A stretch of DNA of 12,517 bases, taken from the IMG/VR virus record IMGVR_UViG_2531839668_000004, positions 1 to 12,517 of that record, one strand, 5' to 3'. The stretch comes from a virus. Lineage: Duplodnaviria; Heunggongvirae; Uroviricota; Caudoviricetes. The translations under genes were made by a program, and so were the position numbers. This document shows positions 1 through 12,517 of this stretch, one piece after another. The number at the start of each line of letters is the position of its first letter. The stretch's first letter is position 1. The notes beneath the pieces are model-generated. The model worked only from the letters and a program-made list of their open reading frames with translations, had not been told where the DNA came from and searched no databases.

Positions 1-297
1 AGGAAAAATCCGTATTGCCGGAGATGATGGGCTGCCTGCGTGGGCAGATATTCCTCACCCACGCATGAAGAACTTATTGAAATTACTGAATCAGAAAGAC
101 AGCTACTAATTAACCAGGCCAACGAATACATGAACAGTAAGCAATGGCCCGGTAAAGCCGCTATTGGTCGTCTGAAAGATGATGAACTGGCGCAATATAA
201 TTTGTGGCTGGATTATCTGGACGCACTGGAGCTGGTCGATACTTCCGGTGCGCCAGATATTGAATGGCCTACGCCTCCGGCAGTTCAGGCCAGATGA
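1..297 (+). pseudogene. Second tail fibre assembly (Tfa) gene copy, convergent with tfa; 5' part lies beyond the window and the reading frame appears shifted near 60-75
   Basis: The 40..297 ORF (85 aa) ends ...LWLDYLDALELVDTSGAPDIEWPTPP, the same C-terminal motif as the minus-strand Tfa (...DTSTAPDVIWPELP). Its frame has a stop at 25-27, but the adjacent frame is open from the window edge (..GLPAWADIPHP..) and would join it across a single-base shift. 3' ends of the two tfa copies overlap at 269-297. Confidence 0.5.
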
Positions 298-871
298 CAT
301 CCGGCGCGGTGCTGGTATCTGTTGCCGTCACCGCGTCAATGTAATCCAGCACAGCGTTAAGGCGGGTTGTTTCTGCCTGCGTCAGTTTACGTCCGGCCTG
401 CAATTTCAGCTGAATCAGACTGATGGAGGCCATTGCAGTATCAATCAGCGACTGGCGCTGTGCTTCTGCTGCATCTACTGCTGCGCCGTGCTGTGCCTCG
501 GTATCCGTCACCCATTTCTCACCATCCCATTTATCGTATGGCGTTAACGGGGCGATAGTGGTTGTATTATCAGGGTAATCACCCGGAGCTGTGATTTCTT
601 TTGATTCCCCTGTTTCGGTGCTAAAAACGATTTCACCGCGATGGTCTGGCATATATTCCCATGATTTTAAATCTGCTGAACGGCAGATAGTATAACCAGC
701 CTTATATGTACCAGGAGCATCTAAACAGGAATACGCCGGAATACCGACACCCACAACAAGATATTCGGTTGATGTGGAAAGATATTCCTTCGTCTCAGCA
801 TCAAAATTATAAACGGTAATGTTTCCTGCCTTTGTAGTAATGAGTTCGCTATTTAATACGGCTTTATTCAT
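269..871 (-). CDS. tfa: Tail fibre assembly protein (P2 gpG / Tfa family)
   Basis: 200-aa ORF directly downstream of the tail fibre gene; start overlaps H stop (ATGA). C-terminus ...RLNAVLDYIDAVTATDTSTAPDVIWPELPEA matches the conserved Tfa C-terminal motif of enterobacterial phages. Confidence 0.9.
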   Translation of the reverse strand: MNKAVLNSELITTKAGNITVYNFDAETKEYLSTSTEYLVVGVGIPAYSCLDAPGTYKAGYTICRSADLKSWEYMPDHRGEIVFSTETGESKEITAPGDYPDNTTTIAPLTPYDKWDGEKWVTDTEAQHGAAVDAAEAQRQSLIDTAMASISLIQLKLQAGRKLTQAETTRLNAVLDYIDAVTATDTSTAPDVIWPELPEA

Positions 872-2355
872 CAGGCTGCCCTCACGATATAGTTAAATGC
901 GACGTTGCGCGGCCGGGTTTCAGAACCACCAACCGATACCGTAGAAATTGAATTTGCCGTAATAAGTTCCCCGAAAGCATCAGCCGTAACTACGAACCGA
1001 CCTCCCGTTGGATCAAAACTTTTTAGCGCATAGTACTGGTCAAACCAGTGCCCATGAGAAGCAAATAAATGGTCTTGAGATGTCAACAAACCACGAGAGG
1101 AATCCACCCCGCGCCCATCATCCCATCCACGAATAAATTCACCGCGTAAATCAGGCAATTTATTTGTCGGGTAAGCCTTTGCCAGTTCCGGGTATTCTTC
1201 AGCAGAAAAAGCCGCACCATTGCATTTCAACCAGCCTGTTGGCGGAGTGGCTGAAGGCCACGGAACAGGCACCCCAACAGGTAATGCTGAGCCTTCTCCC
1301 AAACCAAGGTATGTGAGAAGACCAGCTACATCCTTTCCACTCAAATTAGTCAGCGTATTGTCCAGCGGTTGTTTACCTGCCAGCGCATTAAGCATTGTCG
1401 TGGCAAAGTTCGGGTCATTCCCCAGAGCTGCCGCCAGTTCGTTCAGTGTATCCAGTGCCGCAGGTGCAGAACCCACCATTGCCGCAATCGCCGATTTCAC
1501 AAATGCCGTGGTGGCAATCTGTGTATTGTTGACCGACTGTGCCGCCGTGGGGGCTGTTGGCGTTCCGGTGAGTGCCGGACTCGACAACGGTGCTTTTAGT
1601 GCCAGCGCATTGTTAATGGTGGTACTGAAATTCGGATCATTGTTAATGGCTGCGGCTATTTCTTTCAGCGTGTCCAGCGTGGCTGGCGCACCATTAATAA
1701 GGGCCGTCAGTGCCGCCTGTACAAACGCAGTGGTCGCAACCTGCGTGGTATTATTCCCCGCCGCTGGCGTTGGCGCTTTGGGGGTTCCGGTAAATGTCGG
1801 GCTGGCTTTTGGCGCGTACTGTGAATGCGGGTCCGGTGCGGCAAGATGTTTTGCCATCTGATCATCCGCGTACACCTTCAGCTCCAGTGCCTTGTCATCC
1901 ACATACTTGCGAGTTGCCAGCACTACAGCAGGGTCGATTTTCAGGGTGATATTGTCCGTGCTGCTGGTAATCAGCACCATGCGCACGGTCTGAGTGCGCC
2001 CGCTACCTTCAGCCAGTTGCGGCTTATAGCTTTCCGGGCAGTTGCCCACGGCAATCAATGCCCCGGACTCATCAAACAAGCCCACTTCACGTATCCACCA
2101 ACCGCCCTCGTTTTCAGGGATCACCTGTTCGGCAATAATCTGGCTGCTGTTCTGCGGGTCGATATAAAGCATATTCAGCGCAGCCCGGCGTTTCTCATTT
2201 ACCAGTGCCGTCTGCTTTGCGTCCGGCGTTGGCAATACTCCACCGCCATCGCCCACCGCCATATGGGTAATTTTTAGCGGCACACCGAGCGCGGCGGCGC
2301 TGGCAAGTTTCGCCGCGCCAATATCCGTCAGCAGGGTATAAAATTTTGTGCTCAT
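871..2355 (-). CDS. H: Tail fibre protein (P2 gpH-like): conserved N-terminal domain, duplicated Ala-rich shaft repeat, variable receptor-binding C-terminus
   Basis: 494-aa ORF. N-terminus MSTKFYTLLTDIGAAKLA...MAVGDGGG...ESYKPQLAEGSGR resembles the P2 H N-terminal domain. Internal ..ATTAFV..DTLNELAAALGNDPNFATT..NALAGKQP repeat and C-terminal ...ETRPRNVAFNYIVRAA are typical of side tail fibres. Start overlaps I stop. Confidence 0.9.
   Translation of the reverse strand: MSTKFYTLLTDIGAAKLASAAALGVPLKITHMAVGDGGGVLPTPDAKQTALVNEKRRAALNMLYIDPQNSSQIIAEQVIPENEGGWWIREVGLFDESGALIAVGNCPESYKPQLAEGSGRTQTVRMVLITSSTDNITLKIDPAVVLATRKYVDDKALELKVYADDQMAKHLAAPDPHSQYAPKASPTFTGTPKAPTPAAGNNTTQVATTAFVQAALTALINGAPATLDTLKEIAAAINNDPNFSTTINNALALKAPLSSPALTGTPTAPTAAQSVNNTQIATTAFVKSAIAAMVGSAPAALDTLNELAAALGNDPNFATTMLNALAGKQPLDNTLTNLSGKDVAGLLTYLGLGEGSALPVGVPVPWPSATPPTGWLKCNGAAFSAEEYPELAKAYPTNKLPDLRGEFIRGWDDGRGVDSSRGLLTSQDHLFASHGHWFDQYYALKSFDPTGGRFVVTADAFGELITANSISTVSVGGSETRPRNVAFNYIVRAA
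1294..1319. other. Candidate serine-invertase crossover site (hix/gix/cix-like 26-bp imperfect palindrome) inside gene H
   Basis: TTCTCCCAAACCAAGGTATGTGAGAA has the AAACC-AAGGT core and TTCT...AGAA flanks of Hin/Gin/Cin/Pin sites, about 19 of 26 positions matching hixL as I recall it. It encodes LTYLGLGEG at the boundary between the conserved and variable parts of H. Confidence 0.5.
1385..1790. repeat. Diverged tandem duplication (two units of about 200 bp) inside H encoding the repeated Ala/Thr-rich shaft motif
   Basis: Protein repeats TQVATTAFVQAALTALINGAPATLDTLKEIAAAINNDPNFSTTINNALALKAP and TQIATTAFVKSAIAAMVGSAPAALDTLNELAAALGNDPNFATTMLNALAGKQP; the corresponding DNA segments are visibly similar. 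Boundaries approximate. Confidence 0.5.
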
Positions 2356-2957
2356 GGATTCACTCTCATTGTGTCAATAACATGGACCGCCCCGCCTTCA
2401 TGCGCGGTGCCACCGGAAATAATCGTTTCGTTGATATACGGATAGATCGTGATTTCTTCGCCAAGATAGCTGGCGGCTCCCACCCAATGCGGGCCGCTGG
2501 TCTGCAGATTGATGGACATGCCGATCATGTGGCGGCTACATGGTTTGGCATCGCTTATCAGTCGCTCAAGTTCCAGATAGGTATCTTCAGTGATGCCCTG
2601 GTCCTGCACGCCGATATCCAGGCGAAACGTGCCCGGTGTTTCTCCGGTCTGCCACCACTCAATAATGCGGATCAGGAATCCGAACGGCTCCACCACCCGC
2701 CGCACGGCACTGGTGGTCCCTTTATGCTGATGAATATAAAAAGCATCCTTCACCACCTGGCGCTTGACGCTTTCTGTCCAGCCCTCGTCCCAGCGATCCA
2801 CAGAGAACGCCCAGGCGAGATAAGGCAGGAAACTGACCGGACAGGTTGCCGGATTCCACAAGTCACGAAGCGGCACCTGCAGATCAGAAATCCCGCTGCA
2901 GGTTTGCGCCAGTCGGCGCTCCAGTGGTGTTGAACCCGGTGGCAGCAGACTATTCAT
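2352..2957 (-). CDS. I: Baseplate assembly / tail protein I (P2 gpI-like)
   Basis: 201-aa ORF between J and H in P2 order; overlaps J stop and H start, indicating translational coupling. Assignment is by position and size. Confidence 0.85.
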   Translation of the reverse strand: MNSLLPPGSTPLERRLAQTCSGISDLQVPLRDLWNPATCPVSFLPYLAWAFSVDRWDEGWTESVKRQVVKDAFYIHQHKGTTSAVRRVVEPFGFLIRIIEWWQTGETPGTFRLDIGVQDQGITEDTYLELERLISDAKPCSRHMIGMSINLQTSGPHWVGAASYLGEEITIYPYINETIISGGTAHEGGAVHVIDTMRVNP

Positions 2958-3858
2958 CCGTTCCTCCGTTGGTTACGCTCCACTGCGTACATGATGCCGC
3001 CTGTGTTTTGTTCAGGACCACATCCGCCAGAGGAGAAGCCAGCTCCACACGCTGCACCCCCTCAACATGCAGGGCGGCAAAGATGGCGCTACGGCGAATA
3101 TCCCGACCAAGACGCGTCTGACTGGCGATGTACTTCTGCAGGCTGGCTTTTGCCGCTGCCATTACCGGCTCTGCTTCCGGTCCAGGATAGAGAAAAATGG
3201 TGGCTTCCACGCGATACGGGATGATTTCTGCGCTGCGAACCGTCAGACGGTCAGCCACCGGGCGGACGTTCTCACTGTTCAGAGCTTTTTCCACCACGTC
3301 CAGCAGGTCTTTTTCTGCAGTTCCATCGCCTTCGCGGCTAAGGACAGTCAGCACCACCTCTGCAGGTGCCGGGCTGGTTGCACTGGCATCCGCCACCCGA
3401 CCGTCGGCGCTTCGGGCATGAAATTCATAAGCTGCAGTTGGCCCCGCAACAGAAAGCCCTTCAAAGGCTGCAGGCACACGCAGGCGCAACGCTTCATCGC
3501 TTTCCATCACAGCTGCAACCGGCGGCACAGCATCATTATCAGCAGGCGTCACCGTCAGGCGTGTCACGTTGTAGTTGGCAGCGAGCTGGTCAAGATCGCC
3601 GCCCATCGCGTAAGCCACCATCACCGCCTGCGCGGCTTCGTTAATGCGCTGGCGCAGAAGCAACTCACGGTAAGCGTTCTCCTGCAACAATTTAGTGGCG
3701 GGTTCAGATTCCAGTTCCAGCGTGCGGATCACTGCTTCCTGCTCATCTTTCGGATGAAGCGCCACAAATTCTGCCTTGCGTTCGGCAAGCAGCGTCTCAA
3801 AGTCCGGCACATCCACAATCTGCGGTGCAGGCAACTGTGAAAGGTCAATCACTGCCAT
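2950..3858 (-). CDS. J: Baseplate assembly protein J (P2 gpJ-like)
   Basis: ORF track gives 2950..3897, but the likely start is the internal ATG (MAVIDLSQLPAPQ...) at 3858, preceded by an AGGAG ribosome-binding site and giving 302 aa, the size I recall for P2 gpJ. The longer version would overlap W. Confidence 0.85.
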   Translation of the reverse strand: MAVIDLSQLPAPQIVDVPDFETLLAERKAEFVALHPKDEQEAVIRTLELESEPATKLLQENAYRELLLRQRINEAAQAVMVAYAMGGDLDQLAANYNVTRLTVTPADNDAVPPVAAVMESDEALRLRVPAAFEGLSVAGPTAAYEFHARSADGRVADASATSPAPAEVVLTVLSREGDGTAEKDLLDVVEKALNSENVRPVADRLTVRSAEIIPYRVEATIFLYPGPEAEPVMAAAKASLQKYIASQTRLGRDIRRSAIFAALHVEGVQRVELASPLADVVLNKTQAASCTQWSVTNGGTDE

Positions 3859-4204
3859 TCTCTGCTCCTGTTGATACGGAAAGGGACACAGGCACACCGT
3901 TATTCCGCCGCCCGGTCAGCTCCACCACCATTGAACCGTCAAAATTGCTGTTGATGGTGATGGAATCCAGCGTCAACCGTGGCTCCCAGCGACTCAGCGC
4001 CACATACACTGCCGACATGACCTGCAGGCGTAATGCCGGATTTTGTGGCTGATCTATCAGTGCCGACAGCAGGGAACCATATTCCCGGCGGGCAATACGG
4101 CTACCCTGCGGTGTCAGCAGAATGTCCCGCACCGACTGGCGCAGATGATCAATATCAGTAATGACTTTGCCGCTGGTATTGTTCATCCCGCTATAAAGCG
4201 TCAT
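3845..4204 (-). CDS. W: Baseplate wedge protein W (GPW/gp25 family)
   Basis: 119-aa ORF between V and J; start overlaps V stop (ATGA). Size and position match P2 gpW. Confidence 0.85.
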   Translation of the reverse strand: MTLYSGMNNTSGKVITDIDHLRQSVRDILLTPQGSRIARREYGSLLSALIDQPQNPALRLQVMSAVYVALSRWEPRLTLDSITINSNFDGSMVVELTGRRNNGVPVSLSVSTGAENGSD

Positions 4205-4779
4205 ACCGGGCCTCCGGTTGTATCGCCGCCTTTCAGGACGCCAGTATGCTGATGCGCATCAACCACGATCCCGTTAGAACTCATCGCTCCGCCGCCCTGG
4301 ATAACGCCACCATTGATCACCACTTCGCTGTTAATACGCGTGCGGTCAGCCTCCAGTACAAACTCACTGGTTTTCATGGTGATGTTGTCAGCAGCCTCAA
4401 TGACCATTGATTTGATGCCCCTGACATACCAGCGCCCGGTGGCGGGTTCGTATTCAAACCAGCCACCGTCAGGATGTTCTGTCACGCAGGCGTCCGCCGA
4501 CGTCGACGGTGGTGCGAACTGATTCGAATAGACAGCGGGCAGCGCAAAGGCGGTTTCCAGATTGCCGCCCAGACTCAGCAGCACCACCTGCTCACCTTCC
4601 GATGGTCGCCACCATGTACGGGCATTCCCGGCACGCAGCGTCAGCCAGCTGATCCAGTTGGTTTCAAGCTCGCCCGTTTTCACCCGGCAAAGCCAGTTTT
4701 CCCGGTCCACTTCGGTGACTACCCCTGTGCGGATCAGGTTGGTGATAAGGCGCATGATTTCGGTTAATTGTGCGTTCAT
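4201..4779 (-). CDS. V: Baseplate central spike / assembly protein V (P2 gpV-like)
   Basis: 192-aa ORF; N-terminus MNAQLTEIMRLITNLIRTGVVTEVD resembles the P2 gpV N-terminus as I recall it. First gene after a 68-bp intergenic gap. Confidence 0.85.
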   Translation of the reverse strand: MNAQLTEIMRLITNLIRTGVVTEVDRENWLCRVKTGELETNWISWLTLRAGNARTWWRPSEGEQVVLLSLGGNLETAFALPAVYSNQFAPPSTSADACVTEHPDGGWFEYEPATGRWYVRGIKSMVIEAADNITMKTSEFVLEADRTRINSEVVINGGVIQGGGAMSSNGIVVDAHQHTGVLKGGDTTGGPV

Positions 4780-4825
4780 AGGGAAAGGTTGCCATCAGAG
4801 GAAGAAAGGCGGCAGTGCTGCAACT

Positions 4826-4843
4826 TGTATCAGTGCTGATACA
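4826..4843 (-). promoter_or_regulatory. TGT-N12-ACA dyad in the S-V intergenic region; candidate Ogr/Delta-type late-activator site of promoter P_V
   Basis: TGTATCAGTGCTGATACA: perfect 9-bp arms of dyad symmetry, 5 nt after the S stop and about 55 bp before the V start codon. P2-like late promoters carry a TGT-N12-ACA element, and P2 has a late promoter in front of V. No clear -10 hexamer seen, and the spacing to the ATG leaves little leader. Confidence 0.4.
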
Positions 4844-4847
4844 AAGA

Positions 4848-5294
4848 TCACCCCGCCAGCCATTGCAGAATCATGTCGCGGGTCATTGCCTCAACATCAT
4901 CATTTACACCCAGAAGGCGACGCTCTGCGTAACGCACCTCCGGTCCCTTACGACTGACGCGATCTCGCAGGCCGTAATGGTGAACGCGGGCAATGCGCTG
5001 CACCTTGCCTTTAAACTGCACGCTGGCAGAGTCGGTGCTGGCGGCAGTTTTCAGGTATTTTGTGGTGCGCAGCTTTGCAAACATCTGACGTTTGATACGG
5101 CCTTTTTTACTGCGTGCTGTTACCCGTCGCGGTTCATAGCTGCTGCCGTCAGGGTTGCGCTGCATCCTGATATTCTGCTGCTGTGTCCGGCGAAGTTCCT
5201 GCGCCAGCTGGCGCATCATGCGGCTTCTCGAGGCTGGTTCCAGATTCGCCAGCAAGGCACTCAGCCAGTCGTCCACCTTCTGCAGTTCAGCCAC
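4848..5294 (-). CDS. S: Tail completion protein S (P2 gpS-like virion morphogenesis protein)
   Basis: 148-aa ORF downstream of R with an 8-bp overlap; size and position match P2 gpS. Confidence 0.85.
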   Translation of the reverse strand: MAELQKVDDWLSALLANLEPASRSRMMRQLAQELRRTQQQNIRMQRNPDGSSYEPRRVTARSKKGRIKRQMFAKLRTTKYLKTAASTDSASVQFKGKVQRIARVHHYGLRDRVSRKGPEVRYAERRLLGVNDDVEAMTRDMILQWLAG

Positions 5295-5739
5295 GTTTCA
5301 CCGTCCACATTTCTTCAGGTGCATCAGGTTCCGCTATAGCTTCAACGCTCGACACACTGCCGTCAGTGCTGACCAGCACACGTTCCGTCAGTTGCAGGTT
5401 CAGGCTGATATCACAGACATCGTTGCGCAGAATATCCACCTCAAAGGTGAATAGCTTTTCCCGTAACGCCGGGTTATTGATGGCATCGGGCTGGTTATCC
5501 CTCAGCCACAGCAAAACCGGGGCCATCAGCAGATTCTGGTCGCCGCTGAAATCTTCAATCACCGCGTTCAGGGTGTAACGGTACTCCCACGACATGGAGC
5601 TGGCCCCCGTGGCAACCAGCGAACCGTTATCCACAAACAGATGCAGTTTGTCCGGGTTATTGCGGACATAAGGCACCGCTTTATTGAGGGCGTGGCGCAG
5701 GGATTGTGGTTTGTTCACTGTTTCGCTCCTGACACGCAA
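5287..5739 (-). CDS. R: Tail completion protein R (P2 gpR-like)
   Basis: 150-aa ORF; size and position between the lysis genes and S match P2 gpR. Confidence 0.85.
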   Translation of the reverse strand: MRVRSETVNKPQSLRHALNKAVPYVRNNPDKLHLFVDNGSLVATGASSMSWEYRYTLNAVIEDFSGDQNLLMAPVLLWLRDNQPDAINNPALREKLFTFEVDILRNDVCDISLNLQLTERVLVSTDGSVSSVEAIAEPDAPEEMWTVKRG

Positions 5740-5971
5740 TAATCATGTCCACTTTGTCTGCACAGACCGCCCAGGCGGCCTCCGTTTCATCCAGCAACGC
5801 GTTCAGATCACCGTTAGTGCGCGGCGCTGCCTGATCCAGCCGACACGGCGTCACTCGCGGACAACCACTGACGGTAAGCTGCACCTCCGGTGAGCGTCGG
5901 ACGTTCCCGCAGCCGGATAATGTCAGCAGGCAAAGGAGTATCAGCCCAGCGGCGTAAATCCTCGTTCTCAC
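5681..5971 (-). CDS. lysC: Outer-membrane spanin lipoprotein (P2 LysC / Rz1-like), starting inside lysB in another frame
   Basis: 96 aa; N-terminus MRTRIYAAGLILLCLLTLSGC is a signal peptide with a lipobox (LSGC), followed by a Pro-rich region. The ORF starts within lysB and runs past its stop into the 5' end of R. Confidence 0.75.
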   Translation of the reverse strand: MRTRIYAAGLILLCLLTLSGCGNVRRSPEVQLTVSGCPRVTPCRLDQAAPRTNGDLNALLDETEAAWAVCADKVDMIIACQERNSEQTTIPAPRPQ

Positions 5972-6242
5972 GTTTCAGTTCCTCAATCCGATGTTGTCGT
6001 TGTCTCAGCAGCGCGCTGGTCTGTTCTGCTTCGGCATAGAGCCGCGCCTGCTCCCGGTTATTGGTTTCAGTCAGAATGGACAGGCTGATAAGCTGGCTGT
6101 TGCTCTTTGCCAGTGCCTGGCTTTTGCTCCGCAGCTCGTCTGCCTGCGTGCTGATGGTCTGGCTGGCATCAGCCAGCCGCCACGTCTGCCAGCCCAGCGA
6201 CGCCAGTAATAACGCCAGCACAACCAGCAGCAACCGGTTCAT
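5814..6242 (-). CDS. lysB: Inner-membrane spanin (P2 LysB / Rz-like)
   Basis: 142 aa; N-terminal transmembrane segment MNRLLLVVLALLLASLGWQ followed by a charged, coiled-coil-like region (EELKRENEDLRRW). Start overlaps lysA stop. Confidence 0.8.
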   Translation of the reverse strand: MNRLLLVVLALLLASLGWQTWRLADASQTISTQADELRSKSQALAKSNSQLISLSILTETNNREQARLYAEAEQTSALLRQRQHRIEELKRENEDLRRWADTPLPADIIRLRERPTLTGGAAYRQWLSASDAVSAGSGSAAH

Positions 6243-6616
6243 GCTGCTACCTGTTGCGCCATCTGGTTACGAGTGATCCAGAAGGCAATAACGGTCAGCA
6301 GATAAAAGACCAGGGTAATGGCCCACCCCGTCCAGGCGAGACTTACGACAATCAGCAATCGCATAACCCAGCTGATAAATACGTTTTCTTTTCGGGTAAT
6401 GCTCTTCAGCAAAGATGCCCTCAACTCCTGCCAGAGCGGGCCGTTCTTAATTAACGCAACCAGTGCTACCGGAATTGCCCCCCATGTCAGCAGGCAGGCT
6501 ACCCAGACACCGGACGCTGCCAGTACCGGAAAAATCCCCTGCGGATACACCATTGCTGCGATTAACAGCGCCATCCATAACATCAGAAACAGTCCGCTGA
6601 TTAATTTCTTTTTCAT
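6239..6616 (-). CDS. lysA: LysA-like membrane protein of the lysis cassette
   Basis: ORF track gives 6239..6688; the likely start is the ATG at 6616 (MKKKLISGLFLMLWMALLIAAMV...), one nt after the K stop with a GGGAG ribosome-binding site. Several hydrophobic helices; sits between K and lysB as in P2. Confidence 0.75.
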   Translation of the reverse strand: MKKKLISGLFLMLWMALLIAAMVYPQGIFPVLAASGVWVACLLTWGAIPVALVALIKNGPLWQELRASLLKSITRKENVFISWVMRLLIVVSLAWTGWAITLVFYLLTVIAFWITRNQMAQQVAA

Positions 6617-6617
6617 T

Positions 6618-7130
6618 TCAGTTTGCTCCCTGTAAACACCAGGCCATCTCCCGCGCACGGCGGTTATCCAGCCCCTGATTAAACACACCTTTTACATAAA
6701 CCCAGCGCGGCAACTGTCGGCACGCATCCGCCCAGCGCCGCTGATTGAGCAATTTCACCAGCGTGGAGCTGCAGGCATTGCCCGTCCCCACGTTGAAGGC
6801 AAACGACACCGTAGCGTCATACACCTTCTGTGGTGGCTGTTGCTTCACACACCTTTCCAGTGCCCGCTCCACACGCAGCACGTTGGAGATCAGCCCTTCT
6901 GCTGCCTGTCGTTCCGTGATTGTTTTGCCGGGAATGACGCCCGATGTATTACCAATGCCGTCGGTCCAGACACCCGCGCTGCACTGATACGGCTGCAGAC
7001 GACAGCCTTCGTAATCGGCAATCAGTTTCAGCCCCTCCACGGAGGTGTGAAGCTGCTGAAAACCCGGCAGCGTGGCAGCAATAGCCAGCACAGCCCCGAC
7101 AAGGCAGCGTTTAACGATTGATGGATTCAT
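6618..7130 (-). CDS. K: Endolysin (T4-lysozyme-like muramidase) with an N-terminal signal-arrest-release (SAR) type anchor; P1 Lyz-like
   Basis: 170 aa; weakly hydrophobic Gly/Ala-rich N-terminus MNPSIVKRCLVGAVLAIAATLPGF, then EGCRLQPYQCSAGVWTDGIGNT, i.e. an E-x8-C-x5-T catalytic motif closely resembling the P1 Lyz sequence as I recall it. Confidence 0.85.
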   Translation of the reverse strand: MNPSIVKRCLVGAVLAIAATLPGFQQLHTSVEGLKLIADYEGCRLQPYQCSAGVWTDGIGNTSGVIPGKTITERQAAEGLISNVLRVERALERCVKQQPPQKVYDATVSFAFNVGTGNACSSTLVKLLNQRRWADACRQLPRWVYVKGVFNQGLDNRRAREMAWCLQGAN

Positions 7131-7326
7131 AGTCCTCCCGCGAGATCTGCCCGTCGCGCAGAAGCTGGTAGGCTTTGTGTTTGTAGTACCAGTTGATAGC
7201 CAGCATCAGCACACCGATCATCAGGCCGCCCAGCGTTGAGGCATCCTTGATGGACAAATCGCCCAGCCAGGCCAGCACGACGGCGATGCAATACGTGATA
7301 AAGGCGCTGATTCGCTCAAGCGTCAT
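7111..7326 (-). CDS. Y: Holin (small two-transmembrane holin, pinholin-sized), P2 gpY position
   Basis: 71 aa with two hydrophobic helices (ISAFITYCIAVVLAWLG and LGGLMIGVLMLAINWYY) and a charged C-terminus; immediately upstream of, and overlapping, the endolysin gene. Confidence 0.8.
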   Translation of the reverse strand: MTLERISAFITYCIAVVLAWLGDLSIKDASTLGGLMIGVLMLAINWYYKHKAYQLLRDGQISREDYESINR

Positions 7327-7329
7327 AAT

Positions 7330-7533
7330 TCAGTCCCATAGCTGGACGGTCTGCACGGTGGTGGTTGTCGGAATGTCCGGCAGCTCCACCTGCAGCCCGT
7401 GAGGTAAAAAGGGGCCGTATTCGGCAAGCCCCGGATTTGCCTTCAGTACCTGCTCCGTGACACCCTGCGTGCGCCCGTAATGACGCCAGCAAAGCGCGTC
7501 CACCGTGTCATACTGATGCGCACGCACTTTCAT
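7330..7533 (-). CDS. X: Tail protein X (P2 gpX-like, LysM-like)
   Basis: 67 aa, the size of P2 gpX; MKVRAHQYDTVDALCWRHYGRTQGV...ANPGLAEYGPFLPHGLQVELPD resembles gpX as I recall it. Confidence 0.85.
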   Translation of the reverse strand: MKVRAHQYDTVDALCWRHYGRTQGVTEQVLKANPGLAEYGPFLPHGLQVELPDIPTTTTVQTVQLWD

Positions 7534-7997
7534 CAGATAAGCTCCACTGTGCAGTGCGGCGCATCCTGCACCCGACTGATGGCCCAGCGGGCGTCACGCC
7601 ACAAATCACCGCTGGATTCCGCCAGTTCCTCGCCCCGCTTCACACCGGATGCCGTGGCGTCATAGTCCTGGTAACGTTCGTTGAGCATGGCGCGTGCCCA
7701 GCAGTAAACCGCGTTGAAATAGTGCTGAATGCGCTCGCTTTTGCCGTCCAGTTGTTCCGCCGGGACTTCTGCCAGCGAGGCATACCCCAGCATCTGCTGG
7801 CGTCTGCGAAACTCATACAGCTCTGCGTTGACCTCCGAAATTGCCGACAGCGCAACCTGCTTTAAACGCGGCTGCGTCACCGTGCCGTCAGTGCGCATCA
7901 CGCTGCGAAACTCCGACGGGTCCACATCAGGCCAGAACGGCGTGTTTCTGATGATTTCCGCCTGTTCCGGTGCCTGTTCTGGCGCAACAAACTTCAT
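7533..7997 (-). CDS. L: Head completion / stabilisation protein L (P2 gpL-like)
   Basis: ORF track gives 7533..8060 from a GTG; the ATG at 7997 (MKFVAPEQ...) has an AGGAGA ribosome-binding site about 7 nt upstream and is the more likely start. Precedes X as in P2. Confidence 0.8.
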   Translation of the reverse strand: MKFVAPEQAPEQAEIIRNTPFWPDVDPSEFRSVMRTDGTVTQPRLKQVALSAISEVNAELYEFRRRQQMLGYASLAEVPAEQLDGKSERIQHYFNAVYCWARAMLNERYQDYDATASGVKRGEELAESSGDLWRDARWAISRVQDAPHCTVELI

Positions 7998-8190
7998 GCT
8001 GCTTTCTCCTGAAATAGAGGGCGGTGGACGGGATTTTGATGTGGCTGTGCCTTTCGCCACCCCGTGCCGCCCGTGCGCGGGGGCACGTTCTGTCAGCGGC
8101 TGTCATTGCGCAGTCTGCGCTCCAGCTGCTGTTTGTCTTTTTTCACGCCACAGCGGGGATCGAGCTGTAACGCATGGTTGAGATGGTTAA

Positions 8191-9375
8191 GGGCAGAAGG
8201 CACAGGCTCACGTCTTTAAGCAGTACATCATCGACTTCGCCAAAGAAGTGGAGGTGGAGCTGAAAGGCGATCCGATGGTGCTTCCTAACGGGGCCACGCT
8301 TTACTTCCTCGGCACCAATGCCCGCACGGCCCAGAGTTATCACGGCAACCTGTATCTGGATGAATATTTCTGGATACCGAAATTCCAGGAGCTGCGCAAA
8401 GTGGCTTCCGGTATGGCTATTCACAAGAAATGGCGACAAACCTATTTTTCCACGCCATCCAGCCTGACACACAGTGCTTATCCGTTCTGGTCCGGTGCGC
8501 TGTTCAACCGTGGGCGCAACAAAGCCGATAAGGTGGACATCGACCTGTCCCACAGCAATCTGGCTCCCGGCCTGCTGTGTGCAGACGGGCAGTACCGCCA
8601 GATAGTCACTGTGGAAGATGCGGTGCGCGGCGGCTGTAACCTGTTCGACCTCGACCAGTTGCGCATGGAGTACAGCCCGGACGAATACCAGAACCTGCTG
8701 ATGTGTGAGTTCGTGGACGATCTCGCGTCCGTATTCCCGCTCAGCGAGCTGCAGGCGTGCATGGTGGACAGCTGGGAAGTCTGGACCGACTTTCATGCAC
8801 TGGCCCTGCGCCCGTTTGGCTGGCGCGAAGTATGGATCGGTTATGACCCGGCGAAAGGTACGCAGAACGGCGACAGTGCCGGATGCGTGGTGGTGGCTCC
8901 GCCAGCCGTGCCGGGCGGTAAGTTCCGCATTCTTGAGCGTCACCAGTGGCGCGGGATGGACTTCCGCGCCCAGGCGGACGCCATCAAAAAACTGACCGAA
9001 CAGTACAACGTGACCTATATCGGCATCGACTCGACAGGTGTAGGTCACGGGGTTTATGAGAACGTGAAAGCGTTCTTTCCTGCCGTCCGGGAGTTTGTTT
9101 ACAACCCCAACGTTAAAAACGCCCTGGTACTCAAGGCCTACGACATTATCAGTCACCGTCGTCTGGAGTTTGACGCCGGACACACCGACATCGCGCAGTC
9201 ATTTATGGCAATCCGTCGCGCCACCACCGCCAGCGGCAACCGCCCGACCTATGAAGCCAGCCGCAGCGAAGAAGCCAGCCACGCCGATCTGGCCTGGGCA
9301 ACGATGCATGCACTGTTTAACGAACCGCTGCAGGGTGAATCCGCCAATACCAGCAATATTGTGGAGATTTTTTGA
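8191..9375 (+). pseudogene. P: Terminase large (ATPase) subunit P, N-terminally truncated: only about the C-terminal two-thirds is present
   Basis: The frame opens right after a TAA at 8188-8190 and runs to 9375 (about 394 codons, versus about 590 aa that I recall for P2 gpP). No N-terminal Walker A region is present; LYLDEYF is Walker-B-like. Stop overlaps the Q start (ATGA). Divergent from L, with nothing in between. Confidence 0.7.
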
Positions 9376-10418
9376 TGGGAAAGAGTAAGAAAAACCGCGC
9401 TGCGGCGACGAATCAGCTCAAGCATAAAAACCAGACTTCAGCCGAAGCATTCAGCTTCGGCGATCCCGTTCCGGTTCTGGACCGCCGTGAACTGCTGGAC
9501 TATGTGGAATGCGTACAGACAGATCGCTGGTATGAGCCGCCAGTGAGTTTTGACGGACTGGCGCGTACCTTTCGCGCCGCCGTGCACCACAGCTCACCGA
9601 TTGCAGTGAAATGCAACATTCTGACCAGCACCTACATCCCTCACCCGCTGCTCAGCCAGCAGGCTTTTTCACGTTTTGTGCAGGACTATCTGGTTTTTGG
9701 TAACGCCTACCTGGAGAAACGCACGAACCGGTTCGGTGAAGTTATCGCCCTTGAGCCTGCTCTGGCAAAATACACCCGACGCGGATTAGACCTGGATACC
9801 TACTGGTTTGTGCAATACGGTATGACAACCCAGCCGTATCAGTTCACGAAAGGCAGCATTTTTCATCTGATGGAACCGGATATTAATCAGGAGATCTACG
9901 GCCTGCCCGGCTATCTTTCTGCCATCCCATCCGCTTTGCTCAACGAGTCCGCCACGCTGTTCCGCCGGAAGTATTACATTAACGGTAGTCATGCAGGCTT
10001 CATCATGTACATGACCGATGCCGCGCAGAACCAGGAGGATGTGAACAACCTCCGCAATGCGATGAAAAGCGCCAAAGGTCCAGGCAACTTCCGCAACCTG
10101 TTTATGTACTCGCCTAACGGCAAAAAGGACGGGCTTCAGATCATCCCGTTGTCAGAAGTTGCGGCGAAGGATGAGTTTCTGAATATCAAGAACGTGAGCC
10201 GTGATGACATGATGGCTGCGCACCGCGTGCCGCCGCAAATGATGGGGATTATGCCTAATAATGTTGGAGGGTTTGGGGATGTGGAAAAAGCCGCGAAGGT
10301 TTTTGTCAGAAATGAGTTGGTTCCTTTGCAGAAAAGACTAGTTGAGCTAAACACCTGGATAAATCAAAATATTGTGTCATTTAATGACTACATCCTTGAC
10401 CAAGATAAGGGCATTTAA
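9372..10418 (+). CDS. Q: Portal protein (P2 gpQ-like)
   Basis: 348 aa, close to the size of P2 gpQ; coupled to P by an ATGA overlap. The last roughly 35 codons are encoded by AT-rich DNA. Confidence 0.85.
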   Translation: MMGKSKKNRAAATNQLKHKNQTSAEAFSFGDPVPVLDRRELLDYVECVQTDRWYEPPVSFDGLARTFRAAVHHSSPIAVKCNILTSTYIPHPLLSQQAFSRFVQDYLVFGNAYLEKRTNRFGEVIALEPALAKYTRRGLDLDTYWFVQYGMTTQPYQFTKGSIFHLMEPDINQEIYGLPGYLSAIPSALLNESATLFRRKYYINGSHAGFIMYMTDAAQNQEDVNNLRNAMKSAKGPGNFRNLFMYSPNGKKDGLQIIPLSEVAAKDEFLNIKNVSRDDMMAAHRVPPQMMGIMPNNVGGFGDVEKAAKVFVRNELVPLQKRLVELNTWINQNIVSFNDYILDQDKGI

Positions 10419-10429
10419 TGCCCTTTTTT
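10407..10429 (+). terminator. Intrinsic terminator hairpin shared by the convergent Q and membrane-protein genes
   Basis: AAGGGCAT-TTA-ATGCCCTT stem-loop followed by a T-run; the Q stop codon lies in the loop, and the converging minus-strand gene ends at 10415. Confidence 0.6.
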
Positions 10430-11206
10430 ATCCTCATAAGCAACGTCATCGTATAATTTTAAGGCACCTAAATCATGTAATTGCTGCTTGAATTCCTTAC
10501 TTAAACTAAACCCCTGAAGGAGAGAATATTTTTCAATAAATTTCTTGGCAGGCTTTCCTACCGATGAAAAACCATTTAATAGCATCGCGCCAGATTCTAT
10601 AGAAGATATTTGTGCTCTAACTAATTTCGCATACTTGGTTTTTTCTTTCTCAGTCAAATAGTTAGAGTCGTTGATATGTTTAAAAATATGGTAAATATTC
10701 CTGAAATAATGTCCCACATTCGCAAAATTGTCACCTTCCAGATAAACCATATTAACTGAAAGCTCTAACCTTTCATCCAAAGGAAGTGAATCATCCACAA
10801 TATTAAGTAGGTTAAACTTCACTTCGGTAATGTATAATGAAAGAGCCTCTCGTCCTACATACACTTTTCCATCTGAATACGTTGTTTTAATTTCTGATAA
10901 GTTATCTTTATGAAATCTTAGTAACTCAAATAACACAGACTCGAATGACTGAATAGATGACTGCCTGGATGTAGAATATAGTGTGAAACAAACAAGCATG
11001 ATAGAGATAAAGGCCAGAGCAGGATTCAGTACACCACCAATATAATCGCCAAACTGTCCCCATTTCTCTACGGAATCACTCCATGAATACATTCCAAATT
11101 TACAAACATAGCTAACAAACACTATCAGCATTAAAATAAAAGCCAAAAACAACAGTGAATAAATAATGGCATAACGCTTAATATTTCGAAGAATGGCACC
11201 ACACAT
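10415..11206 (-). CDS. Membrane-anchored protein of unknown function (two N-terminal transmembrane helices plus a roughly 190-aa soluble domain); cargo gene
   Basis: ORF track gives 10415..11272 (285 aa), but that start overlaps the ASCH gene by 55 bp; the internal ATG at 11206 (MCGAILRNIKRYAIIYSLLFLAFILMLIVFVSYV...) avoids this. Second hydrophobic helix LNPALAFISIMLVCFTLY. AT-rich codon usage unlike the phage module. Confidence 0.6.
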   Translation of the reverse strand: MCGAILRNIKRYAIIYSLLFLAFILMLIVFVSYVCKFGMYSWSDSVEKWGQFGDYIGGVLNPALAFISIMLVCFTLYSTSRQSSIQSFESVLFELLRFHKDNLSEIKTTYSDGKVYVGREALSLYITEVKFNLLNIVDDSLPLDERLELSVNMVYLEGDNFANVGHYFRNIYHIFKHINDSNYLTEKEKTKYAKLVRAQISSIESGAMLLNGFSSVGKPAKKFIEKYSLLQGFSLSKEFKQQLHDLGALKLYDDVAYEDKKGH

Positions 11207-11217
11207 CTCACAATACC

Positions 11218-11595
11218 TTATATATAATCCATATTTAAATCTATTGTATAAATACCTTTCCTCGCCACACAAGGAATAGATTTTTTTAAAGTTCTAACAT
11301 TTTTAATTTCCCACACATAATAACCTGGAGACCAAGGCTTATTAAGAGTTGTTTCTTGGTTTTGTTTTAAGTAATCCTCATATGACCAATTTCTAACTGA
11401 AACAAAATCGACAATAGCCATAGCCACCCCATGATCTATATCGCTTTGATTTTTAAGATATTTATCATTCTGAACAAGAATGACGTTTTTTAATGGTATC
11501 GTTTCAGGATACCACGACCGTATTTCGATAGATTTAGAACCATTTATAATATTTTCTACCGCTGGAGTCAAAATCGATATAGCTTGAAACTTCAT
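11218..11595 (-). CDS. ASCH-domain (PUA-like beta-barrel) protein
   Basis: 125 aa; N-terminal ISILTPAVENIINGSKSIEIRSW contains the ASCH signature G-x-K-x-x-E-x-R. GAGGA ribosome-binding site before the start; AT-rich; upstream of and co-oriented with the membrane protein gene. Confidence 0.7.
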   Translation of the reverse strand: MKFQAISILTPAVENIINGSKSIEIRSWYPETIPLKNVILVQNDKYLKNQSDIDHGVAMAIVDFVSVRNWSYEDYLKQNQETTLNKPWSPGYYVWEIKNVRTLKKSIPCVARKGIYTIDLNMDYI

Positions 11596-11660
11596 GCTCT
11601 ATCCTCTACTATGCTAAGGCTATAACATTCTAACATAAATAAATAAACGGAGGTAATACT

Positions 11661-12206
11661 ATGTTAATTTTCATAGCAGGTGTTCATGGTGTAGGCAAAG
11701 GTTACTTGTGTTCATTTGCAAAAGATGATTTCGGGGTAACTCATGTAAGCGCAAGCGAACTTATAAAAAATAATTCTAATATTAAATTTGATAACAGTAA
11801 GTTAACGGCCACACCTGATAAAAACCAATCAATATTACTTACGGCACTTAATGCATTAAAGTCAAAGGTATCCAATATTTTATTGGATGGTCATTTTACC
11901 TTAATAAATAAAAATGGAGATATTGAAGTTCTCAAGCAAGAAGTATTTGAGGAAATGGGGCTAGATGGAGTAATTTTAGTTGAGGAGTCTCCCGATACAA
12001 TTAGAGAACGAATAATGAAACGAGATGGGAGTGATATTACTTATGATTTAAATAAGCTGATGGAAGCTGAAAGAGAAAACGCAAAATATGTTACAAATAA
12101 AATCAATGTACCATTAATTATCTTAGAATCCCCAACAACAAACGATTTATCTATTGCTCTAGAAAAACTGGGCATGGTTAAGAAACATGCCCAGATAACA
12201 TTATAA
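11661..12206 (+). CDS. Small P-loop NTPase, nucleoside/nucleotide-kinase-like
   Basis: 181 aa; Walker A MLIFIAGVHGVGKGY at the extreme N-terminus and a Walker-B-like hhhhD (ILLDGHF), the layout of small adenylate/shikimate-type kinases. GGAGG ribosome-binding site 7 nt upstream. Divergent from the ASCH gene across a 65-bp AT-rich gap. Confidence 0.65.
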   Translation: MLIFIAGVHGVGKGYLCSFAKDDFGVTHVSASELIKNNSNIKFDNSKLTATPDKNQSILLTALNALKSKVSNILLDGHFTLINKNGDIEVLKQEVFEEMGLDGVILVEESPDTIRERIMKRDGSDITYDLNKLMEAERENAKYVTNKINVPLIILESPTTNDLSIALEKLGMVKKHAQITL

Positions 12207-12517
12207 ATAACGATAAGACTGTGGGGCGACGCCGCCGGGAATCAACTCATTTAAGTCGACAGGGAATTTATATCTTTTAGGGCTTTTGATGGAAATAGCA
12301 AAAGCCTTTTCTCTTTGGTGGAAATAATCTTTAAAAAAAGAATGTGTAATTCCTGCATGAGCTTTCGTTTTATCCCACAATTCTGAAGGGGATAGAGCAA
12401 GAATATCTCCTACTTTAAATTCACCTATTACTTTGCCAACCGGCATCGTTGCGTAAATAACTATCGTATCAACATTTTTATTTCTAAAAATATTTTTCCG
12501 AAACTCATATTTTTTTA
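12201..12517 (-). CDS. Partial ORF (C-terminal part; N-terminus beyond the right window edge), unknown function
   Basis: ORF track shows 12201..12446 (81 aa), but the frame appears open upstream to the window edge (..DTIVIYATMPVGKVIGEFKVGDILALSP...). Convergent with the kinase gene, overlapping it by 6 bp. AT-rich. Confidence 0.5.
   Translation of the reverse strand, partial: KKYEFRKNIFRNKNVDTIVIYATMPVGKVIGEFKVGDILALSPSELWDKTKAHAGITHSFFKDYFHQREKAFAISIKSPKRYKFPVDLNELIPGGVAPQSYRYL

Follow-up and report, generated by a model that had tools for sequence, protein, structure and literature searches.

Invertase-driven exchange of tail-fibre tips is textbook knowledge for Mu, P1, and e14. The inversion of tail-fibre genes has also been documented in P2-like prophages. 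In those of EPEC E2348/69, read pairs and PCR demonstrated switching (PMC4272514), and in Fels-2 of Salmonella the inversion was deduced from a comparison of LT2 and LT7 (PMC7953296). The latter is consistent with a previous sequence-only reading of the DNA analysed here, which cited Fels-2 as a P2-like prophage encoding the invertase Fin. In P2-like phages, the tail-fibre hotspot often contains an invertase (preprint 10.1101/2024.10.15.618418). The e14 element of E. coli K-12, with its P segment and the invertase Pin (pinE), is a defective prophage in which the invertase and fibre segment are still switching (PMC4272514, PMC12529663).

The window analysed here is the whole draft contig AFAE02000002.1 (12517 bp), and window position 1 is the contig end. 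The left end of the window contains approximately two thirds of a DNA flip-switch of a familiar type. Positions 1–1319 very probably form the right-hand part of a two-state invertible tail-fibre segment of the Cin/Gin type, located in a P2-like E. coli prophage. With the exception of a 3182-bp deletion, the order of the open reading frames is colinear with that of P2-family prophages (Q / P ... L X holin lysozyme lysB/C R S V W J I H G). The case is ordinary for P2-like prophages, and its value as a discovery is low: the cassette arrangement is present in approximately 300 complete E. coli genomes.

The sequence-only reading likened the locus to the Mu G segment and the P1 C segment, and the comparison holds for both, with the gene order as in Mu and the convergent cassettes as in P1. 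The C segment (Cin, cixL/cixR) has the closest invertase, with 79% identity compared to 74% for Mu Gin. It shares with the window-type loci the TT core of the site and a constant fibre N-terminus with alternative C-termini, which have their own chaperones and are arranged in convergent cassettes. However, P1 cin reads towards the segment and has its 3′ end at cixL, whereas transcription of the window-type invertase leads away from the segment. The segments also differ in length (4.2 kb in P1, approximately 1.85 kb in window-type loci). The tips of the window-type loci are Collar and gp53-like, and their backbone is P2-like rather than P1-like. The G segment of Mu (Gin, gix) has the same order, Sc-site-Sv-U / U′-S′v-site-invertase, and in both cases the invertase gene lies beyond the segment and points away from it. 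By contrast, the core of gix is TC instead of TT, the G segment is 3 kb long, and U and U′ converge without the 29-nucleotide overlap of the tfa genes of the window. The Fels-2/Fin and EPEC loci belong to the same phage family, occupy the same position, with the fibre genes on one side and the tail sheath gene on the other, and have a serine invertase adjoining alternative fibre C-termini; they were compared by description, and the cassette types may differ. One of the EPEC loci, with three repeats, can adopt four states, whereas the window-type locus has two sites only. The likeness to e14, a lambdoid remnant, is likewise one of description, not of sequence.

Recombination site and tail-fibre genes of the window

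The 26-bp recombination site, which resembles cix, gix, and hix, is located at positions 1294–1319 inside the tail-fibre gene H, and its plus strand reads TTCTCCCAAACC AA GGTATGTGAGAA. The inner half-site (1294–1305) and the outer half-site (1308–1319) flank the crossover dinucleotide AA (1306–1307; TT on the minus strand), which constitutes bases 2–3 of the H codon Leu350. The site occurs once in the window when up to three mismatches are allowed, with a shuffle expectation of 0.00. The site is palindromic, although imperfectly so: the half-sites TTCTCCCAAACC and TTCTCACATACC have the same base at 10 of 12 positions. In the outside-to-inside direction, the site reads TTCTCACATACC TT GGTTTGGGAGAA, compared to TTATCCAATACC TT GGTTTAAGAGAA for cixR in the P1 record and TTATCCAAAACC TC GGTTTACAGGAA for gix in the Mu record. 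The sites have equal length and half-sites of the common form TTnTCnnAnACC, and the core, TT, is that of cix. The inner half-site GGTTTGGGAGAA agrees with the cix half-site GGTTTAAGAGAA at 10 of 12 bases. Megablast matches with other fibre tips, from many phages and prophages, begin at query positions 1293–1295 (H45–H48, H50, H51, H53–H55), which places the site where conserved H turns variable, as had been proposed.

The part of the invertible segment inside the window (1–1305) is the right-hand approximately 1.3 kb of a segment of approximately 1.85 kb, the remainder of which lies past the contig end. The gene H (871–2355, minus strand) encodes 494 amino acids. Its constant N-terminal part, Hc (1308–2355, minus strand; residues 1–349/350), is outside the segment and includes the Pfam Phage_tail_fib N-terminal domain (residues 1–150). 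The variable C-terminal part, Hv (871–1305, minus strand; approximately residues 351–494), is in the expressed position and contains the Pfam Collar domain PF07484 (residues 361–408). The equivalent of P2 gene G, tfa (269–871, minus strand; 200 residues), encodes the chaperone paired with Hv and is in the expressed orientation; its product belongs to Caudo_TAP (PF02413, E=6e-33) and is annotated in relatives as tfaE or tail fiber assembly protein. The state of the window is thus Hc-Hv, with the Collar domain, followed by tfa. The 3′ two thirds of tfa′ (1–297, plus strand), encoding the chaperone of the alternative tip, are in the silent orientation and are cut by the contig end. The two tfa genes are convergent, and their 3′ ends overlap by 29 nucleotides (269–297). 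A scan of the segment for promoters and terminators gave counts near the shuffle expectation.

Where the loci L001–L005 and L007 have CTCCACCC, the window has CTCACCC, and this deletion of 1 bp at position 56 spreads the translation of tfa′ over two reading frames. The site at the boundary of the conserved and variable parts of H, the convergent tfa pair, and the frameshift, all reported by the sequence-only reading, are therefore present in the sequence. Alignment of L001 and L002 shows an intact tfa′ of 147 residues, and tfa′ is also intact in L003 (Caudo_TAP, E=3.5e-31). A programmed frameshift was ruled out: the reading frame is unbroken in all six other loci with an alignment across position 56. 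The exact 32-nucleotide pattern across the frameshift had no matches in viral_contigs or in genome_contigs. The deletion is the sole difference between the window and L007 over 8200 nucleotides, is located 56 nucleotides from the end of the contig, and so may reflect an error in the consensus. Signs of decay so close to the end of a contig should be distrusted unless they are supported by reads.

Left-hand part of the segment in near-identical loci

With contig AFAE02000002.1 ending at window position 1, the left flank of the source is unreadable. Since this end falls within the invertible segment, the window contains a single site and lacks an invertase. The claim of a switch in the source strain is based on the loci of near-identical relatives. 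The loci L004, L005, and L007 are 99.94–99.99% identical to window positions 1–8199 and have the same orientation as the window. All three carry an intact 147-residue tfa′, a reading frame for a gp53-like C-terminus of H (H′v) was called in L004 and L007, and an inverted second site together with a 188-residue invertase is present in L004 and L005. In these two loci, which are 99.94–99.95% identical to the window, the second site and the invertase gene are where the sequence-only reading had placed them, to the left of the window. The inverted site, alternative H C-terminus, and serine invertase that it suggested looking for were thus found in loci nearly identical to the source, the flank of which cannot be read.

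The edges of the invertible segment in L003 and L004 are 27-nucleotide inverted repeats positioned 1818 nucleotides apart, which have only approximately 15 nucleotides of exact identity in common. The partner site in both loci, TTTTCTTAAACG TT GGTTTGGGAGAA, is inverted and shares its TT core with the site in H. The invertase gene begins 55 nucleotides past the second site. By extrapolation from the relatives, the missing parts in the source would lie approximately 0.5–1.2 kb to the left of window position 1, and the contig ends approximately 0.6 kb short of the expected place of the invertase gene. Draft contigs may stop inside invertible segments of this kind. A shufflon with at least three sites was ruled out, as matches to the site core in L004 number only two. 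When complete E. coli genomes were searched by megablast with the window, none of the records contained it in its entirety.

The invertase from L003, L004, and L005 contains the Pfam domains Resolvase and HTH_7 and matches the structure of Mu Gin (3uj3) with E=1e-92; the copies from L003 and L004 are identical. The catalytic Ser9 and residues Q150, R153, and L154 are invariant with Cin and Gin. The equivalents of the latter three in Hin are contacts for Fis, conserved in invertases only (PMC3798978). The stretch of L003 homologous to the annotated enhancer of P1 (nucleotides 19–90 of cin) is identical at 56 of 72 positions, which is weak evidence because the stretch is coding sequence. The stretch from the site to the start codon of the invertase aligns with the gixR-to-gin region of Mu with a single one-base gap. 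By analogy with its family, the invertase probably depends on Fis and an enhancer.

The following mechanism, in line with the known Cin and Gin systems, is the most likely one. The small serine invertase, encoded just past the contig end, would bind the two inverted 26-bp sites, one within H (1294–1319) and the other approximately 1.85 kb away beside the invertase gene. It would cut the central TT/AA dinucleotides and exchange the strands, as expected from the chemistry of the family, so that the segment flips. In the orientation of the window, the late operon would produce Hc with the Collar-domain tip, together with the chaperone tfa. In the opposite orientation, Hc would be in frame with the gp53-like tip, followed by tfa′. 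As the tips differ between the two states, the particles would be expected to bind different receptors, with a change of host range like that in related systems.

Segment orientation and alternative explanations

The segment is the opposite way round in L003, a prophage 99.97% identical to that of the window. Window positions 1–1310 align to L003 5475–4165 in inverted orientation with 99.85% identity, and positions 1293–8199 are colinear with L003 6001–12907 with 99.97% identity. The breakpoint lies within window positions 1293–1307, inside the site. In L003, the same Hc, up to the site-encoded GLGE, is joined to the other C-terminus, and Hc-H′v forms one continuous in-frame reading frame of 473 residues with a gp53-like C-terminus, followed by tfa′. 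The Hv sequence of L003 (4128–4604) is separated from Hc and adjoins the invertase. The flipped state is mislabelled by automatic annotation as a pseudogene and an orphan open reading frame. Among 5426 complete E. coli genomes, 252 have one orientation and 46 the other. Because L003 is so similar to the window yet oppositely oriented, an inversion must have taken place very recently in the lineage of the window. The flipped copy in L003 and the missing parts in the 99.94–99.99% identical loci support the proposal of the sequence-only reading that this is an invertible tail-fibre region.

The comparison of orientations is between strains, from assemblies that each give one orientation, and the short draft contig of the window stops inside the segment. 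The two orientations could therefore be arbitrary choices of the assembler. This explanation has next to no probability: an assembler needs reads that support a junction to output either orientation, the two junctions recur in 252 and 46 independent complete genomes, respectively, and mixed reads, if present, would themselves indicate switching. It is scarcely more probable that the site only marks a static mosaic junction at which fibre modules are swapped by homologous or illegitimate recombination, with the flip in L003 resulting from RecA-type recombination between short inverted repeats. Many unrelated fibre tips do meet the conserved H exactly at 1293–1295, which indicates that the region of the site doubles as a boundary of module exchange. 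However, the exact identity between the repeats is too short for efficient homologous recombination, the repeats have the half-site-core-half-site form of cix and gix with matching TT cores, and the Cin/Gin homologue is encoded right beside the second site in the Mu arrangement. Furthermore, measurements in P2-like prophages have demonstrated such switching (PMC4272514).

An invertase-driven switch could also have decayed, leaving a relic of the layout in a source strain whose segment has lost the ability to invert or to give a useful alternative fibre. The sequence-only reading considered this because of the frameshift in tfa′, and the prophage looks defective owing to the 3182-bp deletion, in which N and O were lost completely, together with the greater part of M and the 5′ part of P. 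The junction of this deletion, at window positions 8194–8199, was found in none of the 5426 complete genomes, and H118 has a different rearrangement. Nevertheless, we consider decay unlikely. Neither lesion affects a site or the invertase; the frameshift is in a chaperone gene rather than the recombination machinery, and its proximity to the contig end allows for an error in the consensus. Prophages that differ from the window by 0–4 substitutions over 8.2 kb keep both sites and an intact invertase, and the nearly identical L003 is in the opposite orientation. It is possible that the alternative fibre might not assemble in the source strain, tfa′ being frameshifted.

Possible consequences of the deletion of head genes

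Through the deletion, the genes of the capsid, scaffold, and small terminase are lost, and that of the large terminase is shortened. With approximately 3.2 kb of head genes absent, the prophage may make no particles; if the deletion is real, heads could not be formed, but tails might still be made. It is conceivable, although very unlikely, that the prophage is a P2-derived tailocin, a phage-tail-like bacteriocin, the killing range of which is toggled by the invertible fibre, or that flipped fibre fragments shield the receptors of the host. Carotovoricin Er is mentioned as a tailocin with a killing range toggled by an invertible fibre (cited in PMC4272514, ref. 46). For e14, flipped fibre fragments of StfE2, produced with PinQ, are reported to block phage receptors and thereby help the host (PMC12529663). 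The lysis cassette, baseplate, and fibre genes of the window differ from those of L007 at position 56 only.

Tail-fibre region and its recombination site

The window is occupied by the late region of a P2-like prophage, encoded on the minus strand. The tail-fibre gene H (871–2355, minus strand) encodes a protein of 494 residues in which Pfam places Phage_tail_fib at the N-terminus and Collar at residues 361–408; I, J, W, V, S, R, lysis genes, X, and L are located after H on the same strand. The chaperone gene tfa (269–871, minus strand; Caudo_TAP in Pfam) is the equivalent of P2 gene G. The second chaperone gene, tfa′, is represented by its 3′ two thirds (1–297, plus strand), which are read in one frame up to approximately position 56 and in another beyond it. 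The two genes converge, and their 3′ ends share 29 nucleotides (269–297).

The 26-bp sequence TTCTCCCAAACC-AA-GGTATGTGAGAA at positions 1294–1319 is an imperfect palindrome, the half-sites of which agree at 10 of 12 positions. It is single-copy in the window at up to three mismatches (shuffle expectation 0.00). The site lies in frame within H and encodes L-T-Y-L-G-L-G-E, with its central dinucleotide forming bases 2–3 of the Leu350 codon. Numerous phages and prophages that carry different fibre tips align from query positions 1293–1295 onwards, and sequence conservation stops at the site. The sequence-only reading had described a hix/gix-like site inside H at the transition from conserved to variable sequence, two convergent tfa copies with overlapping 3′ ends, and a frameshift in the second copy. 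All elements of that observation are real, because the site, the boundary, the convergent gene pair, and the frameshift, caused by a one-base deletion at position 56, have each been confirmed.

Two orientations of the tail-fibre segment

Comparison with related prophage loci shows that the region at positions 1–1319 is part of a two-state switch. The prophage of E. coli 31B19CPO012 (L003) is 99.97% identical to window positions 1293–12516; however, positions 1–1310 map in reverse onto L003 5475–4165 with 99.85% identity. The colinear and reversed alignments overlap only at 1293–1310, and the first mismatch of the reversed alignment is at window position 1308; therefore, the exchange point is confined to the interval made up of the inner half-site and the central AA. 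In L003, the constant N-terminal part of the fibre gene (Hc) is joined in frame to the alternative C-terminal part (H′v), forming one continuous 473-residue open reading frame with a gp53-like C-terminus, which is followed by an intact tfa′. The RefSeq/PGAP annotation of L003 5642–7063 (minus strand), which lists a truncated “phage tail protein” pseudogene (6674–7063) and a separate gp53-like reading frame (5642–6052), is wrong. The segment translates as an uninterrupted 473-residue fibre gene, and thus the automatic annotation misreads one state of the switch. In a set of 5426 complete E. coli genomes, the window arrangement occurs in 252 (matches covering at least 80% of positions 1–2400) and the flipped one in 46 (matches covering at least 80% of L003 5178–7063).

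The window spans the full length of contig AFAE02000002.1 (12517 bp) from the draft assembly GCA_000194645.2, with window position 1 being record position 1; locus L008 matches the window at 100% identity. The contig end falls 1293 nucleotides into the invertible segment, inside tfa′ and away from any recombination site. Three loci retrieved by exact look-up of the H protein (L004, L005, and L007) have the orientation of the window and are 99.94–99.99% identical to positions 1–8199. Beyond the window's end, all three contain an intact tfa′ of 147 residues. The reading frame for the gp53-like C-terminal domain (H′v, 136 residues) is called in L004 and interrupted by a contig end in L007. The inverted copy of the site and a 188-residue Resolvase/HTH_7 gene, followed by the tail sheath gene, are present in L004 and L005. 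The RefSeq annotation of two E. coli prophages that are 96–97% identical (L001 and L002) has the same layout. The site pair in L003 and L004 consists of 27-nucleotide inverted repeats 1818 nucleotides apart, and a search for a third site revealed none beyond these two. By extrapolation, the second site would lie approximately 0.53 kb and the invertase gene approximately 0.6–1.2 kb to the left of window position 1. In a 97.4%-identical relative (L006 10059–10941), tfa′ is called at 146 residues, the gp53-like reading frame is uncalled, and the invertase gene starts 23 nucleotides closer, which suggests that its alternative cassette carries a small indel.

Invertase and relationship to known switches

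The invertase sequence is identical between L003 and L004. Residues 1–184 match the Mu Gin crystal-structure sequence 3uj3 (E = 1e-92), and the identity to P1 Cin is 79% by tblastn; in a multiple alignment, the identities are 77% with Cin and 74% with Gin. All three proteins share Ser9 and Q150/R153/L154. In Hin, the equivalents of the latter three, Gln151, Arg154, and Leu155, are described as Fis contacts conserved among invertases only (PMC3798978).

Read from the outside to the inside of the segment, the site in H is TTCTCACATACC TT GGTTTGGGAGAA and that adjoining the invertase TTTTCTTAAACG TT GGTTTGGGAGAA. The corresponding sequences are CAATCCTAAACC TT GGTTTAAGAGAA for P1 cixL, TTATCCAATACC TT GGTTTAAGAGAA for P1 cixR, and TTATCCAAAACC TC GGTTTACAGGAA for Mu gix. 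The two sites of the element are thus cix-like and share the TT core of cix, unlike the TC core of gix. By contrast, the gene arrangement resembles that of Mu: the invertase gene is outside the segment and transcribed away from it, whereas P1 cin reads towards the segment, and the interval between the site and the start codon aligns to the gixR–gin interval of Mu with one single-base gap. The stretch homologous to the annotated P1 enhancer (nucleotides 19–90 of cin) is identical at 56 of 72 positions, which says little because it is coding sequence.

In one orientation, Hc-Hv with a Collar-type tip is expressed together with tfa, and in the other, Hc-H′v with a gp53-like tip together with tfa′, with expression in both states coming from the late operon that lies upstream of H. 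By analogy with the family, the serine recombinase would cleave at the central dinucleotide with subunit rotation, inversion may be activated by a Fis-bound enhancer, and the two kinds of particles may have alternative host ranges.

Tail-fibre inversion in P2-like prophages is already known. It has been demonstrated by read pairs and PCR in P2-like prophages of EPEC E2348/69 (PMC4272514). Inversion of a fibre gene adjoining fin has been described in Fels-2 (PMC7953296), in agreement with the earlier mention of this prophage as P2-like and encoding the Fin invertase. Invertases and inversions are frequent at this hotspot of P2-like phages according to a survey preprint (10.1101/2024.10.15.618418). 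The sequence-only reading thus identified the element correctly, and it is of a known kind that is widespread in E. coli.

Integrity of the switch and of the prophage

The suggestion that the switch has decayed is weakly supported at best. The frameshift results from the loss of one base at position 56, where CTCCACCC in every relative aligned across this point becomes CTCACCC. It affects the chaperone gene and leaves the sites and the invertase untouched. Consensus error is a realistic alternative, because the contig and L007 are otherwise identical across 8200 aligned bases and the deletion is located 56 nucleotides from the contig end.

The contig lacks 3182 bp present in L003 (12908–16089), L004, L005, and L007, with the junction at approximately 8194–8199. 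The missing sequence comprises most of M (terminase small subunit), the whole of N (capsid) and O (scaffold), and the 5′ part of P (terminase), of which a truncated reading frame remains at 8248–9375. A few bases of microhomology are present at the junction, which was found in none of the 5426 complete E. coli genomes. The gap is either a real deletion, making the prophage defective, or a misassembly. If the deletion is real, the prophage is unable to build heads; this would not keep the DNA from inverting, as e14 illustrates (PMC4272514, PMC12529663). The only less ordinary reading, that loss of the head genes turned the prophage into a tailocin-like element, or one serving the host, whose fibre can be switched, is very improbable. 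A 346-residue reading frame at 8143–9183 (minus strand), antisense to the truncated terminase gene and spanning the junction region, is probably spurious. Accessory genes past the portal gene (10415–12446), annotated in L003 as a putative abortive-infection protein, two ASCH-domain proteins, and an ATP-binding protein, form a P2-type cargo or defence hotspot with no relation to the fibre switch.

Follow-up and report, generated by a model that had tools for sequence, protein, structure and literature searches.

The ogr-D' remnant of K-12 is a cryptic P2-like prophage of E. coli, and R-type tailocins (e.g., R-pyocins) are P2-derived clusters that have tail and lysis genes and no capsid. Prophage decay and domestication are reportedly pervasive, with rapid inactivation by deletion and retention of host-useful genes, as Bobay, Touchon and Rocha are said to have described in 2014. 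In the P2 record itself (NC_001895), the O operon comprises O, N, M, L, X, Y, K, lysA, lysB, R, and S, the P operon comprises P and Q, one activator site is annotated for the divergent promoters P_O and P_P, and a terminator, tQ, follows Q.

We compared these systems with a 12,517-nt stretch of DNA, referred to here in its entirety as the window. Megablast searches of phage and E. coli collections identified it as the late region of a P2/186-type E. coli prophage, with 94 to 100% identity to annotated P2-family genes. Late gene order is that of P2 and 186, with Q-P divergent from (O-N-M-)L-X-Y-K-lysA-lysB-R-S-V-W-J-I-H-G, and the protein families are those of the group (portal, GPL, tail X, holin, lysozyme, R, S, V, W, J, I, and tail fiber); DNA identity to annotated P2-family prophages is 95 to 100%. 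TGT-N12-ACA dyads and a tQ-like terminator are shared with P2, as is a P protein 64% identical to P2 gpP over residues 198 to 590. Early genes read in an intact relative (CI, CII/CP76, Fil, and Tum/DinI-like) are those of 186. In contrast to both phages, the window lacks M (all but 35 codons), N, O, P_O/P_P, and P codons 1 to 196, so that the module for head formation and packaging (Q, P, O, N, M, and L with divergent P_P/P_O) is no longer complete; it also differs in the cargo island between Q and cos and in an invertible tail fiber segment. We conclude with considerable confidence that a single, recent 3,189-bp deletion occurred in a 186/P2-type (Peduoviridae) E. coli prophage, with consequences that can be predicted from P2 biology.

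The intact relative and the deletion junction

Among 5,426 complete E. coli genomes, the best match to the whole window was a prophage of E. coli 31B19CPO012, which aligned in two pieces spanning 14,413 bp of the subject against 11,224 bp of the query. This prophage is intact, and its flanks are 99.97 to 100% identical to the window on both sides. By blastn and in ungapped registers, positions 1293 to 8199 of the window correspond to positions 3001 to 9907 of the intact relative (locus L002), with 2 mismatches in 6,907 bases, and positions 8197 to 12516 correspond to L002 13094 to 17413, with none in 4,320. These two mismatches (G versus A; 2531 in gene I and 7918 in gene L) are the only differences over 11.2 kb. 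The relative is annotated, in P2 order, with L, M (216 aa), N, O, a 142-bp spacer, P (588 aa), and Q. Exactly 3,189 bp of it (L002 9908 to 13096) are absent from the window. This segment covers M codons 1 to ∼181 (∼84% of M), all of N (major capsid) and O (scaffold), the 142-bp divergent P_O/P_P late-promoter region between P and O, and P codons 1 to 196 of 588 (the 5' 588 to 591 nt). The first-pass annotation, made from the window alone, had proposed that M, N, O, and the 5' third of P were missing and that the P/O divergent late-promoter region had gone with them; direct comparison of sequences, which leaves no room for a chance pattern, bears out both proposals, and alignment to the intact relative puts the junction at 8197 to 8199 (Table 1).

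Table 1. Features of the window and re-used deletion ends in related prophages (ends are named on the intact reference L012)
Feature	Position	Strand	Basis or remark
TGT-N12-ACA dyad upstream of V	4826-4843		Only late-promoter activator site left in the window
Surviving distal O late operon (S to L)	4848-7997	-	All ORFs intact; P_O gone
S	4848-5294	-	Relative's annotation
R	5287-5718	-	Relative's annotation
lysC	5681-5929	-	Relative's annotation
lysB	5814-6242	-	Relative's annotation
lysA-like	6239-6616	-	Relative's annotation
Endolysin K	6618-7130	-	Relative's annotation
Holin Y	7111-7326	-	Relative's annotation
X	7330-7533	-	Relative's annotation
L, head completion	7533-7997	-	Pfam Phage_GPL; ORF open; relative's annotation
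Native L-M spacer, 95 bp	7998-8092		Collinear with L002 9706-9800
M remnant, stop plus last 34-35 of 216 codons, 107 nt	8093-8199	-	Identical to L002 9801-9907
Deletion junction	8197-8199		AAG, 3-bp microhomology common to M and P sides; both alignment registers match
Large terminase P', codons 197-588 plus stop	8197-9375	+	100% identical to L012 26612-27790
Portal Q, intact, downstream of promoterless P'	9375-10418	+	Pfam Phage_portal; annotation transfer
Terminator-like hairpin after Q, counterpart of P2 tQ	10407-10425	+	P2 record annotates tQ after Q
Cargo island adjoining Q	10415-12517		Pfam, PADLOC, relative's annotation
putAbiC/AbiC-like gene	10415-11206	-	
ASCH gene	11218-11595	-	
AAA_17 kinase-like ATPase	11661-12206	+	
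PDC-M11B-like/ASCH gene	12201 to beyond 12517	-	PADLOC candidate PDC-M11B
Re-used end	D7184		L007, L010
Re-used end	T9570		L008, L011
Re-used end	V19528/9		L001, L005
Re-used end	O25080		L003, L008
Re-used end	P26332/3		L010, L001
Re-used end	P26556/7		L006, L005
Re-used end	P26612		L007, window

Collinear flanks identical to an intact relative, breaks inside essential ORFs, and the absence of a mobile element characterize the window as part of a defective prophage. Neither filler DNA nor an IS end, an att core, or an invertase (cix) site was detected at the junction by sequence comparison; fold analysis found no significant structure there, and Rfam gave no match. Allowing one gap, the two sides are similar at 6 of 7 positions (CAGAAG versus CAGTAAG). 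The few shared bases, with neither extended homology nor a site-specific recombination site, are those of microhomology-mediated illegitimate recombination: microhomology-guided joining would have made the deletion, with one partner in M (CAGAAG, 107 nt from the end of the gene) and the other in P (CAGTAAG, codon 196-197). Other routes were considered and set aside. An IS or transposon at the junction was ruled out by the absence of extra DNA. Secondary sites of the integrase or invertase were ruled out by the att core (ATGGGTTTTTTGTT) and the AA-core cix-like site, both of which are unlike the junctions. A CRISPR type I-E reading of AAG as a PAM was dropped because the putative PAM and protospacer are still present after the deletion.

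Genes flanking the junction and lost late promoters

On the M side, L truly starts with an ATG at 7997; the longest ORF, opened by a GTG at 8060, extends beyond it. The L-M spacer contains a GC-rich dyad (∼8063 to 8087) with a fold z-score that is not significant. A minus-strand frame ending at 8093 to 8095 had earlier been guessed to be the tail of M, and the guess was right: 8093 to 8095 is the M stop codon and 8096 to 8098 the last codon (R), the identical stretch of L002 lies inside an annotated “phage terminase small subunit,” and the translated remnant, PSALNHLNHALQLDPRCGVKKDKQQLERRLRNDSR followed by the stop, aligns to P2 gpM residues 186 to 214.

On the P side, the frame opens at 8191, as the first-pass annotation had read it, because a TAA at 8188 to 8190, inside the M remnant, closes it upstream; P-derived DNA begins at 8197, and the first possible starts of P' are a GTG at 8248 and an ATG at 8275. 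In Pfam, P' matches Terminase_6N from profile position 36 only (the first 35 positions are lost) and Terminase_6C in full, and the intact P of the same lineage additionally has an N-terminal Terminase_5. The deleted part of P thus includes Terminase_5 as well as a Walker-A-like SRQIGAT segment, the latter identified in the P reference sequence, where it precedes the junction.

A normal alternative arrangement, in which a short terminase starts at ∼8191 and the capsid genes lie elsewhere, had been named in advance as what would overturn the reading of a defective element. Such an arrangement would account for the open frame from 8191 and for nothing more. However, the intact terminases of this lineage are 588 aa long, their start falls 588 nt upstream of the junction, and the intact relative has O, N, and M between L and P. 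Of the 10 architectures shown for prophages with identical Q and cargo, 9 are likewise intact, P being 588 aa long with O, N, and M next to it. Moreover, the sequence upstream of 8191 is M in antisense, ending in TAA, and the Terminase_6N match is cut within its profile. The intact relatives refute the alternative arrangement, and we give it practically no credence. Returning to the deletion, DNA packaging and the formation of infectious particles should be impossible because the element has lost its capsid, its small terminase, and, from the large terminase, the N-terminal part (Terminase_5 and Walker-A), which agrees with the earlier view that the element is defective and could not package DNA on its own.

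The effect of the deletion on transcription is predicted to reach further than the genes it removed. In the intact relative, TGT-N12-ACA dyads precede FI and V, and another is found within the P/O spacer (L012 13986, 20052, and 25960); this last one fell within the deleted segment. The genes from S to L, whose coordinates come from the annotated relative (99.97% identical; offset, +1708), retain open frames. Near the junction, no replacement sigma-70-like promoter was found above chance. L, X, the holin and endolysin genes, lysA/B/C, R, and S are probably cut off from P_O, and their switch-on by Ogr/B would be gone with it; P' and portal gene Q would likewise be left without P_P. After induction, the Ogr/B response would then be limited to the P_V operon and presumably the P_F operon. 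It is conceivable that read-through from minus-strand cargo genes, across antisense Q and P', might still express the L-to-S genes.

These considerations qualify one further statement of the first-pass annotation, according to which the tail and lysis module remains complete. The lysis and tail completion ORFs in the window are indeed intact, but with P_O lost their expression is doubtful. Since P_O is deleted and these genes belong to the O operon, production of tail particles is doubtful as well. Completeness of the tail as a whole is a matter beyond the scope of the window, since FI, FII, E, T, U, and D fall beyond its limits, as do the immunity region and int.

The P/O spacer has diverged too far from that of P2 for an informative alignment. 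Separately, the sequence AGGCGGGGAAAGC in the relative's P/O spacer (L012 25983 to 25995, deleted in the window) equals positions 5 to 17 of the P2 cohesive end, a correspondence that could be due to chance.

Cargo, tail fibers, and assignment of the element

Convergent with Q, the cargo island overlaps the stop codon of that gene. The corresponding slot in relatives is occupied by retron, DprA/PRTase, GmrSD, KAP NTPase, or DarT-macro cargo. No cos was found in the window; a cos-like sequence, GGCGTGGCGGGGATACG...GCGCGCTGA, lies on the minus strand at L012 32198 to 32216, ∼1.3 kb past the window end. Because this sequence lies beyond the cargo island, the cargo of the relative sits between Q and cos. 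At the other end, positions 1 to 1310 are inverted with respect to the intact relative (L012 15993 to 14683). The 18-bp overlap, CTTCTCCCAAACCAAGGT (1293 to 1310), is the cix/gix-like site of an invertible tail fiber segment, and a gene for a Cin-like recombinase adjoins this segment in the relative. In the orientation seen in the window, H (871 to 2355, 494 aa) and the tail fiber assembly gene (269 to 871) are intact.

We considered whether loss of the head and packaging genes was adaptive, the element having been domesticated as a tailocin-like producer or as a safe carrier of defense cargo and immunity genes. Such selection would fit the intact tail, baseplate, and lysis ORFs within the window, the AbiC-like and PDC-M11B-like genes in the cargo adjoining Q, and the tendency of degraded relatives, which very often retain P'-Q, cargo, and early genes and lose structural genes. 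However, P_O, which serves the holin, endolysin, X, R, and S genes that a tailocin would need, was also deleted. Unlike evolved R-type tailocins, the window keeps the portal, head completion gene L, and a terminase stump, its lysis and tail completion genes are promoterless, and there is no sign of long-term upkeep as a tail-only cluster. Near-zero divergence from an intact phage, together with a unique junction, shows no history of selection. We regard domestication as improbable. An assignment as a phage satellite (P4-like or PICI) fares no better: the P2 baseplate and fiber genes are present in the window as a full set, and satellite genes are absent from it.

Instead, as judged from gene content and alignment, the element is best described as an ordinary, recently inactivated defective P2/186-like prophage. 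It resembles the cryptic P2-like prophages of E. coli (that of strain 1409 and many others), in which morphogenetic genes are lost, and other modules kept, through internal deletions at short or no homology, in that P is truncated and Q and cargo are retained. In contrast to these relatives, the window has one small deletion, apart from which it is 100% like an active-looking phage, and carries a junction present in no other searched genome. Compared with pervasive prophage decay and domestication as a process, it differs in nothing essential and would be a single example. The element would thus be non-packaging and probably non-lysing, with its cargo genes still aboard. For annotation, it should be scored neither as an intact prophage nor as a tailocin: the P2-like prophage of this strain would be dead as a virus, having no capsid, no terminase, and probably no induced lysis, while candidate anti-phage cargo persists. 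By itself, a single deletion matters little.

Frequency and end points of deletions in related prophages

The exact junction is known from one sequence, the window. A 141-bp probe gave no continuous match in the 5,426 complete E. coli genomes or the phage collection, and 23- to 32-nt probes gave none in GTDB representative genomes, JGI metagenomes, and IMG/VR. The identical portal protein, in contrast, is listed in 577 blocks of the index, and prophages with this portal and cargo are widespread. Given 2 mismatches in 11.2 kb, a unique junction, and a lineage that is normally intact, the event reads as recent and private, and of a known kind. Uniqueness of the junction among all collections searched and identity of the flanks to an intact prophage would also be expected of an assembly or sequencing artifact, in which an intact prophage was present and 3.2 kb was dropped in assembly. 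However, mis-assembly is unlikely: with only 3 bp in common, the break points offer no repeat for an assembler to collapse, and very similar natural deletions exist in independent complete genomes; we consider an artifact very improbable.

Deletions of this kind are common. Of 1,237 records that matched a query of P plus its upstream spacer, 1,076 reached a query coverage of at least 80% and ∼13% did not; the low-coverage records in a sample of 60 (eight) were all truncated P genes. The block lost from the window was deleted independently in strain 1409 (L001; 2,885 bp) and in L024 (3,058 bp), the latter with a 10-bp microhomology, GGAAGCCGGA.

To place such events on a common scale, ∼30 deletion junctions of degraded 186-like prophages (att sites ybjL and ssrA) were mapped on the intact reference L012 (loci L001, L003, L005 to L011, L014 to L017, L024 to L029, and L038); many of the loci came from an exact P'-ORF look-up, which biases right end points into a window of ∼180 bp. 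In one metagenome scaffold (L004/L018, locus 9884 to 9893), a scaffold gap of 10 N, not a deletion, divides P into ORFs of 166 aa and 366 aa. Half-junctions were re-used at nucleotide resolution, with different partners, in independently degraded prophages (Table 1). The dinucleotide TA lay within the microhomology ±2 nt in 17 of 26 junctions called by hand, against 13% expected by simulation (P ∼ 1e-9), and in 13 of 25 with an automated junction caller (P ∼ 4e-6). Among 2-nt microhomologies, TA accounted for 6 of 8 to 9, against 1.4% expected. Flanks of the used TA sites were GC-rich on both sides (71% GC, compared with 50% for all 1,287 TA sites), and most crossovers fell on an isolated TA. 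Junction palindromes had arms of at least 3 bp in 3 of 12 cases and are probably a by-product of these GC-rich flanks.

These patterns raise the possibility, which we put forward tentatively, that the deletion is one product of a non-random, enzyme-driven decay of 186/P2-like prophages. Cleavage at T/A would be carried out by a type IA topoisomerase (TopA, C-N-N-T/A) or another TA-specific activity, and the cleaved end would then be joined to a second TA site or to a microhomology. In vivo, topoisomerase I of E. coli cuts at a TA that follows a C by four nucleotides (Sutormin et al. 2022; PMC9352719). The published motif of the enzyme is AT-rich. Among other candidates, the targets of IS5 (YTAR) and IS630 (CTAG) do not fit the used TA sites, and gyrase with a 4-bp stagger fails to reproduce the observed junction bases.

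For the window in particular, an enzyme-initiated break would mean that the P-side end (CAGT/AAGG; bottom strand, CCTT/A) is a preferred TA-specific cleavage site, e.g., of topoisomerase I. The same P nucleotide ends an independent deletion, joining FI to P, in a 94.5%-identical prophage (L007), TA occurs at the crossover far above chance across the ∼30 junctions, and a later test case (L038; microhomology GTAT) fits as well. When the C-N-N-T/A pattern was applied, the P site had C four nucleotides upstream of TA on both strands, but its partner on the M side of the window has no TA, and the AAG microhomology explains the junction adequately. Enrichment of C at -4 among used sites was modest (42% versus 27%; P = 0.008), with a neighboring position enriched at least equally, and the GC-rich flanks of these sites differ from the AT-rich published motif. 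Most loci, moreover, stem from the P'-ORF look-up, with its bias on right ends. We consider an enzyme-initiated break at this P site rather unlikely, and the link between topoisomerase I and the TA pattern is only a lead. If the enzyme-driven view were true, inactivation of E. coli prophages would have a definable molecular signature and hot spots. Should the TA and end point pattern hold, it would offer a testable handle on natural prophage inactivation, one that could outweigh the single deletion described here.

The M sides of the three independent M'-P' deletions (window, L024, and L001) also end close together, within 26 bp of one another (window 8199; L012 23425 to 23448). All three ends lie 10 to 40 bp from the GC-rich dyad of the L-M spacer (window 8063 to 8087).

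Follow-up and report, generated by a model that had tools for sequence, protein, structure and literature searches.

The AT-rich segment beside the portal gene is exchanged prophage cargo

The abrupt change in base composition beside the portal gene of this P2-like phage raises the question of what the AT-rich DNA carries, and whether its genes form a system of their own. The window, i.e., the whole stretch of 12,517 nucleotides that was analysed, has a GC content of 0.554 in bases 1–10300 and of 0.333 in bases 10301–12517 (z = −21). A two-segment likelihood places the change point at base 10299, in agreement with the switch from GC-rich to AT-rich DNA near 10.3 kb described in a sequence-only reading of the window. 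No 500-nt window exceeds 0.362 GC past position 10400 and none falls under 0.43 ahead of 10000, and the island ORFs all range from 0.31 to 0.34, versus 0.53–0.58 for the structural genes. The AT-rich cargo segment (10299..12517, without strand; GC 0.33) contains the four ORFs that the sequence-only reading had described. The island extends past the window end: in the intact copy L001 (whose coordinates are those of the window plus 3701) the low-GC block runs about 1.1 kb further, to the equivalent of window position ~13605, and GC is back to 0.50 beyond L001 position 17306. Three more ORFs lie past the window end, one of which is the rest of ASCH2. The full cassette is ~3.3 kb long, comprises six genes and has a conserved cos-like element as its far end; the AT-rich segment of the window corresponds to its left two thirds.

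The left border of the island is the gene of the portal protein gpQ (9372..10418, + strand; Pfam Phage_portal, 2.9e-16), whose last 30–35 codons fall within the AT-rich swapped DNA. Its final 118 nt (10301–10418) already have a GC content of 0.339, and it is inside its 3′ end, at window positions 10319–10391, that the backbone ceases to be homologous to that of related E. coli P2-like prophages. The convergent stop codons of the portal gene and of its neighbour, a putAbiC gene, overlap and are covered by a terminator-like hairpin (AAGGGCATTTAATGCCCTT and then a T run; 10407..10425, + strand; L001 14108–14126), a consensus match only. The island directly adjoins Q, with the conserved cos-like element at its opposite end, so the earlier placement of the island across cos from Q has to be revised.

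In L001, the cassette is flanked by the portal gene on one side and by the DinI/replication endonuclease genes on the other. This gene order, that of a P2/186-like prophage, identifies the position as the gpQ–gpA hotspot and thus upholds the view of a variable accessory site next to the portal gene. The P2 hotspot between gpQ and gpA, next to cos, was reported to have 1,650 arrangements; several systems are often stacked in it, and it also receives non-defence cargo, e.g., partition systems and cytolethal distending toxin (Rousset et al. 2022, PMC9122126). Among 5,426 complete E. coli genomes, 1,216 have the portal gene and 8 have the island. We compared the same slot in other prophages: some have retron Ec67 there, some a KAP NTPase together with IS2, and some unrelated genes. 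Related prophages thus carry other, partly known defence genes at this position. The Enterobacter locus L030 shows 84–95% identity in its phage backbone and only 44–73% in its cassette proteins. Because the backbone is far more alike than the cassette proteins, we conclude that the cassette swaps as a block. It is also retained in a prophage that lacks the capsid genes and part of the terminase. The AT-rich end of the window is foreign, horizontally exchanged cargo in a 186/P2-like prophage.

Components of the cassette

The gene next to Q encodes a putAbiC-family membrane protein of 263 aa (10415..11206, − strand, from the RefSeq ATG; the mechanically called ORF reaches a TTG at 11272). It matches Pfam putAbiC (PF16872) with an E-value of 1.2e-18 and 67.9 bits, against a gathering threshold of 22, and phrog_8999 with 6e-85. 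The PADLOC AbiC match is weak and partial (E = 1e-5, 23 bits, profile positions 157–232 of 306). Hydropathy reveals two N-terminal hydrophobic segments (residues 9–42 and 55–80), and the predicted layout of the protein is two N-terminal transmembrane segments followed by a cytoplasmic putAbiC domain. Of 28 related IMG/VR phage loci, 8 lack this gene although they have the other five, and for this reason we counted it as a separate unit (unit 1): a separable, single-gene candidate abortive-infection module.

The second gene, ASCH1 (11218..11595, − strand), has its stop codon 11 nt upstream of the putAbiC start and encodes a 125-aa protein that we assigned to the ASCH fold from its motif, its AF2 model and Foldseek. 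The Pfam ASCH match is borderline (0.0016). The protein has the GxKxxExR motif, in which K21, E24 and R26 are invariant, and its AF2 model (pLDDT 87.8) matches EOLA1/CXorf40A, the TRIP4 ASCH domain and ZmASCH in Foldseek searches. In 28 of 30 IMG/VR loci, ASCH1 adjoins the genes of the kinase, ASCH2, EVE and GNAT described below, and only the P2-type version of the cassette includes it. Distant ASCH1 relatives stand alone in another prophage type (L063). The divergent intergenic region between ASCH1 and the kinase gene is 65 nt long (11596–11660). A promoter-like site preceding the kinase gene (TTGAAA-17-TACTAT; 11584..11612, + strand; L001 15285–15313) spans the 5′ end of ASCH1 into this region; it is a weak consensus match, and promoter-like sites are fewer in the region than in shuffled sequence.

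The kinase gene (11661..12206, + strand) encodes an NMP-kinase-like P-loop protein of 181 aa (Pfam AAA_17, 8.4e-19) and is convergent with ASCH2, with an overlap of 6 nt. Residues G7, H9, G12, K13, D76, G77, H78, R117 and R121 are invariant. The AF2 model (pLDDT 90.7) matches archaeal adenylate kinases in Foldseek (TM ~0.7), and the PDB profile match is to UMP/CMP kinase (1.6e-7). We considered a housekeeping adenylate or UMP/CMP kinase and rejected it: the fold is common to both, but NCBIfam scores reach at most 32.9 bits, whereas 155 are needed for an adenylate kinase equivalog. The homologues of the kinase in 28 genomes, which span Proteobacteria, Cyanobacteria, Verrucomicrobiota and Saccharibacteria, have an adjacent GNAT(-EVE) gene in 27 of the 28 and an ASCH gene in 26, and two loci (L013 and L022) encode ASCH–AAA_17 kinase fusions. 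This pattern of homologues marks the kinase as a third component dedicated to the GNAT-EVE/ASCH system. PADLOC has models neither for ASCH1 nor for the kinase.

The partial ORF at the window end is ASCH2, the PADLOC component PDC-M11B (12201..12517, − strand). Only the last 105 of its 123 codons, the C-terminal ones, are in the window; the start lies outside. It matches PDC-M11B with 7.3e-38 as a partial ORF and with 1.7e-49 at full length, and Pfam ASCH with 5.3e-9. Full-length ASCH2 and the end of the EVE ORF share 23 nt.

The GNAT and EVE genes lie upstream of ASCH2, outside the window, as two abutting ORFs. Together they match PDC-M11A (PDLC04419), one with 5.9e-69 (profile positions 166–357) and the other with 1.1e-58 (profile positions 11–160). 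Both components of PDC-M11, a two-gene PADLOC candidate (A+B), are therefore present, with A split over two ORFs. The fused GNAT-EVE forms of other loci match the same PHROG and PADLOC models as the split ORFs. In the GNAT ORF the motif A glycines are conserved, all PDB profile matches are to GNATs (Naa50 and similar; best 1.4e-7), and phrog_13728, an acetyltransferase, is matched with 3.9e-52. This ORF encodes 156 aa, without an N-terminal extension or PIN domain; the long GNAT forms (490–540 aa) occur in non-phage loci only. Since the N-terminal extension is absent, we place the cassette in the PIN-less prophage subclass. Pfam EVE is matched by three long forms at full length (L007, L017 and L023), and of the 13 EVE-domain sequences that we aligned (A5), 6 match it as well. 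The E. coli EVE half itself falls short of a Pfam EVE match, and the cassette ORF is a predicted EVE protein by virtue of its family members.

The cassette is a catalogued candidate, not a new four-gene system

How do these genes combine? The order GNAT, EVE, ASCH2, kinase, ASCH1 is kept in all 28 P2-type IMG/VR loci. All six ORFs of the cassette are intact in five genera (44–84% identity), with decay now and then, as in L044, where the kinase is degraded, and in L040, where ASCH2 is broken. Neighbouring ORFs overlap or abut one another in this tightly coupled operon. We regard these five ORFs, to judge from their profile matches and gene order, as unit 2, the prophage version of the (PIN)-GNAT-EVE/ASCH/AAA_17 operon (PADLOC PDC-M11), of which the window holds ASCH1, the kinase and most of ASCH2. 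This operon was predicted by Iyer et al. 2013 and by Bell, Wolf and Koonin 2020 (PMC7641849). According to the latter, an AAA_17 protein is frequent, albeit not obligatory, near GNAT-EVE/ASCH, and the PIN-less subclass is common in beta- and gamma-proteobacterial prophages (PMC7641849).

The AT-rich end is the first two thirds of a catalogued candidate anti-phage cassette and not a new four-gene system. The sequence-only reading had seen a module of four genes without virion role. It contains indeed no virion or housekeeping gene, and our profile searches (Pfam, PADLOC, NCBIfam) assigned nothing in it to routine host metabolism. The module is, however, a six-gene cassette cut short by the window: the GNAT and EVE genes beyond the window end are partners of the kinase and of the partial ORF, and the membrane protein is separable from them. 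Nor is the combination undescribed, as had been thought. It is PDC-M11 with an AAA_17 kinase, and the same arrangement, with the same protein accessions, is given in Table S5A of Rousset et al. 2022 (PMC9122126), these descriptions being computational only. In that study the arrangement is listed outside the validated systems with no test reported, and 5 of 8 additional cloned P2 systems showed no activity (PMC9122126). Our search of the literature on PDC-M11 and the GNAT-EVE cassette found no experimental anti-phage phenotype; "PDC-M11" was mentioned in a strain inventory only, and "GNAT-EVE" in the Bell paper and its preprint only.

Defence is the most likely function

We searched ten ORFs sampled beside non-phage homologous operons (seven loci) for defence systems. 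Seven of them, in the four loci L007, L010, L017 and L023, match defence or defence-candidate models, including type I RM HsdR/HsdS, PDC-S01, a GajB-like helicase and a reverse transcriptase. The association of GNAT-EVE operons with defence genes was also noted by Bell 2020 (PMC7641849). Defence is the most likely function of the cassette, and the anti-phage phenotype, the substrates and the roles of toxin, sensor and antidote are what we infer here. The best explanation, and probably the correct one, is that the exchanged hotspot cargo combines a putAbiC unit and a GNAT-EVE/ASCH/AAA_17 unit in a superinfection-exclusion or abortive-infection system of the lysogen. The lysogen would express the cassette to these ends. 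The PUA-like readers (EVE and ASCH) would bind modified bases, be it in invading phage DNA or RNA or in tRNA, and thereby gate a toxic activity, which may be acetylation of nucleic acid or of aminoacyl-tRNA by the GNAT, a ribonuclease activity of ASCH, or both. The kinase would provide an ATP-dependent step in physical partnership with an ASCH protein, and the putAbiC protein would work on its own at the membrane.

The cassette could instead serve the phage itself, in counter-defence or self-modification: the GNAT and the kinase, targeted by EVE/ASCH, would modify bases or nucleotides of phage or host during lytic growth and so evade restriction, in a manner comparable to Mu Mom and to kinase-dependent pyrimidine hypermodification pathways. 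The NMP-kinase fold and the presence of UMP/CMP kinases among the best sequence matches fit this idea, as does the proposal that PIN-less GNAT-EVE systems, typical of prophages, might protect phages against RM (Bell 2020, PMC7641849). Yet we consider it unlikely. The cassette resides in a lysogenic-conversion hotspot rather than in a late operon, is usually accompanied by a putAbiC gene, and has cellular homologues in defence islands. It occurs in less than 1% of otherwise similar E. coli prophages, and is therefore dispensable for phage growth, and it persists in the prophage that is devoid of capsid genes and has an incomplete terminase.

This last observation would suit a plain toxin–antitoxin addiction module that stabilises the prophage or its cargo and has no anti-phage role; its toxin would be the GNAT or an ASCH RNase, its antidote another component. 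The tight coupling of overlapping or abutting ORFs points the same way, and Bell 2020 (PMC7641849) classes GNAT-EVE operons as putative toxin–antitoxin systems. Against it, the five conserved components, among them two reader domains and a kinase, exceed the needs of a toxin–antitoxin pair, and the RM and other defence genes with which it is associated, together with its listing as a PADLOC candidate, point to conflict with invaders. Pure addiction is thus improbable, although it overlaps with the defence explanation because many toxin–antitoxin systems are abortive-infection systems.

We give a similarly low probability to the five-gene unit being an immune system of a new type that works by enzymatic marking of modified nucleic acids or nucleotides, in which EVE/ASCH would read, the kinase and the GNAT would mark, and ASCH would erase or cut. 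What EVE/ASCH detect would then be either a modified base peculiar to the phage, such as a pyrimidine with a hydroxymethyl group or another hypermodification, or a tRNA position that carries a modification. Together with its ASCH partner and the GNAT, the NMP-kinase-like enzyme would phosphorylate and acetylate the target, turning the protective modification of the invader, or the tRNA pool, into a lethal lesion, and the ASCH proteins might act as eraser or nuclease. If true, this would be the first defence system shown to follow a writer/reader/eraser logic, and the kinase would be an essential catalytic component, not the "non-essential regulator" assumed so far.

Finally, an accidental pile-up of unrelated morons or host metabolic genes (adenylate or cytidylate kinase) without joint function is very improbable and, by gene-order conservation and linkage, largely refuted already: the separable putAbiC gene, the solitary ASCH1 relatives of L063 and the frequent stacking of systems in the hotspot (PMC9122126) speak for it, but the five genes are arranged and oriented alike in the 28 IMG/VR loci and across five genera, with 44–84% identity, the kinase–ASCH–GNAT linkage extends across phyla and includes gene fusions, and the kinase scores 33 bits against an adenylate kinase equivalog cut-off of 155.

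Comparison with known systems

The defence cassette proposed here shares with the P2 old/tin locus and other gpA–gpQ cargo its inter-gene position beside cos and its AT-rich, variable and prophage-borne character. It differs in that its cargo is on the Q side of the cos-like element, and in having no sequence relation to Old or Tin: no cassette protein matched either of them in PADLOC at E ≤ 0.1, PADLOC-DB 2.0 being taken to include both models. The putAbiC protein resembles lactococcal AbiC and the Pfam putAbiC family in its domain match far over the cut-off, its N-terminal membrane anchor and its single-gene organisation, whereas it matches the PADLOC AbiC model only weakly and partially. 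The kinase has the P-loop, the Walker-B-like DGH motif, the LID arginines and the overall fold of adenylate and UMP/CMP kinases. Unlike them, it shows ~20% identity to solved kinases, scores far under the equivalog cut-offs, and belongs to a family found almost only beside GNAT-EVE and ASCH genes.

ASCH2 is, from its family profile, a clear homologue of ZmASCH of Zymomonas mobilis (5GUQ/5GUS), which the profile matches over the full length (2.4e-26). The functional Tyr47 of ZmASCH pairs with Y40 of ASCH2, and the likely counterpart of Ser128, by position, is the nearly invariant Ser119 in the conserved C-terminal PPQS motif, the alignment ending before it at residue 110; in contrast, Lys53 pairs with Gly46, with a Lys one position later. 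ZmASCH binds nucleic acids and is a weak Mg-dependent ssRNA endonuclease in vitro (Kim et al. 2017, PMC5615036), and BapA is a precedent for ASCH-fold proteins that defend against modified phage DNA. The closest relatives of the cassette as a whole are the (PIN)-GNAT-EVE/ASCH/AAA_17 operons, with which it has in common the GNAT, EVE, a ZmASCH-like ASCH and AAA_17, with PDC-M11A/B matches of 1e-49 to 1e-69. It departs from them in several respects: EVE is not fused to the C-terminus of GNAT, the two being abutting ORFs in all 33 P2-type loci examined; the kinase gene is inverted and convergent to ASCH2; and a second, divergent ASCH gene (ASCH1) is added, usually followed by putAbiC.

The island lies in a variable slot of the P2 hotspot

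The base composition of the window switches sharply, as the sequence-only reading had claimed near 10.3 kb. The GC content is 0.554 over bases 1–10300 and 0.333 over bases 10301–12517 (z = −21), and a two-segment likelihood sets the change point at base 10299. Calculated over 500 nt, it reaches at most 0.362 past base 10400 and at least 0.43 ahead of base 10000. The final 118 nt of the portal gene (9372–10418, + strand) are already AT-rich (GC 0.339), and the end of this gene overlaps the stop codon of a membrane-protein gene (10415–11206, −), whose product has hydrophobic segments at residues 9–42 and 55–80. It is followed by genes for an ASCH protein (ASCH1; 11218–11595, −) and a P-loop kinase (11661–12206, +), and by the partial ORF of a second ASCH protein (ASCH2; 12201–12517, −), which lacks its first 18 codons and has 123 aa when complete. 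All four ORFs named from sequence alone are therefore in the window. A scan for promoters was uninformative, with 7 sites found and 15 expected from shuffled sequences.

The gpA–gpQ region next to cos has been defined as a hotspot, with 1,650 gene arrangements in 18,150 loci, and it holds old/tin in P2 (Rousset et al. 2022, PMC9122126). The portal gene is present at a coverage of at least 80% in 1216 of 5426 complete E. coli genomes, compared with 8 genomes that have the island in their chromosomes (99.6–100% identity). We compared the same slot across related prophages, as had been proposed, and the cargo differs in the three relatives sampled: retron Ec67 in one, a KAP-type NTPase with IS2 and an HsdR_N protein in another, and hypothetical proteins in the third. 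The island thus occupies a variable accessory position next to the portal gene of a P2-like phage, as suspected. Table S5A of the hotspot study includes the exact arrangement of the window, under the same RefSeq accessions, and the main text of that study reports no test of it (Rousset et al. 2022, PMC9122126). Otherwise, what was found by scanning genomes is a textbook example of this known hotspot.

The hotspot repeatedly carries ASCH and DUF3850 proteins. Among the entries of Table S5A, at least 143 are labelled "ASCH", and the arrangements include "DUF3850/ASCH + 3 hypotheticals" and "DUF3850/ASCH + AAA_15/AAA_21"; in the supplement of the same study, HHpred assigns the third gene of the P2 old-tin clone to DUF3850/ASCH (Rousset et al. 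2022, PMC9122126).

An intact prophage defines the borders of the cassette

In one E. coli genome (L001), the island lies within a complete 186/P2-like prophage, where the portal gene is followed by six low-GC genes and, after a gap of some 400 bp, by a DinI-like gene, a small ORF, and gpA (L001 coordinates are those of the window plus 3701). The window cuts the island, because this copy completes ASCH2 and adds two ORFs of 193 and 156 aa, after which the GC content returns to 0.50. A megablast search with the island as query gave no match in 50,697 phage records: the cassette is known from prophages and is without counterpart in deposited phage genomes.

The backbone homology with other E. 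coli P2-like prophages ends at window positions 10319–10391, in the 3′ end of the portal gene. It restarts at an element of about 150 bp (L001 17470–17624, equivalent to window positions 13769–13923), and again at the DinI gene. This element, which bounds the cassette opposite the portal gene, is common to seven prophages of four genera, with unrelated DNA on one flank. Its core is GGCGTGGCGGGGA, and the Serratia copy has GGCGAGGCGGGG; the cohesive ends of 186 and P2 presumably begin with these sequences. Given this resemblance, we take the conserved element to be cos. The P2/186 cohesive-end sequence, sought in the window by its consensus, is absent from it, and the sole cos-like site lies beyond the window. 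The cargo would therefore lie between Q and cos, and the initial placement of the island across cos from Q does not hold. An Enterobacter prophage (L030) has the same cassette on the opposite side of the cos-like element, which is there located between a 454-aa gene and the cassette, so that either side of cos can accommodate cargo. This 454-aa gene (2998–4362 in the Enterobacter loci L030–L032) has no Pfam match. It is flanked by the portal gene on one side and the cos-like element on the other, and it is stacked beside the cassette.

Other features of the prophage

Compared with the intact prophage, the window lacks 3.18 kb, and the junction of this deletion (8194–8199) shows 6 bp of microhomology. 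The missing segment (L001 8712–11893) comprises most of the small terminase M, the capsid N, the scaffold O, and the 5′ part (~195 codons) of the large terminase P, and the ORF at 8248–9375 is an in-frame remnant. The prophage is therefore defective in head formation and packaging, and it still keeps its hotspot cargo. No copy of the junction was found among the 5426 complete E. coli genomes. Two other truncated P2-like prophages (L066 and L067) also keep the portal gene and the hotspot.

At the other end of the window, the segment encoding the tail fibre and its assembly protein (1–1278; GC somewhat lower, 0.43–0.46, in the fibre region) is inverted relative to L001 1–1279. The fibre gene is intact in the window (494 aa; 871–2355, −), and the L001 copy is annotated as truncated. 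In a further locus (L068), a 189-aa "recombinase family protein" (6052–6618) adjoins the fibre segment. The inverted segment looks like an invertible host-range switch of the Mu G/e14 P type.

The cassette proteins match a catalogued candidate system

The Pfam and PADLOC profile searches that had been suggested for these proteins identify the membrane protein as putAbiC (1.2e-18), the P-loop protein as AAA_17 (8.4e-19), and the partial ORF as PDC-M11B (7.3e-38 for the part in the window and 1.7e-49 at full length). The two ORFs past the window match the two halves of PDC-M11A in PADLOC (profile positions 166–357 at 5.9e-69 and 11–160 at 1.1e-58). The N-terminal half is a GNAT: the glycines of motif A are conserved, the PDB profile matches are exclusively to GNATs (top match 1.4e-7), and a PHROG with the annotation acetyltransferase is matched as well. 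Profile comparisons indicate that the C-terminal half is an EVE (PUA-like) domain. In other phyla, full-length long forms have matches to Pfam Acetyltransf_1 as well as Pfam EVE, and Pfam EVE is matched by 6 of the 13 EVE-domain sequences in our alignment (A5); the E. coli EVE protein itself gave no match to this Pfam profile.

Over its whole length, the family profile of ASCH2 aligns with ZmASCH (PDB 5GUQ; 2.4e-26), a nucleic-acid-binding protein with weak Mg-dependent ssRNA endonuclease activity and functional residues Tyr47, Lys53, and Ser128 (Kim et al. 2017, PMC5615036). Tyr47 is kept as Y40 of ASCH2, whereas the Lys is displaced by one position. The alignment ends before Ser128, whose probable match is a nearly invariant Ser in a C-terminal PPQS motif. 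ASCH1 matches none of the PADLOC models; it has a GxKxxExR motif and is modelled with an ASCH fold (pLDDT 87.8), for which Foldseek matches include EOLA1, the ASCH domain of TRIP4, and ZmASCH.

The kinase is confidently modelled as an NMP kinase (pLDDT 90.7), with structural matches to archaeal adenylate kinases (TM ~0.7) and UMP/CMP kinase as its top PDB profile match (1.6e-7). The P-loop Lys, a DGH motif, and the LID arginines are invariant. We rejected its assignment to housekeeping Adk or Cmk, since its scores are far under the equivalog cut-offs, and disregarded a marginal PADLOC match to VakA (0.0064).

Five genes form a conserved unit

We retrieved homologues of the kinase by protein search, keeping one genome per species, which resulted in 28 loci from Proteobacteria, Cyanobacteria, Verrucomicrobiota, Saccharibacteria, and others. 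Iterated profiles place the kinase next to a GNAT(-EVE) gene in 27 of these loci and next to a ZmASCH-like ASCH gene in 26, most commonly in the order GNAT-EVE, ASCH, kinase on one strand. Two loci encode ASCH and AAA_17 in one ORF that matches both Pfam domains, with a ZmASCH-like ASCH part: a Thiobacillaceae MAG (L013, 454–1434) and an uncultured rumen bacterium (L022, 6545–7567). The kinase is thus a dedicated component of the system, and the fusions lead us to predict its physical cooperation with the ASCH protein.

Some of these loci are more elaborate. An Acidovorax locus (L006, 3098–7537) has two systems in tandem, with an extra GNAT-like ORF between them: the first has a short GNAT-EVE and an ASCH gene without kinase, the second a long-form GNAT-EVE (~160 extra N-terminal residues), an ASCH gene, and a kinase. 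In two Pseudomonas loci (L009, 9056–9955; L012, 9086–9925), the ASCH partner has 280–300 aa, with ~140–160 extra N-terminal residues, and could correspond to the HTH-ASCH fusion that Bell et al. (2020, PMC7641849) mention; the kinase faces the GNAT-EVE gene there, as in the P2 version.

Scanning IMG/VR with ASCH1 yielded 30 loci, of which 28 have GNAT, EVE, ASCH2, kinase, and ASCH1 in that order between gpA and gpQ. The putAbiC gene follows ASCH1 in 20 of the 28 and is missing in 8. It is therefore separable, and since these 8 loci keep ASCH1 together with the unit of kinase and GNAT, we rejected an independent two-gene system of ASCH1 and putAbiC. The four genes of the window had been proposed as the module; the unit has in fact five genes and reaches 1.1 kb beyond the window, with the kinase and the second ASCH as integral parts and putAbiC as an option. 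GNAT and EVE are split, with both ORFs intact, in every P2-type locus (five genera and the 28 IMG/VR loci). Hence, the split is an established arrangement and not a pseudogene in decay.

The six proteins are 44–84% identical to the E. coli versions in Enterobacter, Citrobacter, Serratia, Erwinia, and Providencia. The Enterobacter phage backbone has an identity of 84–95% but the cassette one of only 44–73%, and hence the cassette is moved by recombination as a block. It decays occasionally in IMG/VR: the kinase is a short fragment in L044 (5440–5637), and ASCH2 is in two fragments in L040 (4982–5391). Distant relatives of ASCH1 occur in other contexts in L063, where the gene stands alone between tail-fibre and lysis genes, and in L064, and they add nothing on function.

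A probable role in defence

We consider that the cassette probably has a role in defence. It holds two PUA-like reader folds (EVE and ASCH) with a second ASCH protein, and the cofactor motif of the GNAT and the catalytic residues of the NMP-kinase-like enzyme are intact. The genes are tightly coupled: ASCH2 and EVE overlap by 23 nt, and GNAT and EVE almost abut. The kinase is convergent with ASCH2 and divergent from ASCH1 over 65 nt. According to the mechanism that we propose, the lysogen would express the cassette, and its readers would bind either tRNA or incoming phage nucleic acid at modified bases and release or direct a toxic activity. This activity could be acetylation by the GNAT, for which aminoacyl-tRNA-acetylating GNAT toxins offer a model (cited by Bell et al. 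2020, PMC7641849), and/or ASCH ribonuclease. The kinase would supply an ATP-dependent step beside the ASCH protein, and putAbiC would be an independent membrane-acting module stacked next to the unit. BapA, which acts on hypermodified phage DNA, is a precedent for ASCH-fold enzymes in defence.

Enzymes and readers of this kind might also form a modification or anti-restriction module that benefits the phage, which we find unlikely, and a pure addiction module seems to us slightly less plausible still. That these genes are a meaningless pile-up is very improbable.

Comparison with known systems

The cargo consists of an AbiC-like gene and a catalogued member of a candidate system known from computation, (PIN)-GNAT-EVE/ASCH/AAA_17 (PDC-M11). 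The sequence-only reading had seen no described defence system in this combination; it is indeed unvalidated, but it has been described and named as a candidate. The description is that of Bell, Wolf and Koonin (2020, PMC7641849), citing Iyer et al. (2013), whose content we take from there. In their account, GNAT-EVE operons nearly always include an ASCH protein and often an AAA_17 protein, seen as a non-essential regulator; a PIN domain is often present at the N-terminus of the GNAT-EVE fusion proteins, and the forms with PIN adjoin type I RM and CRISPR systems, whereas those without it are found in prophages of beta- and gamma-proteobacteria. All these modules were uncharacterised, and a TA-like system was predicted. 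We found no experimental work on this system in the literature searched.

Our sample of flanking ORFs agrees with this account on genomic context: 7 of the 10, in 4 of the 7 non-phage loci, match defence or defence-candidate models. These are type I HsdR and HsdS (L017), PDC-S01 and a type I REase (L023), a type IIG-like enzyme and a GajB-like helicase (L010), and a reverse transcriptase (L007).

If the cassette does defend the lysogen, this would be the first phenotype for a widespread candidate system, which ranges from Saccharibacteria to Cyanobacteria and adjoins restriction-modification systems. The cloning target is redefined, from the four genes of the window to the five-gene set, which reaches 1.1 kb further and includes the kinase and the second ASCH, with putAbiC as its obvious optional partner. 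Compact (3.3 kb), native to E. coli, and with GNAT and EVE encoded separately, the P2 version is a convenient experimental entry to the PDC-M11 system and a good target for its first functional test.

Follow-up and report, generated by a model that had tools for sequence, protein, structure and literature searches.

The proteins closest in kind to the membrane protein analysed here are AbiC and AbiP of lactococci. AbiC has two N-terminal transmembrane (TM) helices followed by a helical soluble domain, and AbiP has one TM helix (PMC13064643). AbiP is triggered by a phage major tail protein, binds RNA over ssDNA, and is reported to be non-toxic in phage-free cells (PMC13064643). PdpSau, encoded by a Staphylococcus aureus prophage, is membrane-anchored and has an AbiP-like fold; lysogens that carry it are protected by abortive infection, and the protein alters membrane potential and permeability upon infection. 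No better functional precedent is available for a putAbiC-type gene in a prophage. At the level of loci, the Q-A position of P2-like phages holds defence systems (PMC9122126, PMC9519451), P2 old/tin and others among them (Rousset 2022; Vassallo 2022). PADLOC further defines a candidate system, PDC-M11, for which the literature searched contains one passing mention, in an unrelated preprint. ASCH proteins such as EOLA1/CXorf40A, Zymomonas ASCH, TRIP4/ASC-1, YqfB and BapA count RNA-binding, ribonuclease, ac4C amidohydrolase and deglucosylase among their functions.

The window analysed here is a stretch of 12,517 nt of viral DNA from a P2-like prophage that is itself defective. The locus of interest is flanked by Q on one side and by the replication gene A on the other, which places it in the Q-A defence hotspot. 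An earlier note on this DNA described an ASCH-domain gene followed on the same strand by a gene for a membrane protein, and likened the pair to a sensor-effector abortive infection system. Both minus-strand ORFs are present, 11 nt apart, and are called ASCH#1 and putAbiC below. Judged by gene order and conservation across genomes, the pair closes a conserved mobile cassette of six genes and is not an autonomous operon; the cassette is probably anti-phage. The genes in this part of the window are as follows:

9375-10418, plus strand: P2-type portal gene Q (Pfam Phage_portal; annotation of locus L001), convergent with putAbiC and forming the edge of the P2 defence hotspot
10415-11206, minus strand: putAbiC, 263 aa from ATG 11206, stop TAA at 10415-10417
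11218-11595, minus strand: ASCH#1, 125 aa, EOLA1-like ASCH beta-barrel, stop TAA at 11218-11220 counted in
11661-12206, plus strand: P-loop kinase-like gene, 181 aa, AAA_17, adenylate/thymidylate-kinase-like, the fourth cassette gene
12201-12517, minus strand, cut by the window end: ASCH#2, matching PADLOC PDC-M11B

The full cassette, about 3.2 kb in length and from E. coli, reads in order: a GNAT-like gene (156 aa), a 193-aa gene, ASCH#2, the oppositely oriented kinase-like gene, ASCH#1 and, last, the terminal gene. The GNAT-like and 193-aa genes lie upstream of ASCH#2, outside the window. GC content drops from ~57% to ~33% exactly across the cassette block, which marks it as foreign cargo, and this block-wide drop, together with conserved homolog families, identifies ASCH#1 and putAbiC as genuine genes rather than chance ORFs.

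The start of putAbiC had been left ambiguous in the earlier note between ATG 11206 and TTG 11272, the latter giving a 285-aa reading (11272 to 10415, minus strand) with a Cys-containing extension that overlaps ASCH#1. We rejected TTG 11272: the Cys-rich 22-aa extension is conserved in 0 of the 28 homologs in alignment A1, no Shine-Dalgarno (SD) sequence precedes the codon, and the NCBI PGAP annotation (WP_000333697.1) does not use it, placing the start at 11206 as well. The N-termini of all 28 homologs fall at or near ATG 11206, a start that leaves 11 nt between the two genes and no overlap. Signals around the pair, several of them read from the sequence by eye, are listed here:

10407-10425: hairpin with an 8-bp stem and a 3-nt loop, T-run on the plus strand only
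11216-11219, minus strand: SD sequence AAGG of putAbiC, 9 nt before ATG 11206 and overlapping the ASCH#1 stop (sequence reading)
11584-11612, plus strand: promoter-like site from a promoter scan, partly inside the intergenic region
11596-11660, 65 bp: intergenic region from which ASCH#1 (minus) and the kinase-like gene (plus) diverge
11602-11607, minus strand: putative SD sequence AGAGGA of ASCH#1 (sequence reading)
11627-11635, minus strand: possible extended -10 element, TGTTAGAAT (sequence reading)

The overlap of the putAbiC SD with the ASCH#1 stop codon, at 9 nt from the ATG, suggests that the two genes are translationally coupled. Spacing from ASCH#1 to the next gene is likewise short elsewhere, at 7-34 nt in all nine loci measured and 10-34 nt in seven putAbiC loci. 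The pair does end at a hairpin common to Q, as had been proposed, and the loop contains the overlapping stop codons of Q (10416-10418) and putAbiC (10415-10417). Because the T-run is found only on the plus strand, the hairpin looks like a good intrinsic terminator for Q, while its use by the minus-strand operon is uncertain. No minus-strand promoter satisfied the scan criteria, and an Rfam search of 10300-12517 gave no match.

The terminal protein is, by profile comparison, a membrane protein of the AbiC/P family (putAbiC). It matches Pfam PF16872 (putAbiC) at 67.9 bits (E = 1.2e-18; gathering score 22), and all 60+ homologs carry the same domain. PADLOC profiles for AbiC and AbiP give weak matches (1.1e-5 and 3.3e-4). 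Membership of an Abi family favours a role in defence and rules out a housekeeping transporter; the homology check suggested by the earlier note thus returned neither a transporter nor an enzyme family. In Kyte-Doolittle windows the 263-aa form is hydrophobic over two stretches (about residues 13-35 and 58-78), and in the AlphaFold model (AF2, pLDDT 86.3) a pair of long helices at the N-terminus leads into an all-alpha domain, so that the two TM helices and soluble domain described earlier are borne out by both:

11102-11170, minus strand: TM helix 1, about residues 13-35 (hydropathy, AF2 helix)
10973-11035, minus strand: TM helix 2, about residues 58-78 (hydropathy, AF2)
10514-10720, minus strand: Pfam putAbiC domain core, residues 163-231 of 263 aa (185-253 of the 285-aa translation)

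The N-terminus MCGAILRNIKRY that precedes TM helix 1 has a +3 charge and is therefore predicted to be cytoplasmic; the protein as a whole has a predicted N-in/C-in topology with an all-helical cytoplasmic domain. The most conserved stretch of the family, E-K-W-G-Q-F-G-D-Y-I-G-G-V-L-N-P, precedes TM helix 2 and is predicted to form a short periplasmic loop and the entry to that helix. Within the domain core, G-H-Y-F-R-N and R-A-Q-x-S-S-x-E are invariant (alignments A1 and A4). Fold searches gave no structural analogue that would hint at a mechanism for the cytoplasmic domain; neither putAbiC nor ASCH#1 matched a solved structure by sequence, and NCBIfam returned nothing useful for either. The pI of the soluble domain is 6.6, near neutral, which lends no support to nucleic-acid binding such as that shown for AbiP; this value, the hairpin without a minus-strand T-tail and the minus-strand promoter scan are observations that run against the explanation proposed below.

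Compared with AbiC and AbiP, then, putAbiC matches the Pfam domain above cutoff and shows an AbiC-type architecture, and fold searches assign it no function, as in a 2026 review. Identity to the lactococcal proteins is very low, with similarity at the profile level only, and whereas AbiC and AbiP each act as one plasmid-borne gene in Gram-positive hosts, the window putAbiC is the last of six genes, follows an ASCH gene, and resides in enterobacterial prophages. It also departs from PdpSau as described, in which a single TM helix is joined to a positively charged C-terminal domain with a proposed OB-like fold; putAbiC instead has a pair of TM helices, and its all-alpha domain is near neutral. 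A literature search for 'putAbiC' found no paper containing the term.

ASCH#1 folds as a beta-barrel of the EOLA1-like ASCH type and carries the pocket motif GxKxxExR. Its score against Pfam ASCH (PF04266) is 19.6 bits, under the gathering score of 21.2, so the assignment is based on fold and motif; to that extent the ASCH domain named in the earlier note stands, without a Pfam score above cutoff. Many family members do carry PF04266 (e.g. P0093, P0094, P0121-P0148). The cavity motif, defined for ASCH proteins in PMC6803910, reads G19-S-K21-S-I-E24-I-R26 here, and K21, E24 and R26 are invariant in 21 sequences. Unlike ASCH#1, none of the characterised ASCH proteins named above has a membrane-protein partner. 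ASCH#2 matches Pfam ASCH at 5.3e-9; BLASTP finds no similarity between the two proteins (E = 14), and we rejected the idea that they are recent paralogs.

The remaining genes tie the locus to PDC-M11, whose profiles match the three genes upstream of the kinase with E values of 1e-49 to 1e-69. PDC-M11B matches ASCH#2 (3.4e-25 for the part in the window, 1.7e-49 for the full gene at locus L001), and PDC-M11A matches are split over the 156-aa and 193-aa ORFs (5.9e-69 and 1.1e-58). Neither ASCH#1 nor putAbiC matches a PDC-M11 profile at E <= 0.1, and the two are accordingly adjacent to the candidate rather than members of it; the kinase-like gene, ASCH#1 and the terminal two-TM gene are additions to its definition. 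The kinase-like gene matches Pfam AAA_17 (8.4e-19) and phrog_761, 'thymidylate kinase' (3.1e-19), and occupies the same position in nearly all cassettes. A profile of the 193-aa protein (g193) had no match in the PDB, and searches of the cassette genes turned up no nucleotide cyclase, SMODS, SLOG or TIR domain.

We then consider how constant this arrangement is. Our census comprises 63 core loci, which reduce to 34 distinct cassettes, with the same order and orientation at loci of E. coli, Kosakonia, Providencia, Erwinia, Serratia, Rahnella, Aeromonas, Gilliamella, Pantoea and Klebsiella. Among 5,426 complete E. coli genomes, each half of the cassette is present in 8, and these are the same genomes for both. 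The six proteins co-diverge, with ASCH#1, putAbiC and the kinase-like gene evolving faster than the other three. ASCH#1 lies directly upstream of putAbiC in every distinct cassette that bears putAbiC (22/22), which confirms the co-occurrence of the two genes, always within the larger cassette. Proteins at least ~40% identical to the window putAbiC were never found outside the cassette.

The terminal position is variable. Among the 34 distinct cassettes it is filled by putAbiC in 22, by SLATT_5 in two and by no gene in ten, so that unrelated alternatives occupy one position behind a conserved core. SLATT_5 (E = 1.3e-34) is a two-TM protein with no sequence relation to putAbiC; it begins 7 nt after ASCH#1 in two lineages, related to each other, in non-P2, lambdoid-like contexts. 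SLATT two-TM effectors are otherwise those of nucleotide-signalling conflict systems, and their presence in the same slot suggests an equivalent membrane-effector role for putAbiC. A literature search combining ASCH and SLATT produced false matches only. SLATT proteins are not known to act on their own. In the ten cassettes that lack a terminal membrane gene ASCH#1 retains all of its invariant residues, and one lineage among them, in Gilliamella, has a decayed putAbiC beside intact neighbours, from which it follows that the core does not need putAbiC. Exchange of the kind seen between putAbiC and SLATT_5 is typical of defence-system effectors, and the best reading of these comparisons is that the slot behind ASCH#1 takes an optional, exchangeable membrane effector, here putAbiC.

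These patterns bear on the autonomous two-gene system implied by the sensor-effector comparison, in which ASCH#1 would sense phage nucleic acid and activate the membrane protein with no need of neighbours. The tight linkage and SD/stop overlap, the nucleic-acid- or nucleotide-binding nature of the ASCH fold, the SLATT_5 swap behind the same ASCH#1 family, and the faster evolution of ASCH#1, putAbiC and the kinase would all suit such a system. Yet no pair-only locus was found in complete contexts among the 63 core loci; four further cassette genes accompany the pair wherever its context is complete, even on a change of mobile element, and ASCH#1 persists in the ten cassettes without an effector. 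At 45 sampled distant putAbiC loci with a same-strand upstream ORF there was no recurrent upstream partner, ASCH or PUA proteins included. We therefore regard autonomy of the pair as quite improbable; what survives of the abortive infection proposal is the Abi-family membrane protein, the P2 hotspot, the conserved place of ASCH#1 directly upstream of putAbiC and the effector swap. A toxin-antitoxin-like arrangement, in which putAbiC would be a membrane toxin neutralised by the ASCH#1 protein translated along with it, for abortive infection or for maintenance of the prophage, would suit the translational coupling of a small upstream gene to one for a membrane protein, and the AbiP-like PdpSau does kill infected cells via the membrane. 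Against it, the supposed antitoxin is retained where the toxin gene is absent, distant putAbiC genes have no antitoxin-like neighbour, and AbiP is reportedly not toxic in the absence of phage; ASCH, moreover, is not known as an antitoxin fold. We consider this arrangement very unlikely.

The cassette is found in P2 hotspots, in one Tn7-like element, into which the block was transferred intact, and in lambdoid-like regions. Its exact gene set, with identical WP accessions, appears in Table S5 of PMC9122126 (Rousset 2022), and it was not among the systems cloned and tested there; the literature searched contains no test of anti-phage activity of the cassette genes. It shares hotspot and phage family with P2 old/tin and the other Q-A systems, and in gene content it has no relation to old, tin or the named Rst/PD systems. 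The P2 cos 19-mer was not found in the matching E. coli prophage within 3 mismatches, and a cos-like core only is located beyond the cassette, which from its position appears to lie on the Q side of this cos-like site and not on the A side. Deposited phage genomes contain no exact DNA match to the locus, and their sole protein match (34% coverage) was to a P2-EC45 fragment. On plasmids, only distant putAbiC relatives were found (21-34% identity).

It is also conceivable that the genes are not defensive at all and serve nucleotide or RNA-modification metabolism, with the membrane protein acting in superinfection exclusion of P2-like phages or in lysis control. Housekeeping metabolism of RNA and nucleotides commonly employs GNAT, ASCH and kinase folds; in Burkholderia, distant relatives of ASCH#1 adjoin cysS and other housekeeping genes; and ASCH/DUF3850 genes turn up very often in P2 hotspots, P2 old-tin being one of their neighbours. 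Such cargo is hard to square with a position inside a validated defence hotspot, with an Abi-family membrane protein, with SLATT_5, which Pfam describes as a two-TM effector domain, in the same slot, or with transfer among P2-like, Tn7-like and lambdoid-like elements, which is typical of defence cargo. A non-defence role is, in our judgement, highly improbable.

A possible, if somewhat unlikely, alternative is that two or three independent systems are stacked at this site. PutAbiC would then be a self-sufficient single-gene Abi protein at the edge of a PDC-M11-type system, and ASCH#1 would belong to the upstream system or be an unrelated small gene, sharing only a transcript with putAbiC. Every characterised AbiC/P member is a single gene, and the 21,118 putAbiC clusters at 50% identity are almost all full-length stand-alone proteins without a recurrent neighbour. 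ASCH#1 stays intact without putAbiC, putAbiC can decay alone, the minimal PDC-M11A+B form occurs on its own at loci L126/L127, and defence hotspots often pile up systems. Three findings oppose stacking: the confinement of the putAbiC clade to the cassette, the intact move of the block into the Tn7-like element, and the identical operonic position of SLATT_5. The last of these, in non-P2 contexts, is hard to reconcile with random stacking.

The explanation we prefer, with about even confidence, is a six-gene Q-A hotspot cassette of a P2-like prophage that defends the lysogen, with putAbiC as an optional membrane effector coupled to ASCH#1. The cassette would protect the lysogen from other phages, and putAbiC would be its membrane-acting abortive infection effector. 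AbiP and PdpSau suggest by analogy that putAbiC may be switched on by a phage product, after which it may impair the working of the membrane or sequester nucleic acid there. Expression of putAbiC, and possibly its activation, would be coupled to ASCH#1, itself presumably part of a five-gene core. This core, with its acyl-transferase-like protein, two ASCH readers or hydrolases and kinase, could plausibly read or act on a nucleotide or nucleic-acid mark. Since the characterised AbiC/P proteins are all single genes and distant putAbiC genes lack a recurrent neighbour, putAbiC may nonetheless work independently of ASCH#1.

A more integrated scheme, which we think unlikely, makes all six genes one undescribed system. 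Here a mark module, consisting of the GNAT-like acyltransferase, its 193-aa partner, two unrelated ASCH reader or hydrolase proteins and the kinase, would detect or create a modified nucleotide or RNA in the course of infection, and ASCH#1 would serve as the adaptor that fires an interchangeable two-TM effector, either putAbiC or SLATT_5. If this were true, a single six-gene system would tie acetyl-type nucleotide chemistry to AbiC-type cell killing, and the putAbiC family would gain its first defined upstream signal.

For the preferred reading of an optional effector behind ASCH#1, the consequences concern both the candidate system and the Abi family. PDC-M11 is extended to a five- or six-gene unit that moves among P2-like prophages, Tn7-like transposons and lambdoid-like regions, and one of its components is now identified as GNAT-like. 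Its small size and E. coli origin make the cassette straightforward to test against standard coliphage panels. The mechanism of AbiC/P proteins is obscure even for their lactococcal founders, despite a family of more than 21,000 clusters at 50% identity; a putAbiC gene that is fixed behind an ASCH protein and exchangeable for SLATT offers a genetic handle on how AbiC/P proteins are activated.

The minus strand of the window carries tail fibre, baseplate, tail and lysis genes, followed on the plus strand by terminase P and portal gene Q, and a complete prophage in E. coli 31B19CPO012 (locus L001) shows 99.97% identity to it; the window is a P2-like prophage. The ASCH/membrane-protein locus lies directly beyond Q, where GC content falls from ~57% to ~33%, and its site is the Q-to-A region, where P2-like phages have a defence hotspot according to two studies (PMC9122126; PMC9519451). 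Between Q and a DinI-like gene PGAP annotates six small AT-rich genes, listed here after Q.

9375-10418, plus strand: portal gene Q
10415-11206, minus strand: membrane protein (putAbiC)
11218-11595, minus strand: 125-aa ASCH protein (ASCH#1)
11661-12206, plus strand: ATP-binding protein
from 12201, cut by the window end: second ASCH protein (ASCH#2)
beyond the window: two hypothetical proteins (193 aa and 156 aa)

The prophage in the window is defective. Relative to L001, ~3.2 kb is missing (junction 8194-8199; L001 9632-12813), comprising most of the small-terminase gene M, capsid gene N, scaffold gene O and ~195 5′ codons of terminase P; the sole remaining reading of P begins at an internal GTG (8248; 375 aa). 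The putative defence cassette was kept, as it was in comparable prophage remnants at L082 and L165. Positions 1-1310 (L001 889-2199), containing tail-fibre C-terminal and tail-fibre-assembly genes, run in the opposite direction to their counterpart in the otherwise identical prophage, where a recombinase-family gene (L001 258-824) lies alongside; the pattern suggests an invertible host-range segment, present here in its other orientation. A 346-aa ORF antisense to the terminase gene (8143-9183, minus strand), without support as a gene, looks like a GC-rich antisense artefact. In L001 a cos-like core (18408-18419; reverse complement GGCGTGGCGGGGA; 14/19 matches to P2 cosL) lies ~1.3 kb past the window end, in a non-coding gap with the cassette on one side and the DinI-like gene on the other. 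Should this core be cos, Q and cos would flank the cassette. In P2 the two are separated by only 167 nt and the tQ terminator, and old/tin lie beyond cos on the other side.

The membrane protein matches the Pfam putAbiC family (PF16872) well above threshold (67.9 bits; cutoff 22), with weak matches to the PADLOC AbiC and AbiP profiles, and by these profiles it is a member of an abortive-infection family. One outcome that the earlier note had named as fatal to its reading, clear relatedness to a housekeeping transporter or enzyme family, is therefore not what was found. The family was already known and is very large (21,118 clusters at 50% identity, E <= 1e-3, nearly all full-length at 255-340 aa); the protein itself is new. 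Fold searches gave no informative match, and no solved structure related by sequence was found. An AbiP-like S. aureus prophage protein, PdpSau, causes abortive infection in which membrane potential and permeability are affected (PMC10127798). Two hydrophobic segments (residues ~13-35 and ~58-78 of the 263-aa form) agree with an AlphaFold model (pLDDT 86.3), in which the second of two helices is continuous with an all-alpha cytoplasmic domain, bearing out the proposal of two transmembrane helices and a soluble domain. The positively charged N-terminus and acidic 22-residue inter-helix loop suggest an N-in/C-in topology.

The ASCH and membrane-protein ORFs do share the minus strand, and a hairpin common to Q and the membrane-protein gene is present at 10407-10425, with an 8-bp stem, a 3-nt loop and a T-run restricted to the Q strand. 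The loop of this terminator hairpin consists of the overlapping stop codons of the convergent genes (Q, 10416-10418; putAbiC, 10415-10417; 2-nt overlap), leaving no non-coding DNA between a phage core gene and the cargo. The start of the membrane protein, previously considered ambiguous, is settled as ATG 11206: homologs begin at or near this position, an AAGG Shine-Dalgarno overlaps the ASCH stop codon, and PGAP uses the same start. The alternative TTG 11272, which overlaps the ASCH gene, was rejected; its Cys-rich extension is conserved in no homolog compared, and no Shine-Dalgarno precedes it in the sequence. With ATG 11206 as the start, the two genes are 11 nt apart and do not overlap.

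ASCH#1 scores slightly under the Pfam ASCH threshold (19.6 vs 21.2 bits) and has the signature GxKxxExR (G19, K21, E24, R26), at the same numbering as in EOLA1 (PMC6803910). K21, E24 and R26 are invariant across 21 family members, and profile search widened the family to 84 clusters, with PF04266 flagged in many of them. No similarity to ASCH#2 was detectable. Remoter relatives adjoin a GNAT acetyltransferase (Cupriavidus) or housekeeping genes (Burkholderia). Two of ~41-42% identity lie outside any cassette (L130 5001-5922, Cupriavidus; L132 5001-5381, Burkholderia stagnalis); one distant relative immediately precedes a GNAT acetyltransferase gene, with RES-Xre and Fic genes nearby, and another adjoins cysS. 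The GNAT-ASCH adjacency echoes the pairing within the cassette. PUA-superfamily domains, including ASCH, have been described as sensing modified bases in type IV restriction (PMC12191111), and the ASCH-like BapA, a recent defence precedent, removes glucose from glucosyl-5hmC DNA (PMC13160076). A non-defence role for the cassette we consider very improbable.

The remaining genes point to a larger unit. ASCH#2 matches PDC-M11B of the PADLOC candidate defence system PDC-M11, and the 156-aa and 193-aa ORFs match two halves of PDC-M11A; together with the opposite-strand gene, these neighbours span window 11661-12517 and continue at L001 16282-18226. PDC-M11A is split in every enterobacterial cassette, but two distant viral contigs (L126, L127) encode it as one ORF of 347-355 aa; their minimal form is fused PDC-M11A plus ASCH#2, with or without the kinase gene. 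The 156-aa protein is GNAT-like, judging from its profile match to N-acetyltransferase structures (8.7e-5), weak Pfam GNAT matches in 9/13 family members and a PHROG annotated acetyltransferase. The opposite-strand gene is P-loop kinase-like (Pfam AAA_17 and a thymidylate-kinase-like PHROG); it is only a fragment in Kosakonia-type loci (L002, L100, L115) and split in L142.

All close putAbiC relatives placeable in complete context belong to an identically ordered and oriented set of six genes, in genomes of Kosakonia, Providencia, Erwinia, Serratia, Rahnella and others and in viral/metagenomic contigs; both block halves occur in the same 8 of 5,426 complete E. coli genomes. From locus to locus all six proteins diverge in step, the GNAT-like, 193-aa and ASCH#2 proteins changing more slowly and the kinase, ASCH#1 and putAbiC faster. 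The block is not tied to P2: it adjoins Tn7-like tnsA/tnsB/TniB/TniQ genes in L088 and lies within lambdoid-like regions in L134 and L163. The two-gene operon of the earlier note gives way to a five-/six-gene block as the unit of inheritance. Distant putAbiC genes had no recurrent upstream partner among 45 sampled with a same-strand upstream ORF, and an autonomous ASCH#1-putAbiC pair, for all the closeness of the two genes, is improbable.

De-duplication of 63 core-bearing loci left 34 distinct cassettes. ASCH#1 is followed by putAbiC in 22, starting 10-34 nt downstream in the seven loci measured, and by SLATT_5, another 2-TM family (E = 1.3e-34), in 2, starting 7 nt downstream; the other 10 have no terminal gene, ASCH#1 there adjoining the portal gene or other DNA with all its invariant residues kept. 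Gilliamella loci retain a frameshifted putAbiC remnant beside five intact genes. ASCH#1 thus belongs with the core, to which putAbiC is dispensable, and a toxin-antitoxin relationship between these neighbours seems highly unlikely. Replacement of putAbiC by another 2-TM protein resembles a change of effector within a defence system. The main rival reading, a tentative one, makes putAbiC a self-sufficient single-gene Abi system whose only tie to ASCH#1 is a shared transcript: it fits every characterised AbiC/P protein, but accounts less well for SLATT_5 in the identical position and for a putAbiC clade never occurring outside the cassette. We favour, with about even confidence, a reading in which the slot behind ASCH#1 is coupled to it and putAbiC serves there as an optional membrane effector. 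Half of the proposed sensor-effector layout therefore stands, namely an Abi-family membrane protein operonic behind ASCH in an exchangeable position; the inherited unit is the larger block. The cassette is predicted to act against phages and may do so by membrane damage, and the GNAT-like, ASCH and kinase proteins may take part in a nucleotide or nucleic-acid signal.

Rousset et al. 2022 (PMC9122126) list precisely this gene set, under identical WP accessions, among many P2 hotspot contents in their Table S5; the set is absent from that study's tested-systems table. Neither AbiC nor ASCH is discussed in the main text of Rousset et al. 2022, Vassallo et al. 2022 or a 2026 P2/P4 hotspot survey; in the searched literature no paper contained the term 'putAbiC', and PDC-M11 had a single passing mention. 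P2 hotspots very often contain ASCH/DUF3850 genes (at least 143 mentions among Table S5 entries, PMC9122126), and in Table S3 HHpred marks gene three of the canonical P2 old-tin locus as DUF3850/ASCH-like (PMC9122126). The P2 hotspot may commonly harbour small ASCH-type genes. The arrangement, catalogued but not previously described, is a variation on a known type of putative defence cassette: to a PDC-M11-like core it adds a kinase, a second ASCH protein and a terminal 2-TM gene that can be swapped.

Follow-up and report, generated by a model that had tools for sequence, protein, structure and literature searches.

A P-loop protein with a predicted NMP-kinase fold as a putative accessory component of the GNAT-EVE/ASCH (PDC-M11) cassette in a P2-like Escherichia coli prophage

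Within the stretch of DNA analysed here (12,517 nucleotides in all, and hereafter termed the window), one gene encodes a 181-aa protein that is best explained, with confidence somewhat above even, as a P-loop accessory protein with an NMP-kinase fold, which belongs to the (PIN)-GNAT-EVE plus ASCH cassette designated PDC-M11, is carried as low-GC cargo in a P2-like prophage, and would act by the mechanism proposed below. The association of this kinase with the cassette has already been noted computationally (in 2013 and 2020), and the cassette was flagged again in 2024. The relevant features of the window are the following.

10415 to 11206, minus strand: gene for a putAbiC-domain membrane protein of 263 aa, downstream of ASCH#1 (start at 11206 as in RefSeq).
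11218 to 11595, minus strand: ASCH#1, a TRIP4/EOLA1-like ASCH-domain protein of 125 aa with S7, K21, E24 and R26.
11584 to 11612, plus strand: sigma-70-like promoter candidate for the kinase gene (9 of 12 matches), overlapping the first codons of ASCH#1.
11596 to 11660, no strand: divergent intergenic region between ASCH#1 and the kinase gene, 65 bp, 32% GC.
11649 to 11653, plus strand: Shine-Dalgarno sequence GGAGG, 7 nt 5' of the kinase ATG, read directly from the sequence.
11661 to 12206, plus strand: kinase gene, 181 aa, with an ATG start (open reading frame call), encoding an NMP-kinase-fold P-loop protein; in the GNAT-EVE/ASCH (PDC-M11) cassette this is the accessory gene known as 'AAA_17'.
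12201 to 12517, minus strand: PDC-M11B ASCH protein (M11B), 123 aa, convergent with the kinase gene and overlapping it by 6 bp, its first 18 codons lying past the end of the window.

That the kinase gene is no chance open reading frame follows from its clusters of homologues, its match to the AAA_17 family, an AlphaFold model with an adenylate-kinase fold, and a set of invariant residues. The homologues form 38 protein clusters, with identity down to 33%, and share a family signature comprising GxHGxGK, SASxLI, K47, NQ, LDGHF, RxxxRD and E137; across 86 distinct sequences K13, K47, N55, H78, R121 and E137 are invariant (K13 and R121 each in all 86), and R117 is found in 82. A profile search of the kind proposed in an earlier, sequence-only reading of this DNA placed the protein in Pfam AAA_17 (E=8.4e-19, 68.6 bits against a cut-off of 27) and under every curated Adk and Cmk cut-off: Pfam ADK was matched at 2e-5 and 25.0 bits (cut-off 26.8), and the NCBIfam Adk and Cmk models, whose cut-offs range from 102 to 334, at no more than 33 bits (the best being 32.9 against 155). 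Pfam PF00004 (AAA) gave no significant match and Pfam Zeta_toxin none, AAA_33 reached only E=0.14, and the PNK/Clp1 families were matched in neither Pfam nor NCBIfam. The PADLOC VakA model was matched weakly (E=0.006), a hit that is given no weight here.

The AlphaFold model (pLDDT 90.8) displays an adenylate-kinase fold, and Foldseek searches with it returned archaeal adenylate kinases as the best matches in the PDB (1e-10, TM 0.67-0.75, probability 1.0). All of the top matches were nucleotide kinases of the monomeric type, and the model does not show an AAA+ fold; its resemblance to the Zeta/PezT toxin kinases corresponds only to generic P-loop-kinase similarity. A structural search of BFVD returned generic nucleotide kinases only, with no specific phage counterpart, and included one viral match, at rank 28, annotated as a polynucleotide kinase. 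The sequence-only reading had described a 181-aa protein with a Walker A motif at residues 6-13 and a small-kinase layout, and both parts of that description are borne out, by the open reading frame call and a direct reading of the motif (G7-V-H-G-V-G12-K13-G14), and by the AAA_17 match and predicted fold. Taken from sequence and model, the protein is NMP-kinase-like, and it is not a housekeeping kinase.

The residues expected to carry out phosphotransfer are intact, comprising the P-loop lysine, the aspartate of LDGHF, and LID arginines R117 and R121, and the acceptor-side surface (SASxLI, K47, N55-Q56 and H78) is strongly conserved. In adenylate kinases the DGFPR motif supplies an arginine that binds the phosphate of the NMP, which is R88 in E. 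coli Adk. The equivalent position 80 of the kinase, following LDGHF, is occupied by C, V, T, A or S in all 86 sequences and never by arginine, and the other NMP arginine position is K or R in only 68 of the 86, which leaves it uncertain whether the acceptor is a classical NMP.

The sequence-only reading had also proposed examining whether kinase and ASCH genes co-occur, and had allowed that the kinase might be a separate single-gene module. When loci were collected around the kinase (93 loci in 75 non-redundant clusters, drawn from Proteobacteria, Cyanobacteria, Saccharibacteria, Verrucomicrobiota, Desulfobulbus and IMG/VR prophages), GNAT, EVE and M11B genes were found adjacent to it in 74 of the 75 clusters, which refutes the single-gene alternative; these neighbours score against the PDC-M11A and PDC-M11B models with E values of 1e-49 to 1e-143, are arranged with the kinase in at least seven gene orders, and in two loci (L013 and L022) are represented by open reading frames in which ASCH and kinase are fused. 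In the reverse direction, starting from the ASCH partner, 36 complete cassettes had adequate flanks and 23 of them contained a kinase, a figure of about 64% that is biased, since the 80 loci sampled were those closest to the ASCH of the E. coli type. Domain-limited profiles were used for M11A and M11B, because whole-protein iterated profiles mixed the two. The kinase is equally common beside the short, nuclease-less GNAT-EVE forms, which are prophage-borne, and the same six-gene block was found in both P2-like and lambdoid prophages.

The universally conserved ASCH partner of the kinase is the convergent M11B protein, unlike ASCH#1. It matches the PADLOC PDC-M11B model at 3e-25 for the part within the window and at 1.7e-49 for the full protein; the M11B profile in turn matches the ZmASCH structures 5GUQ and 5GUS at 1e-27, and equivalents of ZmASCH Y47 and S128 are retained. 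NZ_CM151364 (L001) carries an identical island, in which the genes that follow M11B on the same strand, and that lie just outside the window, encode an EVE-like protein (193 aa) and a GNAT protein (156 aa); the GNAT and EVE-like genes match PDC-M11A at 1e-58 and 6e-69, and together constitute PDC-M11A. Longer M11A forms elsewhere possess PIN-like or T5orf172 nuclease-like N-termini, and HTH-ASCH fusions are found in two further loci (L009 and L012).

Two assayed relatives bear on the possible chemistry of these partners: ZmASCH was described as an Mg-dependent ssRNA RNase (PMC5615036), and the S/K/E/R set of EOLA1 as catalytic for ac4C deacetylation (bioRxiv 10.64898/2026.08.01.741249). Both M11B and ASCH#1 retain that set. 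When PDB sequences were searched with the GNAT profile, NAA50/PaiA-type GNATs were returned, not TmcA/NAT10; a link to ac4C accordingly comes from the ASCH side only, because the GNAT resembles NAA50/PaiA-type enzymes by sequence.

The ASCH gene to which the sequence-only reading had tied the kinase, transcribed divergently from it across an AT-rich gap of 65 bp, is the second of the two ASCH paralogues and is confined to the variant of the module that gammaproteobacterial prophages carry. ASCH#1 is predicted to adopt the ASCH beta-barrel fold (pLDDT 87.8) and carries the motif GxKxxExR, with G19, K21, E24 and R26 invariant, despite scoring under the Pfam ASCH cut-off (1.6e-3, 19.6 bits against 21.2); Foldseek ranked EOLA1/CXorf40A as its best match (6e-5), followed by the ASCH domain of TRIP4 and then by ZmASCH. 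It was found in 18 of the 75 kinase clusters and is divergent from the kinase in all of them, even where putAbiC is missing, so that the divergent arrangement described from the sequence holds and the pairing of kinase and ASCH is real; the link between ASCH#1 and the kinase is nevertheless secondary, and the partners conserved across bacteria, the GNAT-EVE protein or proteins and M11B, were ones that the earlier reading had not connected. Its proposal that a nucleotide kinase beside a PUA-like protein could indicate nucleotide or nucleic-acid modification chemistry agrees with the linkage to ASCH and EVE proteins, which points in that direction. The neighbouring membrane protein matches Pfam putAbiC at 1.2e-18 and PADLOC AbiC at 1e-5, and is an optional addition to the block, being missing from six kinase clusters that retain ASCH#1. 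The gammaproteobacterial prophage variant would be one in which GNAT and EVE are separate genes, the PIN domain is absent, and an EOLA1-like second ASCH protein, with or without the putAbiC membrane protein, appears to be wired divergently to the kinase.

An alignment of nine orthologous loci demonstrated that the divergent gap measures 61-66 bp, with several conserved positions, and that the GAGG of the kinase Shine-Dalgarno sequence is kept in most of them. The promoter candidate for the kinase gene consists of TTGAAA (11584-11589), a 17 nt spacer and TACTAT (11607-11612), and its TTGA, together with the TA of the -10 element, is invariant in the same nine loci. A scan of this region for promoter-like sites found 5 where 7.2 were expected in shuffled sequence, and thus no excess; no leftward site passed it, and the promoter and terminator scan as a whole returned nothing above the shuffled-sequence expectation. 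That the gap holds both putative promoters is plausible, as judged from its sequence.

The island is 33% GC (32-35%) against 55-60% for phage genes and sits in a P2-like E. coli prophage, flanked by gpQ (portal) and gpA (replication); among 5,426 complete genomes of that species it is present in 8. The gpQ-gpA interval is a P2 defence hotspot where the assayed cargo is anti-phage (PMC9122126), and this location is circumstantial support for an anti-phage role of PDC-M11, which is itself a computational candidate; in Rousset et al. 2022, ASCH, GNAT and AbiC are not mentioned among the cargo of the P2 hotspot. The region has no DNA match among deposited phage genomes, and tblastn searches of those genomes matched the kinase only with a 30%-identical Enterococcus phage fragment and ASCH#1 with a partial Acinetobacter phage hit, neither of which was informative.

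Earlier descriptions of the module were likewise computational. The association of AAA_17 with GNAT-EVE/ASCH goes back to Iyer et al. 2013 (NAR gkt573), as cited by Bell et al. 2020 (PMC7641849); in the latter, the AAA_17 proteins are given a suggested 'non-essential, regulatory' role, and the prophage GNAT-EVE forms are speculated to protect phages against host restriction-modification, or to constitute a toxin-antitoxin system. That text and Payne et al. further describe long GNAT-EVE forms embedded in defence systems. Subsequently, Payne et al. 2024 (bioRxiv 10.1101/2024.01.29.577857) put forward PDC-M11 as a guilt-by-embedding candidate of two genes (FAM_00697>>FAM_00247), with no kinase model. 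The GNAT-EVE/ASCH cassette is widespread, both in defence islands and in prophage hotspots, and the functions proposed for it are all computational.

In the mechanism that we favour, the protein would be an active kinase that works in complex with an ASCH protein, and a direct complex with M11B is predicted because of the natural ASCH-kinase fusions. Its acceptor would probably be a nucleotide-type ligand bound by PUA-like pockets; a modified pyrimidine nucleotide (an N4-acetylcytidine species, for instance) is one possibility, and a nucleic-acid 5' end is less likely. The kinase would have a nucleotide-level role beside the ASCH/GNAT chemistry, and may tune or supply the GNAT-EVE effector. 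Because about one third of the cassettes are without a kinase, it appears dispensable for the core activity and is not expected to be the effector itself. The same distribution (a kinase in only about 64% of cassettes) would also suit a regulatory NTPase, in the sense of a switch or chaperone which, by binding and hydrolysing ATP, controls either the GNAT-EVE toxin or its expression, as would the role proposed by Bell et al. 2020 (PMC7641849), the missing canonical NMP-phosphate arginine, and the fact that, in the enterobacterial block, the kinase gene has its own orientation and candidate promoter. Such a switch appears unlikely: the fold is that of an NMP kinase, not of an AAA+ protein or GTPase switch, and R117 and R121, together with the invariant patch formed by S32, K47, N55, Q56 and H78, are what would be expected if the protein were an enzyme acting on a defined second substrate. 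A polynucleotide 5'-kinase, which would phosphorylate 5'-OH ends of RNA or DNA produced by the PIN or ASCH RNase and so mark or heal cleaved tRNA or mRNA, draws on the close homology of M11B to ZmASCH, an enzyme that cleaves ssRNA and removes 5' nucleotides (PMC5615036), on the nuclease-like N-termini of the long M11A forms, on the occurrence of polynucleotide kinases among P-loop kinases of similar size, and on the one BFVD match annotated as such; it is judged improbable in view of top structural matches that are all nucleotide kinases, the missing PNK/Clp1 matches in Pfam and NCBIfam, and a kinase that is just as common beside nuclease-less GNAT-EVE forms.

Two further readings concern the block as a whole and a chance placement of the kinase beside it. 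The prophage-borne short GNAT-EVE forms, and the speculation of Bell et al. 2020 (PMC7641849), are consistent with a counter-defence or addiction (toxin-antitoxin) module in which the kinase would aid, for example, the action of GNAT-EVE on modified nucleic acids of the host; the anti-phage nature of the hotspot's assayed cargo (PMC9122126), the embedding of long forms in defence systems (Payne et al.; Bell et al., PMC7641849) and the abortive-infection-type putAbiC gene attached in many copies all argue, if indirectly, against it, leaving it rather unlikely. An independent moron, or a housekeeping-type kinase (Adk/Cmk/Tmk-like) placed beside ASCH by chance, would account for the weak resemblance to adenylate, UMP-CMP and thymidylate kinases and is effectively refuted: every curated kinase model scores far under its cut-off, the gene lies in a rare, low-GC mobile island, linkage to the cassette persists in 74 of 75 clusters through shuffled gene orders, and the search of deposited phage genomes did not recover the kinase. 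A housekeeping kinase with conserved chromosomal synteny, which the sequence-only reading had considered, was accordingly ruled out by the sub-cut-off NCBIfam and Pfam scores and by the placement of the gene in a prophage cargo island.

Recognition of the 'AAA_17 ATPase' as a predicted NMP-kinase-fold protein, fused to ASCH in some genomes, makes the cassette more approachable, and the combination of that fold with ac4C-deacetylase residues in the ASCH partners yields a testable hypothesis of nucleotide-level chemistry around acetylated cytosine. The copy in the E. coli P2 prophage is compact and native to the best of the experimental hosts, comprising five or six small genes with GNAT, EVE, ASCH and kinase on separate polypeptides, and is suited to genetic dissection; annotation models of the PDC-M11 type could be extended by accessory entries for the kinase and for the second ASCH protein. 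In its most far-reaching form, which we consider very doubtful, the cassette would be a nucleotide-acetylation immune pathway in which the kinase and GNAT-EVE make or process an N4-acetylated cytidine nucleotide, the ASCH proteins serve as ac4C deacetylases or readers, and putAbiC is the executioner. The product of such a pathway might act as a chain-poisoning analogue, or might arise from degraded nucleic acid and serve as a danger signal; the ASCH protein or proteins might reset that signal or protect the host, with putAbiC acting as an abortive-infection executioner in the enterobacterial version. Were it true, the pathway would open a new class of antiviral chemistry based on nucleotides, and the kinase would play a role analogous to that of CMPK2 beside viperin.

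Among characterized proteins, the kinase is most similar to NMP kinases such as the archaeal-type OdinAK (7OWE) and Dictyostelium UmpK (1QF9), with which it shares the P-loop and the layout of CORE, NMP-bind and short LID regions. The aspartate after strand 3, the two LID arginines and TM-scores of 0.67-0.75 are held in common with adenylate and UMP-CMP kinases; it differs from these in its low identity (17-22%) and in scores far under the family cut-offs, in having GxHGxGK where they have GxPGxGK, in an arginine-free LDGHF in place of the DGFPR of adenylate kinases, accompanied by its own invariant K47, N55 and Q56, and in a mobile-element context in contrast to their housekeeping locus. On the ASCH side, the homology between M11B and ZmASCH is clear (1e-27), EOLA1 is the best structural match of ASCH#1, and the Ser/Lys/Glu/Arg set is kept by both partners as in EOLA1/YqfB; ZmASCH and EOLA1 have assayed activity, and M11B and ASCH#1 may cut RNA, deacetylate ac4C or only bind modified bases.

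The operons of Iyer et al. and Bell et al., as described in the latter (PMC7641849), contain an AAA_17 ATPase of the same family in the same GNAT-EVE plus ASCH neighbourhood, with short GNAT-EVE forms in beta- and gammaproteobacterial prophages, as here, and with HTH-ASCH fusions common to both. The protein is labelled there (and in RefSeq too) as an AAA+ ATPase, whereas the present model indicates a fold of the adenylate-kinase type, and the acceptor side carries a conserved signature. The text consulted does not mention the enterobacterial variant, with its split GNAT and EVE genes, divergent EOLA1-like ASCH protein and optional putAbiC. PDC-M11, as defined by Payne et al. 2024, has two genes and is without the kinase, whereas a kinase accompanies about two thirds of the cassettes sampled here, and PDC-M11A, a single model in PADLOC, corresponds to two genes in E. 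coli.

A final parallel, with viperin, involves no homology between GNAT-EVE and viperin, and a modified-nucleotide product would here be purely hypothetical. Viperin has a neighbouring CMP/UMP kinase, which is CMPK2 in animals, and nucleotide kinases are encoded beside prokaryotic viperins; in that system, as in the module described here, an NMP-kinase-like gene is coupled to a putative or established nucleotide-modifying immune enzyme, an analogy which suggests that the kinase of the GNAT-EVE/ASCH cassette may act in substrate supply.

The 181-aa reading frame at 11661-12206 (plus strand), which the sequence-only reading had described as a kinase-like gene transcribed divergently from an ASCH gene, was confirmed and is a real gene: its product matches Pfam AAA_17 (8e-19), has homologues in 38 clusters at identities down to 33%, and gives a confident AlphaFold model (pLDDT 90.8). 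Its Walker A motif (G7-VHGV-G12-K13-G14) was likewise confirmed, as was the ASCH gene on the opposite strand (11218-11595, termed ASCH#1), which is separated from the kinase by a 65-bp gap of 32% GC; a GGAGG lies 7 nt upstream of the kinase ATG. A sigma-70-like candidate site directed toward the kinase (TTGAAA, 11584-11589; TACTAT, 11607-11612) retains its key positions in nine orthologous loci, and promoter-like matches in the scan conducted here were no commoner than in shuffled sequence.

Kinase-anchored loci were collected using the family alignment from one genome per species (28 loci, from Proteobacteria, Cyanobacteria, Saccharibacteria, Verrucomicrobiota and Desulfobulbus) and from IMG/VR (65 further loci), and their neighbours were mapped with domain-limited HMMs made from the E. 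coli island. At 90% identity the kinases form 75 clusters, and in 74 of them genes for a GNAT-EVE protein and an ASCH protein lie immediately beside the kinase; the sole exception is a locus that runs to the edge of its contig. These neighbours are labelled PDC-M11A and PDC-M11B by PADLOC (M11A and M11B here, together the cassette); by Pfam, M11A runs from an N-terminal PIN-like domain through a central GNAT acetyltransferase to an EVE domain at the C-terminus, or, in its short form, has GNAT-EVE alone. The neighbourhood is kept although the gene order is shuffled.

Gene arrangements among the 75 kinase clusters
GNAT-EVE, ASCH, kinase: 18 clusters
kinase, GNAT-EVE, ASCH: 13 clusters
PIN-GNAT-EVE, ASCH, kinase: 12 clusters
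enterobacterial convergent arrangement: 18 clusters
other arrangements: the remainder

In same-strand operons the kinase start codon is overlapped by the ASCH stop codon, and in two loci the two proteins are fused (L013, 454-1434, 327 aa; L022, 5572-6567, 332 aa). The fusions, from a Thiobacillaceae MAG and a rumen MAG, are single ORFs with an ASCH portion of M11B type; an assembly frameshift is conceivable for such metagenome assemblies, yet the two cases are independent. When the ASCH partner was instead used as the anchor in metagenomes, in a sample biased by its restriction to the best 80 loci by query similarity, 36 cassettes were complete and sufficiently flanked, and 23 of these had the kinase (10 of 12 long and 13 of 24 short forms). 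Taken in both directions, these counts describe a frequent, though not invariable, accessory gene that essentially never occurs apart from the cassette. The kinase is almost certainly a component of that cassette; the reading as a free-standing moron or housekeeping kinase can effectively be dismissed.

Several variations on this theme were encountered. Four cyanobacterial or alphaproteobacterial M11A proteins (L020, L021, L025, L028) carry a GIY-YIG-related T5orf172 domain (Pfam, 8e-6) in place of the PIN-like N-terminus, and domain content suggests a GNAT-EVE scaffold with interchangeable nuclease heads. Tandem short and long cassettes with one kinase at the end occur in L006 (2113-6540), in L100 and L101, and in L053. 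In two Pseudomonas loci, where the kinase is convergent with a long M11A, an N-terminal Xre-type HTH is fused to the ASCH partner (L009, 8056-8898, 281 aa; L012, 8083-8910, 275 aa); HTH-ASCH fusions in alphaproteobacteria were also reported by Bell et al. (PMC7641849). M11B-like ASCH genes of about 45-50% identity were also found in metagenomes, several from human gut, with no GNAT, EVE or kinase gene within 5 kb (L071-L077, L086, L088, L089, L103), indicating that this subfamily has further contexts.

The proposed link between kinase and ASCH gene is therefore real, but for ASCH#1 it is lineage-specific, being restricted to the enterobacterial variant (18 of 75 kinase clusters); universally, the kinase is partnered by M11B, the convergent ASCH gene (12201 to the window end), and by the GNAT and EVE genes just past the window. 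ASCH#1 and M11B belong to separate subfamilies (21-23% identity, in the N-terminal motif only). ASCH#1, whose homologues form only 16 clusters in a large protein database, is divergent from the kinase in every case, six clusters with no putAbiC gene among them, and its model (pLDDT 87.8) matches EOLA1/CXorf40A, the TRIP4 ASCH domain and ZmASCH, in that order. M11B is clearly homologous (1e-27) to Zymomonas ZmASCH, a nucleic-acid-binding protein whose cleavage of ssRNA depends on Mg and which also trims 5' nucleotides (PMC5615036); M11B retains equivalents of its Y47 and S128. In the ASCH protein EOLA1, a Ser/Lys/Glu/Arg set has been shown to catalyse the deacetylation of free N4-acetylcytidine (2026 preprint, bioRxiv 10.64898/2026.08.01.741249); M11B (S6, K20, E23, R25) and ASCH#1 (S7, K21, E24, R26) both retain this set.

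The window is a portion of a P2-like E. coli prophage; its GC content, 55-60% in the phage genes, drops to 32-35% in the stretch between 10415 and the window end.

Prophage and island features
269-8060, minus strand: tail, baseplate, lysis and head-completion genes (ORF calls and Pfam)
8248-10418, plus strand: truncated large-terminase gene and portal gene (ORF calls and Pfam)
10415-11206, minus strand: putAbiC-domain membrane protein, 263 aa (Pfam, 1e-18)
L001 (the matching island in NZ_CM151364) 11151-12206, just past the window end: split GNAT and EVE genes, also in L002, L003 and L030-L037

Of 5,426 complete E. coli genomes, only 8 contain a 2.1-kb stretch of the island at an identity of at least 99.6%, in each case in the chromosome; the island had no match among the deposited phage genomes searched. 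In NZ_CM151364 it is flanked by the portal gene and by DinI and replication-endonuclease genes, a position corresponding to the cos-proximal gpQ-gpA hotspot, which in P2-like phages serves as a reservoir of anti-phage systems, as Rousset et al. showed (PMC9122126). Relative to that prophage (L001 3612-6793), elsewhere 99.97-100% identical, the window lacks 3.18 kb at 8194-8199: the small-terminase gene has lost its 5' part and the large-terminase gene its first ~585 nt, and the major capsid and scaffold genes are gone, so the window prophage should be incapable of head formation or DNA packaging; the junction was found as contiguous sequence in none of the 5,426 genomes.

The enterobacterial block, found in Escherichia, Klebsiella, Enterobacter, Serratia, Erwinia and Providencia, consists of putAbiC and ASCH#1 (leftward), the kinase (rightward), and M11B, a 193-aa EVE-like protein and a 156-aa GNAT protein (leftward). 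M11A is thus encoded in Enterobacterales by two adjacent genes (GNAT, 156-162 aa; EVE-like, 193-198 aa), and this split is genuine rather than a pseudogene, since the split point is the same across genera even at protein identities of only about 45-70%. In Klebsiella (L030-L032, 3755-6945) the six-gene block lies in a lambdoid prophage, between a lambda-P-like replication gene and the DinI/antiterminator-Q region; together with the P2 hotspot, this implies transfer as a unit among unrelated phage types. In the window the convergent kinase and M11B genes overlap by 6 bp (12201-12206), with no terminator-like structure between them there, and in other Enterobacterales they are separated by 9-35 nt. 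Twelve kinase clusters have the putAbiC gene, which in the window lies 11 nt downstream of ASCH#1; six others retain ASCH#1 without it, and there the portal gene directly abuts ASCH#1. The putAbiC protein may be an Abi factor in its own right or, alternatively, serve short GNAT-EVE forms, which lack a nuclease, as an optional effector.

Profile searches and structure place the kinase nearest the nucleoside-monophosphate (NMP) kinases: UMP/CMP kinase 1QF9 and adenylate kinases by sequence profile (about 1e-7), archaeal-type adenylate kinases by Foldseek (1e-10, TM 0.67-0.75, identity 17-22%), and PHROG 761, annotated 'thymidylate kinase' (3e-19). A housekeeping assignment was rejected, as all NCBIfam Adk and Cmk models score at most 33 bits against cut-offs of 102-334, and Pfam ADK falls under its cut-off. 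Among 86 distinct family members K13, K47, N55, H78, R121 and E137 are invariant and H9, D76, Q56 and R117 nearly so, within a signature of GxHGxGK[STG], SASxLI, K47, NQ, LDGHFxL and RxxxRD. The phosphotransferase core (P-loop Lys, Asp after strand 3, two LID arginines) is accordingly intact, and the acceptor site is strongly conserved and non-canonical: unlike in adenylate kinases, the 'DGFPR' arginine is absent from all 86 members, and the other NMP-site arginine is K/R in only 79%. This pattern suggests an active kinase with a specific acceptor; without the NMP-site arginine, an acceptor other than a nucleotide is also conceivable.

An NMP-kinase-like enzyme with an intact core is, then, either fused to an ASCH protein or coupled to it in translation, and the cassette also encodes an acetyltransferase and two or three PUA-like domains of the kind that bind modified bases. 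The kinase may act at the nucleotide level on the ligand of the ASCH and EVE pockets, the most attractive candidate being a modified, possibly N4-acetylated, pyrimidine nucleotide, and thereby tune or feed the GNAT-EVE effector; a caveat is that the GNAT domain resembles NAA50/PaiA-type enzymes rather than TmcA/NAT10. Being absent from a third of cassettes, the kinase cannot be the effector. Such a nucleotide-kinase mechanism with ASCH is tentative and rather doubtful, and any specific substrate is less probable still.

Three rivals are weighed against it. A purely regulatory NTPase would suit an accessory gene, and has to be set against the conserved phosphotransferase core and acceptor site. 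A polynucleotide 5'-kinase could act on RNA ends generated by PIN or ASCH, a reading that sits well with the cleavage activity of ZmASCH and less readily with the kinase's occurrence beside PIN-less short cassettes. Finally, the whole block may serve the phage, in counter-defence or addiction; the carriage of the short GNAT-EVE forms by prophages would fit this, and its location in a reservoir of anti-phage systems points the other way.

The association of kinase and cassette was described previously by Bell, Wolf, Koonin and colleagues, citing Iyer et al.; according to that paper, GNAT-EVE forms are common in beta- and gammaproteobacterial prophages, the modules are uncharacterised, and the guess offered is a toxin-antitoxin-like system with a 'non-essential, regulatory' AAA_17 protein (PMC7641849). 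Independently, Payne et al. (2024) arrived by guilt-by-embedding at the two-gene core, omitting the kinase, as candidate PDC-M11 (bioRxiv 10.1101/2024.01.29.577857), and no experimental paper on the GNAT-EVE/ASCH/kinase system was found in the literature. The initial reading of this DNA observed a real gene correctly and interpreted it in part correctly. To the earlier accounts are added the two-way linkage with counts, the ASCH-kinase fusions, and the enterobacterial variant with its second, EOLA1-like ASCH protein and optional putAbiC gene. The association will not surprise a specialist; this is a computationally known, biochemically uncharacterised system, ripe for initial mechanistic study, of which the island offers a fresh example in an experimentally convenient host. 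A further addition is the kinase-like, not AAA+, nature of the accessory protein, with its own signature: the 'AAA+ ATPase' label given to it in the literature and in RefSeq finds no support in its modelled fold.
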